Part shown: in pieces, positions 1 to 64,000 of the stretch | How the letters are laid out: every line of letters begins with the position of its first letter | Numbering within the stretch: position 1 is the stretch's first letter | NCBI GenBank assembly: GCA_964347975.1 | Contig: CAYGAY010000008.1 | Span: 35,283 to 99,282, forward strand | DNA: 64,000 nucleotides | Direction: 5' to 3' | Source: an uncultured Dehalococcoidia bacterium | Lineage (GTDB): Bacteria; Chloroflexota; Dehalococcoidia; Lucifugimonadales; UBA3495 | The notes under the pieces: model-generated | The model's database searches: none | Told to the model about the DNA's origin: nothing | The model's input: the letters and a program-made list of their open reading frames with translations, nothing else | Made by a program: the position numbers and the translations under genes

Positions 1-2392
1 TCACCGCCCGGTTCACGTCCTCGGCGGTCAGCGTGCGGTCGGCGGCGCGGAAGTGGATGCGAAAAGCCAGCGAACGCGTACCCTCCGGGACGTTTTCACC
101 CGCGAACACGTCGAAAAGCTCGGCGCGTTCCACCAGTCGCACTCGCTCGATGAGCCGTTGAACCTGAGCGGCCGGCACATCCGCCGGCACCACCAGGGAC
201 AGGTCGCGGTTGGCGGCCGGGAACCGCGAAAGGGACTGGAACCGGTTTTCAGGCGTGGCGACATCAGAGAGAAAGGCAAGCATATCGGCTAACCGCAGTT
301 CAAAATAGACCACCGGGTCGCCGGCCAGGTCAAAAGCTTCGCAAACGTCGGGATGGAGCTCGCCCGCCACACCAATGCCGGCGCCGCTGCCGGAGCCAAT
401 GACAACACGGGCGCATCGTCCGGGATGAAACAAGGGCCGGTCGTCCGCCTCAAAGGCGGCGTTGATGCCCATGCGACCCAGGGCGGCGGCCAATGTTCCG
501 GACAGGTCGTAAAAGTCCAGTGGCTCAGAGGCGTTCAGCCAGTTGGCGTCGTATCGCGGCCCCGACATTACGCCGGCGGCGAGTTCAACTTCCTGCGGCA
601 GGCCGGCGATCTGGGGAATGAAGGCTCGTCCCAGCTCGAACAGGCGGAACCCACCGTCATTGTGCCCCCGGTTGTAGGCCAAAGTGCTCAAGATGCTGGC
701 GGCCAGCGTGGGACGCAACACGTCCTGCTCGGCGGACATGGGATTAGCGACGCGGAGCAGCGCCCCGTCGTTCCCGTTAGCGCCATCCGGGCCCGCGCCC
801 AGGCGGGCCAAATCATCCGGGCTGACCAATGGGTAGCTGATGGTTTCCTGCATCCCGGCGGAGGCCAGCGCGTCGCGCAAGGCGTCCTTCAGAGTAGTCA
901 TGGGGTTGGACTGATGGTAAGGGATGGACGAGGACAGCATGGTGGTAGGCACTTCGTCGTAACCGATGATGCGGACCACTTCCTCGATGAGGTCCTCTTC
1001 GATGGCGATGTCGCTGCGCCAGTAGGGCGGGTCGGCTTCCAGGCGGTCCGGCCCGGTGCGGCGGGTGGTGATGCCCAGGCGGTCCAGCACCGACTCGGCG
1101 CGGACGATGTCCAAATCCATTCCCAGCACTTGCCGCAAGCGATTTACGGTTAGCGGCACCGGCGCGACCGGCGCGTCGCCTTCGGGGAATACGTCGATGA
1201 TGCCGGCAGCGGCCTCACCACCGGCAGTTGCCAGGATGAGTTGGGTCGCCCGGCGCAAAGCTAGGGGCGCGAGTTTGGGGCGCAGTCCTTTTTCGAAGCG
1301 CAGGCTGGCCTCGGTGCGGAGATTCAGACCGGTTGAGGTGCTCCGGTTGTTCAAGGGATGGAACGTTGCCGATTCCAGGAGCATATTGGTGGTGGCCTGG
1401 GTTATCTCGCTGTTGGCGCCGCCCATCACGCCGCCGATACCGATGGCCTGGGCGGGGTCGGCAATGAGCAGGTTGTCGCTGGACAGAGTCCGTTCCACGC
1501 CGTCCAGGGTGGTGAACTTCTCCCCGGCGGCGGCGCGCCGTACTACCACGTGGCGGTCGGTGACGGTGTCCAGGTCGAAGGCGTGGAGCGGCTGGTTGAA
1601 CTCCAGCATCACGTAGTTGGTGACGTCCACCACGTTGTTGATGGGACGCAGGCCGGCGCGAATGAGGCGGTCCTGCATCCAATGGGGTGACGGGCCGATG
1701 GCGATGCCGGTGATCACCGAGGCGGTGTAGCGGTGGCACAGGTCCGGGTCGGCGATGGTGACCCGCGCCAGCGTGTCCACGGGCGGGCCGGCCTCAAGAT
1801 AAGAAATATCGGGAACCCGCACGGGCTGCCCAGTGATGGCGCCAATCTCCCGCGCCACGCCAAGGATGGACAGGCAATCGCCCCGGTTGGGGGTGAGTTC
1901 CAGCTCCAGGAAGGTATCGCCGAGGGCAGCATCCAGCGGTGTCCCGACCACGGCGTCGTCGGGAAGCACGATGATGCCCTCGTGCTCGTCGCTGATTTCA
2001 AGCTCGGCCTCCGAGCAGATCATGCCTTCGGACACCACGCCGCGAATGCGGGCCGGCTTCAGTTCCTCCCGGCGTCCGGTGTGCATATTCATCAGCGTGA
2101 CGCCGGGCCGGGCGAAGCAGATCTTCTGCCCGGCGGCCACGTTGGGCGCGCCACAGACCACCTCGATGGGCGGACCGTCGCCAGGATCAACCTCGCAAAG
2201 GGTCAGGGTATCAGCGTTGGGATGGGGGCGCGTGGCGCGGACGTAGCCGACTACGCAGCCATCCCAACCGCCGCGGGTGCTTACGTCGCCAACCTCGATA
2301 CCCCCCATGGTGAGCCGGTGGGCCAACTCGTCGGCCGGCAGGGTGATGTCAACGTAGTCGGAAAGCCAGGAGAAGGGGATGAGCATGGTCAT
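1..2392 (-). CDS. pheT: Phenylalanine--tRNA ligase beta subunit, 3' end beyond window edge
   Basis: Absent from ORF track because no stop lies inside the window. Reverse strand from ATG 2392 (alt. 2386) reads MTMLIPFSWLSDYVDITLPADELAHRLTMGGIEVGD...VVCGAPNVAAGQKICFARPG...RGVVSEGMICSEAE, the canonical PheT N-terminus/tRNA-binding domain. Lies directly downstream of pheS. Confidence 0.85.
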   Translation of the reverse strand, partial: MTMLIPFSWLSDYVDITLPADELAHRLTMGGIEVGDVSTRGGWDGCVVGYVRATRPHPNADTLTLCEVDPGDGPPIEVVCGAPNVAAGQKICFARPGVTLMNMHTGRREELKPARIRGVVSEGMICSEAELEISDEHEGIIVLPDDAVVGTPLDAALGDTFLELELTPNRGDCLSILGVAREIGAITGQPVRVPDISYLEAGPPVDTLARVTIADPDLCHRYTASVITGIAIGPSPHWMQDRLIRAGLRPINNVVDVTNYVMLEFNQPLHAFDLDTVTDRHVVVRRAAAGEKFTTLDGVERTLSSDNLLIADPAQAIGIGGVMGGANSEITQATTNMLLESATFHPLNNRSTSTGLNLRTEASLRFEKGLRPKLAPLALRRATQLILATAGGEAAAGIIDVFPEGDAPVAPVPLTVNRLRQVLGMDLDIVRAESVLDRLGITTRRTGPDRLEADPPYWRSDIAIEEDLIEEVVRIIGYDEVPTTMLSSSIPYHQSNPMTTLKDALRDALASAGMQETISYPLVSPDDLARLGAGPDGANGNDGALLRVANPMSAEQDVLRPTLAASILSTLAYNRGHNDGGFRLFELGRAFIPQIAGLPQEVELAAGVMSGPRYDANWLNASEPLDFYDLSGTLAAALGRMGINAAFEADDRPLFHPGRCARVVIGSGSGAGIGVAGELHPDVCEAFDLAGDPVVYFELRLADMLAFLSDVATPENRFQSLSRFPAANRDLSLVVPADVPAAQVQRLIERVRLVERAELFDVFAGENVPEGTRSLAFRIHFRAADRTLTAEDVNRAV

Positions 2393-2400
2393 CGAGCAGG

Positions 2401-2550
2401 CTATGCGGTATCGCGCTGTTCAGTAAGGGCCGCGGGGGTGTCAGCTTCCGGCATCGGCTCCCCGAGAATATCATCAAAGAGCCGCCGGGCGGCCTCGTAT
2501 TCGCCGTTTCGTAACATTTCTTGCGCTTCCTCACGCAATTCTTCGCTCAT
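2401..2550 (-). CDS. Small hypothetical protein (49 aa) between pheS and pheT
   Basis: ATG 2550 to TAG 2401 reads MSEELREEAQEMLRNGEYEAARRLFDDILGEPMPEADTPAALTEQRDTA. GC-rich third positions. Stop is 8 nt before the pheT ATG. Below the 60-aa cut-off of the track. Confidence 0.35.
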   Translation of the reverse strand: MSEELREEAQEMLRNGEYEAARRLFDDILGEPMPEADTPAALTEQRDTA

Positions 2551-2655
2551 CTAAACGTTCAAAGCTGCGCCGGTACAAATTACGGCCAGCCGCATCTAGG
2601 TATCCTGCGATGGTCATAGCGCTGGCCGAGCTCAATCATACCAGAACCGGCGCCG

Positions 2656-3717
2656 TCAGAACTGTCGCAAAAACCTCACGTCGTTCCTATAGAAATGCCG
2701 GATGTCGTCAATCCCGTACTTCAGCATCCCGATGCGCTCCGGCCCCATGCCGAAGGCGAAGCCGGTGTAACGCTGGGGGTCGTAGCCCACGCCTTCCAGC
2801 ACTCGCGGATGCACCATGCCGGCGCCCATGATCTCGATCCAGTCTTCGTCGCGGTTGATGGGACGCCGGCCCGTCTCCGGGTCAACGAAGTTGGAGATGG
2901 ACATATCCACGCCCGGCTCGACGAAGGGGAAGTAGTCGCAGCGGAAGCGAATCTGCCGGTCCTCGCCGAAGACGCGGCGGGCGAATTCGTACAGGGTGCC
3001 TTTCAGGTCGGCGAAGGTTATTCCTTCGGCTACCGCCAACCCTTCGATCTGGTAGAAGTGCCATTCGTGGGTGGCGTCGGTGGCCTCGTAGCGGTAGCAT
3101 TTGCCGGGAATGACCACGCGCACCGGCGGATCCTGGGCCTCCATGACGCGGGCCTGCATAGGCGAGGTGTGGGTCCGCAGCAGCATGGGCTGCTGGCCCT
3201 CCTCGTTCACGTAGTCCACCCACAGCGAGTTCCACATATCCCGCGCCGGATGGCCGGCGGGGATATTCAGCATCTCGAAGTTGTAGTGGTCCAACTCCAC
3301 CTCCGGCCCTTCGACCACGCTGAAACCCATGGCGACGAATGCGCTGCAAATCTCCCGCACAATTTGAGTGGTGGGATGCAGCCGCCCGGTGACCACCGGG
3401 CGGCCCGGCAGCGTAACGTCCAGAGCATCGCGGGAAGCCAACGCGGCCTGGGCGATCTCGCGTGTGCGACGGGCCAGCGCTTCCTCCAGCGCGTTTTTGG
3501 CCTGGTTGGCCCGCGAGCCGACGGCCCGGCGTTCATCAGGTTCCAGCGTGGAGATTGAACGGAGCAGCGCAGTTAGCTCTCCTCGCCGGCCCAGGTAGGC
3601 GATGCGCCATTGTTCGGCTCCGTCGGCGTGGGCAATGTTGTCCAACTCGTCGAGAGCGCTGCGGGTCAGCGCGTCAATGGCCTCTAGCGATGGCGACTGC
3701 GATGTGGATTGGGACAC
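2656..3717 (-). CDS. pheS: Phenylalanine--tRNA ligase alpha subunit
   Basis: Track ORF 2656..3783 with PheS motifs (HPTTQIVREI..., FEMLNIPAGHPARDMW, LRTHTSPMQ, GFAFGMGPERI). The track start is TTG lying upstream of the predicted -10 box. First usable start after the promoter is GTG 3717 (VSQSTSQSPSLEAIDAL...). Confidence 0.9.
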   Translation of the reverse strand: MSQSTSQSPSLEAIDALTRSALDELDNIAHADGAEQWRIAYLGRRGELTALLRSISTLEPDERRAVGSRANQAKNALEEALARRTREIAQAALASRDALDVTLPGRPVVTGRLHPTTQIVREICSAFVAMGFSVVEGPEVELDHYNFEMLNIPAGHPARDMWNSLWVDYVNEEGQQPMLLRTHTSPMQARVMEAQDPPVRVVIPGKCYRYEATDATHEWHFYQIEGLAVAEGITFADLKGTLYEFARRVFGEDRQIRFRCDYFPFVEPGVDMSISNFVDPETGRRPINRDEDWIEIMGAGMVHPRVLEGVGYDPQRYTGFAFGMGPERIGMLKYGIDDIRHFYRNDVRFLRQF

Positions 3718-3753
3718 GATGGCGCACGGAGATACAACGATTGAGAGTGCCAA

Positions 3754-3783
3754 ATTATAGGCAGCGCCCCAACGCCGGGTCAA
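3754..3783 (-). promoter_or_regulatory. Sigma70-like promoter of pheS
   Basis: Reverse strand TTGACC (3783-3778), N18, TATAAT (3759-3754). The -35 box sits at the junction with the IS remnants. Confidence 0.5.
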
Positions 3784-3799
3784 GAAACGGACGCTACGA

Positions 3800-3829
3800 G
3801 GTAGCGTTGCAATTTAGGTGGCTTAGAAC
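3800..3829 (+). repeat. Solo copy of 30-nt IS terminal repeat (copy A)
   Basis: GGTAGCGTTGCAATTTAGGTGGCTTAGAAC. Same motif at 6016, 6913 (rc), 33111 and 63503. Confidence 0.7.
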
Positions 3830-3831
3830 CC

Positions 3832-4280
3832 CTAACAAAAAGATGATAGTCGTCGGAAGCAGATGATCGAGCAGCCCAGGGACCGGAAGGCTTCATGGAT
3901 GTCAGCGCGGCGCTCGTAGCGCACCCGCCGCCGGCGGAACTGGCGCAACCAGCCCAAGGTCCGCTCCACCACCCAGCGCTACACTCCCAGCCCGCTGCCA
4001 TGTTCGGCGCCCCGCCGGGCCAGCGCTGGCGCAATGTGCCGCGCCCGCAGTTCCTGGCGATGCTGCCGCGAGTCATAAGCCCGGTAGCGTAGAGCCGCTG
4101 GGGCCGACGACGGGGCCGTCCCCGTCGCCCTCCCAGCAGCGGCACGGCGTCCACCAGGGGCCGCAACTGGGTTACGTCGTGGCGATTGGCGCCGGTCAGG
4201 AGGGGCGACAGCGGCGTTCCGTTGGCCTCGGTGAGATGGCGCGGCCCATCGCGGACCCCTCCTCTCTCGTCAGTTGTCAT
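3832..4280 (-). pseudogene. IS5-family (IS427-like) DDE transposase, C-terminal fragment with frameshift and in-frame stop
   Basis: Track ORF 3780..4280 reads ...HLTEANGTPLSPLLTGANRHDVTQLRPLVDAVPLLGGRRGRPRRRPQRLYA. Another frame continues DRAYDSRQHRQELRARHIAPALARRGAEHGSGLGV*RWVVERTLGWLRQFRRRRVRYERRADIHEAF. N-terminal third of the protein is missing. Confidence 0.75.
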
Positions 4281-4313
4281 ACCACCCTATCACATGAAAC
4301 TGCGGCTGTAATA

Positions 4314-4694
4314 CTAGGGCCCTTCAGTGGGACCCTTTAGCACCAACGCCAACCGATGCCGATAATTCAGACAACAGCTCCGGCGCGGGGAGGAACCGCC
4401 GCTCAGTTCAAAAACCGGCGCCTTGGGGTCCCCTGGGCGAAGGCCCGGGCCCATTGGCCGATGGTGGGGGCACCCGCTCCCGGGTTCGACCCACCCCAGC
4501 CGCCGTCCCTCCCTGGGCCAGCAACTGCACCGCGTGCCAACGCTCCCGCTCCCGGGGTGGGGGCCCTCGGTACATCCGTCGCCGCACCGCAACCGCAGCC
4601 TCGTCCATGTGCCACTGCTCCGGCAACCCGCCCATCTGCTGCATACCCTGCTACCCCCTTGGATCTCCCAAACGACCGTCCGATTTGACCCCAA
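4314..4694 (-). pseudogene. IS630-like transposase N-terminal HTH fragment, multiply frameshifted
   Basis: Three overlapping minus-strand frames together give HMDEAAVAVRRRMYRGPPPRERERWHAVQLLAQGGTAA / PTIGQWARAFAQG / FELSGGSSP, the typical IS630 HTH region. No DDE domain follows. Confidence 0.55.
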
Positions 4695-4696
4695 TT

Positions 4697-5122
4697 CTAC
4701 CCAACACCAATGCGGGTTTCACCTTGGACTTGGTTTAGGTTCGGCAGTGGTGGTGGAGCATCGGCACTTTCGTGGTCCACTGCGAGGCTGGGCCACAGGC
4801 GTAGCCTCGCAGTGCTGACTGCCAGTCCGTCTTTGTCTGCGCCGTAGATGTTGTTGCTGATGAGGTCCAACTTCTGGCTGTAGAGGATCTCAGAAGTGTG
4901 GCCGGCACGGAATAGCGTCTCATTTAGCGTGAGGATCTCTTGTAGCATACCCAAGAGGAATGCCCCGGAGCCGCAGGCCGGGTCAACGGTTTTCATGTTT
5001 TTGATTGCTTCGTAGATGTCCGGCGCTTGCAGCTGGGTGATGGCATCAGGGTTCCGTTGATCCACTAGTAGCCGGTCATCTTTGAATTGATGGCTGAATG
5101 ATGGATCTGCCAGCATAGGCAT
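4697..5122 (-). pseudogene. N6-adenine DNA methyltransferase fragment (Eco57I/type IIG/PglX-like), truncated at both ends
   Basis: Motif I VDPACGSGAFLLGML, then NNIYGADKDGLAVSTARLRLW and PPPLPNLN. No NPPY catalytic motif and no N-terminal region. Flanked on both sides by IS630-type fragments. Confidence 0.65.
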
Positions 5123-5148
5123 TGCGGACTGGACTGTGGGAGGAACGC

Positions 5149-5487
5149 GTGTCAGCCCTGAAGCACCGTATCAAACTGACCCCGGAAGAGCACAGGAATT
5201 GCAGGCGCTGGTTTCCCGTGGGCGGGTCGCGGCCTACCAGCAGACCCATACCCACATCCTGCTACTGTGCGATGAAGCCCAGGAGGGCGGAGCCATGAAG
5301 GATGCTGAGATTGCCCAGGTCCTCAAGGTTGGCTTGGCCACGGTGGAAAGGGTGCGGCGGCGTGATGTGGAGGATGGGATTGGGGTGCAAGGCGCAATTG
5401 CGCCGCCGTGCGAAGAAGTTGGATGGTCAAGGTGAAGCATACCTGATTGCGTTGGCCTGCGGGGAACCGCCAGCCGGCCGGACGCCA
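5149..5487 (+). pseudogene. IS630-family transposase N-terminal fragment (frameshifted, truncated)
   Basis: VSALKHRIKLTPEEHR then a frame change to ELQALVSRGRVAAYQQTHTHILLLCDEAQEGGAMKDAEIAQVLKVGLATVERVRRR... and KLDGQGEAYLIALACGEPPAGR. Ends abruptly at the 15-mer GGGCTATCGCATATG (5488). Confidence 0.7.
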
Positions 5488-6001
5488 GGGCTATCGCATA
5501 TGGAATTTGGTGAATTGGGACCGGATGCTGACGAGGAAACTGTCGTCCCAACCAGCCCGTTTCAGCCTGCCTCGCATGGAACCTTTGCTGGGTTCCAGCC
5601 GCGCCGGGTTCAAGGCCAGCTCGCGCAGCAAGGCCAGGTTCGCGGCGCAAAGTCTTCCCGCCTACCGCGATGACACCCGCATAGCCCGCGGCAAACTGCC
5701 GCATGAACCCCACGAACCATCGCTGGAAGGCGTCGGGGTCAAGCAATCCCCCTTGCCCAGGCCAAAGAGTTCCATGTCGGCGCCGGTCGGGCCGCCGCAG
5801 AGCATGGCGCAAAAGGCGATAACCGGAATGTCATGGAGGGAATGGCGGCGGGCGTTGGTTGCCCGCGGGTCCTCCAGATCGGCAAATACGTCGGCTAACT
5901 CGGTCATGGCATGGTGTGTCTTCCCTTCCCTGCCGGATTAGTCAACATCATAATTAGCCAACATCATACCTAACACCGCAATTTGTCATATGCGATTGCC
6001 C
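5488..6001 (-). mobile_element. ISAs1-like IS remnant bounded by inverted 15-mers, internally deleted
   Basis: GGGCTATCGCATATG (5488-5502) and CATATGCGATTGCCC (5987-6001) are inverted. Inside, minus-strand MTELADVFADLEDPRATNARRHSLHDIPVIAFCAMLCGGPTGADMELFG (5907 downwards) is an ISAs1-type transposase N-terminus. It continues in another frame as LLDPDAFQRWFVGFMRQFA...GKTLRR. Only about 135 codons are present. Confidence 0.6.
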
Positions 6002-6015
6002 TGACCCCGATACCA

Positions 6016-6913
6016 GGTAGCGTTCCGATTCAGGTGGTTTGGTTGTACGATAGGGGCAGCGAGCAGGTTTTGGAGGTGTCCATCAGGGGGCTGCTGCATC
6101 AATTGGAAACCGAGTTGGAACAGGAGCTCCCGGTGCGATTGCGCCAAGCGTTGCCGGGGGCGCGGGACCTTTATCAGGCGCAATGTCCGGATTGCCAGTT
6201 GGCGATGCGCCGCCATCATGCTTATCGCCGTTCCATAATGACCGGCTACGGGGCAGTGGCGTTGTGGATACCGGTGTTCCGGTGCGGAGAATGCCGACGC
6301 ATGAGCGGCGGCGCCGACGTGTTGGGTGGGGATGCGCGTTATCGTCGGTACTCAAAAAAAACCGGCGAAACCGCCATGAAACTGGCGGGGCTGGGGTTGA
6401 GTTGCGCGGCGGCCAGCGGTTGGGGGTGGGGGCGGTGAAAAGCACACTGTGCCGTTGGCTGAAGTGGTGAGCGATGGCGACCGGGCCATCGCAGGGGGCC
6501 GGCAAATGGTTGCCTGCAAATGGTCTATGGGCGGGCGGTTCCCCATCAGTTGTGCCACTGAGCCACTTTCATTTGCTGCGGGAATACCGGCGCAATCTGG
6601 GTTGGGACGGCTGGCCCGAAGGGTGACGGCTGCTGGCGTCGGCCAGCGTGACCGGAGGGCAGCGATGGGCGCGGCGGGTGGCGGCCTTGACCGGCGGGCC
6701 GGCGGAATACTGGCGTCGAAAATCCTTGCGTGAGGGCCTGCGCCATTTGCAGACGGGGCCAGCGCAGTTCAATACCGCGTCGCGGCTGGAACGGCCGAAC
6801 CGGCAGTATCGCCGTCGGGAGCGGCAGGGAACGGTATGGTCGCCCCACGACCTATCGATACTCCTCCAAAAGCGTGGCCTGATCAACCAAACCACCTGAA
6901 TTGCAACGCTACC
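6016..6913 (+). mobile_element. Internally deleted (non-autonomous) IS with 30-bp terminal inverted repeats and 9-bp target duplication
   Basis: IRL GGTAGCGTTCCGATTCAGGTGGTTTGGTTG (6016-6045). IRR rc GGTAGCGTTGCAATTCAGGTGGTTTGGTTG (6913-6884). Direct repeat CCGATACCA at 6007-6015 and 6914-6922. Retains a zinc-ribbon N-terminal piece (CPDCQLAMRRHH...FRCGECRRM) and a C-terminal piece (FNTASRLERPNRQYRRRERQGTVWSPHDLSILL, IS256-like tail). Confidence 0.75.
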
Positions 6914-6922
6914 CCGATACCA

Positions 6923-7043
6923 GGGCTATCGCATATGACTATTCCCAGACAGATTGTATTGCGAGGTCAATTTCTCAAAATTTGCGGCGTTAGGCAGGCT
7001 TTCGTAATACAAACTACCCAGAAAAATTCATATGCGATAGCCC
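6923..7043. repeat. Miniature element bounded by the same inverted 15-mers as the ISAs1-like remnant
   Basis: GGGCTATCGCATATG (6923-6937), 91 bp of AT-richer DNA, then CATATGCGATAGCCC (7029-7043). Confidence 0.6.
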
Positions 7044-7064
7044 TGTTACAAGCGCCAAACAACA

Positions 7065-7093
7065 TTGACCTTAAATCGCGCCGTTGCTAAAAT
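7065..7093 (+). promoter_or_regulatory. Sigma70-like promoter of P450 copy 1
   Basis: TTGACC (7065-7070), N17, TAAAAT (7088-7093). Confidence 0.5.
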
Positions 7094-7176
7094 GTGCCTA
7101 ATCATGTTGGTGAAGCGCCAGCCCGCTTTGCGCCGGCGGTTTCAGTTTGCCTTGTAAAGTCATCGGGAGGGACTTT

Positions 7177-8463
7177 ATGGTTACCACTTTCAATGAAGAT
7201 CTGTTCTCGCCTGAGGTGATCCACGACCCCTACAGTTACTTCGGGCGGATGCGGGAAGAAGACCCGGTCCACTGGAATGCCCCCTACAAGCTCTGGGTTA
7301 TTACCAAGTACAAGGACTTGGTTTGGGTCACCCGGCGTCCGGAGGCTTTCTCGTCCGAGGTGTTCCATCGCGATCCGCTGCCCCCGTACCCCTCCATCGA
7401 CGAATCCGATATGGGCCTCTACGAGGACGTGCGGCGGTTCTTCAGCCAGTGGTTCATCCAGACCGACCGCCGGGCCGTCAGCACCCACGAGGAAATCCGC
7501 GAGCACGGCGGGCCCGATCATACCGACATGCGAAAGGTCATCCACGGCTACTTCACCCCGAAGGCTATGGAGCTCTGGCGCCCGCTGGTGCAGTCGGCCA
7601 TCAAGCAGTTGCTGGATGAGGCCGAAGATCGCGGCCACATGGACGTAATGCGTGACTACGCGACGCCGCTGCCGCTGCTGGTCATCGCTGCCATGATGGG
7701 TATTGAGACCTACGATCGGCAGTTCATCCGCTCCCTGGCCGAGAAGTTGTTGTTCATCGGGCGCGGCAACGCCGACCGGATGCAACCGTTGGCCGAGGGC
7801 ATCACCGAGTTGCAGGATTACCTGCGGCCCATGGTCAAAGAGCGGCTCAAGAATTCCAACGGCGACCTGCTGGACAAAATGACCGACGCTGCTCGCATGA
7901 CCAACGCCGCCGGCAAGCAAATTATGGATGAAGAGCAGGTCGTGGCCAACGCCATCCTGCTGCTGCTGGCCGGCCACGAGACCACCATCAACCTCATCTG
8001 CAACGGCACCCGCGCATTCATGACGCATCCCGACCAATGGGAGCTGTTCAAGACCGACCCGGCCGCCAAGACCGTCCGCGCCACCGAGGAATGCCTGCGG
8101 TTCGACGCGCCGGTCAAGTCCATCACCCGCATCGCCGGCGAGGACGTGGAACTAGGCGGCAAGCTGATCCAGAAGGACGAGCGGATGCGCTGGTTCGTTA
8201 CTTCAGCCAACCGCGACCCTGAGGTCTTCGACCGGCCCGACGACTTCGACATCGAGCGCTATCCCAACCCTCACGTTGCCTTCGGCTCCGGCATCCACCA
8301 CTGCCTGGGCGCTACGTTGGCCCGGTTGGAGGGGCAGGAGGCCTTCAAGGCCCTCGCCGAGCGGTTCCCCAACCTGAACATGGACTGCGACCCCGCGGAT
8401 CTGAGCTACACCTCCAGCATCACCTTCCGCACGTTGGAGACGCTGCCGGTGAAGCTGTCGTAA
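7177..8463 (+). CDS. Cytochrome P450, paralogue 1 (428 aa)
   Basis: LLLAGHETT I-helix, TEECLRFD (ExxR), FGSGIHHCLGATLARLEGQE Cys-ligand loop. ATG 7177 is preceded by GGGAGGG and aligns with the start of copy 2 (MVTTFNEDLFSPEV). Confidence 0.93.
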   Translation: MVTTFNEDLFSPEVIHDPYSYFGRMREEDPVHWNAPYKLWVITKYKDLVWVTRRPEAFSSEVFHRDPLPPYPSIDESDMGLYEDVRRFFSQWFIQTDRRAVSTHEEIREHGGPDHTDMRKVIHGYFTPKAMELWRPLVQSAIKQLLDEAEDRGHMDVMRDYATPLPLLVIAAMMGIETYDRQFIRSLAEKLLFIGRGNADRMQPLAEGITELQDYLRPMVKERLKNSNGDLLDKMTDAARMTNAAGKQIMDEEQVVANAILLLLAGHETTINLICNGTRAFMTHPDQWELFKTDPAAKTVRATEECLRFDAPVKSITRIAGEDVELGGKLIQKDERMRWFVTSANRDPEVFDRPDDFDIERYPNPHVAFGSGIHHCLGATLARLEGQEAFKALAERFPNLNMDCDPADLSYTSSITFRTLETLPVKLS

Positions 8464-8486
8464 CCGCTACCCGGAAAACCCGATCT

Positions 8487-8521
8487 ATCGGCCGCGGGGA
8501 AATCCGCGGCCGATTTTCATT
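8487..8521 (+). terminator. Rho-independent terminator after P450-1
   Basis: Stem ATCGGCCGCGG / CCGCGGCCGAT, loop GGAAAT, followed by TTTTCATTT. Confidence 0.7.
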
Positions 8522-8557
8522 TCGGTTTCCTGCGTACCGATCTTCGTCACCGACTTA

Positions 8558-8586
8558 TTGACATGATGCAAACCTGTAAGTACGAT
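8558..8586 (+). promoter_or_regulatory. Sigma70-like promoter of P450 copy 2
   Basis: TTGACA (8558-8563), N17, TACGAT (8581-8586). Confidence 0.5.
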
Positions 8587-8657
8587 GCAACCAATTTCGT
8601 AAGGATGCTGCTTCACGGTGGCGACAAACGCCTCTCAGTGTCAGAAGGAAGGACGCT

Positions 8658-9926
8658 ATGGTTACCACGCTGACCGATGATCTCTTCTCCCCGGAAGTGG
8701 TCCAGGATCCCTATTCCTATTTCGCGCGGATGCGGGAAGAGGACCCAGTGCACTGGAACGCTCCCTACAAGCTATGGGTGATCTCCAAGTACAAGGACTT
8801 GGTATGGGTCACCCGGCGCCCGGAACTGTTCTCGTCCGAGGTGTTCTATCGGGACCCGCTGCCTCCGTACCCCGACATCGACGAGTCCGATATGGGACTC
8901 TACGAGTACGTGAAGCAGTTCTTCGCCCAGTGGTTCATCCAGCATGACCGCCGTGCGGTGAGCGCCTACGAATCGATACGCGAGCACGGCGGTCCCGACC
9001 ATACCGATATGCGGAAGGTCATTCACGGCTACTTCAACCCCAAGGCTATGGAATCGTGGCGTCCGCTGGTCCAGTCGGCTATCAACCAGCTCTTGGACGA
9101 GGCGGAAGAGCGCGGCCACATGGACGTGATGCGCGACTACGCTACCCCACTGCCCCTGCTGGTCATCGCCGCCATGATGGGCATCGAAACCTCCGACCGG
9201 CAGTTCATCCGCTCCCTGGCCGAAAAACTGCTCTTCCTGGGCCGGGGCAACACCGACCGGATGCAACCCTTGACCGAAGGCATCATGGGCTTGCAGGAAT
9301 ACCTGCGCCCCATGGTTTCGGAGCGCATCAGGAATCCCAACGGTGACCTGCTGGACCGCATGACCGACGCCTACCGGGTCGGCGTGATGGACGAGGAGCA
9401 GGTGGTCGCCAACGCCATCCTGCTGCTGCTGGCCGGCCACGAGACCACCATCAACCTCATCTGCAACGGCACCCGGGCCTTCATGACCCACCCGGACCAA
9501 TGGGAACTGATGAAGGCTGATCCCGAAGGGCGCATGATCCGCGCCACCGAGGAGTGCCTGCGCTACGACCCGCCGGTCAAGTCCATTCAGCGCATCTCCG
9601 GCGAGGAGCTTGAGTTCGGCGGCAAGCAGATCGAGAGGAACCAGCGAATGCGGTGGTTCATCACCGGCGCCAATCGAGACCCCGAGGTCTTTGACCGGCC
9701 GGACGACTTCGACATCGAGCGATACCCCAACCCCCACGTCGCCTTCGGCTCTGGCATCCACCACTGCCTGGGCGCCACACTGGCCCGGTTAGAGGGGCAG
9801 GAAGCCTTCAAGACCCTGGCCCAACGCTTCCCCAATCTCAACCTGGGTTGCGACCCGGACGACCTCACCTACACGTCCAGCATCGCCTTCCGAACGCTGG
9901 AGCAGTTGCCGGTGAACCTGCACTGA
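8658..9926 (+). CDS. Cytochrome P450, paralogue 2 (422 aa), sister of copy 1
   Basis: Same signatures as copy 1. SD GAAGGAAGG before the ATG. Near-identical to copy 1 along its whole length except a 6-aa indel before the I-helix. Confidence 0.93.
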   Translation: MVTTLTDDLFSPEVVQDPYSYFARMREEDPVHWNAPYKLWVISKYKDLVWVTRRPELFSSEVFYRDPLPPYPDIDESDMGLYEYVKQFFAQWFIQHDRRAVSAYESIREHGGPDHTDMRKVIHGYFNPKAMESWRPLVQSAINQLLDEAEERGHMDVMRDYATPLPLLVIAAMMGIETSDRQFIRSLAEKLLFLGRGNTDRMQPLTEGIMGLQEYLRPMVSERIRNPNGDLLDRMTDAYRVGVMDEEQVVANAILLLLAGHETTINLICNGTRAFMTHPDQWELMKADPEGRMIRATEECLRYDPPVKSIQRISGEELEFGGKQIERNQRMRWFITGANRDPEVFDRPDDFDIERYPNPHVAFGSGIHHCLGATLARLEGQEAFKTLAQRFPNLNLGCDPDDLTYTSSIAFRTLEQLPVNLH

Positions 9927-9955
9927 CCGAACATCGGACCATGCGCGCCGACTAT

Positions 9956-9988
9956 GCCCGGAGGAAGTCCCTCCGGGCATTCTTTTTG
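9956..9988 (+). terminator. Rho-independent terminator after P450-2
   Basis: GCCCGGAGG-AAGT-CCCTCCGGGC followed by ATTCTTTTTGC. Confidence 0.7.
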
Positions 9989-9989
9989 C

Positions 9990-10018
9990 TTGCGGTGAGC
10001 GGTTTGCTCGCCTATAAT
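9990..10018 (+). promoter_or_regulatory. Sigma70-like promoter of P450 copy 3
   Basis: TTGCGG (9990-9995), N17, TATAAT (10013-10018). Confidence 0.5.
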
Positions 10019-10088
10019 CGAGCCATCAAAGCCCGATACCGACGTATTTCGTCGTGAGCCGCACCCGTCTAAACGGAGGTTGCACCAA

Positions 10089-11351
10089 ATGGTCAGCACC
10101 ATCAACGACAACCCCTTCTCTCTGGAGGCGATGTACCAGCCCTACGAATTCTTCGCGCGGCTGCGCGAGTGGGAGCCGGTGCATTACAACGAACAGTATG
10201 AGGTCTGGATGGTGACCGACTGGGAGCACCTGGTCTGGGTCACCCGCCATCCGGAAGTTTTCTCGTCCAGCGTCTTCGCCCGGGATGTTCGTCCGCCGAA
10301 CCCGCCCATCGACGAAGACGACATGGAGATCTATAACTACATCAAGAATTGGCAGGTTTCCCGGTTCATCCAGCACGACCAAAGGCGTTATAACCCGGAA
10401 GTCACCGGCCCTGACCACGTTGATATGCGTCGGGTGATGCACGGGTACTTCACGCCCAAGTCCATGGAGATGTGGCGTCCCCTGGTGCAAGCCTCCATCA
10501 CCGAGTTGCTGGATGCCGTGGAGGAAAAGGGCCGCATGGACGTGATGGCCGACCTGGCCACGCCATTGCCCTTGCTGGTCATCGCCCGGATGTTGGGGAT
10601 CCCGGACAGCGACCGGCCCATCATGCGCCGGCTGGCCAAGGACCTGCGTCACCTGAATCGCACCGGTCCCGACCGCATGGGGCCGCTCTCAGAGTCGGTG
10701 CAAAACCTGCAAGACTACCTGGGCCCATTGGTGGCGGAACGCGTCGCCAATCCCAAAGATGACCTGATCTCCGTGGTAGCCGAAGGCGAGCGCAAGGGCA
10801 TCTTCAATCGCGACATGGTGGTCAACAACGTGATGTTGCTCCTGTCAGCTGGCCACGAGACTACCATCAACCTGATCTGCAACGGCACGTTAGCCTTCAC
10901 CCAGCATCCGGACCAGTGGGCCAGCCTGAAATCCGATCCCGAAGGCAAGACGGTGCGGGCCACCGAAGAGTGCCTCAGGTATGATTCCCCGGTGAAGTCC
11001 ATCCAGCGCATCGCTATGGAGGACATGGAACTCAACGGCCAGGATATCAAGAAGAATGACCGGGTGCGGTGGTTCATCTCCGGCGCCAACCGCGACCCCA
11101 AGGTCTTTGACCGGGCCGACGATTTTGACATCGAGCGGTACCCCAACATGCACGTGGCCTTCGGCAGCGGCGTGCATCACTGTCTTGGCGCAACGCTGGC
11201 CCGGCTGGAAGGGCAGGAAATCTTCCGCAACCTGGCCAACCGCTTCGACAGCCTGGAGCTTGAAGTGCCCGTTGAGCAGCTGGAGTACGACCAGCTGATT
11301 GGCCTGCGGGCGTTGGAAAGCCTGCCGGTTGCGGTGACCAGCGCACACTAA
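10089..11351 (+). CDS. Cytochrome P450, paralogue 3 (420 aa)
   Basis: LLLSAGHETT, TEECLRYD, FGSGVHHCLGATLARLEGQE. ATG 10089 follows GGAGG and aligns with the copy 4 start (MVSTINDNPFSLEA). Confidence 0.93.
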   Translation: MVSTINDNPFSLEAMYQPYEFFARLREWEPVHYNEQYEVWMVTDWEHLVWVTRHPEVFSSSVFARDVRPPNPPIDEDDMEIYNYIKNWQVSRFIQHDQRRYNPEVTGPDHVDMRRVMHGYFTPKSMEMWRPLVQASITELLDAVEEKGRMDVMADLATPLPLLVIARMLGIPDSDRPIMRRLAKDLRHLNRTGPDRMGPLSESVQNLQDYLGPLVAERVANPKDDLISVVAEGERKGIFNRDMVVNNVMLLLSAGHETTINLICNGTLAFTQHPDQWASLKSDPEGKTVRATEECLRYDSPVKSIQRIAMEDMELNGQDIKKNDRVRWFISGANRDPKVFDRADDFDIERYPNMHVAFGSGVHHCLGATLARLEGQEIFRNLANRFDSLELEVPVEQLEYDQLIGLRALESLPVAVTSAH

Positions 11352-11380
11352 TGCGTTCCGCGATTCGTCGCGATCTTTCG

Positions 11381-11403
11381 GGGGCGGGCTTGAAACCCGC
11401 CCC
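11381..11403. repeat. REP-type hairpin GGGGCGGGCTTGAAACCCGCCCC (probable transcript end of P450-3)
   Basis: Perfect GC stem. The same element recurs at 42037-42065. No T-run follows. Confidence 0.6.
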
Positions 11404-11405
11404 TA

Positions 11406-11434
11406 CTGCATATCTCGGGGAAATCGGTTATAAT
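11406..11434 (+). promoter_or_regulatory. Candidate promoter of P450 copy 4
   Basis: Perfect TATAAT (11429-11434). Only a weak -35 CTGCAT at N17. Confidence 0.35.
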
Positions 11435-11504
11435 CGGCGCATCTGAGGTAGCCGGATCGCTGCCGGCCCCACGGTCCAACACGTTCCGCCGGAGGTTTCA
11501 ACCA

Positions 11505-12779
11505 ATGGTCAGCACTTTCAACGATAACCCCTTTTCGCTGGAAGCGATTTACAAGCCCTACGATTTCTACAATCGTCTGCGCGATTTCCAGCCGGTGTAC
11601 TACAACGAGGAATTCGAGGTCTGGATGGTAACCTCGTGGGAGCACATTGTCTGGGTGACGCGGCACCCGGAGGCGTTTTCCTCCAGCGTGTACGCCCGCG
11701 ACGTGCGGCCGCCAAACCCGCCTATTGATGAAGACGACATGGAACTGTACAACTTCATCAAGAAGTGGCAGGTTTCCCGGTTCATCCAGCACGACCAGCG
11801 ACGACACCATCCGGACCTGTCCGGCCCCGACCATGTGGATATGCGCCGGGTGATGCACGGCTACTTTACTCCCAAGTCCATCGAGATGTGGCGGCCCCTG
11901 GTGCAGTCGGCCATTGACGAACTGCTGGACGTCGTGGCAGAGAAGGGGCGGATGGACGTGATGGCCGACTTAGCTACGCCCCTGCCCTTGCTGGTGATTG
12001 CCCGTATGCTCGGCATTCCCGACAGCGAGCGGCCCCGGCTGCGCGAACTGGCGAAGGACCTGCGCTTCCTCAACCGCGAGGGTCCCGACCGCATGAAGCC
12101 GCTGAGCCAGGCGGTACAGAACTTGCAGGACTTCATCGCGCCCATGGTCGAGGATCGGGTGAACAACCCCGCGAAGTTCGACTCCCTGGACCTGATGATG
12201 GTGGTGTCCGAGGGCGAGCGCCAGGGCATATTCACGCGGGACCAAACCATCAACAACGTGATGCTGCTGCTGTCGGCCGGACACGAGACCACGATCAACC
12301 TCATTTGCAACGGTACGCTGGCCTTCACCCAGCACCCGGACCAGTGGGCCATCCTCAAGTCGGACCCCGAAGGGAAGACGGTGCGCGCCACTGAAGAGTG
12401 CCTGCGCTACGACTCCCCGGTTCGGTCCATCCAGCGGATCGCCACGGACGACATCGAACTGAACGATCAGATGATCAAGAAGAACGACCGGGTGCGGTGG
12501 TTCATCCCCGGCGCTAACCGGGACCCCAAGGTCTTTGACCGCGCGGATGACTTTGACATCGAGCGGTATCCCAATCCCCACGTCGCCTTCGGCAGTGGGG
12601 TCCACCACTGCTTGGGCGCCACGTTGGCCCGCCTGGAGGGACAGGAGATCTTCCGCAACCTGGCCAACCGGTTCGATAACATCGAACTGGAGATCCCGGT
12701 GGAACAGGTCGAGTACGACCGTGTCCTCACCTTCCGCGCCGTGGAAAGCCTGCCGGTTACGGTGACCAGCGCACGCTAG
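11505..12779 (+). CDS. Cytochrome P450, paralogue 4 (424 aa), sister of copy 3
   Basis: Same signatures. SD GGAGG. Near-identical to copy 3 except a 4-aa indel (NPAKFDSLDLMMVV vs NPKDDLISVV). Confidence 0.93.
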   Translation: MVSTFNDNPFSLEAIYKPYDFYNRLRDFQPVYYNEEFEVWMVTSWEHIVWVTRHPEAFSSSVYARDVRPPNPPIDEDDMELYNFIKKWQVSRFIQHDQRRHHPDLSGPDHVDMRRVMHGYFTPKSIEMWRPLVQSAIDELLDVVAEKGRMDVMADLATPLPLLVIARMLGIPDSERPRLRELAKDLRFLNREGPDRMKPLSQAVQNLQDFIAPMVEDRVNNPAKFDSLDLMMVVSEGERQGIFTRDQTINNVMLLLSAGHETTINLICNGTLAFTQHPDQWAILKSDPEGKTVRATEECLRYDSPVRSIQRIATDDIELNDQMIKKNDRVRWFIPGANRDPKVFDRADDFDIERYPNPHVAFGSGVHHCLGATLARLEGQEIFRNLANRFDNIELEIPVEQVEYDRVLTFRAVESLPVTVTSAR

Positions 12780-12810
12780 TCTCCGTAGTCCGCAAACGCG
12801 CCCAAGACGG

Positions 12811-12850
12811 AGCCGGCGGTCGCGAGAGTGGCTGCCGGGCTTCGTCTTTT
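12811..12850 (+). terminator. Imperfect hairpin plus T-run after P450-4
   Basis: AGCCGGCGG...CTGCCGGGCT followed by TCGTCTTTTC. Confidence 0.45.
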
Positions 12851-12864
12851 CAGTTGGTGACGGT

Positions 12865-12893
12865 TTGAATTGTTGCACTGCTTATGATAATTT
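12865..12893 (+). promoter_or_regulatory. Sigma70-like promoter of P450 copy 5
   Basis: TTGAAT (12865-12870), N17, TAATTT (12888-12893), with TG two nt upstream. Confidence 0.45.
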
Positions 12894-12930
12894 TGACGGC
12901 GAATTGGCCCGCCGCCGGAGGGGTTCAGAT

Positions 12931-14160
12931 ATGCCTGCCAACATCCACGATGACTTGTTCGCGCCGGAGGCCATTCAGGATCCTTACGCCTATTTCGGCG
13001 CGCTCCGTTCTGAAGCGCCTGTCCATTGGAACGCGCAGTACCGGATGTGGGTTGTGACCAGCTACGAGCGGTTGGTCTGGACGGCGCGCCATCCCGAGTA
13101 CTTCTCTTCGGAAGTTGCGCTGCGTGATACCCGGCCGCCGGCCCCGTCCATACCGGAAGAGGATATGGAGCTATTCGGCGCGGTGCGCAACTGGATGGCC
13201 GCCCGCTTCACCCAGAACGACGGAGCGAAACACATAGAGAAGCGCAAGGTAGTCCACGGGTACTTCACGCCCAAAGCTATGGAAACCTGGCGTCCCCTGG
13301 TGCGGCAGACGGTGAACGATCTGTTGGATGACCTGCAAGGGGCGGGGCGCATGGACGTAATGCACGACTTCGCCACGCCGCTAACCTACAGCATCATCGC
13401 CGGCCTGATGGACATACCGCCCAGCGACCGGGCCTTCGTCAAGGAACTATGCGGGAGGATGTGCGGGTTTGACGGCAACCAGCCTGACCGCATACGTATG
13501 TTCGCCGAAGGCGTACAAGCCGTGACCGACTACCTGGCGCCCATCGTGGCCGAGCGGGTGCGGGATCCCGGAGATGACCTGCTGTCCGTCATCTGCAAAG
13601 GCGAAATAATGGGCGCCTACACCCGAGATGAAGTCTTGGCCAACGCCCTGCTTCTTTTGACAGCCGGTCACGAGACCACCAACGACCTGATCGCCAACGG
13701 TGTGCTGGCATTTGCACAACATTCCGACCAGTTCAACCTGCTTCGGACCGATCCAGACGCCCACATCGTCAACGCCGTGGAAGAGGTCCTGCGCTACGAC
13801 TCGCCGCTGAAGTCTGTGCAGCGCATCGCGACCCAGGACGTTGACATGGGCGACGGGCAACAGGTCGGCAAGGACGACCGGGTGCGTTGGGTTATCTCAT
13901 CGGCCAACCGGGACCCGGAGATCTTCGAGAATCCCGACGACCTGGACATCACCCGCAACCCCAACCCCCACGTTTCCTTTGGCAGCGGCGTCCACCACTG
14001 CCTCGGAGCAACGCTGGCCAGGTTGGAGGGGCAGGAAGCCTTCGCCGAGTTGGCTCGCCGGTTTGAAGGATTCCAGCTGGAAACTGCTCCCGAGGAACTG
14101 GAATACCTGCCCAGCGTAGGCCAACGCACTCTGCTCAACCTGCCGGTCGCAACCCGCTAG
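12931..14160 (+). CDS. Cytochrome P450, paralogue 5 (409 aa), most divergent copy
   Basis: LLLTAGHETT, VEEVLRYD, FGSGVHHCLGATLARLEGQE. ATG 12931 follows GGAGGGG and aligns with the other copies (MPANIHDDLFAPEAIQDPYAYF). Confidence 0.92.
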   Translation: MPANIHDDLFAPEAIQDPYAYFGALRSEAPVHWNAQYRMWVVTSYERLVWTARHPEYFSSEVALRDTRPPAPSIPEEDMELFGAVRNWMAARFTQNDGAKHIEKRKVVHGYFTPKAMETWRPLVRQTVNDLLDDLQGAGRMDVMHDFATPLTYSIIAGLMDIPPSDRAFVKELCGRMCGFDGNQPDRIRMFAEGVQAVTDYLAPIVAERVRDPGDDLLSVICKGEIMGAYTRDEVLANALLLLTAGHETTNDLIANGVLAFAQHSDQFNLLRTDPDAHIVNAVEEVLRYDSPLKSVQRIATQDVDMGDGQQVGKDDRVRWVISSANRDPEIFENPDDLDITRNPNPHVSFGSGVHHCLGATLARLEGQEAFAELARRFEGFQLETAPEELEYLPSVGQRTLLNLPVATR

Positions 14161-14228
14161 CCGCCGGCGCCGCTTTCATTACTCGCAACACGCTAAATTC
14201 GTCTGACCACCACGAGGAGGTTACCCCA

Positions 14229-14453
14229 ATGGCCCGACAGTTGAAGATTACCGTGGACTACAACGTTTGCGTGGGCAACGCCATGTGCGAAACCTTCGCG
14301 GTCAACACGTTCGGCCTCAACGAAGACCGTCAGTCCTACGTGAAGGACCCGGCCGGCGATCCTGAGGAAACTATCCTGGAAGCCGCCGAAAATTGCCCGG
14401 TGACCGCCATCACGGTGGAGGACGCTGAGACCGGGGAGATCCTCTTCCCGTAG
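14229..14453 (+). CDS. Small single-cluster ferredoxin, 3Fe-4S type (74 aa)
   Basis: CVGNAMC...CP, i.e. C-x2-N-x2-C(n)CP with Asn where 4Fe-4S proteins carry the extra Cys. SD GGAGG. No terminator between P450-5 and this gene. Confidence 0.85.
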   Translation: MARQLKITVDYNVCVGNAMCETFAVNTFGLNEDRQSYVKDPAGDPEETILEAAENCPVTAITVEDAETGEILFP

Positions 14454-14477
14454 CCTCAATCGAAGTTGGCTTGTCTA

Positions 14478-14509
14478 GGGGCGAATGATTATTCGCCCTT
14501 ACATTTTGG
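14478..14509. terminator. Bidirectional terminator between ferredoxin and LLM gene
   Basis: GGGCGAAT-GATT-ATTCGCCC, with T-runs on the plus side (TTACATTTT). Sits at the convergent gene ends. Confidence 0.6.
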
Positions 14510-15500
14510 CAATCACGTCCTCGCCAAAACGCTGGATTATGTCGCCCGGGTCATGGCTGATGGCGGTGATTTGCAGCACATCAACTCCGGCGCCGCCGAT
14601 CTGCGCTACCTTGGCGCGACATTCCTCGGGCGTGCCGACCACGGCGAAGCGGTCAGCCAGGTAATCGGTGACGCCGAACTCGTCGGTTATGGCGGCGTTG
14701 CGAGTGTCGCCGACCTGTTCATGTTCGGCGGGCACATATTCGCCCTGAATGGCCATCATGGCTTCCTGCATCTCTTCGGGCACGTGCTTGCCTTCCAGAG
14801 TGAAACGGAAGGCGTGGTGCGCGCTGGCGGCCAGGGCCATCTTGATTTCAGCAATGGCCGCGTCGTGGTCGGCGGCGATGTTGCATTTGGCGAAAGCCCA
14901 GATCTCCGTTGATCCCAGGGGTTTGCCGACGTTCCATTCGCCGGCCCGAACGTGGGCCACCGTGTCCTCGAGAATCTCCGGTGTCAGCCCGGTATGAATC
15001 ATGGCGCGGTCGGCGATCTCACCGGCGATGCGCAGGGTGCGCGGCCCTTCGGCGGACAGCATAATGGGCGCCGGGCCGGCGCTCCATCGCACGTGGCCCT
15101 CTCGCCCAAAGTATTCGGCGGTTTCGCCGGACATGAAGGAACGCACCGCGCCGACGTACTCACGCAACGCGGCGAGCCGAGCCGGTCGCAAGCCCACGTT
15201 CAGGATGGCGGAGTCTCCGGTGCCGATGCCGAGGAACGCCCGGCCACCGGAAAGCTCCTGTAGCGACGCGATGGCGGAGGCAGTAACCGCCGGGTGTCGG
15301 GTCAAAGGGTTGGTGACCGATGGCCCCAGGTGGACCCGTTCGGTTTCCATCGCGGCCACCGTCAGGGAGACGAACAACTCGCGGAAAAGCGATTGGGAAT
15401 CGGCGACGCCGATGTAATCAAAACCGACTGATTCCGCCAGACGCGCGTGGCGGCGGAAAGATTCGTAGGACGATGGCAGAAGAGTTACGCCGTATTTCAT
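14499..15500 (-). CDS. LLM-class (luciferase-like) flavin/F420-dependent oxidoreductase
   Basis: 333 aa: MKYGVTLLPS...FDYIGVADSQ...LGIGTGDS..., typical luciferase-like monooxygenase layout. Confidence 0.8.
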   Translation of the reverse strand: MKYGVTLLPSSYESFRRHARLAESVGFDYIGVADSQSLFRELFVSLTVAAMETERVHLGPSVTNPLTRHPAVTASAIASLQELSGGRAFLGIGTGDSAILNVGLRPARLAALREYVGAVRSFMSGETAEYFGREGHVRWSAGPAPIMLSAEGPRTLRIAGEIADRAMIHTGLTPEILEDTVAHVRAGEWNVGKPLGSTEIWAFAKCNIAADHDAAIAEIKMALAASAHHAFRFTLEGKHVPEEMQEAMMAIQGEYVPAEHEQVGDTRNAAITDEFGVTDYLADRFAVVGTPEECRAKVAQIGGAGVDVLQITAISHDPGDIIQRFGEDVIAKM

Positions 15501-15517
15501 GGTATGGCATCCCCGGG

Positions 15518-16207
15518 CTACTGGGAGTCCTGCAAACGCTGGAGCTGGGCTTCTAATTCTCTGACGCGGGCTTCAGCGGCAATTCGTCGGTCGGCTTCCT
15601 GGTAGTGGGTGGGCAGGTATCCGGTTGCCGGGTCGTACCAGCGGAGGTGCCCGTATTCCCAGCAGACATACAGGCCCAGGGCGTTGCTGTAACCCCAATG
15701 CCGAGCGTGGCCGACCTCAATCACGGGGATCGCCTCGTACCGTCCACTAACCAGCCGGTCGCCGGCCAAGTTGACGCTGTAAAACCGGCCGTCAGTGTCG
15801 TCAAAACGCCAGTATTCGGTCACTCCGTAGCCGGCGTAGCCGTCGCGTTTGTCGGTTTCGTCCCGGCGGGCGGTGCTCCGCGAGGCAATCTCCATCACAA
15901 AGTCCGGCGGTTTGCCATGATAGTCGATGGAGTAACCGTTCTCGGCGATGATGGTAGCGACTTCAACATTGAAAGCAACCAGCAAGTCGGGAGACAGCAA
16001 GCCCAATCGTTGGCTGACGTCCCAGCCGATGGGAAACTCGCTGAGCACGGCAGTAGTGTCGGGCGCGCCGAGATGGAGGCTGATGGCCGGGATGAAGCCG
16101 GGCTCGTTGAGATGGATGAGGTTCTGCATATCCGCTTTGGGAGTGTCCGGGAACCGGCCGGCCGGCGTCGCGTCGGCCGGCGGTGAAACAACGGGTTTGG
16201 TGGTCAT
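15518..16207 (-). CDS. Uma2-family (DUF820) putative endonuclease
   Basis: PDFVMEIASRSTARRDETDKRDGYAGYGVTEYWRFD core motif. Confidence 0.8.
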   Translation of the reverse strand: MTTKPVVSPPADATPAGRFPDTPKADMQNLIHLNEPGFIPAISLHLGAPDTTAVLSEFPIGWDVSQRLGLLSPDLLVAFNVEVATIIAENGYSIDYHGKPPDFVMEIASRSTARRDETDKRDGYAGYGVTEYWRFDDTDGRFYSVNLAGDRLVSGRYEAIPVIEVGHARHWGYSNALGLYVCWEYGHLRWYDPATGYLPTHYQEADRRIAAEARVRELEAQLQRLQDSQ

Positions 16208-16261
16208 GGTGGGCCTCGCCGGATAACCGGATAAAACGAGCGTCAGCGTTGGCGGACGGTT

Positions 16262-16450
16262 TCACCCGCCGCCCGTCCAAGTCTGCGTCCGCGCCATGTC
16301 AATGGTCGTTTGGACGGTGAGGTTGTGCCCGGCCTGGTTTTGGGAGCGGGCCAGCTCCCGCCGGCGGCGCGCCTGTTCCGTATCTATATGCGGCGTATCG
16401 GCGCCTATGCGTGCCCGTACCCGCCGGATGATGTCAACCAGACACCCCAT
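16262..16450 (-). CDS. Small hypothetical protein (62 aa)
   Basis: Fills the gap between aroC and the Uma2 gene on the same strand. GC-rich third positions. No recognisable motif. Confidence 0.3.
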   Translation of the reverse strand: MGCLVDIIRRVRARIGADTPHIDTEQARRRRELARSQNQAGHNLTVQTTIDMARTQTWTGGG

Positions 16451-16456
16451 TATTTA

Positions 16457-17644
16457 TCAGCTGTACCGCAGGCGCGGCCCTACCGTGGCCTGATACCCCT
16501 CAAAGTTGCGTTTGGTTTCGGGGATGCTGTCACCGCCGAATTTCTCCATGAAGGCGTCGGCGAGGACGAGAGCGACCATGGCTTCGCCGATGACGCCGGC
16601 GGGCGGGGCCTGGCACACGTCGCTGCGCTCGAAGTGAGCCTGTACCGGCTCGCCCGTGTCCAGGTCAACGGAAGGGAGCGGGTTATGGAGGGTGGCGATG
16701 GGCTTGATGACGAAGCGGGCCACCAGGGGCGGGCCGCTGGTCATGCCCCCCTCGGTGCCGCCGGCCCGGTTGGTCTGGCGCTGCCAGGGACGGTCGGGGT
16801 CGGTGACGGGTTCAATGACGTCCTGGAACTCGGAACCCCAGCGGTCCAGCAACTCCCAGCCGGGGCCGATGCTGACGGCTTTCACGGCGTTGATGCTCAT
16901 GAGCGCCTGGGCCACCTTGGCGTCGATCTTACGGTCCCAATGAACGTGGGAACCCAAACCGATGGGGACGTTTTCTGCAATCACCTCGACGCTGCCGCCC
17001 ACCGTGTCCCCGGCTTCCCTGGCGGCGTCCACCTCGGCCATCATCAACTCGGCGGCGTCAGGGTCGGCGCAATGGACTGGCGATTCCTCCACCGCGTCCC
17101 AGTCGATGGCATCGTGCTCGGGCGGGTTCGCCGGCACGCGGCCAATGGATATGACGTGGCTGTGCAGGACGATACCGAACTCTTCCAGCAGCCGCATGGC
17201 CACAGCGCCGGCAGCGACCCGCCCGGCCGTTTCTCGCGCCGATGCCCGTTCCAGGGAGTTGCGGACGTCGTGAAAGCCGTATTTCATCGCGCCGGGCAGG
17301 TCGGCATGGCCGGGGCGGATGCGGGTGACGCGGCGGTTGCGCCCTTCCTGGGACGGGTTTTCCACGTACTCCACGGCCATGGCGTCCTGCCAGTTGACCC
17401 AATCACGGTTTTCGATGAGCATACCGATGGGGCTGCCCAGGGTATAGCCGTGGCGCACGCCGGTCTGGATATGGGCGTGGTCGCGCTCAATCTGCTGGCG
17501 ACCGCCCCGCCCGTAGCCCCGCTGGCGACGGCCCAGGTGGTGGGCGATGTATTCCTCGTCCAGGGGCAGGTAAGCGGGCACGCCCTCCATAATTATCATC
17601 AGACCTTGCCCGTGGGACTCGCCCGCCGTGAACCACCGTATCAT
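16457..17644 (-). CDS. aroC: Chorismate synthase
   Basis: MIRWFTAGESHGQGLMIIMEGVP...RRQRGYGRGGRQ. ATG 17644 is preceded by AGGAGG. The track start at 17695 is an over-extension. Confidence 0.92.
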   Translation of the reverse strand: MIRWFTAGESHGQGLMIIMEGVPAYLPLDEEYIAHHLGRRQRGYGRGGRQQIERDHAHIQTGVRHGYTLGSPIGMLIENRDWVNWQDAMAVEYVENPSQEGRNRRVTRIRPGHADLPGAMKYGFHDVRNSLERASARETAGRVAAGAVAMRLLEEFGIVLHSHVISIGRVPANPPEHDAIDWDAVEESPVHCADPDAAELMMAEVDAAREAGDTVGGSVEVIAENVPIGLGSHVHWDRKIDAKVAQALMSINAVKAVSIGPGWELLDRWGSEFQDVIEPVTDPDRPWQRQTNRAGGTEGGMTSGPPLVARFVIKPIATLHNPLPSVDLDTGEPVQAHFERSDVCQAPPAGVIGEAMVALVLADAFMEKFGGDSIPETKRNFEGYQATVGPRLRYS

Positions 17645-17704
17645 CGTGGCTGTGCCTCCTGTGTTGCGCCATCGTCTTGCGGAGGGCAACCACAAGGATT
17701 GCCC

Positions 17705-18565
17705 CTACTCCTGGGCGCGCATTGCCGCCATCGCCGCATCCATCATCACAGCAACCGGGGCCGGGCGTTCCAGCCAAAGCTCGAAAGACGCCGCACCCTG
17801 ATAGACCAGCATTGATATGCCGCCCAGCGTCGGCGCGCCGGCCCGCTCCGCCGCCTGCAATAGCGGGGTCAGCATAGGATTATACACTAGGTCATAGACC
17901 AGGGCGTCAGCGGGTATCTCATGCGCTTCGAGTGGTGATGCGGTTTCATCCGGCCCGTGGCGCATACCCAGAGAGGTGCAGTTGACGATTAGCTCAGCGG
18001 ACGCGACAGCTGGGGAAAGGCGGTCGGGTTCCAGGGGGAGCGCGTGAGCGGGCACACTCCGGTCGGCAGCGAGTTGGGCCAGGGACTCGGCGCGGGCCAG
18101 GGTACGATTGGCGATGTCCAGCCGGCCCACGCCGGCGCGGATCAGGGCTTGCGCCACGCCGCGGGCCGACCCGCCGGCCCCGAGGATGAGGGCGCGCCGG
18201 CCGGCCGGGTCCAGCCCCCCAGACTCCCGCAAAGCCCGCAGAAACCCGTAGCCGTCGGTGTTGTAGCCGGTGAGCCGGCCGTCCCGATTGACGATGGTGT
18301 TGACGGCGCCGGCTTCCGCCGCCCAATCGTCAATGTCGTCAAGAAACGGTATGACGGCTTCCTTGTGGGGTACGGTAACGTTGATACCAAGGACGTTCCC
18401 GTAGCGGAGGGAAGCGACGAACTCGCCCACCAAATCGGGGTGTACCTCGTAAGCGCGATATTGGTACGGGACGGAAAGCCGGTCAAGGGCCGCCTGTTGG
18501 AACAGGGGCGATATGGAATGGCCAATGGGGTAGCCGATAATGCCGAGGGCAGAGTCAATAGTCAT
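17705..18565 (-). CDS. aroE: Shikimate dehydrogenase
   Basis: MTIDSALGIIGYPIGHSISPLFQQAA...NVTVPHKEAV...NTDGYG. Start chosen by family N-terminus. Confidence 0.88.
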   Translation of the reverse strand: MTIDSALGIIGYPIGHSISPLFQQAALDRLSVPYQYRAYEVHPDLVGEFVASLRYGNVLGINVTVPHKEAVIPFLDDIDDWAAEAGAVNTIVNRDGRLTGYNTDGYGFLRALRESGGLDPAGRRALILGAGGSARGVAQALIRAGVGRLDIANRTLARAESLAQLAADRSVPAHALPLEPDRLSPAVASAELIVNCTSLGMRHGPDETASPLEAHEIPADALVYDLVYNPMLTPLLQAAERAGAPTLGGISMLVYQGAASFELWLERPAPVAVMMDAAMAAMRAQE

Positions 18566-18686
18566 GCCGGTTTTGTTCGCGGGTGAAGCTGCTATCGGTG
18601 TTACAGTCGGAACATTGTAGCAGAGAGCAATCGGCCCCGGAGCATCATCGTTCCGGGGCCGCAACGCCTTCACGGGATGGCGCGCC

Positions 18687-19346
18687 TTACTGGACGGTCA
18701 GGTTCATTATTTCCCGGCAGCCCCGCGATGTTACTGGGGTATCCACGCCCGAATCCTGGCCGCGGACGAATATGTCGAATGCCTCGTTGAAGTACGGGAT
18801 AATCAGCCGATATCTGCCATCCTGGTCGATTCTGCCTTCAGCGACCACTTGCCCGTCTCCCTTCTGGCTGCGGGCAAGCACCGGGGTTCCGGCCGGTGGG
18901 ACAGCCCCGCCTATAGTAACATTGCCCCCGACTATGCACGGGGGGCCGTCGGATGGCTGGCGGGCCGGCAGTGCAGTAGGCGGCGGGGTAGCCGTGGGCA
19001 ACGGAACCGGTGTGGCGGTAGGCAGCGGAACAGGCGTAGCGGTGGGCATAGCGGCGCGGGTTGCGGCGATACTGGCGTCAATGGTAGCCTGAATGTCCGG
19101 AGTAGGCGCCGGCGTGTTGGTGGGCGGAACCGGAGTGTCCGTAGGTGGAACCGGGGTTTCCGTGGGCGGAACCGGGGTTTCCGTGGGCGTTGCCGCGCTG
19201 ACCGCCGCGGCGATGGTGGCCGCCAGGTCGGGCGCCTCAGTGGGTTCGGGTTCCTCTTCTCCCCCGAAAAAACAGCCGGTCATAGCGGCGAGCATCAATG
19301 CAGCGGCCAGACCGACAATCGATAAACGGACAATCCTCTGCGTCAT
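18687..19346 (-). CDS. Secreted/lipoprotein with Pro-Thr tandem repeats
   Basis: Signal peptide with AAMTGC lipobox-like site. Repeats TETPVPP x3 and TATPVPLP x2. SD AGGAG before ATG 19346. Confidence 0.7.
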   Translation of the reverse strand: MTQRIVRLSIVGLAAALMLAAMTGCFFGGEEEPEPTEAPDLAATIAAAVSAATPTETPVPPTETPVPPTDTPVPPTNTPAPTPDIQATIDASIAATRAAMPTATPVPLPTATPVPLPTATPPPTALPARQPSDGPPCIVGGNVTIGGAVPPAGTPVLARSQKGDGQVVAEGRIDQDGRYRLIIPYFNEAFDIFVRGQDSGVDTPVTSRGCREIMNLTVQ

Positions 19347-19452
19347 TAAAGGCACTCCTGTCAAACGGCGCACATGGTGCTACCGGAATATTTTGCCATC
19401 ACGGGACCGGATGCGCTTTGACTACTGCGTACAGGTTATGGCAACTTTGGCG

Positions 19453-22149
19453 TCATCGGCTCAGCTGAGCCATGATTTCCTCGATACGTTCTCGTTGCTC
19501 GGTGAGCCTTTGCAGACGTTGACGTTCTTTTTCCACCACTTCGGGCCGGGCTTTTGCCACGAAGTTTGGGTTATCCAACAACTGCCCCACCCGTTCCTGG
19601 TTGCGCCGCGTTTCGCCCAATTCCTTGTCCAACCTTTCGGTTTCGACTTCCAGGTCAACAACTCCCGCCAAGGGGAGACGCACCACCAATGGGTTGACAA
19701 CCAAACTCACACCGGACGTCGCTCCAGAGTCTCCTGTGTCCAGGACGCGCAGCGGTTCCACGCGAGCCAAAGCGCTGATGACATCCTTTTCCTCCGATAC
19801 GACGGACATCATCCCATTGGTTTCAATTGCGGCCTCCAACTTTTGCCCGGCCGGTATTCTCAGTTGCGCGCGCATATTACGGACAGCGCGGATAGTTTGC
19901 ATCACAACTTCCACTTCGAATTCAGCGTCAGGCGCCGGGCGCGGAGAATCGACTTGGGGATACGGCGCGATCATTATGGAGGACGCCGCGCCGCCATCGG
20001 GCGCGGGCGCCTGTGTCATGAGATTTTGCCAAATTTCTTCGGTGACGAAGGGCATGAACGGATGGAGCAGGCGCAACGAACGCTCCAGCACGTGAACGAG
20101 GGTCGCCGCGACCCCGCCGGGTTGTTCGCCGCGCAGGCGGACCTTCGCCATTTCTATGTACCAATCGCAGAAGTCGTTCCAGATGAAATCATAAAGTCTC
20201 TGCTGGGCCTCGCCCAGTTCGAACTGCGCCAAATTTTCGTTGGCGCTTTCCGTTAGAGCATCCAGGCGGCTTACGATCCAGCGGTCTTCCCGGTGCTGGG
20301 GGGCTGGCAATTCGTACCAATCGGACAGATCATCGCGGCCTGCGATGGCATTAATGACGAAGCGGGCCGCGTTCCAGATCTTGTTGGCGAAGTTGCGAGC
20401 CGACTCCAGCTTGTCGTCGCTGAGGCGGAGGTTATTGCCTGGAGCAGTCCCCGTGGTCAGAGCGAACCGCAACGCATCAGTGCCGTACTGCTCCAGCAAA
20501 TCCAGGGGATCCAGCGTGTTCCCACGGGTCTTGCTCATCTTCTGCCCCTGGGCGTCCAGCACCATGCCGTGCAGATAGACGGAGCGGAAGGGGACATCGC
20601 CGGTGTTTTCGATGCCCAGCATGATCATGCGGGCCACCCAGAAGAACAGGATGTCATAGCCGGTCTCCAATACGGTGTTGGGGTAGAAATAATCCAGATC
20701 TGCGGAGCCGGTGTCCGGCCACCCCAGCGTCGAATGGGGCCACAACCCGCTACTGAACCAGGTATCCAGGACGTCGCTTTCCTGCTCGATGGCACCGCTG
20801 CCGCAGTCGGGGCAGACGTCCGGGTCTGCAACGTGAGCGGTCCGGCTGCCGCACGATGCGCAGTACCAGACCGGGATGCGATGGCCCCACCAAAGTTGGC
20901 GGCTGATACACCAGTCGCGAATGTTCTCAAGCCAGTTCAAATAAACCCGGGCGAATCGCTCCGGCACTATTTCGATGTCGCCATTGACCACGGCGGCATA
21001 AGCGCTGCCGGCGATGGTTCCCGGCTGGTCGTGATTGCCGACATTGAGGAACCACTGGAGGCTGATAAGGGGTTCCACCACTTCGTTACAGCGTTGGCAG
21101 TGGCCGACGGAGTGGTGGTAATCCTCAACTTTTTCCAACGCGCCGGTGGCCGCCAACTCGTCCACCACGGCGGAGCGGGCGGCGAAGCGTTCCATGCCGG
21201 AATATTTGGAGCCGGCCTCGTCGGTCATACAGCCGTCGAATCCGATGACGGTGACGATGGGCAGGTTGTTACGCTCGCCGATTTCAAAGTCCACCAGGTC
21301 GTGTCCCGGCGTGACCTTCAGGGCGCCAGTTCCGAACTCCATCTCAATGGCAGTATCGCCAACCACTGGGATGAGCCGCCCCGTGATAGGAAGCAACACC
21401 GCCTTGCCGACCTTGGCGGCATAACGGTCATCCTCAGGATGAACGGCAACGCCGGTATCGCCCAACATGGATTCCGGGCGGGTAGTGGCAACGGTTATGC
21501 AATCGGTATGATCATCGGCCAATGGGTAGCGGATGTAGTAGAGCTTGCCATCCTGCTCCTCGTAGTCCACTTCCAGATCGGACAGAGCAGTGGCGCAGCG
21601 CGGACACCAGTTGATGATCCGCTCGTGGCGATAGATCAGCCCCTTGTTGAAGAGGTTGACGAAGGTGGTGCGGACCGCCCGGACGGGACCCGGATCCAAG
21701 GTGAACCGGAGACGGGACCAGTCGCACGACGCGCCAAGTCGCCGATGCTGTTCGTCGATGGTGTTTCCATATCGGGCCACCCAGTCCCAGACCCGTTCCT
21801 CGAACTTCTCGCGGCCCAGTTCATGGCGGTTGGTGCCTTCGGCGGCAAGGGCGCGCTCAACCACCCATTGGGTGGCGATGCCGGCGTGGTCTTTTCCCGG
21901 TAGCCAAAGGGTGGGATCGCCGCACATCCGGTGCCAGCGGGTAAGGGAGTCCTGGAGGCTGGCGGTGAGTGCGTGTCCCAGGTGCAGCTCGCCCGTAACG
22001 TTGGGCGGCGGCATTATTACGCAGAAGGGCTGCCGGTCAGCGTTTACGCGCGGTACGAAGTAACCCGAATCCCACCAGTTTTGATAAATGCGTTGTTCGA
22101 CGGATGCGGCATCATAGGCGCGTGGCATCGCAATGGCAGGCTGAGTCAT
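19453..22149 (-). CDS. valS: Valine--tRNA ligase
   Basis: PPPNVTGELHLGHAL (HIGH) and KMSKTRGN (KMSKS), with a C-terminal coiled coil. Start set at MTQPAIAMPRAYDAASVEQRIY. The track ORF adds 80 implausible residues. Confidence 0.92.
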   Translation of the reverse strand: MTQPAIAMPRAYDAASVEQRIYQNWWDSGYFVPRVNADRQPFCVIMPPPNVTGELHLGHALTASLQDSLTRWHRMCGDPTLWLPGKDHAGIATQWVVERALAAEGTNRHELGREKFEERVWDWVARYGNTIDEQHRRLGASCDWSRLRFTLDPGPVRAVRTTFVNLFNKGLIYRHERIINWCPRCATALSDLEVDYEEQDGKLYYIRYPLADDHTDCITVATTRPESMLGDTGVAVHPEDDRYAAKVGKAVLLPITGRLIPVVGDTAIEMEFGTGALKVTPGHDLVDFEIGERNNLPIVTVIGFDGCMTDEAGSKYSGMERFAARSAVVDELAATGALEKVEDYHHSVGHCQRCNEVVEPLISLQWFLNVGNHDQPGTIAGSAYAAVVNGDIEIVPERFARVYLNWLENIRDWCISRQLWWGHRIPVWYCASCGSRTAHVADPDVCPDCGSGAIEQESDVLDTWFSSGLWPHSTLGWPDTGSADLDYFYPNTVLETGYDILFFWVARMIMLGIENTGDVPFRSVYLHGMVLDAQGQKMSKTRGNTLDPLDLLEQYGTDALRFALTTGTAPGNNLRLSDDKLESARNFANKIWNAARFVINAIAGRDDLSDWYELPAPQHREDRWIVSRLDALTESANENLAQFELGEAQQRLYDFIWNDFCDWYIEMAKVRLRGEQPGGVAATLVHVLERSLRLLHPFMPFVTEEIWQNLMTQAPAPDGGAASSIMIAPYPQVDSPRPAPDAEFEVEVVMQTIRAVRNMRAQLRIPAGQKLEAAIETNGMMSVVSEEKDVISALARVEPLRVLDTGDSGATSGVSLVVNPLVVRLPLAGVVDLEVETERLDKELGETRRNQERVGQLLDNPNFVAKARPEVVEKERQRLQRLTEQRERIEEIMAQLSR

Positions 22150-22523
22150 CGTACCGTCCCAACAGCCGCCACCGAAAGATGGCGCGGAGTGAAGAATGTC
22201 CGGCGGGTTGGCTGCATTTGATTTTCTTCTCAAAAATGGTACATCCTGCCCGTTGGCTTGTCCATATGGAGTCATGCTCAAGCGCGCAGCGAGGCTGGTT
22301 ATGGGTGGGGAAGCGCACCAGGGGGATGGTAGAGGAACCGGGAAGCTGAAACGGCTCAGATTCGGATTGGGCGTACATTGCGGTTGCAATTTATATCCGG
22401 TATAAGTATTATTAGGCAGGCGTATTGTGGGGAAAGTGCTTCACGCTAGAAACCGAGTACCTGCTCGACCTATGCGGTCGCTACAAGATCGACCGTCAGA
22501 AAGAGTAAGGAGCAGCTGAACTG

Positions 22524-23624
22524 ATGGTAGCCCAGGACCCGAACGTAGTTGATGTCACCGATATGTCGCAGCTTCCCGAGTCGGCGTTTTCGCCCCGGGA
22601 ATACCGCAGGGGCGACCTGGTGACCGGGGAAATCGTACGCATTGATGACGAAGGAATGGTTATCAGCGCCGGCCTTAAAACCGAGGGCATCGTCCCGCCG
22701 CAAGAAATGCGCACGTTAACCACAGAGAAGCGGGTGCAAATGCAGCCTGGCGCGAGCGTGATAGTTATTCACCTGAACAACCGCGGGCCAGGGGGTATGG
22801 CGGTATTTTCCTACGACCAGGCGCAGGAAAAACAGGTCTGGGAAGACCTCATTGAATTGCACCGCAACGATTCCGAACTTGCGGCCAAGGTGGTTCAACA
22901 CAATAAGGGCGGTTTGGTGGTTGACTGGAACGGTGTCCGCGGGTTCGTGCCCTTTTCCCAGATGGCTCCCGTTCCCAAAGAAGGCCGGATTGAGCATCTG
23001 GATGCGCGGATCGGCGAAGATGCGCGCTTCAACATCCTGGAGCTGGACGCCCAGCGGGAGAAGCTGGTGCTGACGGAACGCCGCATCTGGCGGCAATTGC
23101 GAAATGCTGCCAAAGAGCGTCTCCTGGAAGAACTGCAGGAAGGCCAGATCGTCCAAGGCACCGTGCGCTCCATGCGCGGTTTTGGCGCTTTCGTTGATCT
23201 TGGCGACGCCGAAGGTCTGGTTCCCATCTCAGAGCTATCCTGGTCGATGGTCAAATCTCCCGAAGAAGTGGTCAGCATCGGCGACAACCTGACGCTGAAA
23301 GTCCTCAGGGTTGACCGGGAGAACAGCAAGATTTCACTGAGTCTAAAGCGCACTCAACCAGAACCCTGGGACACGGTGCCGGAACGGTACCACGTCGGCG
23401 ACATCGTCGATGGGACGGTCACCCGGCTGATGGACTTTGGCGCTTTCGTGAAGCTGGAAGACTGGGTAGAGGGCCTGGTGCATATCTCGGAGCTCTCGGC
23501 GCGCCGGATGGAGCACCCTAAAGAGATCGTTTACCAGGGTCAGCAGATCAAGGTGCAGATCTTGAGCATCGATACCGAGCGCAAGCGGATGAGCCTGAGC
23601 TACCGCAGAGTGTATGGGCTGTAA
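22524..23624 (+). CDS. rpsA: 30S ribosomal protein S1 (four S1 domains)
   Basis: Repeated S1 motifs: GDLVTGEIVRID, GFVPFSQM, GQIVQGTVRSMRGFGAFVDLG, GDIVDGTVTRLMDFGAFVKL. Confidence 0.88.
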   Translation: MVAQDPNVVDVTDMSQLPESAFSPREYRRGDLVTGEIVRIDDEGMVISAGLKTEGIVPPQEMRTLTTEKRVQMQPGASVIVIHLNNRGPGGMAVFSYDQAQEKQVWEDLIELHRNDSELAAKVVQHNKGGLVVDWNGVRGFVPFSQMAPVPKEGRIEHLDARIGEDARFNILELDAQREKLVLTERRIWRQLRNAAKERLLEELQEGQIVQGTVRSMRGFGAFVDLGDAEGLVPISELSWSMVKSPEEVVSIGDNLTLKVLRVDRENSKISLSLKRTQPEPWDTVPERYHVGDIVDGTVTRLMDFGAFVKLEDWVEGLVHISELSARRMEHPKEIVYQGQQIKVQILSIDTERKRMSLSYRRVYGL

Positions 23625-23653
23625 TCGGACATTTTTCCGAAGCTGACTCCCCA

Positions 23654-23694
23654 AGCAAGCGGGGCGACTTAAACGGTCGCCCCGTTTGCTTTTA
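23654..23694. terminator. Bidirectional terminator (15-bp stem)
   Basis: AGCAAGCGGGGCGAC-TTAAACG-GTCGCCCCGTTTGCT followed by TTTT. Lies between convergent genes. Confidence 0.75.
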
Positions 23695-23708
23695 CGCGTC
23701 GACTCGCT

Positions 23709-24509
23709 TCACTGACGGTGGCCGGTGGACATCAGAACCGGAGCGGCGCCATCCGGGACGTACAAAGGGCCGGCCGCGTCCTCCGGTCCACCCCGACGCA
23801 ATTCGCTCAATCGCTCCAGTCCCCGACGGGTATCGCTGGCGACGCGGGCGGGATGCCACATCCGGACGCGCCGTTTGAACGACCAGTAGGTGAACTCATA
23901 CCAGCCGGCCAGAGATATAGTTTCCGGGTCATCACCCCATTGCCCGACGGTCTCCGCCAGGAATTGGCCCGCAAGTTCGGCGCGGTTCGCGCCGTACAGG
24001 TGCTGGCAGGCTTCCTCAACCACCTTTTCGCTGTCCCCGTAGCAACGGGCTATGCGGCTCTTCCGAATGTTCTCTTCCACCGCCAGTTGCAGAGCCTCTT
24101 CCACCACCACTCCGTACCAAAAGTTGAGGTGGGCTGTGTACCGGTACGGGCCCACCAACCGGCGGAACTGATCGGCGCTGAGGTTCCCGGGCAGCCGGCC
24201 AAGAAAGAGCAGCCTCTCAAGTTCTTCGGCAGGGATAACATCAGGGATGGCCAAGCACAGCCGTTGGGCCAGCGTTAGCCAATCCAAAGCCTCGCCGCCG
24301 ATTATGTAATGCCAACGGCGCCCGGACACCACTTCGTCCGGCAACTCCCATTCGCCGATGGCGCGCAGCACGGCAATGTGCCATGGCTCGACACGCTGGG
24401 CGCGGGCTTGCAGGCGTTCGACGGCATCTTGGGCGGCGGGAAGCTGATCCGCAGCGTCGGGTCCGGTAAAGACCAGCGCAGCGGCGCATCGATCAACGGC
24501 GCTACTCAT
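23709..24509 (-). CDS. Hypothetical protein (266 aa), translationally coupled to polX
   Basis: ATG overlaps the polX stop by 4 nt (24506-24509). Balanced composition. No motif recognised. Confidence 0.6.
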   Translation of the reverse strand: MSSAVDRCAAALVFTGPDAADQLPAAQDAVERLQARAQRVEPWHIAVLRAIGEWELPDEVVSGRRWHYIIGGEALDWLTLAQRLCLAIPDVIPAEELERLLFLGRLPGNLSADQFRRLVGPYRYTAHLNFWYGVVVEEALQLAVEENIRKSRIARCYGDSEKVVEEACQHLYGANRAELAGQFLAETVGQWGDDPETISLAGWYEFTYWSFKRRVRMWHPARVASDTRRGLERLSELRRGGPEDAAGPLYVPDGAAPVLMSTGHRQ

Positions 24510-26302
24510 GAACCTGATTCCGAAACCCTGGACGCGACCATGGCGTCAAAGCGAAGCGTTCGCTGGGCTTTGGGAGACTGGAGCCAGGCCAGGAACTCGC
24601 CAGCCGGATACGTGTTGAGGACATGCTCCGGGCCGCACTGAGCCCGCCGCGCTACGGCGATGCCGAATCGCCGGTTGGTCAGGCCGTCAGTATGGTGAGA
24701 GTCCGTGTTGATCACCAGGGGCACTCCCAACTCCCGGGCACGGGCGGCATTGGTGTCTTTCAAATCCAACCGTTCCGGAGCGGCGTTGATTTCCATGGCC
24801 GTTCCGGTGTCACGGGCGGTTTGGAGCAGGGCTTCGATATCGAAATCCACCGGGTCGCGGCGACCCAGCAGTCGGGCTGAAGCGTGGCCGATGGCGGTGA
24901 CGTGAGGGTTCTCCATAGCGCGGGTGATGCGCCGGGTCATCGTGTCGCGGTCCTGGCTCATGGCGTTATGCACCGAGGCGATCACCCAATCCAGCATGGA
25001 CAGCACATCATCGGGGAAGTCCATCGCTCCGTCGGCTCGGATGTCCACCTCGGAACCGCAGAGGATGACCATGTCATAACGATCCTGCAAGCTCCGGAGG
25101 ACTTCGGTTTGCCGAGCGAGCCGATCCGGGGTCAGACCGTTGGCAACTCCCAGCCCCTGCGAGTGATCCGTCAGCGCCATGTATTGGTATCCCATATCGG
25201 CAACGGCGGCTACCATTTCTTCCAGGGAGAATTTTCCGTCGCTCCAGTCACTGTGGAGGTGCAGGTCGCCCTTCAGATCGGATTCGGTCACCAAGTCGGG
25301 CAGATTGCCGGACCGTGCCAGATCCAGTTCGTCGGCGCCCCGCCGCAACTCCGGCGGAATCCAGGGCAGTCCCAAGCGGGCGTAGAAAGATACTTCGTCC
25401 GGGAACCGTTCAACCTCGCCGCTTTCCATTACGGTGATACCGTACTCGTTCAAGGACAGTCCTTGCCGGTTGGCGTAGTCGCGCAGACGGATGTTGTGCT
25501 GTTGACTGCCGGTGAAATACTGGAGCATTGCGCCCAGGCTGTCGGGATCTCCGGCACGGAGGTCGATCTGGATGCCCGGGTCAACGACCACGGACGTTTT
25601 GGCGTCGCCATGCGCCAACACCTCGCGAACGGCCGGCAAGGAAGCCAACGCCGGCCCGGTTTCGGAAGGGTTGTCGGAGATCGCTATCAGGTCCAGATCA
25701 CCGATGGTTTCCTCCCACCGGCGAAGAGAACCGGCCGGGGTCAGGCTCACCAGGCCTGGGCAGGCATCAAACAACTGGGCCGACACCGCGGCGCACGTCT
25801 CAGATGCAATTCCCAGGGGAGTCCGGTCGGACCGCATCCGTTGGGCGCGTATGTGGCGCAGGATGTTTTCGACGGAACGCTTGCCCATCCGGGGCAGTTG
25901 GGCCAATCGTCCGTCCCGCGCCGCCTGTTCCAGCTCGGCCACCGATCCGATGCCTAGTTCATCGACGACTGCCTTGACGGTCTTCGGACCCATTCCCGGA
26001 ACTTCAAGCAACTCCAGTACGTTGGGCGGCAATTCCTCGGCGAGGCGGTCGTAAGCGGCGACATGGCCGGTGGCGACGTACTCCTGCACCTTTTCGCTGA
26101 TAGCCTTGCCAACGCCCGGTATCTTGCGGAGGTCGCCCCCCGCCGCCGCGGCAGCGGCCAGTGACCAACTCAGCTGTTCTATCGTATTGGCGGCCCGCTG
26201 GTAGGCGCGGATCTTGAACACCGAATCGCCTTTGATCTCCAGCATCGCGGCCATGTTGTTGAACAGCCGGACAATTTCATCGTTGCTGATCGGGGTAGTC
26301 AT
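24506..26302 (-). CDS. polX: DNA polymerase X family protein with C-terminal PHP domain
   Basis: N-terminal HhH/pol-beta-like region (FKIRAYQRAANTIE, GVGKAISEKV, GDLDLI). PHP motifs: GDLHLHSDWSDG and INTDSHH. Confidence 0.88.
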   Translation of the reverse strand: MTTPISNDEIVRLFNNMAAMLEIKGDSVFKIRAYQRAANTIEQLSWSLAAAAAAGGDLRKIPGVGKAISEKVQEYVATGHVAAYDRLAEELPPNVLELLEVPGMGPKTVKAVVDELGIGSVAELEQAARDGRLAQLPRMGKRSVENILRHIRAQRMRSDRTPLGIASETCAAVSAQLFDACPGLVSLTPAGSLRRWEETIGDLDLIAISDNPSETGPALASLPAVREVLAHGDAKTSVVVDPGIQIDLRAGDPDSLGAMLQYFTGSQQHNIRLRDYANRQGLSLNEYGITVMESGEVERFPDEVSFYARLGLPWIPPELRRGADELDLARSGNLPDLVTESDLKGDLHLHSDWSDGKFSLEEMVAAVADMGYQYMALTDHSQGLGVANGLTPDRLARQTEVLRSLQDRYDMVILCGSEVDIRADGAMDFPDDVLSMLDWVIASVHNAMSQDRDTMTRRITRAMENPHVTAIGHASARLLGRRDPVDFDIEALLQTARDTGTAMEINAAPERLDLKDTNAARARELGVPLVINTDSHHTDGLTNRRFGIAVARRAQCGPEHVLNTYPAGEFLAWLQSPKAQRTLRFDAMVASRVSESGS

Positions 26303-26352
26303 GCTCCACACGATACCACCAGCCTCACGGGGCGGGCAAGACAGTACAAGGG

Positions 26353-26557
26353 CTCATACATGCCCACTTTAACCGGTCATTCCACGACCGCCGCAGGCGG
26401 GCGATGGAATCTCGTTCCGGCGGTCGCCGCTTTCTGTTGCGAGAGCCTTGACGGAACGGCCATTGTTACGCCAGCGAGATTGCCGCCCCCGTATCAAAGC
26501 CGGCCCCGTGCCTGACACGGGGTACGGGGTCGCAATGACAAAGTGGGTACGCGTGAG
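26353..26557 (-). repeat. MITE-like composite intergenic repeat, copy M1 (with extra hairpin module)
   Basis: Reverse complement aligns almost base-for-base with 32928-33098. Ends CTCATACATGCCCACTTT...AAAGTGGGTACGCGTGAG. Carries an extra block CCCCGTGCCTGACACGGGG. Confidence 0.8.
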
Positions 26558-26746
26558 GGTACAAGCGTCCGGTTTGACGTTGATAGGTACTCCCGATACG
26601 ATGTAAAGGCCATGCGCAGCCCTTCCGCTCTTATCGCCGTCTCCACACCGACGCTGCCCGGCGCGTTGGCTGACTTGATTTTGCCGGGCTCTGCCGGCGC
26701 GCGCCGCGTAAATCCCCGCCCGCCGGAGAACTGACGGTAGCTTGCA

Positions 26747-27433
26747 ATGGACATCTACTGGTTGGGACACGCCTGTTTCCGGCTCCGGTCGGCGAACTCC
26801 GGCCTCTCCATTCTCACCGACCCATATCCCTCAGGTATCGGCGGACTGGGCGTGCGCATGGACCCGAGGCAGATCGTGGACGTGGCCGCAGTTACCATCA
26901 GCCACGACGCCCCCCTGCACGACGGCGCCGGCGACCTGGATGGCCGACCCCGTGTTTTCGATGCCCCCGGCGAGTATGAGTTTCAGGGTATTACTATCCG
27001 GGCGGTGATGACGCCCCTGTCAGAGGGCACGCCCCGCAGCCGGCGCAACGTGGCTTACGCTATAACTATCGACGGTATCTGCATCTGTCACCTGGGCAAC
27101 ATCAATCAGCCATTGACCGCCCCGCAGATCGATCTAATCGGCCCAACGGACGTCGTACTGGCCCCGGCCGGAGGTTCCGACCACGATTTGCTGCCCTACC
27201 GGGCCATTAACCAGACGGCGCAACAGCTGGATGCCCGTTGGCTGATCCCCATGCACTATCGAGGCCCCGGCGAGCCTTCTGCCGTGGAACCGGACGGCGC
27301 CGGCGCATTTCTGCGCGAGTTGGGCGTGGCCGACGGGACCTTGCAACCACAGGGCCGGATGCAGGTCACGCGGAACAACCTTCCGCCAACGCTGCAAATC
27401 GGATTGTTGACGCCACAATACCGAACGCAGTAA
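26747..27433 (+). CDS. MBL-fold metal-dependent hydrolase
   Basis: MDIYWLGHACFRL... UPF0173-like layout. The His motif is degenerate (TISHDAPLHD). Confidence 0.65.
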   Translation: MDIYWLGHACFRLRSANSGLSILTDPYPSGIGGLGVRMDPRQIVDVAAVTISHDAPLHDGAGDLDGRPRVFDAPGEYEFQGITIRAVMTPLSEGTPRSRRNVAYAITIDGICICHLGNINQPLTAPQIDLIGPTDVVLAPAGGSDHDLLPYRAINQTAQQLDARWLIPMHYRGPGEPSAVEPDGAGAFLRELGVADGTLQPQGRMQVTRNNLPPTLQIGLLTPQYRTQ

Positions 27434-27496
27434 CGGGAAACCTCAACTCCCACACCGGAGGCTCGGTGTATAATGCCGCCACCGGGAGGTGACGCC

Positions 27497-29263
27497 ATGC
27501 CAGACTTGATGGGGCCATACACCGCAATCCGCAATGAATTCAACTTGCCCGTAACGATGCGCGACGGCGTCACCCTGCATGCCGACGTATATCGACCTGA
27601 CGTAGCGGAACCGTTCCCGGCACTGCTCCAGCGCACGCCCTACGACAAGTCCCAAGGGCGGACCGGAAGCCTGGACGTCATACGCGCGGCTTCCCACGGA
27701 TATGCCGTGGTGATTCAGGACACCCGAGGCCGCTACACCTCCGAGGGAGAGTTCTATCCGTTCCTGGACGAGCCTGACGACGGCTACGACACGGTGGCCT
27801 GGTGCGCCGATCAGCCCTGGAGTTCGGGCAAGGTAGGAATGTTCGGGCGTTCCTACGTGGGAGCGACCCAGTGGTTATGCGCTATCACCAATCCTCCAGC
27901 CTTGACGTGCATCGCTCCCGGCATCACGGCCTCGGACTATTACGAGGGCTGGACCTATCAGGGCGGCGCGCTGGCCTGGGGCTTTGCCCTGTCCTGGACG
28001 ATGCGGCAACTCACCATGGCCAACATGGATGCCATTGGCCGCCGCCATGAGGTGCCCGACGGGACCCGCGGCGCGCTGCTGGCCGCGTTCAACGAACTGG
28101 ACTGTACCTTCCGGCACCAGCCCGTTGTGGACTTGCCTCATCTCAAGGAGCCGTTGGCCGGCTATCTCTACGACTGGATTCGCCACTCGTCCAGCGATGA
28201 CTATTGGAAACGCTGGCGCATCGAAGAGCATTATCCGCACATCACCACGCCGGCGTTGCACATGGGCGGCTGGCACGATATTTTCCTGCTGGGAACCCTG
28301 CGAAACTTCGTCGGTATGCGCGCCCAGGCGGAGGACGCCACGGCGCGAGACGGGCAGCGGCTTATCGTCGGCCCCTGGCACCACGGGCCCTTTGGAGAAA
28401 CTTCCGGCGAGTTCTTTTTCGGGTTGGGCGCCGCCGGACCGGCCATTGACACCGACGGCATCCAGTTGCGCTGGTTTGATCATTGGCTGAAGGACCAACA
28501 AAACGGCACCGATCCGGATCCGGAAAAGATCGGCCCGCCGGTGCGCATTTTCGTGATGGGAGCGAACGAGTGGCGCGATGAGCAGGAATGGCCCCTGGCG
28601 CGAGCGCAGTACGCGGACTACTACCTCCACAGCGGCGGGAAAGCCAACACCTCATCTGGAGACGGGTCTCTGTCCGTGGATGCGCCCCGGGATGAAGCGC
28701 CGGACGTGTTCCTCTACGATCCCCGTGATCCGGTACCTACCAGGGGAGGCCCTCTCTGTTGCGGCCCGGTCTTTGTGCCGGGCGGCGCATACGACCAGCA
28801 GGAAATAGAAACCCGCAACGACGTGCTGTGTTACACAACGCCAGCCCTGTCTGATGACCTGGAAGTCACCGGACCAGTTACGGTGACCCTGTTTGCAAGC
28901 ACCACGGCGGCTGATACAGACTTCACGGCCAAACTGGTGGACGTGGAACCGTGTGGAGCGGCCCGCAGCCTTTCCGACGGGATTATCCGGGGCCGTTACC
29001 GACTCGGCACCGACGCGGCTCGACCGGCGAACCCGGGAGAAGTCGCAGAGTACACCATCGACCTGGTGGCAACCAGCAACGTGTTCAAGGCGGGCCATCG
29101 TATCCGGTTGGAAATCAGCAGCAGCAACTTCCCTCGTTTCGACCGCAACTTCAACACCAGCGCCGACCCGTGGTCGGCAACCGAGTGCGTTCCTGCCATC
29201 CAGACTGTTCACCACGATGGGCAATATTCTTCACGGGTACGTTTGCCCGTCATCCCGGCGTAG
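27497..29263 (+). CDS. CocE/NonD-family hydrolase (S15 X-Pro dipeptidyl-peptidase-like)
   Basis: RDGVTLHADVYRP, QDTRGRYTSEGEF, GMFGRSYVGATQ (nucleophile elbow), and a C-terminal jelly-roll region with IRLEISSSNFPRFDRN. ATG 27497 follows GGGAGGTG. Confidence 0.85.
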   Translation: MPDLMGPYTAIRNEFNLPVTMRDGVTLHADVYRPDVAEPFPALLQRTPYDKSQGRTGSLDVIRAASHGYAVVIQDTRGRYTSEGEFYPFLDEPDDGYDTVAWCADQPWSSGKVGMFGRSYVGATQWLCAITNPPALTCIAPGITASDYYEGWTYQGGALAWGFALSWTMRQLTMANMDAIGRRHEVPDGTRGALLAAFNELDCTFRHQPVVDLPHLKEPLAGYLYDWIRHSSSDDYWKRWRIEEHYPHITTPALHMGGWHDIFLLGTLRNFVGMRAQAEDATARDGQRLIVGPWHHGPFGETSGEFFFGLGAAGPAIDTDGIQLRWFDHWLKDQQNGTDPDPEKIGPPVRIFVMGANEWRDEQEWPLARAQYADYYLHSGGKANTSSGDGSLSVDAPRDEAPDVFLYDPRDPVPTRGGPLCCGPVFVPGGAYDQQEIETRNDVLCYTTPALSDDLEVTGPVTVTLFASTTAADTDFTAKLVDVEPCGAARSLSDGIIRGRYRLGTDAARPANPGEVAEYTIDLVATSNVFKAGHRIRLEISSSNFPRFDRNFNTSADPWSATECVPAIQTVHHDGQYSSRVRLPVIPA

Positions 29264-29406
29264 CCGTGGCCCGGTACGGCTGTCTGGCGCTGGCGGTAAT
29301 CGTCGCCACAGCGCTGCTGTTTTTTATCGTGTACCTGTGGTCGGGATGGCTGAACCGCCCCGTGGGGCACAGCCCGCCGGTGGCGGCGAACGGCGCGGCT
29401 GTCGAG

Positions 29407-29435
29407 TTGCGTCTTGACAACCGGATTGCTACAAT
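29407..29435 (+). promoter_or_regulatory. Sigma70-like promoter of tRNA-Trp
   Basis: TTGCGT, N17, TACAAT, ending 10 nt before the mature 5' end. Confidence 0.5.
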
Positions 29436-29445
29436 AGTAGGCCAT

Positions 29446-29519
29446 ACCGGCGTGGTGTAATGGTAACGCATCGGTCTCCAAAACCGAAAATGTGGGTTCG
29501 ATTCCTGCCGCCGGTGCCA
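29446..29519 (+). tRNA. tRNA-Trp (anticodon CCA)
   Basis: Hand-folded. Acceptor ACCGGCG/CGCCGGT. D stem GTGT/ACGC. Anticodon stem TCGGT/ACCGA with loop CTCCAAA. T arm GTGGG-TTCGATT-CCTGC. Encoded 3' GCCA. 74 nt. Confidence 0.9.
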
Positions 29520-29523
29520 CTTC

Positions 29524-29548
29524 ATCCCTGATTTGAGCAGGGATTTTT
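29524..29548 (+). terminator. Terminator after tRNA-Trp
   Basis: ATCCCTG-ATTTGAG-CAGGGAT followed by TTTTT. Confidence 0.7.
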
Positions 29549-29803
29549 AGGCGTTCCGGCAGTCTTCCGGATCCCACCTGTCCGGCGATTTCCCCCGGTC
29601 ATAGATTTTCGCCCGATCTTCATACGGGGCGCCGCGCCGGGATGCCAGCGAAGATCAGACTGCCTTCCGCCGTCAGTGCCCTGCGGCATTCCCTTATCCA
29701 ACGAAGTCGCGTAGTTTCGGGGCAGAACCATGTACAGTATCGGACATCAGGAAGGGCAACCGGGCCGCCACCGGCAGCGTACCCACACGGAGGACAGCAG
29801 GCA

Positions 29804-30268
29804 ATGAGTTTGGAGGACATCGAACGCAGGCTCCGCGCCTTGGAAGACGTTGAGGAGATCAAGCGGCTCAAAGCACTTTACTGCACCTACTGCGACGACA
29901 ATTACCGCGCCGATAAGATCGCCAGCCTGTTCGTTGAGGACGCGGTTTGGGACGGCGGCATAAGGGGCCGGGCAGAAGGACGAGACGGCATCCGCGAGTT
30001 TTTCGTCAACGCTTCGAACCGGCTGCCTTTCGCCATTCACATGGTCATGAACCCCATCATCGAGGTTGACGGGGACACCGCCACCGGCATCTGGTACCTG
30101 TTTCAGGCGTGTACTTACGCCGACGGCGACCGGGCGGTTTGGGGTTCGGCGAGGTACGACGAAGAGTACGTGAGGGTAGATGGCGTCTGGATGTTCAAGC
30201 GCCTGAAATTGACGTCCCATTTCTGGACCCCCTTCGATGAAGGGTGGGCCAAAGCTCAGTTCGTGTAG
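29804..30268 (+). CDS. SnoaL-like / NTF2-fold protein (154 aa)
   Basis: MSLEDIERRLRALEDVEEIKRLKALYCTYCDD...W.DGG...G.DGIREFF, pattern of SnoaL_4-type proteins. SD GGAGG. Confidence 0.7.
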   Translation: MSLEDIERRLRALEDVEEIKRLKALYCTYCDDNYRADKIASLFVEDAVWDGGIRGRAEGRDGIREFFVNASNRLPFAIHMVMNPIIEVDGDTATGIWYLFQACTYADGDRAVWGSARYDEEYVRVDGVWMFKRLKLTSHFWTPFDEGWAKAQFV

Positions 30269-30306
30269 GATGGAGTCGGACCCGGTTATCTTGCGGACGG
30301 TGCAGT

Positions 30307-31824
30307 ATGCGTACAGGAGCTGATTACAAAGAGAGTTTGCGCGATGGCCGCGACGTGTGGGTCCTGGGCGAGGGCGCCGTGGCGGACGTAACTACGCACC
30401 CGGCCACGTCGGGCATGGTAGGGGAGTATGTGGCGTGGTATGACCGCCACTTCGACGCCGATTGGCAGGATATTCTCCTGACCGATCCGGATGACAGCGG
30501 CGAACGGCGTCCCTGGGCGCTCACTCCTCCAAAAACGCCCGATGAACTGAGACGCTTAGGGAAAGAGATCAGCGCCGTCCATTTCGTGACCGGTGGGAAC
30601 ATGACCCACACCCCGGGTTACGGCGCATTCATTTCTCTGGGGTTGTTGAATGTCATGAAGCGTCTGGAGCACTCCTCTGAAGATATTCAGAAGGCCGAGG
30701 AGTACCGGGAATATATATCCCGGAGCGGCCGGTTTCTCACCTACGCCGGCGGCGGCCCGCTGATCGGCGCTCGGCTCCGACCGGACGAGAGCGAGCGGGT
30801 GGCGCTCCGTCTGGTTAGCGAAACCGCCGACGGCATCGTGATAAGCGGCAAAATCCAGATGCACACCAGCACCCCTTTCGCAGAAGATCTGCTGATCAGC
30901 ACCCGGAATGATATGCCGCCCGGCAGCGGGCGGCACTTGTGGTTTGTAGTTCCCGTGAACGCGCCCGGCCTGCGAGTGGTGTCGCGCCGAATGGCTGCCA
31001 GGCACAATAATTCGTTCCTGTCGCCACTGAGCAGCCGTTTTGATGAACTGGATTCCATGGTGTGGCTGGAGGACGTTTTCATTCCCCGCTCTCGCGTTTT
31101 CACCGGGGAACCCCCGGAACGAAACCGGCGCCAATCGCTGGTGTGCTGGATGCTCTGGCATCACTGCTACGGCTGGCTGGCCAAAGCCGAACTGAGTTTG
31201 GGTATCGCCCTGGCCTTGGCTGAAATCATGGGCCTCAAGTCCAATCCTCAGACTGTTGAGCAGCTATCCGAGATGACCGTCAACGTCCAGACCACGCGCA
31301 CTTGTCTCACGGCGGCGGAACTGGACACGGAGCCGACGGCCAGCGGGTATATCCTGCCCAACCAGCTTCACGTGGCCGCGGCGGGGGTGAATATTCTCAA
31401 GGTGCGCCAGCGTATGGGCGAGTTGCTGCGGAGCCTTCCTGGTTCCTCCTTGATTAACGCACCTGCCGATACCGACTTCGCTGACCCCAAAATGGCTGCC
31501 GAGCTGGAAGATTCCTTTGGCGGCGGCGGCTACACAGCGATGCAACGGGCGGCGCTGCTGCAACTGGCCTGGGACCAGGTTTCGTCGAGTTTAGACGGGA
31601 GAGAGGCAGCCTTTGAGATGCACGCCAGCGGCGGTTTGGACGCATGGCGCAGCCAAGTGGCATCCTGGTTTGACCGCTATAACGAGTTGGCAAATGGCGT
31701 ACACCAGTTTGTCCGGACGGACCTGCCATCTATGGACCTCTCCGGCTTGCAAGAGGCGGCGGGGCCGCCCCGTCGAATCCCCCAAGTCAACGCTCAGACG
31801 CTCAACCCCCAGGCCGCAAATTAA
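30307..31824 (+). CDS. 4-hydroxyphenylacetate 3-hydroxylase (HpaB) family flavin-dependent monooxygenase component
   Basis: MRTGADYKESLRDGRDVWVLGE...THPA N-terminus typical of the HpaB/4-hydroxybutyryl-CoA dehydratase family. 505 aa. Confidence 0.75.
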   Translation: MRTGADYKESLRDGRDVWVLGEGAVADVTTHPATSGMVGEYVAWYDRHFDADWQDILLTDPDDSGERRPWALTPPKTPDELRRLGKEISAVHFVTGGNMTHTPGYGAFISLGLLNVMKRLEHSSEDIQKAEEYREYISRSGRFLTYAGGGPLIGARLRPDESERVALRLVSETADGIVISGKIQMHTSTPFAEDLLISTRNDMPPGSGRHLWFVVPVNAPGLRVVSRRMAARHNNSFLSPLSSRFDELDSMVWLEDVFIPRSRVFTGEPPERNRRQSLVCWMLWHHCYGWLAKAELSLGIALALAEIMGLKSNPQTVEQLSEMTVNVQTTRTCLTAAELDTEPTASGYILPNQLHVAAAGVNILKVRQRMGELLRSLPGSSLINAPADTDFADPKMAAELEDSFGGGGYTAMQRAALLQLAWDQVSSSLDGREAAFEMHASGGLDAWRSQVASWFDRYNELANGVHQFVRTDLPSMDLSGLQEAAGPPRRIPQVNAQTLNPQAAN

Positions 31825-31859
31825 CGGCAAGGAAGGATTCTAAGGCCGGCAGGTGGCAT

Positions 31860-32642
31860 ATGGGTCAGATGGACGGAATGGTTGCTATCGTCACCGGCGC
31901 CAGCCGGGGACTGGGGCGAGCCATTGCCAGGGAATACGCCAGGGAAGGCGCGAGCGTGGTCATCTGCGCCCGGAGCCCATCCCCAACCGGGTTGACCGGG
32001 ACACTGGACGAAACGGCGAACGACATCAGGAACGCCGGCGGGGATGTCCTGGCAATATCCTGTGACGTTACCAATGCGGATGAGGTCAACCAAATGGTCC
32101 GCCGAGCGTCCGATCGATACGGCAAGATTGACGTGCTGTTCAACAACGCCGGCGCCATGGTGCTGGGTGAGACGATTATGGAAATTGACCCTGTCCGTTG
32201 GGACCAACTGATGCGGGTCAACGTGAGCGGGCCGTATCTTTGCAGCCGAGCCGTGCTTCCGATCATGATGGAGCAGCAGCGGGGCAGCATCATCAACATC
32301 GGCTCAAGAATGGCCACCGATCCCAACCAGGGCGGCGGCGTCCTCTACAGCGCCAGCAAGGCCGCGGTTCATATGTTCACCTACTGCCTGGCCGACGAGG
32401 TGAAAGACTACAACATCGCTGTCAACGTTCTCAGCCCCGGCGCGCTGCGCAGCGAGGGATCCGCTGCAATCCCGTGGACGCAACGGGATTGGCACGAGCG
32501 CGTAGATCCGAGCGTAGTGGGGCCTTGCGCCGTGTATCTGGCGCTGCAGGACGCCAGCACATTTACCGGCCAATTGGCATTTCGCGCGGACTTCGGCACA
32601 ACTTGGGGCCCGGGCGTCGCGGACGGATCGACCGCATCGTGA
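31860..32642 (+). CDS. SDR-family oxidoreductase
   Basis: VTGASRGLGRAIA (TGxxxGxG), NNAG, YSASKAAV (YxxxK). Confidence 0.88.
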   Translation: MGQMDGMVAIVTGASRGLGRAIAREYAREGASVVICARSPSPTGLTGTLDETANDIRNAGGDVLAISCDVTNADEVNQMVRRASDRYGKIDVLFNNAGAMVLGETIMEIDPVRWDQLMRVNVSGPYLCSRAVLPIMMEQQRGSIINIGSRMATDPNQGGGVLYSASKAAVHMFTYCLADEVKDYNIAVNVLSPGALRSEGSAAIPWTQRDWHERVDPSVVGPCAVYLALQDASTFTGQLAFRADFGTTWGPGVADGSTAS

Positions 32643-32740
32643 ACTGAGACAGATGGCTAACCACCGGCCAACCGCTGGGGTCGCTTCATGTGGATCTACG
32701 GTGAGGAGCCGGTCTCGGCATTCATGGCTCTGACACCGGA

Positions 32741-32776
32741 AACAAAATCAGGCTGGACCACATATGGTTCCAGCCT
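32741..32776 (-). terminator. Terminator after tRNA-Gly
   Basis: Minus strand AGGCTGGAACC-ATATG-TGGTCCAGCCT followed by GATTTTGTTT. Confidence 0.65.
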
Positions 32777-32791
32777 TTCATGCGGCGTAGT

Positions 32792-32866
32792 TGGAGCGGA
32801 AGACGGGATTCGAACCCGCGACCTTCTCCTTGGCAAGGAGACGCTCTACCACTGAGCCACTTCCGC
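32792..32866 (-). tRNA. tRNA-Gly (anticodon GCC)
   Basis: GCGGAAGTGGCTCAGTGGTAGAGCGTCTCCTTGCCAAGGAGAAGGTCGCGGGTTCGAATCCCGTCTTCCGCTCCA. All four stems pair, 75 nt, encoded CCA. Confidence 0.93.
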
Positions 32867-32927
32867 AGAGACTACCGTGTAGTTAGATTAACACAAAGGG
32901 TGGCGCCCTGTAAAGTAAGTCGGCCCG

Positions 32928-33098
32928 CTCATGCGTACCCACTTTGTCATTGCGAGCGTAGCGTGGCAATCTCGCCGGCGTAGCAATGGCCGTTCCGTCG
33001 AGGCTCTCGCAACAGAAAGCGACGACCGCCGGAACGAGATTCCATCGCCCGCCGGCGGCGGTCGTGGAATGACCGGTTAAAGTGGGTACGTATGAGAG
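32928..33098 (+). repeat. MITE-like composite intergenic repeat, copy M2
   Basis: Terminal inverted repeats CTCATGCGTACCCACTTTGTCATT / AATGACCGGTTAAAGTGGGTACGTATGAG. Internal GTCATTGCGAGCG...CGTGGAATGAC hairpin modules (translate to the familiar ARNDK-type junk peptides). Confidence 0.8.
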
Positions 33099-33110
33099 TC
33101 GCCCGCCGTG

Positions 33111-33140
33111 GGTAGCGTTGCAATTTAGGTGGTTTAATTT
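33111..33140 (+). repeat. Solo copy of 30-nt IS terminal repeat (copy D)
   Basis: GGTAGCGTTGCAATTTAGGTGGTTTAATTT, 12 bp from the end of M2. No transposase follows. Confidence 0.7.
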
Positions 33141-33146
33141 CTCGTC

Positions 33147-33167
33147 ATTCCGGACTTGACCCGGAAT
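33147..33167. repeat. REP hairpin ATTCCGG-ACTTGAC-CCGGAAT
   Basis: Perfect 7-bp stem inside GTCATTCCGGACTTGACCCGGAATCCGGAAGC. Confidence 0.5.
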
Positions 33168-33219
33168 CCGGAAGCGTTTCCAAACTGCGGCAGCGCAACA
33201 GTCAAGTTCGAACGTGCCT

Positions 33220-33885
33220 TCAGGTAACGTCCTGCGGGGTTGGAGCAACTTGATCTGCAATCTGGGCAGGCGGCGGGGCGCCGCGCCGCTGTTGAGGCCG
33301 GCTGGCTTCCGCTTCGGCGGCGAGCTTCGCTAATATGAGATTAGCGAGTTCCCGCCGCATGGGCGCCGCGTCCAGATCGCAGCCGGCAAATGGGTCAAAG
33401 CCAGGCGAGATTGCGTCCATCATCTGACGAACCCGGGTGCTCCCGTGACGCGAGCCCACCAGCATCCTTATGGATTGGGCGTCCCGCCGGATGGGAGCGT
33501 CTTCATCTTCCTCGCGTTCCAGCGCATCGTCCAGGTCGTCCTCGTAATCCATGCGATCAACCACGCTCAGCGAGGTGTTGGCCTCGCGAAGAAAGGTATC
33601 AACCTCCCGAAGCGCGCGGGCGAACTGGTTCACGAGGTCGGCGGCGGTGGCGATCAAGTCAGGTAGATTCCGCTGGGCATCACCGGCAGCGGCCACGGCT
33701 TGCCGGGCGCGCTCGAGACCCTCTTGCCGGTGTCGGTTGCGCTCTTCCCGCCGTTGCAGCAGCGTGAACTGCTCTCTGAGGGAAGGCGCTTCCAATGCCA
33801 GGGTTTCCAGTCGCTCCATGTAATTGACGGCTTCTTCGGCTTTGCGCAATCGCTGGGCTAATTCCTGCGAACGTTCGTCGGGCAT
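33220..33885 (-). CDS. Hypothetical coiled-coil/acidic protein (221 aa)
   Basis: Charged heptad-like N-terminal half (ELAQRLRKAEEAVNYMERLETLALE...). No family motif recognised. Confidence 0.45.
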   Translation of the reverse strand: MPDERSQELAQRLRKAEEAVNYMERLETLALEAPSLREQFTLLQRREERNRHRQEGLERARQAVAAAGDAQRNLPDLIATAADLVNQFARALREVDTFLREANTSLSVVDRMDYEDDLDDALEREEDEDAPIRRDAQSIRMLVGSRHGSTRVRQMMDAISPGFDPFAGCDLDAAPMRRELANLILAKLAAEAEASRPQQRRGAPPPAQIADQVAPTPQDVT

Positions 33886-34107
33886 CTTGCGTTCCTACTC
33901 CCGTTGTCTGTTGTTGGGCTTGCCCATACCAGGGGCTGGCATTTGAACATGGACCGAGACGGCGACGAGTTATGCAATGCAAACGGGCGAGAGCCGCCGT
34001 CCCCGGTATTGGGTTGTTTATAGCAGAGGGCAAGCCGGCAGCGGATTCGGAACGGTTGACATGTTTGGCGAATTTTTGGAAATACGCTCAGGCAGCAGAT
34101 CCTACAA

Positions 34108-34137
34108 TTGGCAACACTTGCCGGTGAACGGTATAAT
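34108..34137 (+). promoter_or_regulatory. Sigma70-like promoter of ilvE
   Basis: TTGGCA, N18, TATAAT. The in-frame ATG 34136 lies inside the -10 box, which argues for the GTG 34169 start. Confidence 0.5.
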
Positions 34138-34168
34138 GCGTGGAAATCTTTCCTCCAGGGGGCATTAC

Positions 34169-35137
34169 GTGACTACCAATGGCCAGGCTTCCTTCGATTC
34201 CAACCAGCTGCAAGTGTTTTTCCGCGGGCAGTTCGTACCGGCAAGTGAAGCCAAAGTAAGCGTAATGACCCACGCCCTCCACTACGGCACGGGCGTATTT
34301 GAGGGGATTCGAGGCAACTGGAACGCCGAGCAAGGCGCCATTAACATCTTCCGGATGCGCGAGCATTACCAGCGCTTGCTGGACGGTTGCCGCATCCTGA
34401 TGATGGACATCCCCTACTCCGCCGACGACCTCTGCAACATCACCGTAGAGTTGGTGGAGCGCAACCGGCACAACTCGGACATTTACATCCGACCGCTGGC
34501 CTACAAGAGCGAGGAGCTGGTCGCCAACCTGAAACTGCAAGAGTTGTCGTCTGACTTCACCCTGATCACCGTGCCCTTCGGCAACTACCTGGGCAGCGAC
34601 CGGCTGCGCTGCTGCACTTCGTCTTGGCGGCGAGTGGACGACCCTATGATCCCGGCGCGCATCAAGGCATGCGGCATCTACGTCAACAGCATCCTCGCCA
34701 AAACCGAAGCGACGCTCAGTGGGTTTGACGAGGCCATCTTGCTCAACCACGACGGCCACGTGTCGGAAGGTTCCGGGGAAAATCTCTTCATGATCAAGGA
34801 CGGACGCATATACACGCCCGGCCTGGAGGACAACGCCCTGGGCGGCATCACCCGCGACACGGTGATGCAGTTAGCCGGCGCTGAGCTGGGCCTGGATATT
34901 GAGATGCGCACCATTGACCGCAGCGAGTTGTACCTGGCGGATGAGGTATTTCTCAGCGGCACGGCCGCCCACCTGACCCCGGTGATTGAGCTGGATTGTC
35001 GTCCCATCGCCGACGGGCAGCCCGGTCCCATTTCCAGCGAACTGCAACGGATGTACTTCGACATCGTGGTAGGCAACAACCCCAAGTACCGCCACTGGTG
35101 CACTCCGGTAAAGACCGCCGGCCTGGTGCCAGCCTAG
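34169..35137 (+). CDS. ilvE: Branched-chain-amino-acid aminotransferase
   Basis: THALHYGTGVFEGIRGNW, YIRPLAY, the KA.G.Y.NS motif, and ILLNHDGHVSEGSGENLF. Confidence 0.88.
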   Translation: MTTNGQASFDSNQLQVFFRGQFVPASEAKVSVMTHALHYGTGVFEGIRGNWNAEQGAINIFRMREHYQRLLDGCRILMMDIPYSADDLCNITVELVERNRHNSDIYIRPLAYKSEELVANLKLQELSSDFTLITVPFGNYLGSDRLRCCTSSWRRVDDPMIPARIKACGIYVNSILAKTEATLSGFDEAILLNHDGHVSEGSGENLFMIKDGRIYTPGLEDNALGGITRDTVMQLAGAELGLDIEMRTIDRSELYLADEVFLSGTAAHLTPVIELDCRPIADGQPGPISSELQRMYFDIVVGNNPKYRHWCTPVKTAGLVPA

Positions 35138-35179
35138 CCGAAACCATCACGGCCGAAACCATCACGTCGGAGGAGCGCG

Positions 35180-35851
35180 ATGCTCTGGCTGTCCAGCGCG
35201 GCGGTCCTGTTGGGCTACCTGCTGGGCAGCATCCCCACGGCCTACCTGGTCGTGCGGTGGGTCACCAAAGGCGCGGTTGACATCCGCCGGGCCGGCGACG
35301 GCAACGCCGGCGCCAACAACGTGAACCGCATCTGTGGGCGCTGGTGGGCAATTGCGGTTGCCGCCCTGGACATCGCCAAAGGCGTGGTGGCGGTATTAAT
35401 CTTCAACCTGCTGTCCAATCTGGCAAGTTCTACGCCGGCTGGCAATCATTTTTCTTTGCCTGGCCCGTTGGTCCCGGCCTTTGCTTTAGCGCCGGCGGGG
35501 ATGCTGGCGGGCGGCGCGGCCATGGCCGGGCAAATCTGGCCGGTGTGGCTGAAGTTTCACGGCGGGCGCGGGGCAGCTACCGCTTTGGGCGTCACCGGGG
35601 CGGCCCTCCCGGTGCCCGTGCTGCTGTTGGCTCTGCCCTGCGTCGCGCTGCTGTGGCTCACCAGGAGCACGATAATTGCGCTGCCCTTTATTTATCTCTC
35701 GTCGGCAGCGCTGGCCTGGGCGATTTTCGGGGTCGGATGGGGAACCATCGGCTATTGCCTGGGCGCTTTTATTGCGGTGGGAGCCGTGCATTTCTGGGGT
35801 GTGCGAGCGCGTCGCCCGGATAACGGATCCCTTGCCGGAAGCGGACGCTGA
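35180..35851 (+). CDS. plsY: Glycerol-3-phosphate acyltransferase PlsY
   Basis: GYLLGSIPTAYLV...GDGNAGANNV...DIAKG...WPVWLKFHGGRGAATALG. Confidence 0.88.
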   Translation: MLWLSSAAVLLGYLLGSIPTAYLVVRWVTKGAVDIRRAGDGNAGANNVNRICGRWWAIAVAALDIAKGVVAVLIFNLLSNLASSTPAGNHFSLPGPLVPAFALAPAGMLAGGAAMAGQIWPVWLKFHGGRGAATALGVTGAALPVPVLLLALPCVALLWLTRSTIIALPFIYLSSAALAWAIFGVGWGTIGYCLGAFIAVGAVHFWGVRARRPDNGSLAGSGR

Positions 35852-35854
35852 AAG

Positions 35855-36754
35855 TTATCCGGTCGTGGCCAGCAGCGCTGTCCCGGCGACGATCATCACG
35901 ATGGCGGCGAACTTTCCCGCCAGCGCTGCGGGACGCATCGATTCCTGGAGGATCCCGAGCGCGCGCCAACTCAGCAATGTACCCACCACGAAAACGAAAA
36001 GGGGGCGCGTTGCCAGTATGGCCGCCGCCAGCGACACCGGTCCAAAGTGGAAGGACCAGAGGAACAGCGCTATAGCCAACTGTGGCAGCAGACCCTCGCC
36101 CACCAGGAACGTCGCCAACGCCGGCGGGGTGCGCAGGCCATCGCGGAGCTGTCGCCAGTTGTTGGGATGACCGAATACGGCGAAGACCGGAACCATGCCC
36201 AGTTCCTGCAAGCCGAACACCTCCCACGGCGTCAGGTCGTCCAGCACGAACTTCGCCAGGAAGAACGACAGGCCCAGGGTAACCGAACTGCCCGCCAGGA
36301 CCGTTAGCCCCGGCGTCAATCGGTAAAGTCGCCGTCCCAATCCCTCTATGGAGACCAGGGCCGCCCCGCAGATTACCAGCGCGATAGCGGCCCACTGCCA
36401 GGGTGACACCGTTTCTCCCAGGATTGCCAGCGCGAGCAACGCCACCAGTATTGGGTTGGTCTGGCTAATCGCAACCGCGCGGGAAGCCTCGCCCAGCTTC
36501 AACCCCAGAAACAGCAACGCCAGCCCGGCGCCGAGGCTGACGCCGGACAGCAGCCCCACCAGTATCGACTGCGGCGGCGCGTCCGTGGGCCAACCCACCG
36601 CCGCCAGCACGATGACGGCGCAGGTCAACCGGGTCAGAATGGAACCGGCGCCCAGGACGCTCACACCGGGAAGATAATTGTCCAGCAACCTCTTGTGAGC
36701 GATGTTCGCCAGGCCCAACGAGGCCGCGCTGCAAATGGCGAGCAAAATCCACAC
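35855..36754 (-). CDS. DMT-superfamily (EamA-type) transporter
   Basis: About 10 hydrophobic helices in two similar halves. 299 aa. Confidence 0.7.
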   Translation of the reverse strand: MWILLAICSAASLGLANIAHKRLLDNYLPGVSVLGAGSILTRLTCAVIVLAAVGWPTDAPPQSILVGLLSGVSLGAGLALLFLGLKLGEASRAVAISQTNPILVALLALAILGETVSPWQWAAIALVICGAALVSIEGLGRRLYRLTPGLTVLAGSSVTLGLSFFLAKFVLDDLTPWEVFGLQELGMVPVFAVFGHPNNWRQLRDGLRTPPALATFLVGEGLLPQLAIALFLWSFHFGPVSLAAAILATRPLFVFVVGTLLSWRALGILQESMRPAALAGKFAAIVMIVAGTALLATTG

Positions 36755-36807
36755 GAGCGCAGGATACCAGACCCGGCCCGGCCCGACATAAGAGACAATC
36801 CGCCGCT

Positions 36808-36975
36808 AACGTATACCCGCTTTGTCATTGCGAGCGCAGCGCGGCAATCTCGTCGGCGTAGCAATGGCCGCTCCGGCAAGACTCTCTCAGCCGGCGGCAG
36901 CCACCGCCGGAACGAGATCCCATCGCCCGCCTACGGCGAGCGTGGAATGACAAGTTAGAGTGGGTACGCATGAGA
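36808..36975 (+). repeat. MITE-like composite intergenic repeat, copy M3
   Basis: AACGTATACCCGCTTTGTCATTGCGAGCGCAGCGCGGCAATCTCG...CGTGGAATGACAAGTTAGAGTGGGTACGCATGAG. Collinear with M2. Confidence 0.8.
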
Positions 36976-36986
36976 ATCGACCGCTA

Positions 36987-37014
36987 TTGACACCGAGATC
37001 CTTTATGCTATCAT
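36987..37014 (+). promoter_or_regulatory. Promoter of the Fur-family/metal-uptake operon
   Basis: TTGACA, N16, TATCAT. The -10 region shares the block CCTTTATGCTATCATTA with the cox promoter (42881). Confidence 0.45.
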
Positions 37015-37052
37015 TAGTTTCCGCAAATTACTGCAATAAGGGCGGGGCGCTT

Positions 37053-37484
37053 ATGTCTGGACACGAATCGGCAGTTACCCGTTTGCGCTCGCAGGGTTAT
37101 CGAATGACCCCGCAGCGTCTCTCAGTGCTGGATATCGTCGCCGGGCGCACCGGCCACATCGGCGCCGACGAGGTCTGGAACCTGGCCAAGGCACAGCATC
37201 CCTACGTTGACCTGGCAACCATCTACCGCACCCTGCAACTCCTGAAACGCCTGGGCGTCGTGACCGAGGTGGTCATTGGCAACAAACTCCATTTCGAACT
37301 GGCCGACCAGCACAACCGGCACAACCACATGGTCTGCTCGGAGTGCGATGCGGTGCAAACTCTCAGCCCGGACTACCTGGCTGAGTTCAGTCATCGTCTG
37401 GAGCAGGAGTTTGGATTCACGCCCGACCTGGACAACCTCACCATCGGCGGGAAATGCTCCAAGTGCCTGGAGGCCGTCGCTTAA
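37053..37484 (+). CDS. Fur-family transcriptional regulator (Zur-like by context)
   Basis: YRMTPQRLSVLDIV...ATIYRTLQLLKRLGVV...HNHMVCSECD...GKCSKC (two CxxC pairs). Confidence 0.85.
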   Translation: MSGHESAVTRLRSQGYRMTPQRLSVLDIVAGRTGHIGADEVWNLAKAQHPYVDLATIYRTLQLLKRLGVVTEVVIGNKLHFELADQHNRHNHMVCSECDAVQTLSPDYLAEFSHRLEQEFGFTPDLDNLTIGGKCSKCLEAVA

Positions 37485-38572
37485 TGGATGATACATCTCG
37501 GACCAACCGCTCATCCCGGGGCCTGATCGATTTGCGTAAAGCCATCGCCGTTCTGACGGCGTTTGCCGCCATCATGGCGTCGTTCGCCTGCGCCAACGAG
37601 CCGGAAACTGCCGCGTCGGTCGCCCCGGCATCGGAGCCTCAATCCGTTTCCTCCGACTCCCGGCTCAATGTTGCGGCTACCGTGTCACCCATCACGAGCA
37701 TCGTGGAAAACATCGGCGGCGACCGCATAAATCTCACAGGGATTGTGCCCGAGGGGGTGAACTCCCATACTTTCGAACCCGCGCCATCGGTAGCCGCTAC
37801 CCTGGCCGAGGTGGACCTGGTAATTCTCAACGGACTGTTCCTGGAAGAACCAACCCTTGAATTGGCGCAAGCCAACGTGAAACCGGGAGCCTCGATCATA
37901 AGCCTGGGCGAACAGACCATCACCCGCGACCAATGGCGGTTCGATTTCTCTTTCCCTGAAGCAGCCGGCCATCCCAACCCGCACCTCTGGCCCGACCCGA
38001 TACTGGCCCTGCGCTACGCCGAAATCGTGCGGGACACCCTGGCGGCCAAGGACGCCGCCAACGCGGACAATTATTCCGCCAACTACGATACCTTCGCGAC
38101 CCGGATTTCTGCGCTTGATCAAGCCATAAAGACCGCCGTGGCGACCATCCCTGCGGAGCATCGCAAGCTGTTGACTTATCACGATTCCTGGGCTTATTTC
38201 GCCGACCGCTACGGTCTTACCGTTATCGGCGCGGTACAGCCTTCTGACTTTTCCGAACCGTCGGCCCGCGAGGTGGCCGATTTGATAAGCCAGATCAAAG
38301 TCAAAGGCATCCCGGCCGTTTTCGGCTCCGACGAATTTCCCAGTGATGTAATGCAGACCATCGCCGCCGAGTCCGGAGCCGCATATATCGACGAGCTCAG
38401 CGACGACGACCTGCCCGGCGCGCCGGGGGACCCCGGACACAGTTACCTGGGATTGGCGGTATCCAACCTCCGGATTATGATTCCCGCTCTGGGCGGCGAT
38501 GCGTCGGCCCTTGATCAGGTTGACGTTTCCCCGGTATTTCAGGGCGTATCCAACGCCGTATATCCACAGTGA
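37484..38572 (+). CDS. Metal ABC transporter substrate-binding lipoprotein (ZnuA/TroA cluster-9 type)
   Basis: Signal peptide plus MASFAC lipobox. NSHTFEP and HPNPHLW motifs. Start overlaps the regulator stop (TAATG). Confidence 0.85.
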   Translation: MDDTSRTNRSSRGLIDLRKAIAVLTAFAAIMASFACANEPETAASVAPASEPQSVSSDSRLNVAATVSPITSIVENIGGDRINLTGIVPEGVNSHTFEPAPSVAATLAEVDLVILNGLFLEEPTLELAQANVKPGASIISLGEQTITRDQWRFDFSFPEAAGHPNPHLWPDPILALRYAEIVRDTLAAKDAANADNYSANYDTFATRISALDQAIKTAVATIPAEHRKLLTYHDSWAYFADRYGLTVIGAVQPSDFSEPSAREVADLISQIKVKGIPAVFGSDEFPSDVMQTIAAESGAAYIDELSDDDLPGAPGDPGHSYLGLAVSNLRIMIPALGGDASALDQVDVSPVFQGVSNAVYPQ

Positions 38573-38574
38573 TT

Positions 38575-38620
38575 TCACCCTCACCCTCACCCTGACCCTC
38601 TCTCATCGAGGGAGAGGGGA
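38575..38620. repeat. REP hairpin (CACCCTCACCCTCACCCTGACCCTCTCTCATCGAGGGAGAGGGGA)
   Basis: CCCTCTC / GAGAGGG stem preceded by CACCCT repeats. Intergenic inside the operon. Confidence 0.5.
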
Positions 38621-38631
38621 TAGCAAGTTTT

Positions 38632-39576
38632 ATGCTGCACCCACCGGAATTAGAACACCTGCACCGCCCCGACCCGGATGCACAGCCCATCGTGGAACTG
38701 TCGGACGTTACCGCCGGATATAACGGCTCGCCGGTCCTCCGGGATGTTGACCTGCGAATAATGCCCGGGGATTTCGTCGGCCTGCTTGGTCCCAGCGGTT
38801 CGGGCAAGACCACGTTGCTGCGAAGCATATTAGGCGCCGTTCGTGTCCAGAGCGGCCGGGTTCGCGTGAACGGCAAAGCCGTGGGCAGGAGAGGCAGCCG
38901 AGCAGGATACGTTCCCCAATTGGAAACCATCGACTGGAACTTCCCCGTGACCGTCGAGGAAGCGATTTTGATGGGCCGCACCATGTCGAACAGCCTGTTT
39001 CCCTGGTACCGCAAACAGGAAAAGGAACTGGCTTATGACATGATGGAACGGTTGAGCATCGGCCACTTGGCAAAACGGCATATCCGGCAACTGTCGGGCG
39101 GGCAGCAGCAGCGGGTCTTCCTGGCCCGGGCGCTGGTAAGCAATCCCCAACTCTTGCTTCTGGATGAACCCACCGCCGGAGTGGATGTCAAAACGCGCGA
39201 CGACGTAATGCACTTGCTCCACGATCTCAACCACGCCGGAGTCACCATCCTCATCTCCACCCACCAGATAAATACTGTGGCGGTGCATTTGCCCCGGATC
39301 GTTTGCCTGAACGGTACCATAGTGGCCGACGGTCCGCCCCATCGCGTCATCTCACCGCACATTTTGCGGGAGTTGTACGGGTCGGAAATGCCGGTAATCC
39401 AGTATCACGGCATGACGCTGGTCGCCGAAAGCGCGCATTTCTGGATCGATCGCAACGGCGGTGAACCCCTCTCCACCGTCCCCGACGAGAGTCACCGGGA
39501 ACCGGTGCTTCCCCACGTTCACGCGTCTCAGGACAACGTGCCGGCCCACCACCATCATGACGACGTGGGTTCGTGA
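38632..39576 (+). CDS. Metal ABC transporter ATP-binding protein with His-rich C-terminal extension
   Basis: GPSGSGKTTLL (Walker A), LSGGQQQR (signature), LLLLDEP (Walker B). Tail ...HVHASQDNVPAHHHHDDVGS. Confidence 0.88.
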   Translation: MLHPPELEHLHRPDPDAQPIVELSDVTAGYNGSPVLRDVDLRIMPGDFVGLLGPSGSGKTTLLRSILGAVRVQSGRVRVNGKAVGRRGSRAGYVPQLETIDWNFPVTVEEAILMGRTMSNSLFPWYRKQEKELAYDMMERLSIGHLAKRHIRQLSGGQQQRVFLARALVSNPQLLLLDEPTAGVDVKTRDDVMHLLHDLNHAGVTILISTHQINTVAVHLPRIVCLNGTIVADGPPHRVISPHILRELYGSEMPVIQYHGMTLVAESAHFWIDRNGGEPLSTVPDESHREPVLPHVHASQDNVPAHHHHDDVGS

Positions 39577-39616
39577 CCCATCGCCGCGGCAACGCTGTGC
39601 CGCGACTTGACCGCCC

Positions 39617-40486
39617 ATGCTCCTGGAACCATTTGAATTCGGTTTTTTCGTCCGCGCCATCATCGCGGCCGGGCTGGTGGGAGGTTTGTGCGGGCTGATG
39701 GGCGTGTACATCGTGCTCCGCGGTATGTCCTACATCGGACACGGACTGGCCCACGCCATATTCGGAGGCGCAGTAGTAAGTTGGGTTATGTCCATAAACT
39801 TCTTCGTCGGCGCCACCGTATGGGGATTTCTTTCCGCGCTCCTGATTGCGTGGACGACCCGGCGAAATCCCATCGGATCCGACGCGGCCATCGGCATCGT
39901 GACCACCGGAAGCTTCGCCCTGGGCATCGCCATCATCAGCCGGTTCGGCAGCTTTACCAGAGACTTCGAAGCATCCCTGTGGGGAAGTGTCCTGGCGGTG
40001 GATCGGGATGATCTTATCGCCATTGCGGTTGTCACCGGCATCGTGGCAACGGTCTTTTTCGTCGCGTACAAACTCTTCCTCTTTGCCGCCTTTGACTCCG
40101 ACGTGGCTCAATTCTACGGAGTGCCGACCGCATGGGTCGATACCCTGTTCTCGTTGCTTTTGGCGGGAACCATCGTGGTTTCCATGCAGGTGATTGGGGT
40201 TACGATGATTGCCGCGGCCGTCGTGATCCCTCCCATAATCGCCAGATTGCTCACCAACAGTTTCGGAAAAATGACGTTGCTGTCGGTGGGGATAGGTATA
40301 ATGTGCGCCGTGCTGGGCATCTATATCAGCTACTTCATTGACGTGTCGTCCGGGGCCAGCGTCGTGCTGCTGTCGGCGGCGTTGTTCGTGGCGACGCTGG
40401 CGTGGTCAAAGGTCCGCACACGCATAACTCGAGCGCCGGTCGAAGCCGGAGGCTTGTCACAGTTGCCTCGCGGCTCGCTCGAATAA
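39617..40486 (+). CDS. Metal ABC transporter permease (ZnuB/TroCD type)
   Basis: 289 aa with 8-9 TM helices. MSYIGHGLAHAIFGG motif. Confidence 0.85.
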   Translation: MLLEPFEFGFFVRAIIAAGLVGGLCGLMGVYIVLRGMSYIGHGLAHAIFGGAVVSWVMSINFFVGATVWGFLSALLIAWTTRRNPIGSDAAIGIVTTGSFALGIAIISRFGSFTRDFEASLWGSVLAVDRDDLIAIAVVTGIVATVFFVAYKLFLFAAFDSDVAQFYGVPTAWVDTLFSLLLAGTIVVSMQVIGVTMIAAAVVIPPIIARLLTNSFGKMTLLSVGIGIMCAVLGIYISYFIDVSSGASVVLLSAALFVATLAWSKVRTRITRAPVEAGGLSQLPRGSLE

Positions 40487-40518
40487 CCTCCACTTTTCAC
40501 AGGCCACAGGAGGAAACT

Positions 40519-42009
40519 ATGGCGCATGCACATCACCATCACGCAGCGCCCTCGGTGGTAGAGGGCCGAACCGGATTCCGGCGGGGAGCGGCCTTCATCA
40601 TCGGGGGCCTGTCCAGCGGGCACGGCGTTTTTCACTCCATTGCGCAAAGCTTCATCGTGGTGCTGCCCGAGGTTCGCGATTTGCTCCTGGGCGGGAGCGT
40701 GATTGCCGTCAACAGCATTCAATCCGCCCGTGAAATCGCATCCGGCGTGGTAGCCCTCCCCGGCGGCGTACTGACTGACGCTCTGCGACGCTATTGGGGT
40801 TGGGTCATGGCCGTGTGCATGGCTCTGTTCGGGGTGGGCTGGCTGCTGATGGCGGCGGCCGGGTGGCAAGTGCCGGGCAGCGGCTGGGTAGCGCCGCCAC
40901 CGTCGGCGGTCGCGGCGGGAGCAGCCGCGCCTTTCAATCCCCTGGGCTATACCCTGCTGATAATAGGCATGTCCGTAGTCGCCATCGCGGCGTCGGTGTG
41001 GCATCTGCCGGCCATGGCGGCCCTGTCATCCCATTTCACTCACCGACGCGGCGCGGTGCTGTCTTTCCACGGCGTGGGCGGCAACATCGGGGACGTGCTG
41101 GGGCCGGTGATTACCGGCGCTCTGCTGGCAGTCCTGGCCTGGCAGGCAATCATCACCATCTACGCGGCCGTGCCCATCTTTCTGGCGTTCCTGGTGTTCT
41201 GGGCGTTCCGCGACATTGGACAGCGGGCGCAAGCGGCGGTGGAAGAACGGGCCGTCAGCACCATGCGGATGCAGATTGACGAAACCAAATTGCTGGTGCG
41301 CAATCCCCGGGTCTGGGGGATTACGGCGGTAGCCGGGCTGCGGGGCATGGCATACCTCGGGTTCCTGGTGATGCTGCCCCAGTACCTGGTTGACGAACTG
41401 GGCTTTACCATCACGGAACACCGCAGTTTTGAAAACCTCTTCATCCGCGGCTCTCTCATCGGCTTGCTGGTGCTGGTGGGAATCCTGGCTAGTCCAATCA
41501 TGGGCTACCTGTCCGACCGGTTCGGACGGAAGATAGTTCTGATTCCGGGAATGCTTTTCCTGGCTATCGTAACCCTTATGATGGCGCCCCTCATCAGTGG
41601 CCCGGAAGACCGCATCGTGATGACCATATTGCTCGCCGCCCTGGGGTTGTTCCTGTTCAGCGACCAGCCCATCCTGACCGCCGCCGCCATGGACATCGTT
41701 CGCGAGGGGACGGCAGCAACCACGCTGGGACTGCTTTCAACCTCCCGGTTCATACTGGCCGCCGCGTCTCCACTCATCGCCGGCTGGCTGTACGGAATCA
41801 ACTTTGATTACCTGTTCTACTACACGGCGGCGCTGTACCTGGTCGCGGCCCTCATCCTGGCAGTGGTCCGGCTGCCGCAACTGGCTCCGGTTGACGATCA
41901 TCATGGTCACCACGACGATCACGGACACGGCGGGCACGGACACCATGACGACCAAGGCCACGGCCATAGCGGACATGGTCACGGCGAGCACGGCCATCGG
42001 CATCACTAA
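40519..42009 (+). CDS. MFS transporter with His-rich N- and C-termini
   Basis: MAHAHHHH... then 12 or more TM helices. C-terminal tail DDHHGHHDDHGHGGHGHHDDQGHGHSGHGHGEHGHRHH. SD AGGAGG. 32-nt gap after the permease gene and no terminator. Confidence 0.8.
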   Translation: MAHAHHHHAAPSVVEGRTGFRRGAAFIIGGLSSGHGVFHSIAQSFIVVLPEVRDLLLGGSVIAVNSIQSAREIASGVVALPGGVLTDALRRYWGWVMAVCMALFGVGWLLMAAAGWQVPGSGWVAPPPSAVAAGAAAPFNPLGYTLLIIGMSVVAIAASVWHLPAMAALSSHFTHRRGAVLSFHGVGGNIGDVLGPVITGALLAVLAWQAIITIYAAVPIFLAFLVFWAFRDIGQRAQAAVEERAVSTMRMQIDETKLLVRNPRVWGITAVAGLRGMAYLGFLVMLPQYLVDELGFTITEHRSFENLFIRGSLIGLLVLVGILASPIMGYLSDRFGRKIVLIPGMLFLAIVTLMMAPLISGPEDRIVMTILLAALGLFLFSDQPILTAAAMDIVREGTAATTLGLLSTSRFILAAASPLIAGWLYGINFDYLFYYTAALYLVAALILAVVRLPQLAPVDDHHGHHDDHGHGGHGHHDDQGHGHSGHGHGEHGHRHH

Positions 42010-42036
42010 ACACCGGTATGTTCGGCAGTCAAAGAT

Positions 42037-42065
42037 GTAGGGGCGGGTTTGAAACCCGCCCCTAC
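42037..42065. repeat. REP-type hairpin GTAGGGGCGGGTTTGAAACCCGCCCCTAC (operon end / convergent terminator)
   Basis: Second copy of the 11381 element. Lies between the MFS (+) and cupin (-) genes. Confidence 0.6.
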
Positions 42066-42089
42066 CCCTTTCGGACGCCAGCGATGGAA

Positions 42090-42458
42090 TCAGTCTTCGT
42101 TTTGCTGCGTCTGGCTGCCCTTGACCGTGATGGTGATATGGGACATCGCGGTTTCCCGGGAACCGTGCCAATGGTCTTCGCCGGCGGGAATGATGGCGAC
42201 GTCGCCTTCCGTGACCGTCACTTCCTCATCGCGGGTGGCGACGATGCCGGCGCCCTCGGTGACGATCAGGATCTGATCGCCGCTGTGGGTGTGGAACTTG
42301 TTGCGGACGCCGGCGCCGAAGTGAACGATGCCGAAGTTGAAGTTGTTGCTGTCGTCGGGATCCAGGATGGCCTGCCGACCCACGGGCCCGGTGAACAGGG
42401 GCGCGGTTCCTTCGGTCCTCTCCACTGCCGACATTTTCACGACTTTCATGGGTATCAC
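42090..42458 (-). CDS. Cupin-domain protein
   Basis: G.....HTH..DQILIV.EG...........GDV..IP.GE.HWHG, the two-motif cupin signature. Confidence 0.8.
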   Translation of the reverse strand: MIPMKVVKMSAVERTEGTAPLFTGPVGRQAILDPDDSNNFNFGIVHFGAGVRNKFHTHSGDQILIVTEGAGIVATRDEEVTVTEGDVAIIPAGEDHWHGSRETAMSHITITVKGSQTQQNED

Positions 42459-42654
42459 TTACCTCCGGGGTTGTTTGCGCGTAGGAATGCCAAAGCAATC
42501 ATACCCTGCGCCGCTTATGTCGTCTAGCCGGGTTGTGGGACCGGAGCCGCGGGACGATGGCGCAGCCCGCAGCCGCAGGGTGTGCGCCAGTTTTTAGACA
42601 GAGGAAATAAGGCTACCCTAGGAGGTCCATTACTTAGAGACCAACCGGCGCCGG

Positions 42655-42810
42655 ATGCGTTATGCTGAATTCCGTGCCCGGGGCTACCCCATGGGCAGTG
42701 GCACGGCGGAGAGCGCCTGCAAGCGGGTAATCGCGGCGCGGCTCAGGCAGCGCTCAATTTGCGAACCCACCTGCTCAGTGGTCGCGGGGACGCCGTCTGG
42801 CCCCTCACCC
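42655..42810 (+). pseudogene. ISKra4/ISLre2-like transposase C-terminal remnant
   Basis: MRYAEFRARGYPMGSGTAESACKRVIAARLRQ, then in another frame ALNLRTHLLSGRGDAVW. No catalytic core is present. Confidence 0.55.
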
Positions 42811-42865
42811 ATCCCCAACCCAGTCCTGCCTAAATCTTGGCGCGCACCCGGACGCCGCCGGCAAA

Positions 42866-42894
42866 TTGACAGCAATAGACCCTTATGCTATCGT
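42866..42894 (+). promoter_or_regulatory. Promoter of the cytochrome oxidase operon
   Basis: TTGACA, N17, TATCGT. Confidence 0.45.
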
Positions 42895-42960
42895 TACCAT
42901 TGTTAGTGAAATTTTGCACACACTTCGGCTACGGTCAGTCGGAGTATCCGGGGGTTCACA

Positions 42961-44343
42961 ATGGGGCTGCCGCCCTTCTCTGCGGAAGACTCACCTACCA
43001 GATCCAGAAAGGGCCATGGCCCCAGACCATACGGTGATACTCCAGTGAACTCTACTCCCGACTCCCCCACACGCCGGCGCAGCCGGTGGCTTCTGGCGAT
43101 TTTGCCGATTTTCGGGGTGTTGCTGCTGGCCGCCGTTGGGTGCGACTCCGACGCTCACCAGTCCATTCTTGCGCCTACTCCATGGTCACTCGAAGGCGCC
43201 AAAGGCCCGGTAGCGCGCGAGCAACTGTTGCTCTTCAACGTGCTGCTGTGGACGATGGTAATCGTGTTCGTCCTGGTTGAGGGCGCGTTGCTGTACGCCG
43301 CCATCCGCTTCCGGCGCAAGCCCGGCGACCCGCTGCCTCCGCAAACCCATGGCCACACCCCGTTGGAGATCGCCTGGACCGTCGTCCCTACCATCCTCAT
43401 CCTGGGTTTGGGCGTCTGGTCGGTGATTGTCCTCTTCAAAATGGAACCGGGCGAGGCGATAAGGCTGGCCCGTGCGGAAGGAAAAGAGCCCGTGGTCGTG
43501 GAGGCGGTGGGGCACCAGTGGTGGTGGGAGTTCCGTTATGAGGATGCCTTGCCCGGACAAGGACAATGCAGCATGCCCGGTGAAGAGGGGTGCGAGTTGG
43601 TCACCACCGCCAACGAAATGCGGGTTCCGGTCAACACGCCCATCATCATGGAGCTCAAGAGCGACGACGTGATTCACAGCTTCTGGATCCCCAAGTTGGC
43701 CGGCAAACAGGACGTGGTTCCCACTCGCACCAACAGTTTGTGGTTCCTGGCTGAAGAATCAGGGATGTACTATGGCCAATGCGCCGAGTTCTGCGGCACG
43801 GCCCACGCGCAGATGAAGTTCCGGGTGCACGTTCTCGAGGAGAACGATTACCAGGCCTGGGTCAACGGTTGGGGTGGCGAGTTGGCGGAACCCCTGTCCA
43901 CGGAAGCCACCCGAGGCCAGTTGGTTTTCCTGGGTGACGGTCAGTGCGTTACCTGCCACACCGTTGGCGCGGCGGATACCGTGAACCCGGAGACCGGCGA
44001 AGGCGTCCAGCACGCGCGGATGCAGACTTACATCGCCTACACCCAGTGGCTGGACAAACCGGCGGAAGAACGTCTGTCGGATGTGCGAACCGGCAACGAA
44101 CCGCCCACCGCTTTCGCTGCCCCCAATCTCACTGATCTGGGCGCTCGGACCACAATTGGCTCCGGCCTGGTCGATCTCAACCGGGAAACTCTGCGCCAGT
44201 GGATCCGTGACCCCGAGTCGATCAAGCAGGGCAATCGAATGTCGGAACTGGCCGCCATCTACCAGACGCGCCGAGATCACCGGGCCGACCTTACCGAAGC
44301 GGAACTTGGCGACCTGGTTGAATACCTGATGGCGCAGAAGTAG
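42961..44343 (+). CDS. ctaC: Cytochrome c oxidase subunit II fused to a C-terminal cytochrome c domain (caa3 type)
   Basis: DVIHSFWIPKLAGKQD and the CuA site CAEFCGTAHAQM. C-terminal CVTCH haem-c motif. The N-terminal start is uncertain (alt. GTG 43045). Confidence 0.88.
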   Translation: MGLPPFSAEDSPTRSRKGHGPRPYGDTPVNSTPDSPTRRRSRWLLAILPIFGVLLLAAVGCDSDAHQSILAPTPWSLEGAKGPVAREQLLLFNVLLWTMVIVFVLVEGALLYAAIRFRRKPGDPLPPQTHGHTPLEIAWTVVPTILILGLGVWSVIVLFKMEPGEAIRLARAEGKEPVVVEAVGHQWWWEFRYEDALPGQGQCSMPGEEGCELVTTANEMRVPVNTPIIMELKSDDVIHSFWIPKLAGKQDVVPTRTNSLWFLAEESGMYYGQCAEFCGTAHAQMKFRVHVLEENDYQAWVNGWGGELAEPLSTEATRGQLVFLGDGQCVTCHTVGAADTVNPETGEGVQHARMQTYIAYTQWLDKPAEERLSDVRTGNEPPTAFAAPNLTDLGARTTIGSGLVDLNRETLRQWIRDPESIKQGNRMSELAAIYQTRRDHRADLTEAELGDLVEYLMAQK

Positions 44344-44352
44344 CGCCGGAAC

Positions 44353-44384
44353 GGGATTGCCACGTTGCGCTCGCAATGACAAAC
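44353..44384 (-). repeat. Partial copy (one end) of the MITE-like repeat
   Basis: GGGATTGCCACGTTGCGCTCGCAATGACAAAC matches the GCAATCTCG...GTCATTGCGAGCG module of M1-M3. Confidence 0.55.
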
Positions 44385-44447
44385 TATAGACCCATCGCCG
44401 CTAACGCATAGCCAATATCACTCGAGCCGCAGCGGAGGATCTGAACC

Positions 44448-46322
44448 ATGGTAACTATCACTGGCGTTATACCCCGCCCCACCACTTACACTGGCCTGTG
44501 GAGCTGGTTGACCACGGTTGACCATAAGCGCATCGGGGCGTTGTACGGTTTCTCCGCCTTCTTCTTATTCATTGTGGGGGGCATTGAAGCCGGCATCATG
44601 CGCTGGCAGCTGGCTACCGCCGAGAACACGGCGGTGTCCGCCGACTGGTTCAACGCCATGTTCACCATGCACGGCACCACCATGGTCTTCATGGTGATCA
44701 TGCCATTCGGCGCGACGTTCTTTAACTTCCTGGTGCCGCTGATGATCGGCGCCCGCGACGTGGCATTTCCCCGCCTCAACGCCTTTTCCTACTGGACGTT
44801 CCTCTTCGGCGCACTACTGATGCACGCCGGCTTTCTCATCGGCCAGGTTCCCGACGCCGGCTGGTTCTCCTACGCCAACCTGACCGCCGCGCCTTTCAGC
44901 GAAGGCAAGGGCCTGGACTTCTGGGCGCTGAGTTTGCAGGTTCTAGGAATAGCCTCATTGGCCGCCGGTTTCAACTTCGTCGTTACCATCATCAATATGC
45001 GAGCCCCGGGAATGTCGCTGATGCGGATGCCGGTGTTCATATGGATGACGCTGGTCACCAGCATCCTGCTGGTGTTGGCCTTCCCCATCCTCACCGTAGC
45101 GCTCATCGCGCTGACCGCTGACCGCCAGTTCGGGGCCAACTTCTTCAACACCGCCGCCGGCGGCGACCCCATCCTCTGGCAGCACCTGTTCTGGCTCTTT
45201 GGGCATCCTGAGGTGTACATCCTCATCTTGCCCGCCATGGGCGTTGTGTCCGAGATCATCCCCACCTTCAGCCGCAAGCCCTTGTTCGGTTACCCGGTGG
45301 TGGTGTTCTCCGGCATCGTCATCGCCATCATGAGCTGGGCGGTGTGGAGCCACCATATGTTCACGGTTGGCCTTGGTCCCATCGCCAACTCGGTGTTCAC
45401 CATCACCACCATGCTCATCGCCGTGCCCACCGGCGTCAAGATCTTCAATTGGGTGGGAACGATGTGGAACGGTTCCATTGACCTGAAGACGCCCATGCTC
45501 ATGGCCATCGGGTTCGTGGCGCTGTTCGTCGTGGGCGGACTGTCCGGCGTGTCCCACGCGGTGTCGCCCTCCGACTTCCAGCAGCAGGACACCTACTACA
45601 TCGTCGCTCACATCCACTACGTGCTGTTTGGCGGCGCCATCTTCGGCATCTTCGCCGGCATCTATTACTGGTATCCCAAGATCACCGGCAAGATGTACCA
45701 CGAAACCCTGGGCAAAGCGCATTTCTGGCTGATGTTCGTGGGCATGAACCTGACATTCTTCCCCATGCACTACGCCGGCCTGAACGGTATGCCCCGCCGC
45801 ATTTATACCTACGCCGAGGGTTTCGGTTGGGAAGGCATGAACCTGCTGGCCACCATCGGCTACTTCGTCATCGTCATCAGCCTGCTGGTGTTCATCCACA
45901 ACTTCTTCTACAGCATCAAACGGGGCGAGCGGGCCGGACACGATCCCTGGGACGCGCCTACGCTGGAGTGGAGCATTTCCTCCCCGCCGCCGGCGTACAA
46001 TTTCGCTGAAATCCCTGTCGTGCGCGGCCAGGATGCGTACTGGATCACCAAGCGGGAAGCTGCCGCCCGGGGCGAGCCCATCACACAAGGGGAGGCGCAC
46101 GTTGACCCCAGCGCTATTCATATGCCCAGCCCGTCCTACTGGCCGCTGGTGGCGTCCTTCGGCGTGGCCTGGCTGGCCGGTGGGTTCCTGATCGACGTTG
46201 GCTGGGACTACATCCGGTTCCCGGTCGCCATCGTCGGCGGGCTCATCACCATCATCGGCGTGATCGGCTGGTCCAACGAACCGCCCACAGCAGAACACCA
46301 CGAAGCCGCTGGACACCACTGA
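44448..46322 (+). CDS. ctaD: Cytochrome c oxidase subunit I
   Basis: WLTTVDHKRIGALYG, GHPEVYILILP, and the HHMFTVG and VAHIHYVL His ligand motifs. Confidence 0.95.
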   Translation: MVTITGVIPRPTTYTGLWSWLTTVDHKRIGALYGFSAFFLFIVGGIEAGIMRWQLATAENTAVSADWFNAMFTMHGTTMVFMVIMPFGATFFNFLVPLMIGARDVAFPRLNAFSYWTFLFGALLMHAGFLIGQVPDAGWFSYANLTAAPFSEGKGLDFWALSLQVLGIASLAAGFNFVVTIINMRAPGMSLMRMPVFIWMTLVTSILLVLAFPILTVALIALTADRQFGANFFNTAAGGDPILWQHLFWLFGHPEVYILILPAMGVVSEIIPTFSRKPLFGYPVVVFSGIVIAIMSWAVWSHHMFTVGLGPIANSVFTITTMLIAVPTGVKIFNWVGTMWNGSIDLKTPMLMAIGFVALFVVGGLSGVSHAVSPSDFQQQDTYYIVAHIHYVLFGGAIFGIFAGIYYWYPKITGKMYHETLGKAHFWLMFVGMNLTFFPMHYAGLNGMPRRIYTYAEGFGWEGMNLLATIGYFVIVISLLVFIHNFFYSIKRGERAGHDPWDAPTLEWSISSPPPAYNFAEIPVVRGQDAYWITKREAAARGEPITQGEAHVDPSAIHMPSPSYWPLVASFGVAWLAGGFLIDVGWDYIRFPVAIVGGLITIIGVIGWSNEPPTAEHHEAAGHH

Positions 46323-46375
46323 TGGTAGTCGTCCACGCCCACCAATAGTCATCAGCAAAAGTCAGGAGTAGCGCG

Positions 46376-47065
46376 TTGGCTCACGCAGACACCTCCCACG
46401 CTCCGCCGGCGCATCCACCGGCGCACGAGGAAGAAACCACCACCGGCATAAATCACCGGAAACTCCTGATGTGGGTGTTTCTCGGTTCCGACTGCCTCTT
46501 CTTCGGCTCTCTTATCGCGACCTACATGGTGTATCGCGGGCAGAGCATCGTCGGGCCGTATCCCCGGGACATCATCGACGTCCCAATAACCACCATCAGC
46601 ACCTTCGTCCTCCTGATGAGCTCCTTTGCCATGGTGATGGGCGTCGCGGCAGCCCGCAATGGGAACCAGAAACGATTGATCCAATGGTTGTTGCTGACCA
46701 TCGTTCTGGGCGCCACCTTCATCGGTTTCCAGGTTTATGAATTCAACCTGTTCCGCGTTGAAGGGCTGCGCTACGAGACCAACCTGTTCAGCAGCACATT
46801 CTTTACGCTGACCGGTTTTCACGGCGCTCACGTAACCCTCGGCCTGTTCTGGCTGGTGTGCCTGGTCATCATCGCCGCCCGCAACCCGGCCGGTCGTCCT
46901 TCCGGCCTGGACGTGGACATTGCCGGGCTGTACTGGCACTTCGTTGACATCGTTTGGATCGTGATTTTCACGCTGCTATACTTGGTTGGCGGATTTGACG
47001 GCCCGCCGGAAGCCGGCCACGCCGCAGTCCAGGGATGGAATTGGGTCACCGGACTTTTCAGCTAG
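46376..47065 (+). CDS. ctaE: Cytochrome c oxidase subunit III
   Basis: MWVFLGSDCLFFGSLI and FFTLTGFHGAHVTLG. TTG start 8 nt after AGGAG (start uncertain). Confidence 0.85.
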   Translation: MAHADTSHAPPAHPPAHEEETTTGINHRKLLMWVFLGSDCLFFGSLIATYMVYRGQSIVGPYPRDIIDVPITTISTFVLLMSSFAMVMGVAAARNGNQKRLIQWLLLTIVLGATFIGFQVYEFNLFRVEGLRYETNLFSSTFFTLTGFHGAHVTLGLFWLVCLVIIAARNPAGRPSGLDVDIAGLYWHFVDIVWIVIFTLLYLVGGFDGPPEAGHAAVQGWNWVTGLFS

Positions 47066-47087
47066 GTTTCGAGGAGGCAACCACCAG

Positions 47088-47945
47088 ATGAGCACCAACC
47101 CCGGACACGAGGCCGCCATGGGCCACGAAGAACACACTGCCCACGAAGACGCCGGGATAGCGCGGTTTTTCTGGGGCCGTGTGCCGGAAGGGGTGCATGG
47201 CGGCCTAAAGCAGTACGGCCTGCTGGCCTTATTCCTGGGGATCATAACGCTGATCGAATTCCTGATCATCGTACCGGAAACGTTGCAGGGCAGCAGCGTG
47301 GTGATCGCGCCGCTGGTGATCCTCTCGGTGATCAAGTTTTTCTGCGTGGTCGCTTTCTTCATGCACCTGAAGTTCGAGCACCGGCTGTTGTGGCAGATCT
47401 TCGTCGCTGGATTGGCATTAGGGTTGGTGGTGGCGCTTGCTTTGGTGCTGCTGTTCGGGGTATTCCGCATCGACGCCCGGGAGTTCTCCGAGCCGCGGGT
47501 GACGCCCTTTGAGCACCACGCTGAGGAACACCACGCGGAAGTGGCCCGTCCGTTGCCGGCAGAGGTGCCGGGCCCGGTGGATCCGGCCGACGCGGCCCCA
47601 GCTGCCCCTGCTGGTAACGCAGCCGCCGCTTCATCCCCCGGGCAAGTTCTGTTTATCGGCACCGCGGCTTGCGCCTCCTGCCACGCCGTACAAGGCGTAG
47701 CCCAGGGGGTGCTCGGGCCGCCCCTGGACGGCATCGCCAGCACTGCGGCCAATCGGATTTCTGGATACTCTGCTGAGGAGTACATCAGGGAATCCATTGT
47801 GGAACCCGACGCCTATACCGCCGGCACTGCCGACGGCCTCAGTCAAGACTACCAGGAAGGACTGATGCAAGCCACGATGGCCGGCATCTCCCTGTCCGAA
47901 GAAGACGTGGATAATCTGGTGGAGTACCTGCTGACGCTGAGATAG
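47088..47945 (+). CDS. Oxidase subunit IV-like membrane protein fused to a C-terminal monohaem cytochrome c
   Basis: N-terminal part LKQYGLLALFLGIITLIEF...KFFCVVAFFMHLKFE (prokaryotic COX4 family pattern), a Pro/Ala linker, then CASCH plus a downstream Met-rich segment. SD GAGGAGG. Confidence 0.75.
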   Translation: MSTNPGHEAAMGHEEHTAHEDAGIARFFWGRVPEGVHGGLKQYGLLALFLGIITLIEFLIIVPETLQGSSVVIAPLVILSVIKFFCVVAFFMHLKFEHRLLWQIFVAGLALGLVVALALVLLFGVFRIDAREFSEPRVTPFEHHAEEHHAEVARPLPAEVPGPVDPADAAPAAPAGNAAAASSPGQVLFIGTAACASCHAVQGVAQGVLGPPLDGIASTAANRISGYSAEEYIRESIVEPDAYTAGTADGLSQDYQEGLMQATMAGISLSEEDVDNLVEYLLTLR

Positions 47946-48081
47946 CTCCGCTCCGGGACTTGTGTAAAGAGGGGCAGCCTGCATCGGCTGCCCCTCTTGC
48001 TATGCCACCGGCAGCGTGTACACTGTATCCGCCGCGCCGTGTTGCGCTGCTGCGTTGGAGCCGCCACCAGGAGGAACCGCC

Positions 48082-48965
48082 ATGCTGGTTGATTTGATTC
48101 GCCTCACCGCTGCCGATGGGATGGAGTTGGACGGCGCTTTCTTCGCGCCGGAGTCCGATGCCGCGTCCGCCGGCCCAATTGATGCCGCCATGGTGATTCA
48201 CGGTTCCGGCCGCAACTTCTACACGCCGGCCACGGCGGCCATGGCCGAGGACCTGCGCAACGCTGGCTACGCCGCCCTGACCATCAACACGCGCGGGCAC
48301 GAACCGTGTGGGTGGACCGGCAAACCGGAGTAGCCGAAGGCAACGCCTACGAGATACTGGACAACAACCGCCAAGACCTGCGTGCCGGCATCGACTATCT
48401 CGCGTCCCTGGGCTACCAGCGTATCGCGATCCTGGGCCAGAGCATGGGCGCCGTTAAGGTCACCTACTACGCCGCCGTTGAGAAGGACCCGCGGGTTGCC
48501 GCCGTGGTGCCCATCTCGCCGGTGCGCCTTTCCTGCTCCTACTACCTGGAATCCGCGGACGCCGACGAATTCCGCGCGAACCTGGAAACCGCCGACTGCA
48601 TGGAAGCGGAAGACCGCGCCATGGATCTGTTTTACGTGGACTTTCCCATCAAGGAAATGTTCTCCGCGATGGCGTACATTGACAAGCATGGCCCGCTGGA
48701 ACGGTACAATGTAATCCGGCACGTTGCCCAAATTCGCGTGCCTTTATTCGTCCTTTCCGGTTCCACCGAGACCCATACTCGCCTGCTGGACGTTCCGCAA
48801 GACATGATCGCCGCCGCCGTGAACAGCCCCCGCGCCGAGTATCTGGTGCTGGAAGGCGGGACGCACTCTCTGACCAATATGATGCCCGAGGCCGGCCAGG
48901 CCGTGGTCAACTGGCTCGCCTCCCTTGCTGCCTCGGCTGGGCAAACTGCGGTTGCCGCAAACTGA
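48082..48965 (+). pseudogene. Alpha/beta hydrolase split by a frameshift near 48300-48330
   Basis: Track ORFs 48016..48333 and 48306..48965 are N- and C-terminal halves of one alpha/beta hydrolase (HGSGRNFY...; GQSMG nucleophile elbow) in different frames, overlapping by about 28 nt. Confidence 0.6.
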
Positions 48966-49408
48966 TGGACCGATCCGGCGACCCCTTTACGATGAAGCCG
49001 ATTGGCTACGTCCGGAGCCGGTTCGACAGCTATGCGCCGTCGGACGAAATGCGGGCGCACCCGTCGGAAATCGTTGTGCATCCGAACTTTGCCGACGGCC
49101 TCATGGGCCTTAAATCGGGAGGGCAAATCCTGACGCTTTTCCTGTTGCACCGGGCGATGGCTGTTGGGTATGAACTCCGGCTCCATCCCGGTCACAATCC
49201 CGATAACCCGATTCGGGGGGTGTTCAGCACCCGCAGCCAATACCGTCCGAATTTCATCGCCGCCACGGTGGCCCGGATCCAGTCAATTCGACACGATGGG
49301 GCGACCGGGGAAGCCGTGCTGACCGTGACCGAACTTGACGCGCAGGATGGCTCGCCCGTTATCGACATCAAACCCTACCGGGCAAGCCGCGACGCGCCAC
49401 CGCCATAG
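48965..49408 (+). CDS. TsaA/TrmO-family tRNA methyltransferase (UPF0066)
   Basis: MKPIGYVRSRF..., GVFSTRSQYRPN, and LDAQDGSPVIDIKPY. Confidence 0.8.
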   Translation: MDRSGDPFTMKPIGYVRSRFDSYAPSDEMRAHPSEIVVHPNFADGLMGLKSGGQILTLFLLHRAMAVGYELRLHPGHNPDNPIRGVFSTRSQYRPNFIAATVARIQSIRHDGATGEAVLTVTELDAQDGSPVIDIKPYRASRDAPPP

Positions 49409-49524
49409 GGCGCCAATTTTGACACCGCCGGGCCATTCCTATACCATCCCCTGCGGTGTTTGCCGAATGCCAGCGATGGAAATAACAGTAGCCAACGGTG
49501 GGTTCTCCGCCCGGTTCTTGCAAT

Positions 49525-49833
49525 ATGCCAATCTATGAATATCGCTGCCAGTCCTGCCATCAGGTGAGCAGCTTCTTTTTCAAGGTCGCTGCCGCGGCGA
49601 CGGCCGTAAATTGCGAATACTGCGGAGACCACGGTATGGAGCGCATCATGTCGTCTTTCTCCAAGGGCCGCACCGAAGCGGACCAGTTGCGCGACCTGGA
49701 TCCCCGTTACTACAAAATGGTGGATGATGCTCTGGGCAAAGCTCCCGCTACCACCGATCCTGACCATTATCTTCGCAAGATGGCGCCGTTCACCGCTGCG
49801 GAAAAGACCGGCGATCCTTATTTCGGCGAATAA
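49525..49833 (+). CDS. FmdB-family zinc-ribbon protein
   Basis: MPIYEYRCQSC...CEYCG. Confidence 0.8.
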   Translation: MPIYEYRCQSCHQVSSFFFKVAAAATAVNCEYCGDHGMERIMSSFSKGRTEADQLRDLDPRYYKMVDDALGKAPATTDPDHYLRKMAPFTAAEKTGDPYFGE

Positions 49834-49887
49834 ACTGAAGCGCCGGCCCAACTTCTCATCCCCGGCGCCCCCGGAGACGTCCTCGGA

Positions 49888-50325
49888 ATGACTGCTGATC
49901 CAATCGTATTCCCTTCGCTGGGCTGGTTTGAAGCTCTGCAAAAACTGGTGAATGATGACCCGGCCTACCGGCAAATTGGCACCGTTGACGCCGCCATGGG
50001 TGTTAAGGTCGCCGACGAGGTGTTCGTGGTCACGTTCGAAGCTTTCGAATGTCGGTCTGTCCGAGCCGGCAATGAGTACGACTTGATCAACGTGGACTTC
50101 TTCATCGAGATGGAACCCGACGCATGGCGGACGATGCTGGAAAACATCAAGGCCAACGGCGCAGCCGAAGCCGGGCAGACCCTGGTCAGCCTGGACATGC
50201 TCCACGAGATTTCGACCAACGCCACGGGCGACCAACTTCGCGCGGATATGTTCTTCCGCTACAACCAGAGCTTGCAGCACTTTTTCGACCTGTCGGCCAA
50301 CCTGAACACGGTGTTCGCCGAATGA
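49888..50325 (+). CDS. SCP2-like sterol/lipid-carrier-fold protein (tentative)
   Basis: 145 aa. Pattern W..A....N.......G......F.....E.W resembles SCP2 domains only loosely. Confidence 0.45.
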   Translation: MTADPIVFPSLGWFEALQKLVNDDPAYRQIGTVDAAMGVKVADEVFVVTFEAFECRSVRAGNEYDLINVDFFIEMEPDAWRTMLENIKANGAAEAGQTLVSLDMLHEISTNATGDQLRADMFFRYNQSLQHFFDLSANLNTVFAE

Positions 50326-50355
50326 ATCGCCCGGAGCGTTGCACACCCCGGCGGT

Positions 50356-52422
50356 ATGGCTATTCAGGAACATATCCGGCGTGTGGCGCGCTACCGCCCC
50401 GACCGCTTTACGCTGCTGCTGATTGCACTCGCCGCGTTGGGCGCTGGCTTGGCGCTGGCGCGGGAGGCCGCCTACGGCGTTGGCCTGCACTGGGATTCCA
50501 TCAACTACATCGCGGTGGCCCGGAACCTGCTGGCCGGCGAGGGCTTTGCCAACTTTCAAGGAAGCGCCTATAGCAACTGGCCCCCGCTGTACCCGATGCT
50601 GCTGGCCGCCGCCAGTTTCGGCGTATTCGACCCACTGGACGTGGCCGGCCCTCTCAACGCCGTCATCTTCGGGTTGACCGTCTTTGTCGCGGGGCAATAC
50701 CTGCGGCAGCGCCTGGCGTCCCGTTTCTTGGCAGTGTGGGCCGGTCTTGCCATTGCCCTGTCGCTCCCGCTGACCGAGCTGGCCGCTTGGGCTTTGACCG
50801 GGGCGCCGTTCATCTTGCTGGCGACGCTGGCGCTAATCCAGACCGACAAGTTTCTGAGCGAAGGCAAAACCGCATCCCTGGTCTGGGCCGCGGTATTTTG
50901 CGCCCTGGCCTGGCAGACCCGCTACATCGGCGTGGCCGCCCCGGCAATCGTGGGGCTACTGCTGCTGTTCCAGCACGGGGCAACGCTACGGCAAAAGGCC
51001 CGGCGCGTCGCCGGCTTTTCGCTGATAGTGGCCATGCCCATGGGCCTGTGGCTGCTGCGGAATTACCTGGCGGTTGGGGAACTCACCGGGCGCCGGCCCG
51101 TGGATTATTCCCTGTGGGAAATTCTGGACGGCATTCTCTCGGGGATAAGTCAATGGGTGGTCTTCGACCTGCCTTGGCTCCGGCTGTCGTCCTTCGACTT
51201 TCTCCCGTTGCCGGAGATTGTAGCCGCCTTCGCGGCGCTGGCCGCTCTGGTCCTGATAGCCACCGTTGGCATTTCCCTGAGGAATGACCGGAGAAAGGAA
51301 CCCGGAATCAGCTGGCGTCCGTTCTACATATTCGGCGGCTTTTCGCTAATTTATGTCGTCCTGCTCGTGGTCGCAATGTTGTTGGGCAGCACCTGGCACG
51401 GGGTTCAGTCAAGGTTCCTGGTTCCCCTGTACGTCCCGCTCCTGATAGCGGCAACATTCGTGCTGGACCGGCTCCTGATCTGGGAGCGGGAGAGAAATCT
51501 GCTGGGTAACATGGGCCGCTTGCCAATAATCAGAACTACTGTACGGGAGGGAGCAGAAACACCAAGCTTGCTGACTGCGGCCCTGATGGCAGCCCTTGCG
51601 CTCTGGGTGGTCGGGCAAATCTATCGGAATATGTGCGCCATAGATCAGGCCAACGCCGACGGCATCGGCCACTACAACGTGCGAATGTGGGCCGAATCCG
51701 CGACCCTGCGGCATATCCGGGAGAACCCCATTGACGGCCAGGTGTACAGCAATGTAACGGTACTGGCGTATCTCCACAATGCCGGGGCCGCTACATACCG
51801 TGGCCTGCCCGCCAGCCGTCCTATTGGGCATATTGTCGCCGCGGGAGGCGGCCAGTCCGCCACCGGACAGGAACAGTTGCGCCGGTGGATTGTCGATGCC
51901 CCCGACGGGGCATACGTGGTCTGGATTCAAAATTACTCAGCGAACCACCTTTACGACTATGACGAGGCCACTATGCACGTGGCACCGGGGCTGGAGCCGG
52001 TGGCGGTCTTGGAGGACGGCGTCATATTCCAGGTCAACAAGGCCTATGACCCCACCGCCGCGTTGCGGGCCGAGTACGCCGCCATCTTGTCCGGCCAGCC
52101 GGCGGCCCGCTCCAATTTTGACGTCTATCCCGGCGAGAACGCCTTGACCTACGCCAAGAACCCGTGCGCCGAAGCGGACACGGCGGGGCGCTTCTTCCTG
52201 CACCTCACCCCCGCCGACAGGGATGACCTGCCCACCCATCGCCGGCAGTACGGCTTTGACAACCTGGACTTCCGTTTTCGGGAACGCGGCGGCCTGCTGT
52301 TCGACCACCGCTGTTGGGTGTCCGTCCCCCTCCCGGATTACCCCATCGTCCGTATCCGCACCGGCCAGTTTATTCCCGGAGAGGGCCAGCTCTGGACATC
52401 GGAGTTTCCCTTCCGCAGATAG
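50356..52422 (+). CDS. GT-C-fold membrane glycosyltransferase (ArnT/PMT, family 39-like) with large C-terminal soluble domain
   Basis: N-terminal loop HWDSINYIAVARNLLAGEG after TM1, then about 10 further TM helices and about 250 aa of soluble tail. Confidence 0.55.
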   Translation: MAIQEHIRRVARYRPDRFTLLLIALAALGAGLALAREAAYGVGLHWDSINYIAVARNLLAGEGFANFQGSAYSNWPPLYPMLLAAASFGVFDPLDVAGPLNAVIFGLTVFVAGQYLRQRLASRFLAVWAGLAIALSLPLTELAAWALTGAPFILLATLALIQTDKFLSEGKTASLVWAAVFCALAWQTRYIGVAAPAIVGLLLLFQHGATLRQKARRVAGFSLIVAMPMGLWLLRNYLAVGELTGRRPVDYSLWEILDGILSGISQWVVFDLPWLRLSSFDFLPLPEIVAAFAALAALVLIATVGISLRNDRRKEPGISWRPFYIFGGFSLIYVVLLVVAMLLGSTWHGVQSRFLVPLYVPLLIAATFVLDRLLIWERERNLLGNMGRLPIIRTTVREGAETPSLLTAALMAALALWVVGQIYRNMCAIDQANADGIGHYNVRMWAESATLRHIRENPIDGQVYSNVTVLAYLHNAGAATYRGLPASRPIGHIVAAGGGQSATGQEQLRRWIVDAPDGAYVVWIQNYSANHLYDYDEATMHVAPGLEPVAVLEDGVIFQVNKAYDPTAALRAEYAAILSGQPAARSNFDVYPGENALTYAKNPCAEADTAGRFFLHLTPADRDDLPTHRRQYGFDNLDFRFRERGGLLFDHRCWVSVPLPDYPIVRIRTGQFIPGEGQLWTSEFPFRR

Positions 52423-52514
52423 CCGGCAGGGGTTGCGTCAGCGTAATATAATGTCGGGGCTACCCAGCCGCGCCGCCCCGAATTCCCGCCAGCGGCGCAC
52501 GAGAGGATTTTTGA

Positions 52515-53627
52515 ATGACCACAACCACAGTTCTTGAAGAAGTAGGGATGGATCCGACCGCAGTTCAGGCGTTGGAAGACGTGTTTCGCCAGCAGATTGA
52601 TCAAGGCCGGCATCCCGGCGCCGGCCTGGCCGTGTACCGTCACGGCAGGCTGGTCGTTGACCTGTGGGGCGGACTGGCGGACGACGCTGCCGGCACTCCC
52701 GTTGCCGCCGATACCATGTTCATCCTCTATTCCTCCACCAAGCCGCTGGCGGCAGCCTGCCTGCACATTCTCTGGGAGCGCGGACAGCTGGCTTGGGACG
52801 ATAAGGTCGCCGAATACTGGCCCCAATTCGCCAAGCACGGCAAGGACACCGTCACCATCCGGCATGTCCTCACCCACCGGGGCGGCTTCCCGGAGACTCC
52901 GCCGGAACTTTCCTGGGACCGCTGGCAGGATTGGGATTACGTGGTGGAGTGCATGGAAAACATCATCCCCGACTACCCGGCGGGACAGATCATGGCCTAT
53001 CACCCGCGCAACTTCGGATGGGTGATCGGTGAGTTGGTGCGACGCATCGACGGACGCCACATCGGAGTGTTTCTCCGGGAAGAAATCTTCGATCCCCTGG
53101 GTTTGCACGACGGATACGTCGGCCTGCCGCCGGAACTGGAGCGCCGAGTATCCCGCATCCACGCCATGGAAGACTGCGACCGTCCGGGGATGATACGCCC
53201 GTACAACCGCCCGGAAGTGCATCAGGCGGTCCATCCCGCCGGCGGCGGCATATTCACCGCCCGGGATCTCGCCCGTTTCTACGCCATGATGTGCAACGGC
53301 GGTGAGTTGGATGGCGTGCGCATTCTGAAACCGGAAACGGTAGCAGAAGTCACGGCCCTCCAGTCGGAGGCCAACGATTTCTCCCTGGGCGCTCGGATGC
53401 GCCGCTCCCTGGGCCTGGTGCTGGACGACAGCCGCATGGGCGCGACGGAAAAGCCCGGCGAAGGATTGGGCACCTTCGGGCACGGCGGCGCCGGAACCTC
53501 CGTAGGCTGGGCCGACCCGTCAATGGGCTTGGCAGTGGCCTATATCACCAACGGCTTCCGGGCCAGCGCCACCAACAACCCGCGTCTCGCCGCCGTATCC
53601 AGAGCGGTGCGGGCGGCGTGTGAATAG
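52515..53627 (+). CDS. Serine hydrolase, beta-lactamase/transpeptidase-like family
   Basis: YSSTKPL (SxxK), a YHP/YxN-like motif, and HGGAGTS near the C-terminus. Confidence 0.8.
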   Translation: MTTTTVLEEVGMDPTAVQALEDVFRQQIDQGRHPGAGLAVYRHGRLVVDLWGGLADDAAGTPVAADTMFILYSSTKPLAAACLHILWERGQLAWDDKVAEYWPQFAKHGKDTVTIRHVLTHRGGFPETPPELSWDRWQDWDYVVECMENIIPDYPAGQIMAYHPRNFGWVIGELVRRIDGRHIGVFLREEIFDPLGLHDGYVGLPPELERRVSRIHAMEDCDRPGMIRPYNRPEVHQAVHPAGGGIFTARDLARFYAMMCNGGELDGVRILKPETVAEVTALQSEANDFSLGARMRRSLGLVLDDSRMGATEKPGEGLGTFGHGGAGTSVGWADPSMGLAVAYITNGFRASATNNPRLAAVSRAVRAACE

Positions 53628-53700
53628 GACGGCTCGGTTTGAAATTGCGCGGCAACCCAAGGAAGAAGAAACCACGGCTAATCCGCGAAGGAAGTGGAAG

Positions 53701-54261
53701 ATGGCGCAAGCAAGAAAAATATCTGCGGACGATTGGAATGTTATCGCCACGGCACTAGGCGGAGATGTCGCCGAAAATCTCAAGACTGTGATATTGGAAT
53801 GGGATGTGCCGGACAAGCACGGCGACAATATGCGCCTAGCAAGGGCCTTAAAGGCTGTACACCAGAAAATAGAAGCGGGGGTCAAGTATTACCGGAAAAC
53901 CATGTACGAGAATCGCACCGACCCACCGCGCCGTCGCCAGATAATAGACGATGGTGTGGGATACACGTGGGTTCCTGAAATCCCACCAACGGACGTATAT
54001 GCCGTTAACATTCCCGCCGTCATTGAGTTTGCGCCACAATGCGATTGGCCCGATTTGTATCAGACGCAGGTGGATACGGACGCGGTACAAAGACTAGCTC
54101 CGCCATCGGAACACCCCGAGTACTACCGTCATACCGTCATTCCCGAACGGGTAGAGATTTATTGTCCACGGTCCGACCATCCCAACCTGTATCGTTGGGA
54201 GGGGAGGAAAGGTGGACGCAAGGGATATATGAAAGCGGTTGTCCGCAAGGAGAACGCATGA
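53701..54261 (+). CDS. Hypothetical protein A of AT-richer islet (186 aa)
   Basis: ATG 53701 after GGAAGTGGAAG. Ordinary globular composition. No motif recognised. Confidence 0.5.
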   Translation: MAQARKISADDWNVIATALGGDVAENLKTVILEWDVPDKHGDNMRLARALKAVHQKIEAGVKYYRKTMYENRTDPPRRRQIIDDGVGYTWVPEIPPTDVYAVNIPAVIEFAPQCDWPDLYQTQVDTDAVQRLAPPSEHPEYYRHTVIPERVEIYCPRSDHPNLYRWEGRKGGRKGYMKAVVRKENA

Positions 54262-54417
54262 GATTAACTGCGGTTCAACCTGAAAGCGCAACAGGAGACG
54301 CCCCTTTGGTGCGACGGTGGATATAATCGCGATGGCGGAGCGCAAGTTACAAGCACGCAAAGTCAAATGGAACCAATAGGACTCCTACCCTCGAAGGCCC
54401 TATAGCATCGCTACCAG

Positions 54418-54951
54418 ATGCTAAACTTGAATGACTTGAACAATTCCTCGATACCGGGCGTCACGCCTGCCTTGGGGAATGCCTTGGTTGAAGCTGCCGC
54501 TATCTGTCTGGATTCCAAGGGACACCGGCCAGGTGCGCGGCTTGCAGTTCGCGGCATTTCTGACCGCAGTTACACGCTGAAATGGCAACCGGCATCGGAA
54601 CAGGCACATCGGATTTGGCAGTATAATCGTGCCACCGAGTGGGGCGCCGAAGGCATAGCGGTGATACTGGCTGAAAACGAAACCCCTTACACGGTGATAG
54701 AAGCCGGTGTACAACTTACCGGTATTGACTACTGGCTCGGCAATGCATCTGACGCTACTTTCCAGCGCAAGGCGCGACTGGAAGCATCCGGTATTCGCTA
54801 TCCTGGCGACGGTATCGTCAATAGCAGCGTCATCACGCAACGAGTTAATGATAAATTACGTCAGACTAATCAATCGGATGATACGCAATTGCCCGCCTAC
54901 GTAATCGTGGTTGAGTTTAGCCGGCCGGTGGCTGAGGTTCACGAAAAATGA
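54418..54951 (+). CDS. Hypothetical protein B (177 aa), possible PD-(D/E)xK-like fold
   Basis: Spaced acidic residues in predicted strand contexts: EWGAEGIAVIL ... TGIDYWLG ... ARLEASGI. This is pattern-level only. Confidence 0.5.
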   Translation: MLNLNDLNNSSIPGVTPALGNALVEAAAICLDSKGHRPGARLAVRGISDRSYTLKWQPASEQAHRIWQYNRATEWGAEGIAVILAENETPYTVIEAGVQLTGIDYWLGNASDATFQRKARLEASGIRYPGDGIVNSSVITQRVNDKLRQTNQSDDTQLPAYVIVVEFSRPVAEVHEK

Positions 54952-55304
54952 GCGTGATGAACGATTTCCATCATCAGGCGATTGACTACGCCGCCCGAGG
55001 GTTTATGGAACAGATGCAAGGCAATGCTGAAAGCGCCTCCAGCTGCTTTGAGCAGGCCTTGCAGATGGAATTAGCCGCCATCGCGGAACTCACCGAACCC
55101 ATTGAACCCACCCACTCCGTCCTGCACAGGAGCGCCGGCTGGATGGCTTATCACTCCGGGCAGTATCGCAAAGCGGAGCGGCTGGCCGCCGTTGCTTTGG
55201 CCCACGAACCGCCGCCCGAAATCGCTGACGAGTTGCGGGACCTGCTGAAGCACGTTTACGCTCAATGGCCGTCCAAGCGCAAAGCTGAAGCCGTCGCCGA
55301 CTAG
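54948..55304 (+). CDS. Hypothetical helical (TPR-like) protein C (118 aa)
   Basis: Start overlaps the gene B stop (ATGA). Helical-repeat-like sequence FEQALQMELAAIA...GQYRKAERLAAVAL. Confidence 0.5.
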   Translation: MSVMNDFHHQAIDYAARGFMEQMQGNAESASSCFEQALQMELAAIAELTEPIEPTHSVLHRSAGWMAYHSGQYRKAERLAAVALAHEPPPEIADELRDLLKHVYAQWPSKRKAEAVAD

Positions 55305-55315
55305 CTGATTGGCAA

Positions 55316-55672
55316 ATGCCTACCATCATCTACCACCTCGCGTTCCGCAACGATTGGGAGGCGGGACTAGCAGCCGGCGAATACCGTGCTCCGTCCCTGG
55401 CCGAAGAGGGTTTTATCCACGCGAGCGGCGACGAGGCGCAGACACTGCGCGTTGCGGCCCGTTTGTTCGCCGGCAGCGCCGACTTGCTGGTCCTCGACAT
55501 AGACACCGTTCTGCTGGGTGAAGGATCACCTGTCATAAGGGAGCCGGCCCGGTCGGGGGAGATTTACCCGCACATCTACGGTCCGGTCGCACTGGATGCC
55601 GTGGTACGAATACGGAAGCTGGTCCCGGACCCGGATAGTCAAGCGGGCTTTAGGCTGCTTAACAGCGGATGA
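55316..55672 (+). CDS. DUF952-family protein
   Basis: IIYHLAFRNDWEAG...GEYRAPSLAEEGFIHAS...LLVLDIDT...GEIYPHIYGPVALDAVV. Confidence 0.8.
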   Translation: MPTIIYHLAFRNDWEAGLAAGEYRAPSLAEEGFIHASGDEAQTLRVAARLFAGSADLLVLDIDTVLLGEGSPVIREPARSGEIYPHIYGPVALDAVVRIRKLVPDPDSQAGFRLLNSG

Positions 55673-55705
55673 GCGAGGTACTCTATCCGGTATTCCGACG
55701 ACCAG

Positions 55706-56656
55706 TTGCTGGCGATTCGGCGGGTGATCGCCACTCTGCCGGCGCTTACGGCGGATGAGATCGCCCAACGCGACGGGGCGATAACCGGCGGGCGTTGCGC
55801 CCCGCACCTGTGGCCTCTCTGGCCGATATCCCAGGCTGACCGCTCGCTGTGGCGTCTGCTGATTGACGATGCAAACATCGCCCGCTTTTCCGTTTACGGC
55901 CTGTTCCCCGAGACCTACGGGGTGGTGTATGGGGGCGGGAATCCCGCCGTGCGTTACGACGGGCGCAGTCGGGGCCGGGTTGCCATCATCACCGGGCAAC
56001 GCTACGGCAGCCCGGTGGGTATCGTCATCAAACCGTGCCAAAGTCCGGCCGAGGCTGGTATCGCGGATATAGCCGGCGAGTTGGGCGTAGGCCCCCGGCA
56101 ATTTCCAAGCATATCCGGGTTCATCAGCGAGGAGTTCGTTGAGGGACGATTCCTCACCGAATTGACACCCGATGACGCAACGCAGGATCGATGGAGAAGC
56201 ATCGGCAAAGCATTGGGCGCGGCGTTGCGCAGTCTGCATCTCGCCGGGGTATGCTATAACGATGCTACAATTTCTGACCCTGACGGACGCTCCCATGTCA
56301 TATTGACATCCGAAGGCAGCATCCGATTAATCGATTTCGGCGTGGCGTTGCTGCTGCGCGGCCATCCGTCCGATTTGACCTTCCATGACGCCTACAATGC
56401 GGCACGCACGGATCCCATGTTCCACCTGTTCCGGCAGATGGCCGGCGGCGGGGACTCCCAAAGCCTCGGTAATTTCGTCGCGGAGTACGGGCGGCGTCTG
56501 GCCCACCAGACTATGGAGGAAATCCAGGAACGAGATTGGCGGATCGCCGAAGGAGGGTTGTCGGCAATTGCTGCTCGGTTCGGGCCGATGGTGGTGGAGG
56601 CGATGGGGGACGGGTTGGCCGATGGGCGATCATCAGGGACGCTGCCCGGGCTGTAG
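55706..56656 (+). CDS. Atypical protein-kinase-like (RIO/Bud32/LPS-kinase-like) protein
   Basis: SEEFVEGRFL, SLHLAGVCYNDATISD, and IRLIDFGVAL (DFG). Start uncertain (TTG 55706). Same frame as the DUF952 gene, separated from it only by TGA 55670-55672. Confidence 0.55.
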   Translation: MLAIRRVIATLPALTADEIAQRDGAITGGRCAPHLWPLWPISQADRSLWRLLIDDANIARFSVYGLFPETYGVVYGGGNPAVRYDGRSRGRVAIITGQRYGSPVGIVIKPCQSPAEAGIADIAGELGVGPRQFPSISGFISEEFVEGRFLTELTPDDATQDRWRSIGKALGAALRSLHLAGVCYNDATISDPDGRSHVILTSEGSIRLIDFGVALLLRGHPSDLTFHDAYNAARTDPMFHLFRQMAGGGDSQSLGNFVAEYGRRLAHQTMEEIQERDWRIAEGGLSAIAARFGPMVVEAMGDGLADGRSSGTLPGL

Positions 56657-56698
56657 CAACCGGAGAGATCGAGCAGCCGAGAAGCGAGGTTTTGCGGG

Positions 56699-57382
56699 GT
56701 GGCCGTGAACCGGCTGGCGGCGGTAGCGATTTCGTGCGTGGCGGCGGCGGCGCTTTTGGCCGCGGCCGCGTGGATGGCGCTGGGCAGAAATGGTGACGGC
56801 CCGCCGGATGCCGCGGTGCAGATTATCCCTCCGACCGAGGAAGTGGTGGAAGGCGCTCGGCCGGCAACCACCCTATCGACGCAGGTTGGCCTGGGCGAAA
56901 CCGTATCTGCTCCCACGGAAATCGTTGTGTACATCACTGGCGCCGTGGTCAATCCGGGAGTTTACCCGGCAACCTCGGATCAACGGCTGCACGACGTGTT
57001 GACGCTGGCCGGTGGCCCAACCGACGATGCCGACCTTGCCAGCATCAATTTGGCGGCCCGGCTCACCGACGCTGGGCATTACAAGATCCCGTCGGTCGAT
57101 GATATGGCGCCCGACGCGCCGGCCCTCGGCGAGGCGCAGATCGCCGGGAGCGAGACTCTTCCGACGGCGAATCCATGCGCAGCCCCAATCAATATCAACA
57201 CCGCTGCCGCCGAATGCCTGGAAACCCTTCCGGGTATCGGCACGGTGCGGGCGGAGTCCATAGTGGCTCACCGTGAGCAGATGGGGCCATTCGCCGCCGC
57301 CGAAGACATCAAGGCCGTGTCCGGGATCGGCGACGGCATCTATCAGCGCATTGCCGACATGATCGCCGTGGCTGATCAGTAG
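56699..57382 (+). CDS. comEA: ComEA-family DNA-binding competence protein
   Basis: TM anchor, a SLBB-like VVYITGAVVNPGVY segment, and C-terminal HhH (ININTAAAECLETLPGIGTVRAESIVAHRE). Confidence 0.85.
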   Translation: MAVNRLAAVAISCVAAAALLAAAAWMALGRNGDGPPDAAVQIIPPTEEVVEGARPATTLSTQVGLGETVSAPTEIVVYITGAVVNPGVYPATSDQRLHDVLTLAGGPTDDADLASINLAARLTDAGHYKIPSVDDMAPDAPALGEAQIAGSETLPTANPCAAPININTAAAECLETLPGIGTVRAESIVAHREQMGPFAAAEDIKAVSGIGDGIYQRIADMIAVADQ

Positions 57383-57408
57383 TGGCAGACCGCTCTTGCG
57401 CTTCAAAT

Positions 57409-57437
57409 CGTCATTCCTGCTTTCGCGGGAATGACGA
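57409..57437. repeat. REP hairpin TCGTCATTCCTGC-TTTC-GCGGGAATGACGA
   Basis: Classic GTCATTCC...GGAATGAC palindrome between comEA and comEC. Confidence 0.55.
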
Positions 57438-57495
57438 GCGAACTTTGAAAAGACCGTAGATACGCTGGATGCGGGTCGCCGATTGACCGCTCACC

Positions 57496-59958
57496 ATGCG
57501 AATATTCCCCGAACTCACGTTGGCGGCGATGGTGGCCGGCGTTGGACTGGCGCTGCGGTCAGAAGTAACCCTGCATTCGTCCTGGCCGCTTTTGATGCTG
57601 GCTCTGGCGGGATTCGCCGTCGCTGTGGGACTGCGGGCTTTGCAACTGCCCACCGGCCCCGTGATCCTGGCGGCTGCCCTGCTCCTCGGGTTTTGGCGTG
57701 GCCACTCGGCGGCGCCCCCGGAGCTGCCCATCGTACCCAGCGGTCCGGCGAGTGAGATTGTGTTGTTGATCACGGATGCGCCGGTCCCGGTCCAGAGCAG
57801 CTACCAGTTCCCCGCCCGTGTGCTGCCTGCCGATGGCGACGCTATCGGCAGCATTCCAGACGGCGCCAACCTGTTGGTGCACGCGCTGCCCCCGCCGGAC
57901 TTGGTGTACCAACGCAGCTCGCCCCATTTGCGTTACGGAGACACTCTGCTAGTGTCCGGCCGGGTGGAACATCCTGAGCCAATAGGAGATTTCGACTACG
58001 CCGCGTGGCTGGCATCACGGCAGATCTCAGCGGTGATGTGGGCTCAGGAATCTGAGTTTCTGGGCGCAGCTCGGATTGCAGGACCGATAACAGTTCTGCA
58101 CTCGGTCAGGAGCCGGCTGGCTGGCGCTTTGCAGAGGGGCATATCGGCGCCGCAATCCGCTTTGGCGCAAGCCCTTTTGCTCGGTTTCAGAGGCGAACTG
58201 CCCGAGACCGTGAAAGATTCCTTTCGCGCCGCTGGAATGTCCCATCTGCTGGCGATTTCCGGCCTTCACGTCGGGATCGTGATGGCCCTGACTCTTGCGG
58301 CGGCGTCCGCGGCGGCCGGACGGGGCACTCCGCTGGCGGTCGTGCTGGCGGCGGCGGCGGTATGGACTTACGCTGCGCTATCCGGCTTCGACCCGCCGGT
58401 GGTGCGAGCGTCCATCATGGGTAGCCTTGCGTTGACACAGATCTTACTGGGGCGCGGTATGCGCGGCGTCACGGCTCTGCTGCTGGCCGCAACAGTGATG
58501 GTGGGAGCGCAACCTGCGATCCTGGGCAACCTGTCGTTCCAACTCAGTTTCACGGCAATGGCCGGCGTGTTGGTGGCGCTGCCGCTAATAACCGTTCTGT
58601 CCGGCGCGATTGGCGGATCCCTCGCCGCCCAAGGTTCCGCCATGGCGCGGTGGTTTGGTTACGGGCTCACTCTGTTGATCGCGTCCGCTATTATCTCCAC
58701 GTTCACCACCGCGGCGACGGCGCCCCTGGTGGCGATGCACTTCGGGTCACTACCTCTGATGAGCGTTCCCGCCACGATATTGGCGATGCCGGCGATGCCT
58801 CTTGCCCTGGTGGGTTCCGCTGCGACGGCCATCACCGGGCAATTGACGGCGCCATTGGCGGTGGCGGTGGGCACGCTGACCTGGGGACCGTTAGCCTGGC
58901 TGATATGGGTGGCGGACGCTATGCCGGCGGTCCTGATGCCGGCGCCCTGGCTGACTCCCCCGGTAGCGATTGCGTGGTGCATCGGTTTGGGGATGCTTGT
59001 AGCGCTGCTGTCGGCTCCTCGGATAAGGCGGGCTGCGACCGCCTGGCGACGTGGCCCGGCTTGGCGGCCCGGCGGTCTCGCCCGTCTCCTGGTCGCCGTA
59101 GGGCCGGTGGCGGCGCTTACGGTTCTGCTTTTTGTCTTCCAGTTGTCCGGGTCGCGGGCGGACGGACGCCTCCATGTGTACGTCCTGGACATCGGTCAGG
59201 GAGATGCCATTCTGGTGGTGACGCCAGACGGACGCCAAATGCTGGTGGACGGCGGACCAGATCCGACTGCAATTCTTTCGGCCTTGGGATCACGTTTGCC
59301 AGCGGGTGACCGAAAGCTCGACGTGGTGGCCGCCACTCACCTGGACAGCGACCACGCAGGCGGCTTGATTAGCGTATTGGATCGATATGATGCGAATGTC
59401 GTTCTGCAAAGCGCCCATACTCCCGTCTCCGCTCTCCATCCGCAATGGCGCAGCGTACTGGACAAACGGGGCCATTCCGTCGTAGTGGTGAAGGAGGGTC
59501 ATCGCATCAGGCTCGGGGATCAGGCCGTTGTGGAAGTGCTGTACCCGCCTGCGGAGGGGCTGCCGCCGGGGGTTGAAAAAAGCGCCAACAACCTCAGCAC
59601 GGTGATGCGCTTGACCTATCGCGAGGTTTCCTTTCTGCTTACCGGCGACGTGGAACACGACGCCGAGCGATTTCTGGTAGGGACCATGGGGCCGTCTTTG
59701 AAATCCAACGTACTCAAGGTTGGACACCACGGGAGCCGGTCGTCAACATCATCGGGTTTCGTGCGCAGCGTTGGGCCGGAGAGCGCCGTAATCTCGGCCG
59801 GTCGAGAGAATCGCTACGGTCACCCCAGCCCGGAAGTCATCCGGCGTTTAGAGGAGGAAATGGATCCTGACAAAGTCTTCATCACTGCCCGAGACGGGAC
59901 GGTTGAATTCATTAGCGACGGGACTGCATTGTGGGTGAAAACGGAATTGCCGCAATGA
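57496..59958 (+). CDS. comEC: ComEC/Rec2 DNA internalisation protein with C-terminal MBL domain
   Basis: Competence domain (AAGMSHLLAISGLHVGIV), many TM helices, and a C-terminal MBL part (VYVLDIGQGDAILV, HLDSDHAGG, KVGHHGS). Confidence 0.9.
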   Translation: MRIFPELTLAAMVAGVGLALRSEVTLHSSWPLLMLALAGFAVAVGLRALQLPTGPVILAAALLLGFWRGHSAAPPELPIVPSGPASEIVLLITDAPVPVQSSYQFPARVLPADGDAIGSIPDGANLLVHALPPPDLVYQRSSPHLRYGDTLLVSGRVEHPEPIGDFDYAAWLASRQISAVMWAQESEFLGAARIAGPITVLHSVRSRLAGALQRGISAPQSALAQALLLGFRGELPETVKDSFRAAGMSHLLAISGLHVGIVMALTLAAASAAAGRGTPLAVVLAAAAVWTYAALSGFDPPVVRASIMGSLALTQILLGRGMRGVTALLLAATVMVGAQPAILGNLSFQLSFTAMAGVLVALPLITVLSGAIGGSLAAQGSAMARWFGYGLTLLIASAIISTFTTAATAPLVAMHFGSLPLMSVPATILAMPAMPLALVGSAATAITGQLTAPLAVAVGTLTWGPLAWLIWVADAMPAVLMPAPWLTPPVAIAWCIGLGMLVALLSAPRIRRAATAWRRGPAWRPGGLARLLVAVGPVAALTVLLFVFQLSGSRADGRLHVYVLDIGQGDAILVVTPDGRQMLVDGGPDPTAILSALGSRLPAGDRKLDVVAATHLDSDHAGGLISVLDRYDANVVLQSAHTPVSALHPQWRSVLDKRGHSVVVVKEGHRIRLGDQAVVEVLYPPAEGLPPGVEKSANNLSTVMRLTYREVSFLLTGDVEHDAERFLVGTMGPSLKSNVLKVGHHGSRSSTSSGFVRSVGPESAVISAGRENRYGHPSPEVIRRLEEEMDPDKVFITARDGTVEFISDGTALWVKTELPQ

Positions 59959-59977
59959 CTGATGTTATAATTCCATT

Positions 59978-60709
59978 ATGAGACCTAATCGCCGGAAAAC
60001 CGATGCCGGAAGCCTTATTGTGGCCATTGACGGGCCGGTGGCTTCGGGCAAGAGTTCCGTTGGCAAGGCCGCCGCCGAAGCGTTGGGCTTGCGTTTCCTC
60101 GATACCGGAGTGATGTATCGCGCCGTAACCTGGTTGGCTCTGCACCGGGATGTTCCGGTAACGGACTTTTTGGCGATTGGCAGCCTGGCCGAGGGCTGCC
60201 AAATAGACGTGGCGGGAGATTCTCCGGGAACCGCCGGGGTCTCCATCGACGGGCACCAGTTAGGCGACGCCCTGGTCTCCGATGCGGTCAACCGGAATGT
60301 ATCAGCCGTATCGGCGGTGTCGGCGGTGCGTACCGCCCTGGTACGACGGCAACGGGCCATCGCCGTCGATGGCGGGATCGTGATGGTGGGGCGCGACATC
60401 GGGTCGGTAGTCCTGCCCTGCGCCACTGTCAAACTCTATATTGACGCTTCTGCCGAGGAGCGTGCCCGTCGCCGATTCGAGCAAATGCGGGAATCTTCCG
60501 TATCGACCAATTACGAGCAGATTCTCCACAATACTTTGCGTCGCGATGAATTGGATAGGGGGCGGGCGGATTCGCCGTTGATGGTCGCCGATGGAGCCAC
60601 CGTGATCAAGACCGATGGGATCGGCCTGGAAGAGGCGATTGCGGCCGTTGTAGCCGCTATCAACGCCGGGAAAAACGTTAATCCGCCAGGGCGCGCGTTG
60701 CGGAAGTGA
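59978..60709 (+). CDS. cmk: (d)CMP kinase
   Basis: IVAIDGPVASGKSSVGKAAA..LGLRFLDTGVMYRA and GRDIGSVVLP. Confidence 0.9.
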   Translation: MRPNRRKTDAGSLIVAIDGPVASGKSSVGKAAAEALGLRFLDTGVMYRAVTWLALHRDVPVTDFLAIGSLAEGCQIDVAGDSPGTAGVSIDGHQLGDALVSDAVNRNVSAVSAVSAVRTALVRRQRAIAVDGGIVMVGRDIGSVVLPCATVKLYIDASAEERARRRFEQMRESSVSTNYEQILHNTLRRDELDRGRADSPLMVADGATVIKTDGIGLEEAIAAVVAAINAGKNVNPPGRALRK

Positions 60710-60713
60710 CGGC

Positions 60714-61385
60714 ATGGCGTGGCTATATAAACCCAGCCGCCGTTTTGGACAGATGATGTGGTCGTTGACCGGCCGACTCACGGTCACCGGTCAGGAAGCC
60801 ATGCCGCCCTATGGGCCTTTGCTGGTTGCCAGCAATCATCTCTCGCTGAACGACGCCGGAACGCTGGTGGTGGCGTTGCCCAGGCAGGTGGTGTTCCTTG
60901 CGAAGAAAGAGCTTTGGGAAAAGCCTATTGGCCGCTTCTACTGCAACGCGGTCGGCGCGGTGCGGCTGGATAGGGCGCGCGGCGGCGGCGAAGCGCTAAG
61001 GTACGCTTTGGCAGCCTTGCAGGAAGACAAGGCCATCCTGATGTTCCCGGAGGGCAGGATCAGCCCCACAGCCCAATTGCAGCGCGGGCGAACCGGCCTG
61101 GCGTGGTTGGCCCTGAAAACTCAAGCTCCGATTTTGCCGGTGGGCATCGCCGGGACGGAGAAGTTCGCTTCGTGGCATATGCCGGTTCCCCTGGCCAGTT
61201 GGCAGGTGAACATCGGAACGCCCTTCACACCGCCTTTCGTCGAAGGCCCAATCACCAGGCAGCTGTTGACCTCGGTGACCGATATGGCGATGGAGCGCAT
61301 AGCAGCGTTGCTGCCGGAATCGTATCGCGGAGACTATGCCGACGCGCTGCGCCCATCGCCGGACAGAGCTGTGAACAGGCGGTGA
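60714..61385 (+). CDS. plsC: 1-acyl-sn-glycerol-3-phosphate acyltransferase family
   Basis: VASNHLSLNDAG (HxxxxD) and MFPEGRIS motifs. Confidence 0.85.
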   Translation: MAWLYKPSRRFGQMMWSLTGRLTVTGQEAMPPYGPLLVASNHLSLNDAGTLVVALPRQVVFLAKKELWEKPIGRFYCNAVGAVRLDRARGGGEALRYALAALQEDKAILMFPEGRISPTAQLQRGRTGLAWLALKTQAPILPVGIAGTEKFASWHMPVPLASWQVNIGTPFTPPFVEGPITRQLLTSVTDMAMERIAALLPESYRGDYADALRPSPDRAVNRR

Positions 61386-61413
61386 ATCGAATGGGCGGGG
61401 ATTGCTCCGGCCT

Positions 61414-62325
61414 TTATCTTCGTGGGCTCAACGCGATATTCCGATCCGGCGCACTCCGGTAACTCATCTCTTCATCGTCAAGGATGCGTTCCAGCTCAGC
61501 GGCCCGAAGATTGATCGTGTCCATGATGGCGGGCGGGATCCCGGCGTGCTCGTTGATGTAGTTGCTGAGCAACTCCAACTCATCGAACCCTTGGAAACAA
61601 TCCACGACCCCCCGTAATGCCGGGGAGAAATATTGTGTGTCCTGCCCCACTCCCCGGCCAACCGAGAAATGGTACACGTACTTCAATTTGTCCTTAAGGT
61701 AGCGCACCACCGGGAAGAAGTCGCTGTCTCCGGAGACCAGGACCGCCACGTCGAAACTGTCCATCTTGGAAATCATGTCCACGGCGATGCCGATGTCCAC
61801 GCCCTTTTCGCCAACCTGCGTCCCCTGGAAGTTGATATTGCCATCATAATCGTATTCAAGGCGGTAGGGCCGGAAGGGCTGCACCACATATTGGCCAACG
61901 TATTTGAACTCCAGAAAGTTGGTGTTCTGCTGTATATCCTCGAACACCGACTTGCGGAGTTGGTGGAAGCGGCGAAACTCGTGCTCGTACCAATCCTGGG
62001 CCTTCTGTATCACCAGGTCGGTAGTCAGTTCCGGCATCCGCATTCCATAGTCATCAACGATGCGCTGGGCGCGCCACACGTTAGGAGACCAGGGCGTGAT
62101 GTTTTCAGCGTAGTACCAATAGACGCGGACCAACTGATGATCCCAACCGGTTATGTCGTCGAACTTGGCAAGGGCATCCTGGAAAAATTCCTGCCACCTG
62201 AAATGCTTTTCGTCAAGCCGATACTCGGGATTATTGGGATGGGGTGGATCGGAGCGAAAGTGAAAGTCACGAAGATTGTGCCGGAAATTTTGCCCGTCAA
62301 CGAAGATAACTGTTCTCAGAGCCAT
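61414..62325 (-). CDS. NYN-domain (LabA/DUF88-like) protein with long insertion and C-terminal extension
   Basis: VIFVDGQNF... and EKGVDIGIAVDM...VAVLVSGDSDFFPVVRYL, the NYN/PIN-like acidic motifs. 303 aa. SD GAGGAG. Confidence 0.8.
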   Translation of the reverse strand: MALRTVIFVDGQNFRHNLRDFHFRSDPPHPNNPEYRLDEKHFRWQEFFQDALAKFDDITGWDHQLVRVYWYYAENITPWSPNVWRAQRIVDDYGMRMPELTTDLVIQKAQDWYEHEFRRFHQLRKSVFEDIQQNTNFLEFKYVGQYVVQPFRPYRLEYDYDGNINFQGTQVGEKGVDIGIAVDMISKMDSFDVAVLVSGDSDFFPVVRYLKDKLKYVYHFSVGRGVGQDTQYFSPALRGVVDCFQGFDELELLSNYINEHAGIPPAIMDTINLRAAELERILDDEEMSYRSAPDRNIALSPRR

Positions 62326-62469
62326 TTTGATACTCCTCGTCGTCGCAAGGGCAAAGTACGCCTGATTGGAAATGTGTCCGTCGGCTGTACGGGAAAGGGA
62401 GTTATGGGGGACGTTAGCAAACGGCGACGACTTTATGGATGGATGGGTGTGATTTTTGCGCCGGCCTGT

Positions 62470-63372
62470 TCAGTCGGCCGGCGCGGCAATGTCGATATCG
62501 TAGCGGTCCAGGAGTTCATCCAATTGAGCGGCCGTCCGTTCGTCGGGCGGCACGAGGGGCAACCTCGGATCTCCAACGTTGAATCCGGCTCTATTCAAGC
62601 CGTATTTCACCGGGATGGGGTTAGACACGATGAAGAGACCTTTGAACATATCGAGCAGCCGCAGGTGTTCGGCCCCGGCGGCTTCCACGTCGCCTTCCAG
62701 GGTAAGTCCGATCATTTGCCTGATTTGGTTGCCTACCAGATGCGCGGCGACGCTAACAACGCCGTATCCGCCCATCGACATGATACTGAAGGTTTCGTCG
62801 TCATTGCCTGACCAGACCCGGAAGTCATCGGGGGTGTCGCGGATGACCTTGGCAATCTGCACCGGGTCGCTGCTGGCTTCCTTGATGCCGATGATGTTTT
62901 CAATCTGGGACAAGCGCACCGTGGTGTCGTTCGTCATATTCAGACTGGTACGGCTGGGAACGTTGTAGAGCATTCCCGGCAGATTGGTGCACTCCGCCAG
63001 GAGACGGAAATGCCGGAACAGCCCCTCCTGGGGTGGTTTGTTGTATGCGGGCACGGTGAGCAGGAGGGCATCCGCTCCCACTTTCTCGGCCTCTCGACTC
63101 AACTCGACGGACGCCAGAGTGTTGTTGTCGCTGGTGCCCGCTATAACGGCCCCGCGGTCGCCGATGGCATCTTTGATCTCGCCATACAATTGGAGTTTTT
63201 CCTCCATCGACAACGCCGGTCCCTCGCCAGTGGTGCCGGTGACCACCAAACCTTCGGAACCGGAGTCCAGCAGAGCCTGGGCGAGACGCTTGGCCTGCGC
63301 ATAATCTACCTGACCTTCGTCGTTAAACGGCGTGACCATAGCTGTAATAAGCCGGCCAATTTCAGTAGGCAT
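62470..63372 (-). CDS. dapA: 4-hydroxy-tetrahydrodipicolinate synthase
   Basis: ITAMVTPF...VVTGTTGEGPALS...YNVPSRT...IIGIKEAS. ATG 63372 follows GAGGAGG. The track start is over-extended. Confidence 0.92.
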   Translation of the reverse strand: MPTEIGRLITAMVTPFNDEGQVDYAQAKRLAQALLDSGSEGLVVTGTTGEGPALSMEEKLQLYGEIKDAIGDRGAVIAGTSDNNTLASVELSREAEKVGADALLLTVPAYNKPPQEGLFRHFRLLAECTNLPGMLYNVPSRTSLNMTNDTTVRLSQIENIIGIKEASSDPVQIAKVIRDTPDDFRVWSGNDDETFSIMSMGGYGVVSVAAHLVGNQIRQMIGLTLEGDVEAAGAEHLRLLDMFKGLFIVSNPIPVKYGLNRAGFNVGDPRLPLVPPDERTAAQLDELLDRYDIDIAAPAD

Positions 63373-63502
63373 AAAACGCCCCTCCTCAGGTGTGGTTGCG
63401 TCGCAATACGCAAATTTTCGAACCCACACCGTCTGCACGTTGCCATTGTATTTTCGCATTATACATATTGCGTCAACCTTGTGCCATCACTCGCGACAAA
63501 TC

Positions 63503-64000
63503 GGTAGCGTTACGTTTTAGGTGGTTTGATTGTAGGATGGGGAAAATACCAGGGTTGCGACTGGCGGGAGGCGCACAGTGATGGGATTGCTCTACGATCT
63601 GGAAACTCGGTTGGAGCAACAGATTCCAGCGCAGTTGCAGCGCTCATTGCAGCAAGCCCGGGACGACTACCGCTCGATTTGTTCCGGCTGCATTCTGGCG
63701 ATGCGCCGGCATCATCACCAGGCCCACGCGATTACCACCCGCTAGGGCGTCATCGAGTTGCAGAGGCCAGTGTTCCGCGGTGGCGAGCGCTGGCAGATGA
63801 CCTGCGGCATGGCGCGGCGGGGCGCGGCGGAGCGCAATGCTCGGTACTCCAAAAACCCGCGAACCAGCCATCAAACTGGCGGCGCGGGGGTTGAGTTACG
63901 CTCAGAGCGGCCCGTGGTTGGGAGGTGTCAAGAGCGCTTTGTGCCATTGGCGGCGGCGGGCGCGGGCGCCGGAGTTGCAGCAGGGGGCGGTTGACTCGGC
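63503..64000 (+). mobile_element. Degenerate copy of the zinc-ribbon IS, left end plus transposase 5' part, continues beyond window
   Basis: IRL GGTAGCGTTACGTTTTAGGTGGTTTGATTG (63503-63532). Then MGLLYDLETRLEQQIPAQLQRSLQQARDDYRSICSGCILAMRRHHH...TTR*, parallel to the 6016 element but with an in-frame stop and frameshifts. Confidence 0.65.

Follow-up and report, generated by a model that had tools for sequence, protein, structure and literature searches.

A probable lineage-specific tandem radiation of a cytochrome P450-ferredoxin module in a Dehalococcoidia/SAR202 bacterium

Within a 64-kb stretch of DNA (the window, meaning the whole of the sequence analyzed), five intact cytochrome P450 genes followed by a 74-amino-acid (aa) ferredoxin gene form a same-strand array between positions 7177 and 14453. 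We conclude that this locus is probably a lineage-specific tandem radiation of a widespread module of two genes, one for a soluble class I P450 and one for a small three-cysteine ferredoxin, working by the steps proposed below. The host is a Dehalococcoidia/SAR202 bacterium, probably one living as a sponge symbiont.

Results

The P450 genes, designated P1 to P5 and all on the plus strand, encode proteins of 428, 422, 420, 424, and 409 aa (P1, 7177 to 8463; P2, 8658 to 9926; P3, 10089 to 11351; P4, 11505 to 12779; P5, 12931 to 14160), equal in length to the public gene calls. All five match Pfam PF00067 (E values of 1e-21 to 1e-26) and share the motifs AGHETT, ExxR (EECLR or EEVLR), and FGSG(I/V)HHCLGATLARLEGQE, with the Cys-ligand loop, ExxR, and the acid-alcohol pair in AGHETT retained in every copy; open reading frames (ORFs), Pfam, and motifs thus bear out a preliminary description of five tandem P450s with full signatures. 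The ferredoxin gene (14229 to 14453, plus strand), probably cotranscribed with P5, converges on a gene for an LLM-class oxidoreductase nearest the F420-dependent Mer type (14499 to 15500, minus strand), and a hairpin between the two (14476 to 14501) is likely a bidirectional terminator. The LLM gene is a conserved neighbor whose functional link to the array is only suspected. At the other end, the tail of an IS/MITE-type repeat (CATATGCGATAGCCCTG; 7029 to 7045, plus strand), present in four copies in the window, delimits the conserved array on the 5' side, and synteny with relatives starts at about 7040 to 7052. Both the LLM neighbor and the IS remnants had been described correctly.

Synteny comparison with related genomes recovered the same array order (three to five P450s, ferredoxin, convergent LLM gene, and aroC/aroE) at 54 further loci in species-representative genomes of Dehalococcoidia/SAR202, and each of the 242 P450 genes inspected is intact. 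The position-1 copy, P4, and P5 occur in essentially every related array, P4 being absent from two (L046 and L049); P2 was found in 9 of the 54 loci, and P3 is absent from about 9 related genomes. On these sequence comparisons, the core set is the position-1 copy, P4, and P5, with P2 and P3 as dispensable accessories. Because the search for related loci started from P1, the view of which copy is ancestral is biased. The source is a short-read metagenome contig (NODE_79), from which a five-copy array might arise by false expansion or by a chimeric join of strain variants, but independent assemblies, among them the closed chromosomes OY763072.1, OY843611.1, and OY762251.1, have the identical five-gene order, and the paralogues lie at least about 18% apart in nucleotides, a divergence too large for strain variants. 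An assembly artefact has a vanishingly small probability and was rejected, since independent assemblies reproduce the array.

More distant relatives, in Nitrospinota, Alphaproteobacteria, Rokubacteria, Actinomycetota, and Entotheonella, combine this ferredoxin with one to three P450s. The gap between P450 and ferredoxin is 7 to 10 nucleotides (nt) in 15 of 76 ferredoxin-bearing loci, in every one of these below any spacer of the array. The nearest relatives of P5 outside the array belong to the same P450-ferredoxin family (56 to 57% identity). Relatives outside this phylum possess a single P450-ferredoxin pair, and for that reason we read the array as a radiation specific to this lineage.

The five copies are real paralogues of nested origin. 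In a tree, the copies and their orthologues fall into five monophyletic groups, of which P1 and P2 are sisters, as are P3 and P4, in agreement with the earlier pairing and with P5 as the outlier; the term "near-identical" applied to the first pair was too strong, as P1 and P2 share 83.6% of amino acids and 81.7% of nucleotides. P3 and P4 are 81.7% identical in amino acids, identity between the two pairs is 55 to 60%, and P5, the most diverged copy, shares 50 to 54% with all others. By their dN/dS values of 0.05 to 0.07, the orthologue groups are each under strong purifying selection, compared with values of 0.11 to 0.14 between sister paralogues.

A run of identity between P1 and P2, starting at 7945 and 9408, had been taken as a hint of gene conversion. 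The identity is exact over 68 nt and has a permutation p of 0.013 when conditioned on amino acid identity, but at the level of clade consensus it is nonsignificant (p of 0.24), and the I-helix stretch is nearly invariant in nucleotides across all P1 and P2 orthologues; we regard it as weak evidence for conversion. Together with one candidate conversion tract in each of two related loci (L040 and L045) and a copy number of 3 to 5 that depends on species, the run would suit an amplification for gene dosage alone, in which redundant copies are kept similar by occasional conversion. That explanation is highly improbable, given that the proteins are 16 to 50% diverged, that the orthologues of each copy from about 54 species group in a clade of their own and show no concerted evolution, that dN/dS is two to three times as high between sisters as within groups, and that the conversion signal is weak.

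The differences fixed between sister copies also speak against dosage, as they fall in substrate-recognition regions. On a structure model they map to the B-C/B' region, the F-G region, SRS5, and the beta-4 hairpin (SRS6), and the heme loop, K helix, and L helix hardly vary. This mapping favors the earlier view of the copies as substrate diversified. The indels that the preliminary description assigned to substrate-access elements proved to lie elsewhere, in the H-I loop (P1 residues 241 to 251, where P1 has a 6-residue insertion) and the G-H loop (residues 226 to 230, where P4 has a 4-residue insertion), outside the F-G and B-C access elements. The B-C loop differs in length between the pairs and is shortest in P5, a feature that had gone unnoticed.

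Comparative data support separate transcription units for P1 to P4, as predicted from conserved sequence features. The inter-P450 spacers measure 194, 162, 153, and 151 nt, and a hairpin was confirmed in each of them: terminator-like stems of 12 pairs after P1 (8487 to 8514) and 11 pairs after P2 (9954 to 9980), both followed by a T-run; a REP-like GC hairpin (GGGGCGGGCTTGAAACCCGCCCC) after P3 (11381 to 11403); and a terminator-like stem of 11 pairs after P4 (12813 to 12838), all on the plus strand. Hairpins of at least 9 pairs lie 3' of 98%, 100%, 98%, and 98% of P1, P2, P3, and P4 genes and 96% of ferredoxin genes, against 31% of coding-sequence controls; no hairpin was found 3' of P5 in the window or, at this threshold, in any P5 orthologue (0%). 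The tails are T-rich, with at least 5 T in the 10-nt tail for 34 to 68% of hairpins. The hairpin at 11381 has a second copy at 42040, with none expected by chance, and in relatives the same type (GGGGCG...CGCCCC) recurs 3' of many genes. Intergenic hairpins could alternatively stabilize mRNA.

Promoter-like sites on the plus strand precede every P450 gene: TTGACC-17-TAAAAT for P1 (7065 to 7093; TTGACC-17-TA(C/A/G)AAT in 44 of 44 P1 orthologues), TTGACA-17-TACGAT for P2 (8558 to 8586), TTGCGG-17-TATAAT for P3 (9990 to 10018; TATAAT is kept among its orthologues, 96% of which score at least 9/12), a perfect TATAAT with a weak -35 box, CTGCAT, for P4 (11406 to 11434; TCGGTTATAATCGG is kept in 52 orthologues), and TTGAAT-17-TAATTT with a TGn extended -10 for P5 (12865 to 12893; a GTTTGAAtTgT...TGATAatTT island is found in 54 orthologues). 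A TTGxxx-N17-TAxxxT pair had been reported after each spacer hairpin; this holds for P2, P3, and P5 and fails for P4 because of its poor -35 box. Matches of at least 9/12 lie upstream of 100%, 100%, 96%, and 81% of P1, P2, P3, and P4 genes and 1% of controls. The P5 site, found by the strict scan in 2% of genomes, can be recognized solely by its conserved -10 box of the extended type. The spacers are otherwise variable, the promoter boxes being their conserved islands, and a GGAGG-type Shine-Dalgarno site lies upstream of all six genes. No regulator gene adjoins the array, and the earlier term "independently regulated" was too strong. Forty-one inter-P450 spacers contain inserts (IS elements and others, 0.3 to 1.4 kb) that damage no gene. 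The P5-ferredoxin spacer (68 nt here, 60 to 98 nt among relatives) is interrupted in 0 of 54 loci.

A single polycistronic operon transcribed from the P1 promoter, with the hairpins serving as REP-like mRNA-stabilizing or processing elements or as leaky attenuators giving unequal steady-state levels, would accommodate the repeated REP-like hairpin at 11381, the GGGGCG...CGCCCC hairpins behind many genes, the limited share of tails with at least 5 T, and the short spacers between genes of one orientation. We consider it unlikely: conserved -35/-10 islands lie downstream of every hairpin, genes downstream of the inserts are intact and under purifying selection, an IS of the same orientation that carries its transposase gene lies between P3 and P4 in L002/L085, and the sole operon-like junction, that of P5 and ferredoxin, differs in every respect. 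Hairpins, promoter boxes, and tolerated insertions thus concur in about 54 species with the layout first proposed, separate units, P5 alone continuing into the ferredoxin. Each gene from P1 to P4 would come with a sigma-70-like promoter, a Shine-Dalgarno site, and a terminator-like hairpin of its own, and P5 would be transcribed from its own promoter, with readthrough into the ferredoxin.

Discussion

The surroundings of the array point to a catabolic or housekeeping context. Genes flanking it are housekeeping ones (pdxST, tmk, aroC, aroE, and valS), and distant homologues have CoA-transferases, LLMs, hydrolases, and transporters as neighbors, including two family III CoA-transferase genes upstream of the P450-ferredoxin pair in L061 and L062. 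LLM genes lie next to that pair in 10 of 27 distant loci; they are so numerous in SAR202 that such adjacency could be chance. As stated earlier, no polyketide synthase (PKS), nonribosomal peptide synthetase (NRPS), or terpene synthase was found among the scanned ORFs of at least 200 aa in the 64-kb window, and none occurs in the examined 10-kb flanks of relatives. Any ORFs of this size beyond the scan lie antisense to called genes or are pheS, aroC, aroE, or valS in public calls.

The best PDB sequence match is PksS, a tailoring P450 of bacillaene (E value of 2.5e-67), others are macrolide P450s, and the sub-threshold NCBIfam matches are to biosynthetic P450s, as would be expected of tailoring enzymes in a secondary-metabolite pathway with its core genes elsewhere in the genome. 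Such a role is quite unlikely, as the matches fall far below family cut-offs and reach only 29 to 33% identity, and both the flanks, free of biosynthetic core enzymes, and the company kept by distant homologues argue for a catabolic context. Substrates of the nearest solved structures, in that same identity range, are fatty acyl compounds, steroids, vitamin D, or macrolides. From these distant relatives and the neighboring genes, our guess at a substrate class would be aliphatic, alicyclic, terpenoid, or steroid-like compounds, possibly carboxylated. Each P450 may hydroxylate a different member of this one hydrophobic class as a first catabolic step, which would fit the expansions of oxidative paralogues reported from SAR202. 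Landry et al. (2017; PMC5395668) reported several P450s, FMNO/LLM and CaiB/BaiF expansions, and an oxoglutarate:ferredoxin oxidoreductase in SAR202 and proposed that these organisms oxidize recalcitrant organic matter.

The single ferredoxin would supply each of the five P450s with electrons, one by one. No ferredoxin reductase was found among the scanned ORFs of at least 200 aa, so the electron chain is incomplete in the 64-kb window, the span for which its absence had been claimed; the reductant, an FAD ferredoxin reductase or a 2-oxoacid:ferredoxin oxidoreductase, would be encoded elsewhere. The ferredoxin has a Fer4_13 domain and, as first described, is of the CxxNxxC...CP type, with three Cys arranged as C14-x2-N-x2-C20...C56-P; the CVGNAMC...CP motif with three Cys is found in 72 of 76 loci. 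Its cluster is most likely [3Fe-4S]. In an alignment, the ferredoxin of P. furiosus has Asp where the array motif has Asn, and that Asp still ligates a 4Fe-4S cluster. In our reading, the array and its ferredoxin are a class I P450 system of an ordinary kind, with its genes arranged in an unusual way.

Composition of the P450 array and family assignment

The five cytochrome P450 genes of the array, designated P1 to P5, lie in tandem on the plus strand and, by ORF listing and translation, encode proteins of 428 (P1, 7177-8463), 422 (P2, 8658-9926), 420 (P3, 10089-11351), 424 (P4, 11505-12779), and 409 (P5, 12931-14160) amino acids. They are followed on the same strand by an ORF for a 74-amino-acid, single-cluster ferredoxin of the Fer4_13 type (14229-14453), and the gene starts are those of the public gene calls (ENA metagenome ERZ21849000, NODE_79, 94 kb). 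All five P450 proteins scored 75.7 to 93.2 bits against the Pfam p450 model (PF00067; cutoff, 22.8), which places them in the superfamily, and all five carry AGHETT, ExxR, and FGSG(I/V)HHCLGATLARLEGQE. Of the motifs that define a P450, the heme-thiolate loop FxxGxxxCxG appears as FGSG(I/V)HHCLG, ExxR as EE(C/V)LR, and the I-helix acid-alcohol pair, (A/G)Gx(D/E)T(T/S), as AGHETT; the ortholog groups show no variation in the cysteine loop or AGHETT and retain ExxR. An AlphaFold2 model shows the P450 fold, with TM scores of 0.8 to 0.9 against solved P450s. Amino acid identity is 83.6% between P1 and P2, 81.7% between P3 and P4, 55 to 60% from pair to pair, and 50 to 54% between P5 and the rest. 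The preliminary description was correct in reporting a five-gene array, but the members of each pair are not, as it had them, near-identical.

The closest solved P450s, which are 25 to 33% identical to the array proteins, include PksS, BioI, CYP109A2, a reconstructed CYP125, Vdh, PikC, and CYP142. By nomenclature convention, members of a CYP family share at least 40% amino acid identity; tested against families with solved structures, the array proteins stayed below that line for CYP107, CYP109, CYP125, and CYP142, the best structural and sequence matches. Among the NCBIfam equivalog models, every P450 match was far under its cutoff and the ferredoxin had no match at all. The low identities and the sub-cutoff matches place the array outside every structurally characterized CYP family tested, and profile and sequence searches accordingly left no characterized family assignable.

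Conservation across genomes

A search with P1, with one genome per species, returned 78 loci. Comparison of synteny with related genomes found the same arrangement in 54 of them: three to five P450 genes, the ferredoxin, a convergent LLM-class oxidoreductase gene (LLM; 14499-15500 on the minus strand of the window), sometimes Uma2, and then aroC and aroE. Every one of these array loci is titled Dehalococcoidia, Chloroflexi/Chloroflexota, or “SAR202 cluster bacterium,” and many of the genomes are closed chromosomes of 3.3 to 4.7 Mb. The five-gene form was seen again in the six independent assemblies nearest the window (homologous loci L002 to L005, L040, and L041), which rules out an assembly artifact as the source of the gene order; L045 and L051 carry another five-gene form.

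The sponge Geodia barretti is the recorded source of two homologs, and more distant homologs are recorded under Candidatus Entotheonella and Tectomicrobia. Several MAG names (SB0666, IRC4, RHO3, and bin87) are known from sponge microbiome studies. Given these records and names, the window most likely comes from a sponge-associated SAR202 bacterium.

Duplication history and selection

All 242 P450 genes taken from the loci are intact. In a neighbor-joining tree they form five ortholog groups (P1, 44 genes; P2, 19; P3, 45 plus 2; P4, 52; P5, 54), with P1 and P2 as sisters, P3 and P4 as sisters, and P5 outside, a topology that bears out the nested pairing proposed from the window. The P2 group comprises true position-2 genes, from nine loci, and a 416-amino-acid type that occupies position 1 in L042 to L051. 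The position-1 gene and P5 are present in all 54 arrays and P4 in 52, and together they make up a core; P2 and P3 are often absent. No P450 remnants were found in the 41 enlarged spacers searched, so loss or gain of copies must be read solely from the tree topology. Values of dN/dS were 0.05 to 0.07 within groups, and 0.14 (P1/P2) and 0.11 (P3/P4) for the sisters of the window. Every copy is strongly constrained, and protein change has been faster from sister to sister than from ortholog to ortholog.

Outside this clade, a P450 family 56 to 67% identical to the array copies adjoins the same ferredoxin in one to three copies, often with a P450-ferredoxin gap of just 7 to 10 nt, in other Dehalococcoidia, Nitrospinota, Alphaproteobacteria, Rokubacteria, Actinomycetota, and Entotheonella. 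With P5 as the query, orthologs were retrieved down to about 70% identity and, beneath that, only the same widespread family at 56 to 57%. The single-family relatives outside the clade and the P5 search argue that the array is a lineage-specific radiation from one P450-ferredoxin module.

A 68-nt run of identity between P1 and P2 across the I helix had been taken as a hint of gene conversion. The run is exact, but the same stretch is near-invariant in nucleotides among all P1 and P2 orthologs, with the window copies at the consensus. Its permutation P value, 0.0002 when unconditioned, is 0.013 given identical amino acids and 0.24 at the clade consensus, and on these grounds we reject gene conversion as a significant feature of the window. 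The clean ortholog clades also rule out ongoing concerted evolution. A scan of paralog similarity within genomes gave one candidate tract per pair and none in the window: in L040 (P1/P2, alignment columns ~420 to 540) and L045 (P3/P4, columns ~780 to 900), the paralogs are at least 95% identical, versus about 85% in other genomes. These two windows, the sole such cases in the data set, are possible sporadic gene conversion tracts.

Upstream boundary of the array

Synteny with relatives begins at about 7040 to 7052, right after an IS/MITE-type repeat end (7029-7045) that has three further copies in the window and lies 20 nt before the P1 -35 box. Upstream of this point the window holds pheST and fragments of transposase and methyltransferase genes, confirming the “IS graveyard” described earlier, whereas relatives have pdxST and tmk. 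A rearrangement has replaced the ancestral upstream flank and has left the predicted P1 promoter untouched.

Two short repeat families resembling IS/MITE ends, CATATGCGATAGCCCTG (four copies) and GGTAGCGTTGCAATTTAGGTGGTTTA (five copies), are found at 6889-6937 (minus strand), 7029-7045 (plus strand), 5486-5502, 5987-6003, 3800-3825, 6016-6041, 32957-32982, 33111-33136, and 63503-63528. One inverted pair, with a stretch of about 90 nt between its members, lies a short way before the P1 promoter, at the synteny breakpoint. A 182-nt direct repeat (32925-33106 and 36803-36984; 82% identical, 3.9 kb apart) adjoins an IS-end repeat. In relatives, a conserved 72-amino-acid ORF lies directly upstream of the array on the minus strand (L085, 7954-8172; L086 to L088, 9427-9645) and by eye resembles the C-terminal part of Rdx/SelW-like proteins; its absence from the window is due to the upstream rearrangement.

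Predicted transcription units

In the window, a GC-rich hairpin lies 24 to 34 nt past the stop codon of each of P1 to P4. Those after P1 (8487-8514), P2 (9954-9980), and P4 (12813-12838) were returned by a strict terminator scan, and the one after P3 (11381-11403) is without a clear T-run; another hairpin follows the ferredoxin (14476-14501), and none follows P5. An intrinsic (Rho-independent) terminator is recognized as a GC-rich stem-loop downstream of a stop codon with a T-run at once after it, and by this sequence standard the P1, P2, and P4 hairpins are predicted intrinsic terminators. Across species, hairpins of at least 9 pairs no more than 90 nt from the stop codon were scored against random coding windows. 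They follow 98% of P1, 100% of P2, 98% of P3, 98% of P4, and 96% of ferredoxin genes, compared with 0% of P5 genes and 31% of the random windows. Their tails average about 4 T per 10 nt versus 1.4 in the controls, and 34 to 68% of them across species, versus 0% of controls, have at least 5 T in the 10-nt tail. Hairpin sequence varies by species while the structure persists, which is the behavior expected of terminators. Applied to MAFFT alignments of the sequences after the genes, RNAalifold gave no consensus structure, since hairpins of differing sequence were misaligned; per-sequence hairpin statistics with controls were used instead. An Rfam scan of 6800-14700 gave four matches, all under the gathering score and overlapping hairpins or coding sequence, and no riboswitch or leader family.

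The main rival explanation, less likely but plausible, is that the array is one operon and the hairpins act as stabilizers, a role that would suit the hairpin after P3. Bearing on this alternative are the upstream regions, in which a sigma-70-like promoter match of at least 9 of 12 positions precedes 100% of P1, 100% of P2, 96% of P3, and 81% of P4 genes (coding controls, 1%). The conserved islands of the upstream alignments are the -35 and -10 boxes and the Shine-Dalgarno sequence, and P5 has a conserved predicted promoter, TTGAAT-17-TAATTT with a TGn extension. The spacers between P450 genes often hold insertions (41 are enlarged), with the downstream genes intact in every case, and the P5-ferredoxin spacer is always 60 to 98 nt. 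Five predicted promoters and a P5-ferredoxin bicistron thus have good comparative support.

Several features of the spacers deserve separate description. In the closest relative, a complete same-strand IS with a DDE_Tnp_1 transposase gene (378 amino acids; L085, 12824-13960, equivalent to L002) lies between P3 and P4, and a second DDE_Tnp_1 copy lies 6 kb upstream; the window has only fragments of such elements. Inserts of similar size, in spacers of 1.0 to 1.4 kb, are present in L010, L015, L022, L039, L040, L045, and L052. About 18 relatives carry an insert of ~0.65 to 0.8 kb between P4 and P5 that is absent from the window (for example, L002, 16926-17451, and L008, 14288-14873), with two minus-strand ORFs of 81 to 115 amino acids that look HicA/HicB-like by eye and had no Pfam match. 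A REP-like hairpin, GGGGCGGGYTTGAAACCCGCCCCTAC, is found twice in the window (11381-11406 and 42040-42065), versus 0 expected, and the commonest post-gene hairpin in related genomes is GGGGCG...CGCCCC. Between the promoter and Shine-Dalgarno sequence of P1, the leader (7123-7149) contains a short hairpin and then a T-run (CCGCTTTGCGCCGGCGG TTTCAGTTTG); it is partly conserved in orthologs, has no Rfam match, and could be an attenuator.

Structural differences between the copies

The secondary-structure map was taken from the AlphaFold2 model of P1 (pLDDT, 79.8; pTM, 0.83). On this model, a six-residue insertion of P1 falls in the H-I loop (residues 241 to 251) and a four-residue insertion of P4 in the G-H loop (226 to 230). 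The preliminary description had placed these indels at substrate-access elements; the insertions lie outside the classical recognition and access elements, so that part of its argument is unsupported.

A different picture emerged from residues fixed inside each ortholog group yet differing between sisters, which map to substrate recognition (SRS) regions. For P1 and P2 they fall in the B-C/B' region (73, 84, 86, 96) and the G helix (211). The corresponding P3/P4 differences sit in the F and G helices and the F-G loop, in SRS5 (314), and at four consecutive residues (414 to 417) within the beta-4 hairpin, SRS6. The B-C loop shortens stepwise from P1/P2 to P3/P4 to P5. Between-group differences number none in the Cys loop and one each in the K helix, the L helix, and the meander. 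As modeled, the fixed differences support diversified substrate recognition.

The ferredoxin and its electron supply

The ferredoxin has exactly three cysteines, C14-VG-N17-AM-C20...C56-P57, and the CVGNAMC...CP motif is found in 72 of 76 loci, across phyla. It conforms to the motif CXX?XXC(X)nCP, which is defined by exactly three cluster cysteines, by a residue other than Cys at motif position 2, and by a C-terminal Cys-Pro. A Fer4_13 protein encoded 68 nt after P5 is the dedicated ferredoxin of a class I system, and the P450-ferredoxin pairing recurs in 76 of 79 loci examined. The closest solved ferredoxins are single-cluster proteins of Pyrococcus, Thermotoga, and Desulfovibrio; more distant matches are 8AMP and 4ID8 (E values of 8e-4 and 1.4e-3), whose PDB entries name a “possible” and a “putative” ferredoxin. 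The best PDB match is the P. furiosus ferredoxin, which has Asp at the variable motif position and can hold either a 4Fe or a 3Fe cluster. P450-adjacent ferredoxins of Mycobacterium marinum and M. tuberculosis reportedly share the motif CXX?XXC(X)nCP, where “?” is said to be a non-Cys residue (His, Asn, Tyr, Ser, Thr, or Phe), and such ferredoxins, the Asn type included, are reportedly P450 partners with 3Fe-4S clusters.

As first noted, no NAD(P)H-dependent FAD ferredoxin reductase is encoded among the scanned ORFs of at least 200 amino acids in the 64-kb window, and the gene-called relatives showed none within their 10-kb flanks. Such systems commonly lack a reductase gene alongside, and the gene may lie elsewhere in the genome. 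SAR202 genomes encode an oxoglutarate:ferredoxin oxidoreductase (Landry et al. 2017, PMC5395668). That enzyme could supply reduced ferredoxin to the array.

Genomic neighborhood and likely function

In relatives the array sits in a housekeeping context, with pdxS, pdxT, an ATPase gene, and tmk upstream and aroC, aroE, and valS downstream. Neither the window nor the flanks of relatives have a PKS, NRPS, terpene synthase, or RiPP precursor or maturase near the P450 genes, and a secondary-metabolite biosynthetic gene cluster was rejected for want of a core biosynthetic enzyme. In 54 of 54 array loci an LLM gene faces the ferredoxin gene in convergent orientation, LLM genes lie near the P450-ferredoxin pair in 10 of 27 distant loci, and Entotheonella has two directly upstream; the window LLM is closest to F420-dependent Mer enzymes. 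Given the large number of LLM genes in these genomes, their adjacency is weak evidence alone. The substrates of the solved structural neighbors of the P450s are fatty acyl, steroid, or macrolide compounds. Expansions of the LLM and CoA-transferase families in SAR202 have been read as oxidation of recalcitrant, partly alicyclic organic matter (PMC5395668; PMC6306507), and since the neighboring enzymes belong to these families, we favor a catabolic role in which the array would hydroxylate hydrophobic, perhaps carboxylated, substrates as the opening step.

Two family III CoA-transferase genes lie directly upstream, on the same strand, of a single P450-ferredoxin pair in a Nitrospinota MAG (L061, 7089-9862) and an unclassified MAG (L062, 7170-9862), which hints at CoA-activated or carboxylated compounds as possible substrates of this P450 family. 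The window also holds a second small oxidative group (29642-32642, plus strand) of a SnoaL_4 protein, an HpaB-like two-component flavin monooxygenase, and an SDR. The organism is aerobic, as a cytochrome c oxidase set in the window shows (42961-47945; COX2, COX1, COX3, and COX4_pro with a cytochrome c domain), and this fits the O2 requirement of P450 chemistry.

A fuller joint reading, which we offer as speculative and consider rather unlikely as a whole, is that an unnamed CYP family has radiated adaptively here in connection with symbiosis, giving the array a fixed core and dispensable P2 and P3. The array would oxidize sponge-host or diet compounds (sterols, terpenoids, or other alicyclic lipids), no dedicated NAD(P)H reductase would be needed for its Asn-type ferredoxin, whose electrons could come, for instance, from a 2-oxoacid:ferredoxin oxidoreductase, and the F420-type LLM would process the hydroxylated products. 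Were such an oxidoreductase the donor, P450 activity would be tied directly to central carbon oxidation.

Comparison with known systems

The array resembles P450-ferredoxin systems of the CXX?XXC(X)nCP type in having a P450 gene followed by a gene for a ~70-amino-acid single-cluster ferredoxin with three Cys residues and an Asn, with no reductase encoded alongside. It differs in placing one ferredoxin behind five separately signaled P450 genes, rather than one behind each, in its phylum, Chloroflexota, and in the distance of its ferredoxin from the solved examples 8AMP and 4ID8. With CYP107-, CYP109-, and CYP125-type P450s (PksS, 4YZR; BioI, 3EJB; CYP109A2, 5OFQ; the CYP125 ancestor, 8VXI; Vdh; PikC), the array proteins share the fold (TM, 0.8 to 0.9), catalytic motifs, solubility, and length, but their identity, 29 to 33%, is under the 40% family line.

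In the CAM pathway of Pseudomonas putida, P450cam and putidaredoxin are followed by a dehydrogenase and a luciferase-like Baeyer-Villiger monooxygenase. The array likewise sets a P450 and ferredoxin beside an LLM-family enzyme, a likeness that suggests, as a lead only, hydroxylation and then further oxidation of alicyclic compounds. In contrast to the CAM enzymes, its LLM is closest to F420-dependent Mer-type reductases rather than FMN Baeyer-Villiger enzymes, its ferredoxin is of the 3Fe/4Fe rather than the 2Fe-2S type, and it has no linked dehydrogenase or reductase. The cluster of Candidatus Entotheonella, also known as a sponge symbiont, comprises two minus-strand LLM genes, a P450, a ferredoxin, and a P450, with a third P450 nearby (L080 to L082). 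It shares with the array the P450 family (64% identical to P1), a Fer4_13 ferredoxin directly after the first P450, and several P450s with LLM neighbors, but its ferredoxin lies between P450s and its copies are fewer. Belonging to another phylum, this cluster represents a separate expansion.

Both the deep ocean and sponges harbor abundant SAR202 bacteria, which have been proposed to oxidize recalcitrant matter through large, diverged oxidative families, for none of which is a substrate known (PMC5395668; PMC6306507). With the oxidative paralog expansions of this lineage (FMNO/LLM, CaiB/BaiF CoA-transferases, and SDRs; PMC5395668, PMC6306507), the array shares its lineage and the pattern of many diverged paralogs of one oxidative enzyme, and LLM and CoA-transferase genes adjoin the P450-ferredoxin module. 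Landry et al. (2017, PMC5395668) mention P450 in SAR202 only in passing, as “several versions,” and Bayer et al. (2018, PMC6306507) and Saw et al. (2020, PMC6946804) do not mention it; none of these SAR202 papers, the literature compared here, describes P450 genes in tandem that share one ferredoxin.

Conceptually, the array is a class I P450-ferredoxin system of known type, and it leaves the general concept of P450 systems unchanged. It is unusual in its five separately signaled paralogs with one terminal ferredoxin, its presence in about 54 species, and its lack of an assignable CYP family. Its layout shows cleanly, in a natural case, how a P450-ferredoxin operon of two genes can become a multipromoter array while a single redox partner is kept. 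Five soluble P450s and their cognate ferredoxin, with clear ortholog groups and differences concentrated in SRS regions, make a compact test set, and expressing it could give a first biochemical handle on symbiont oxidation and an entry point to the oxidative metabolism of SAR202 and sponge symbionts.
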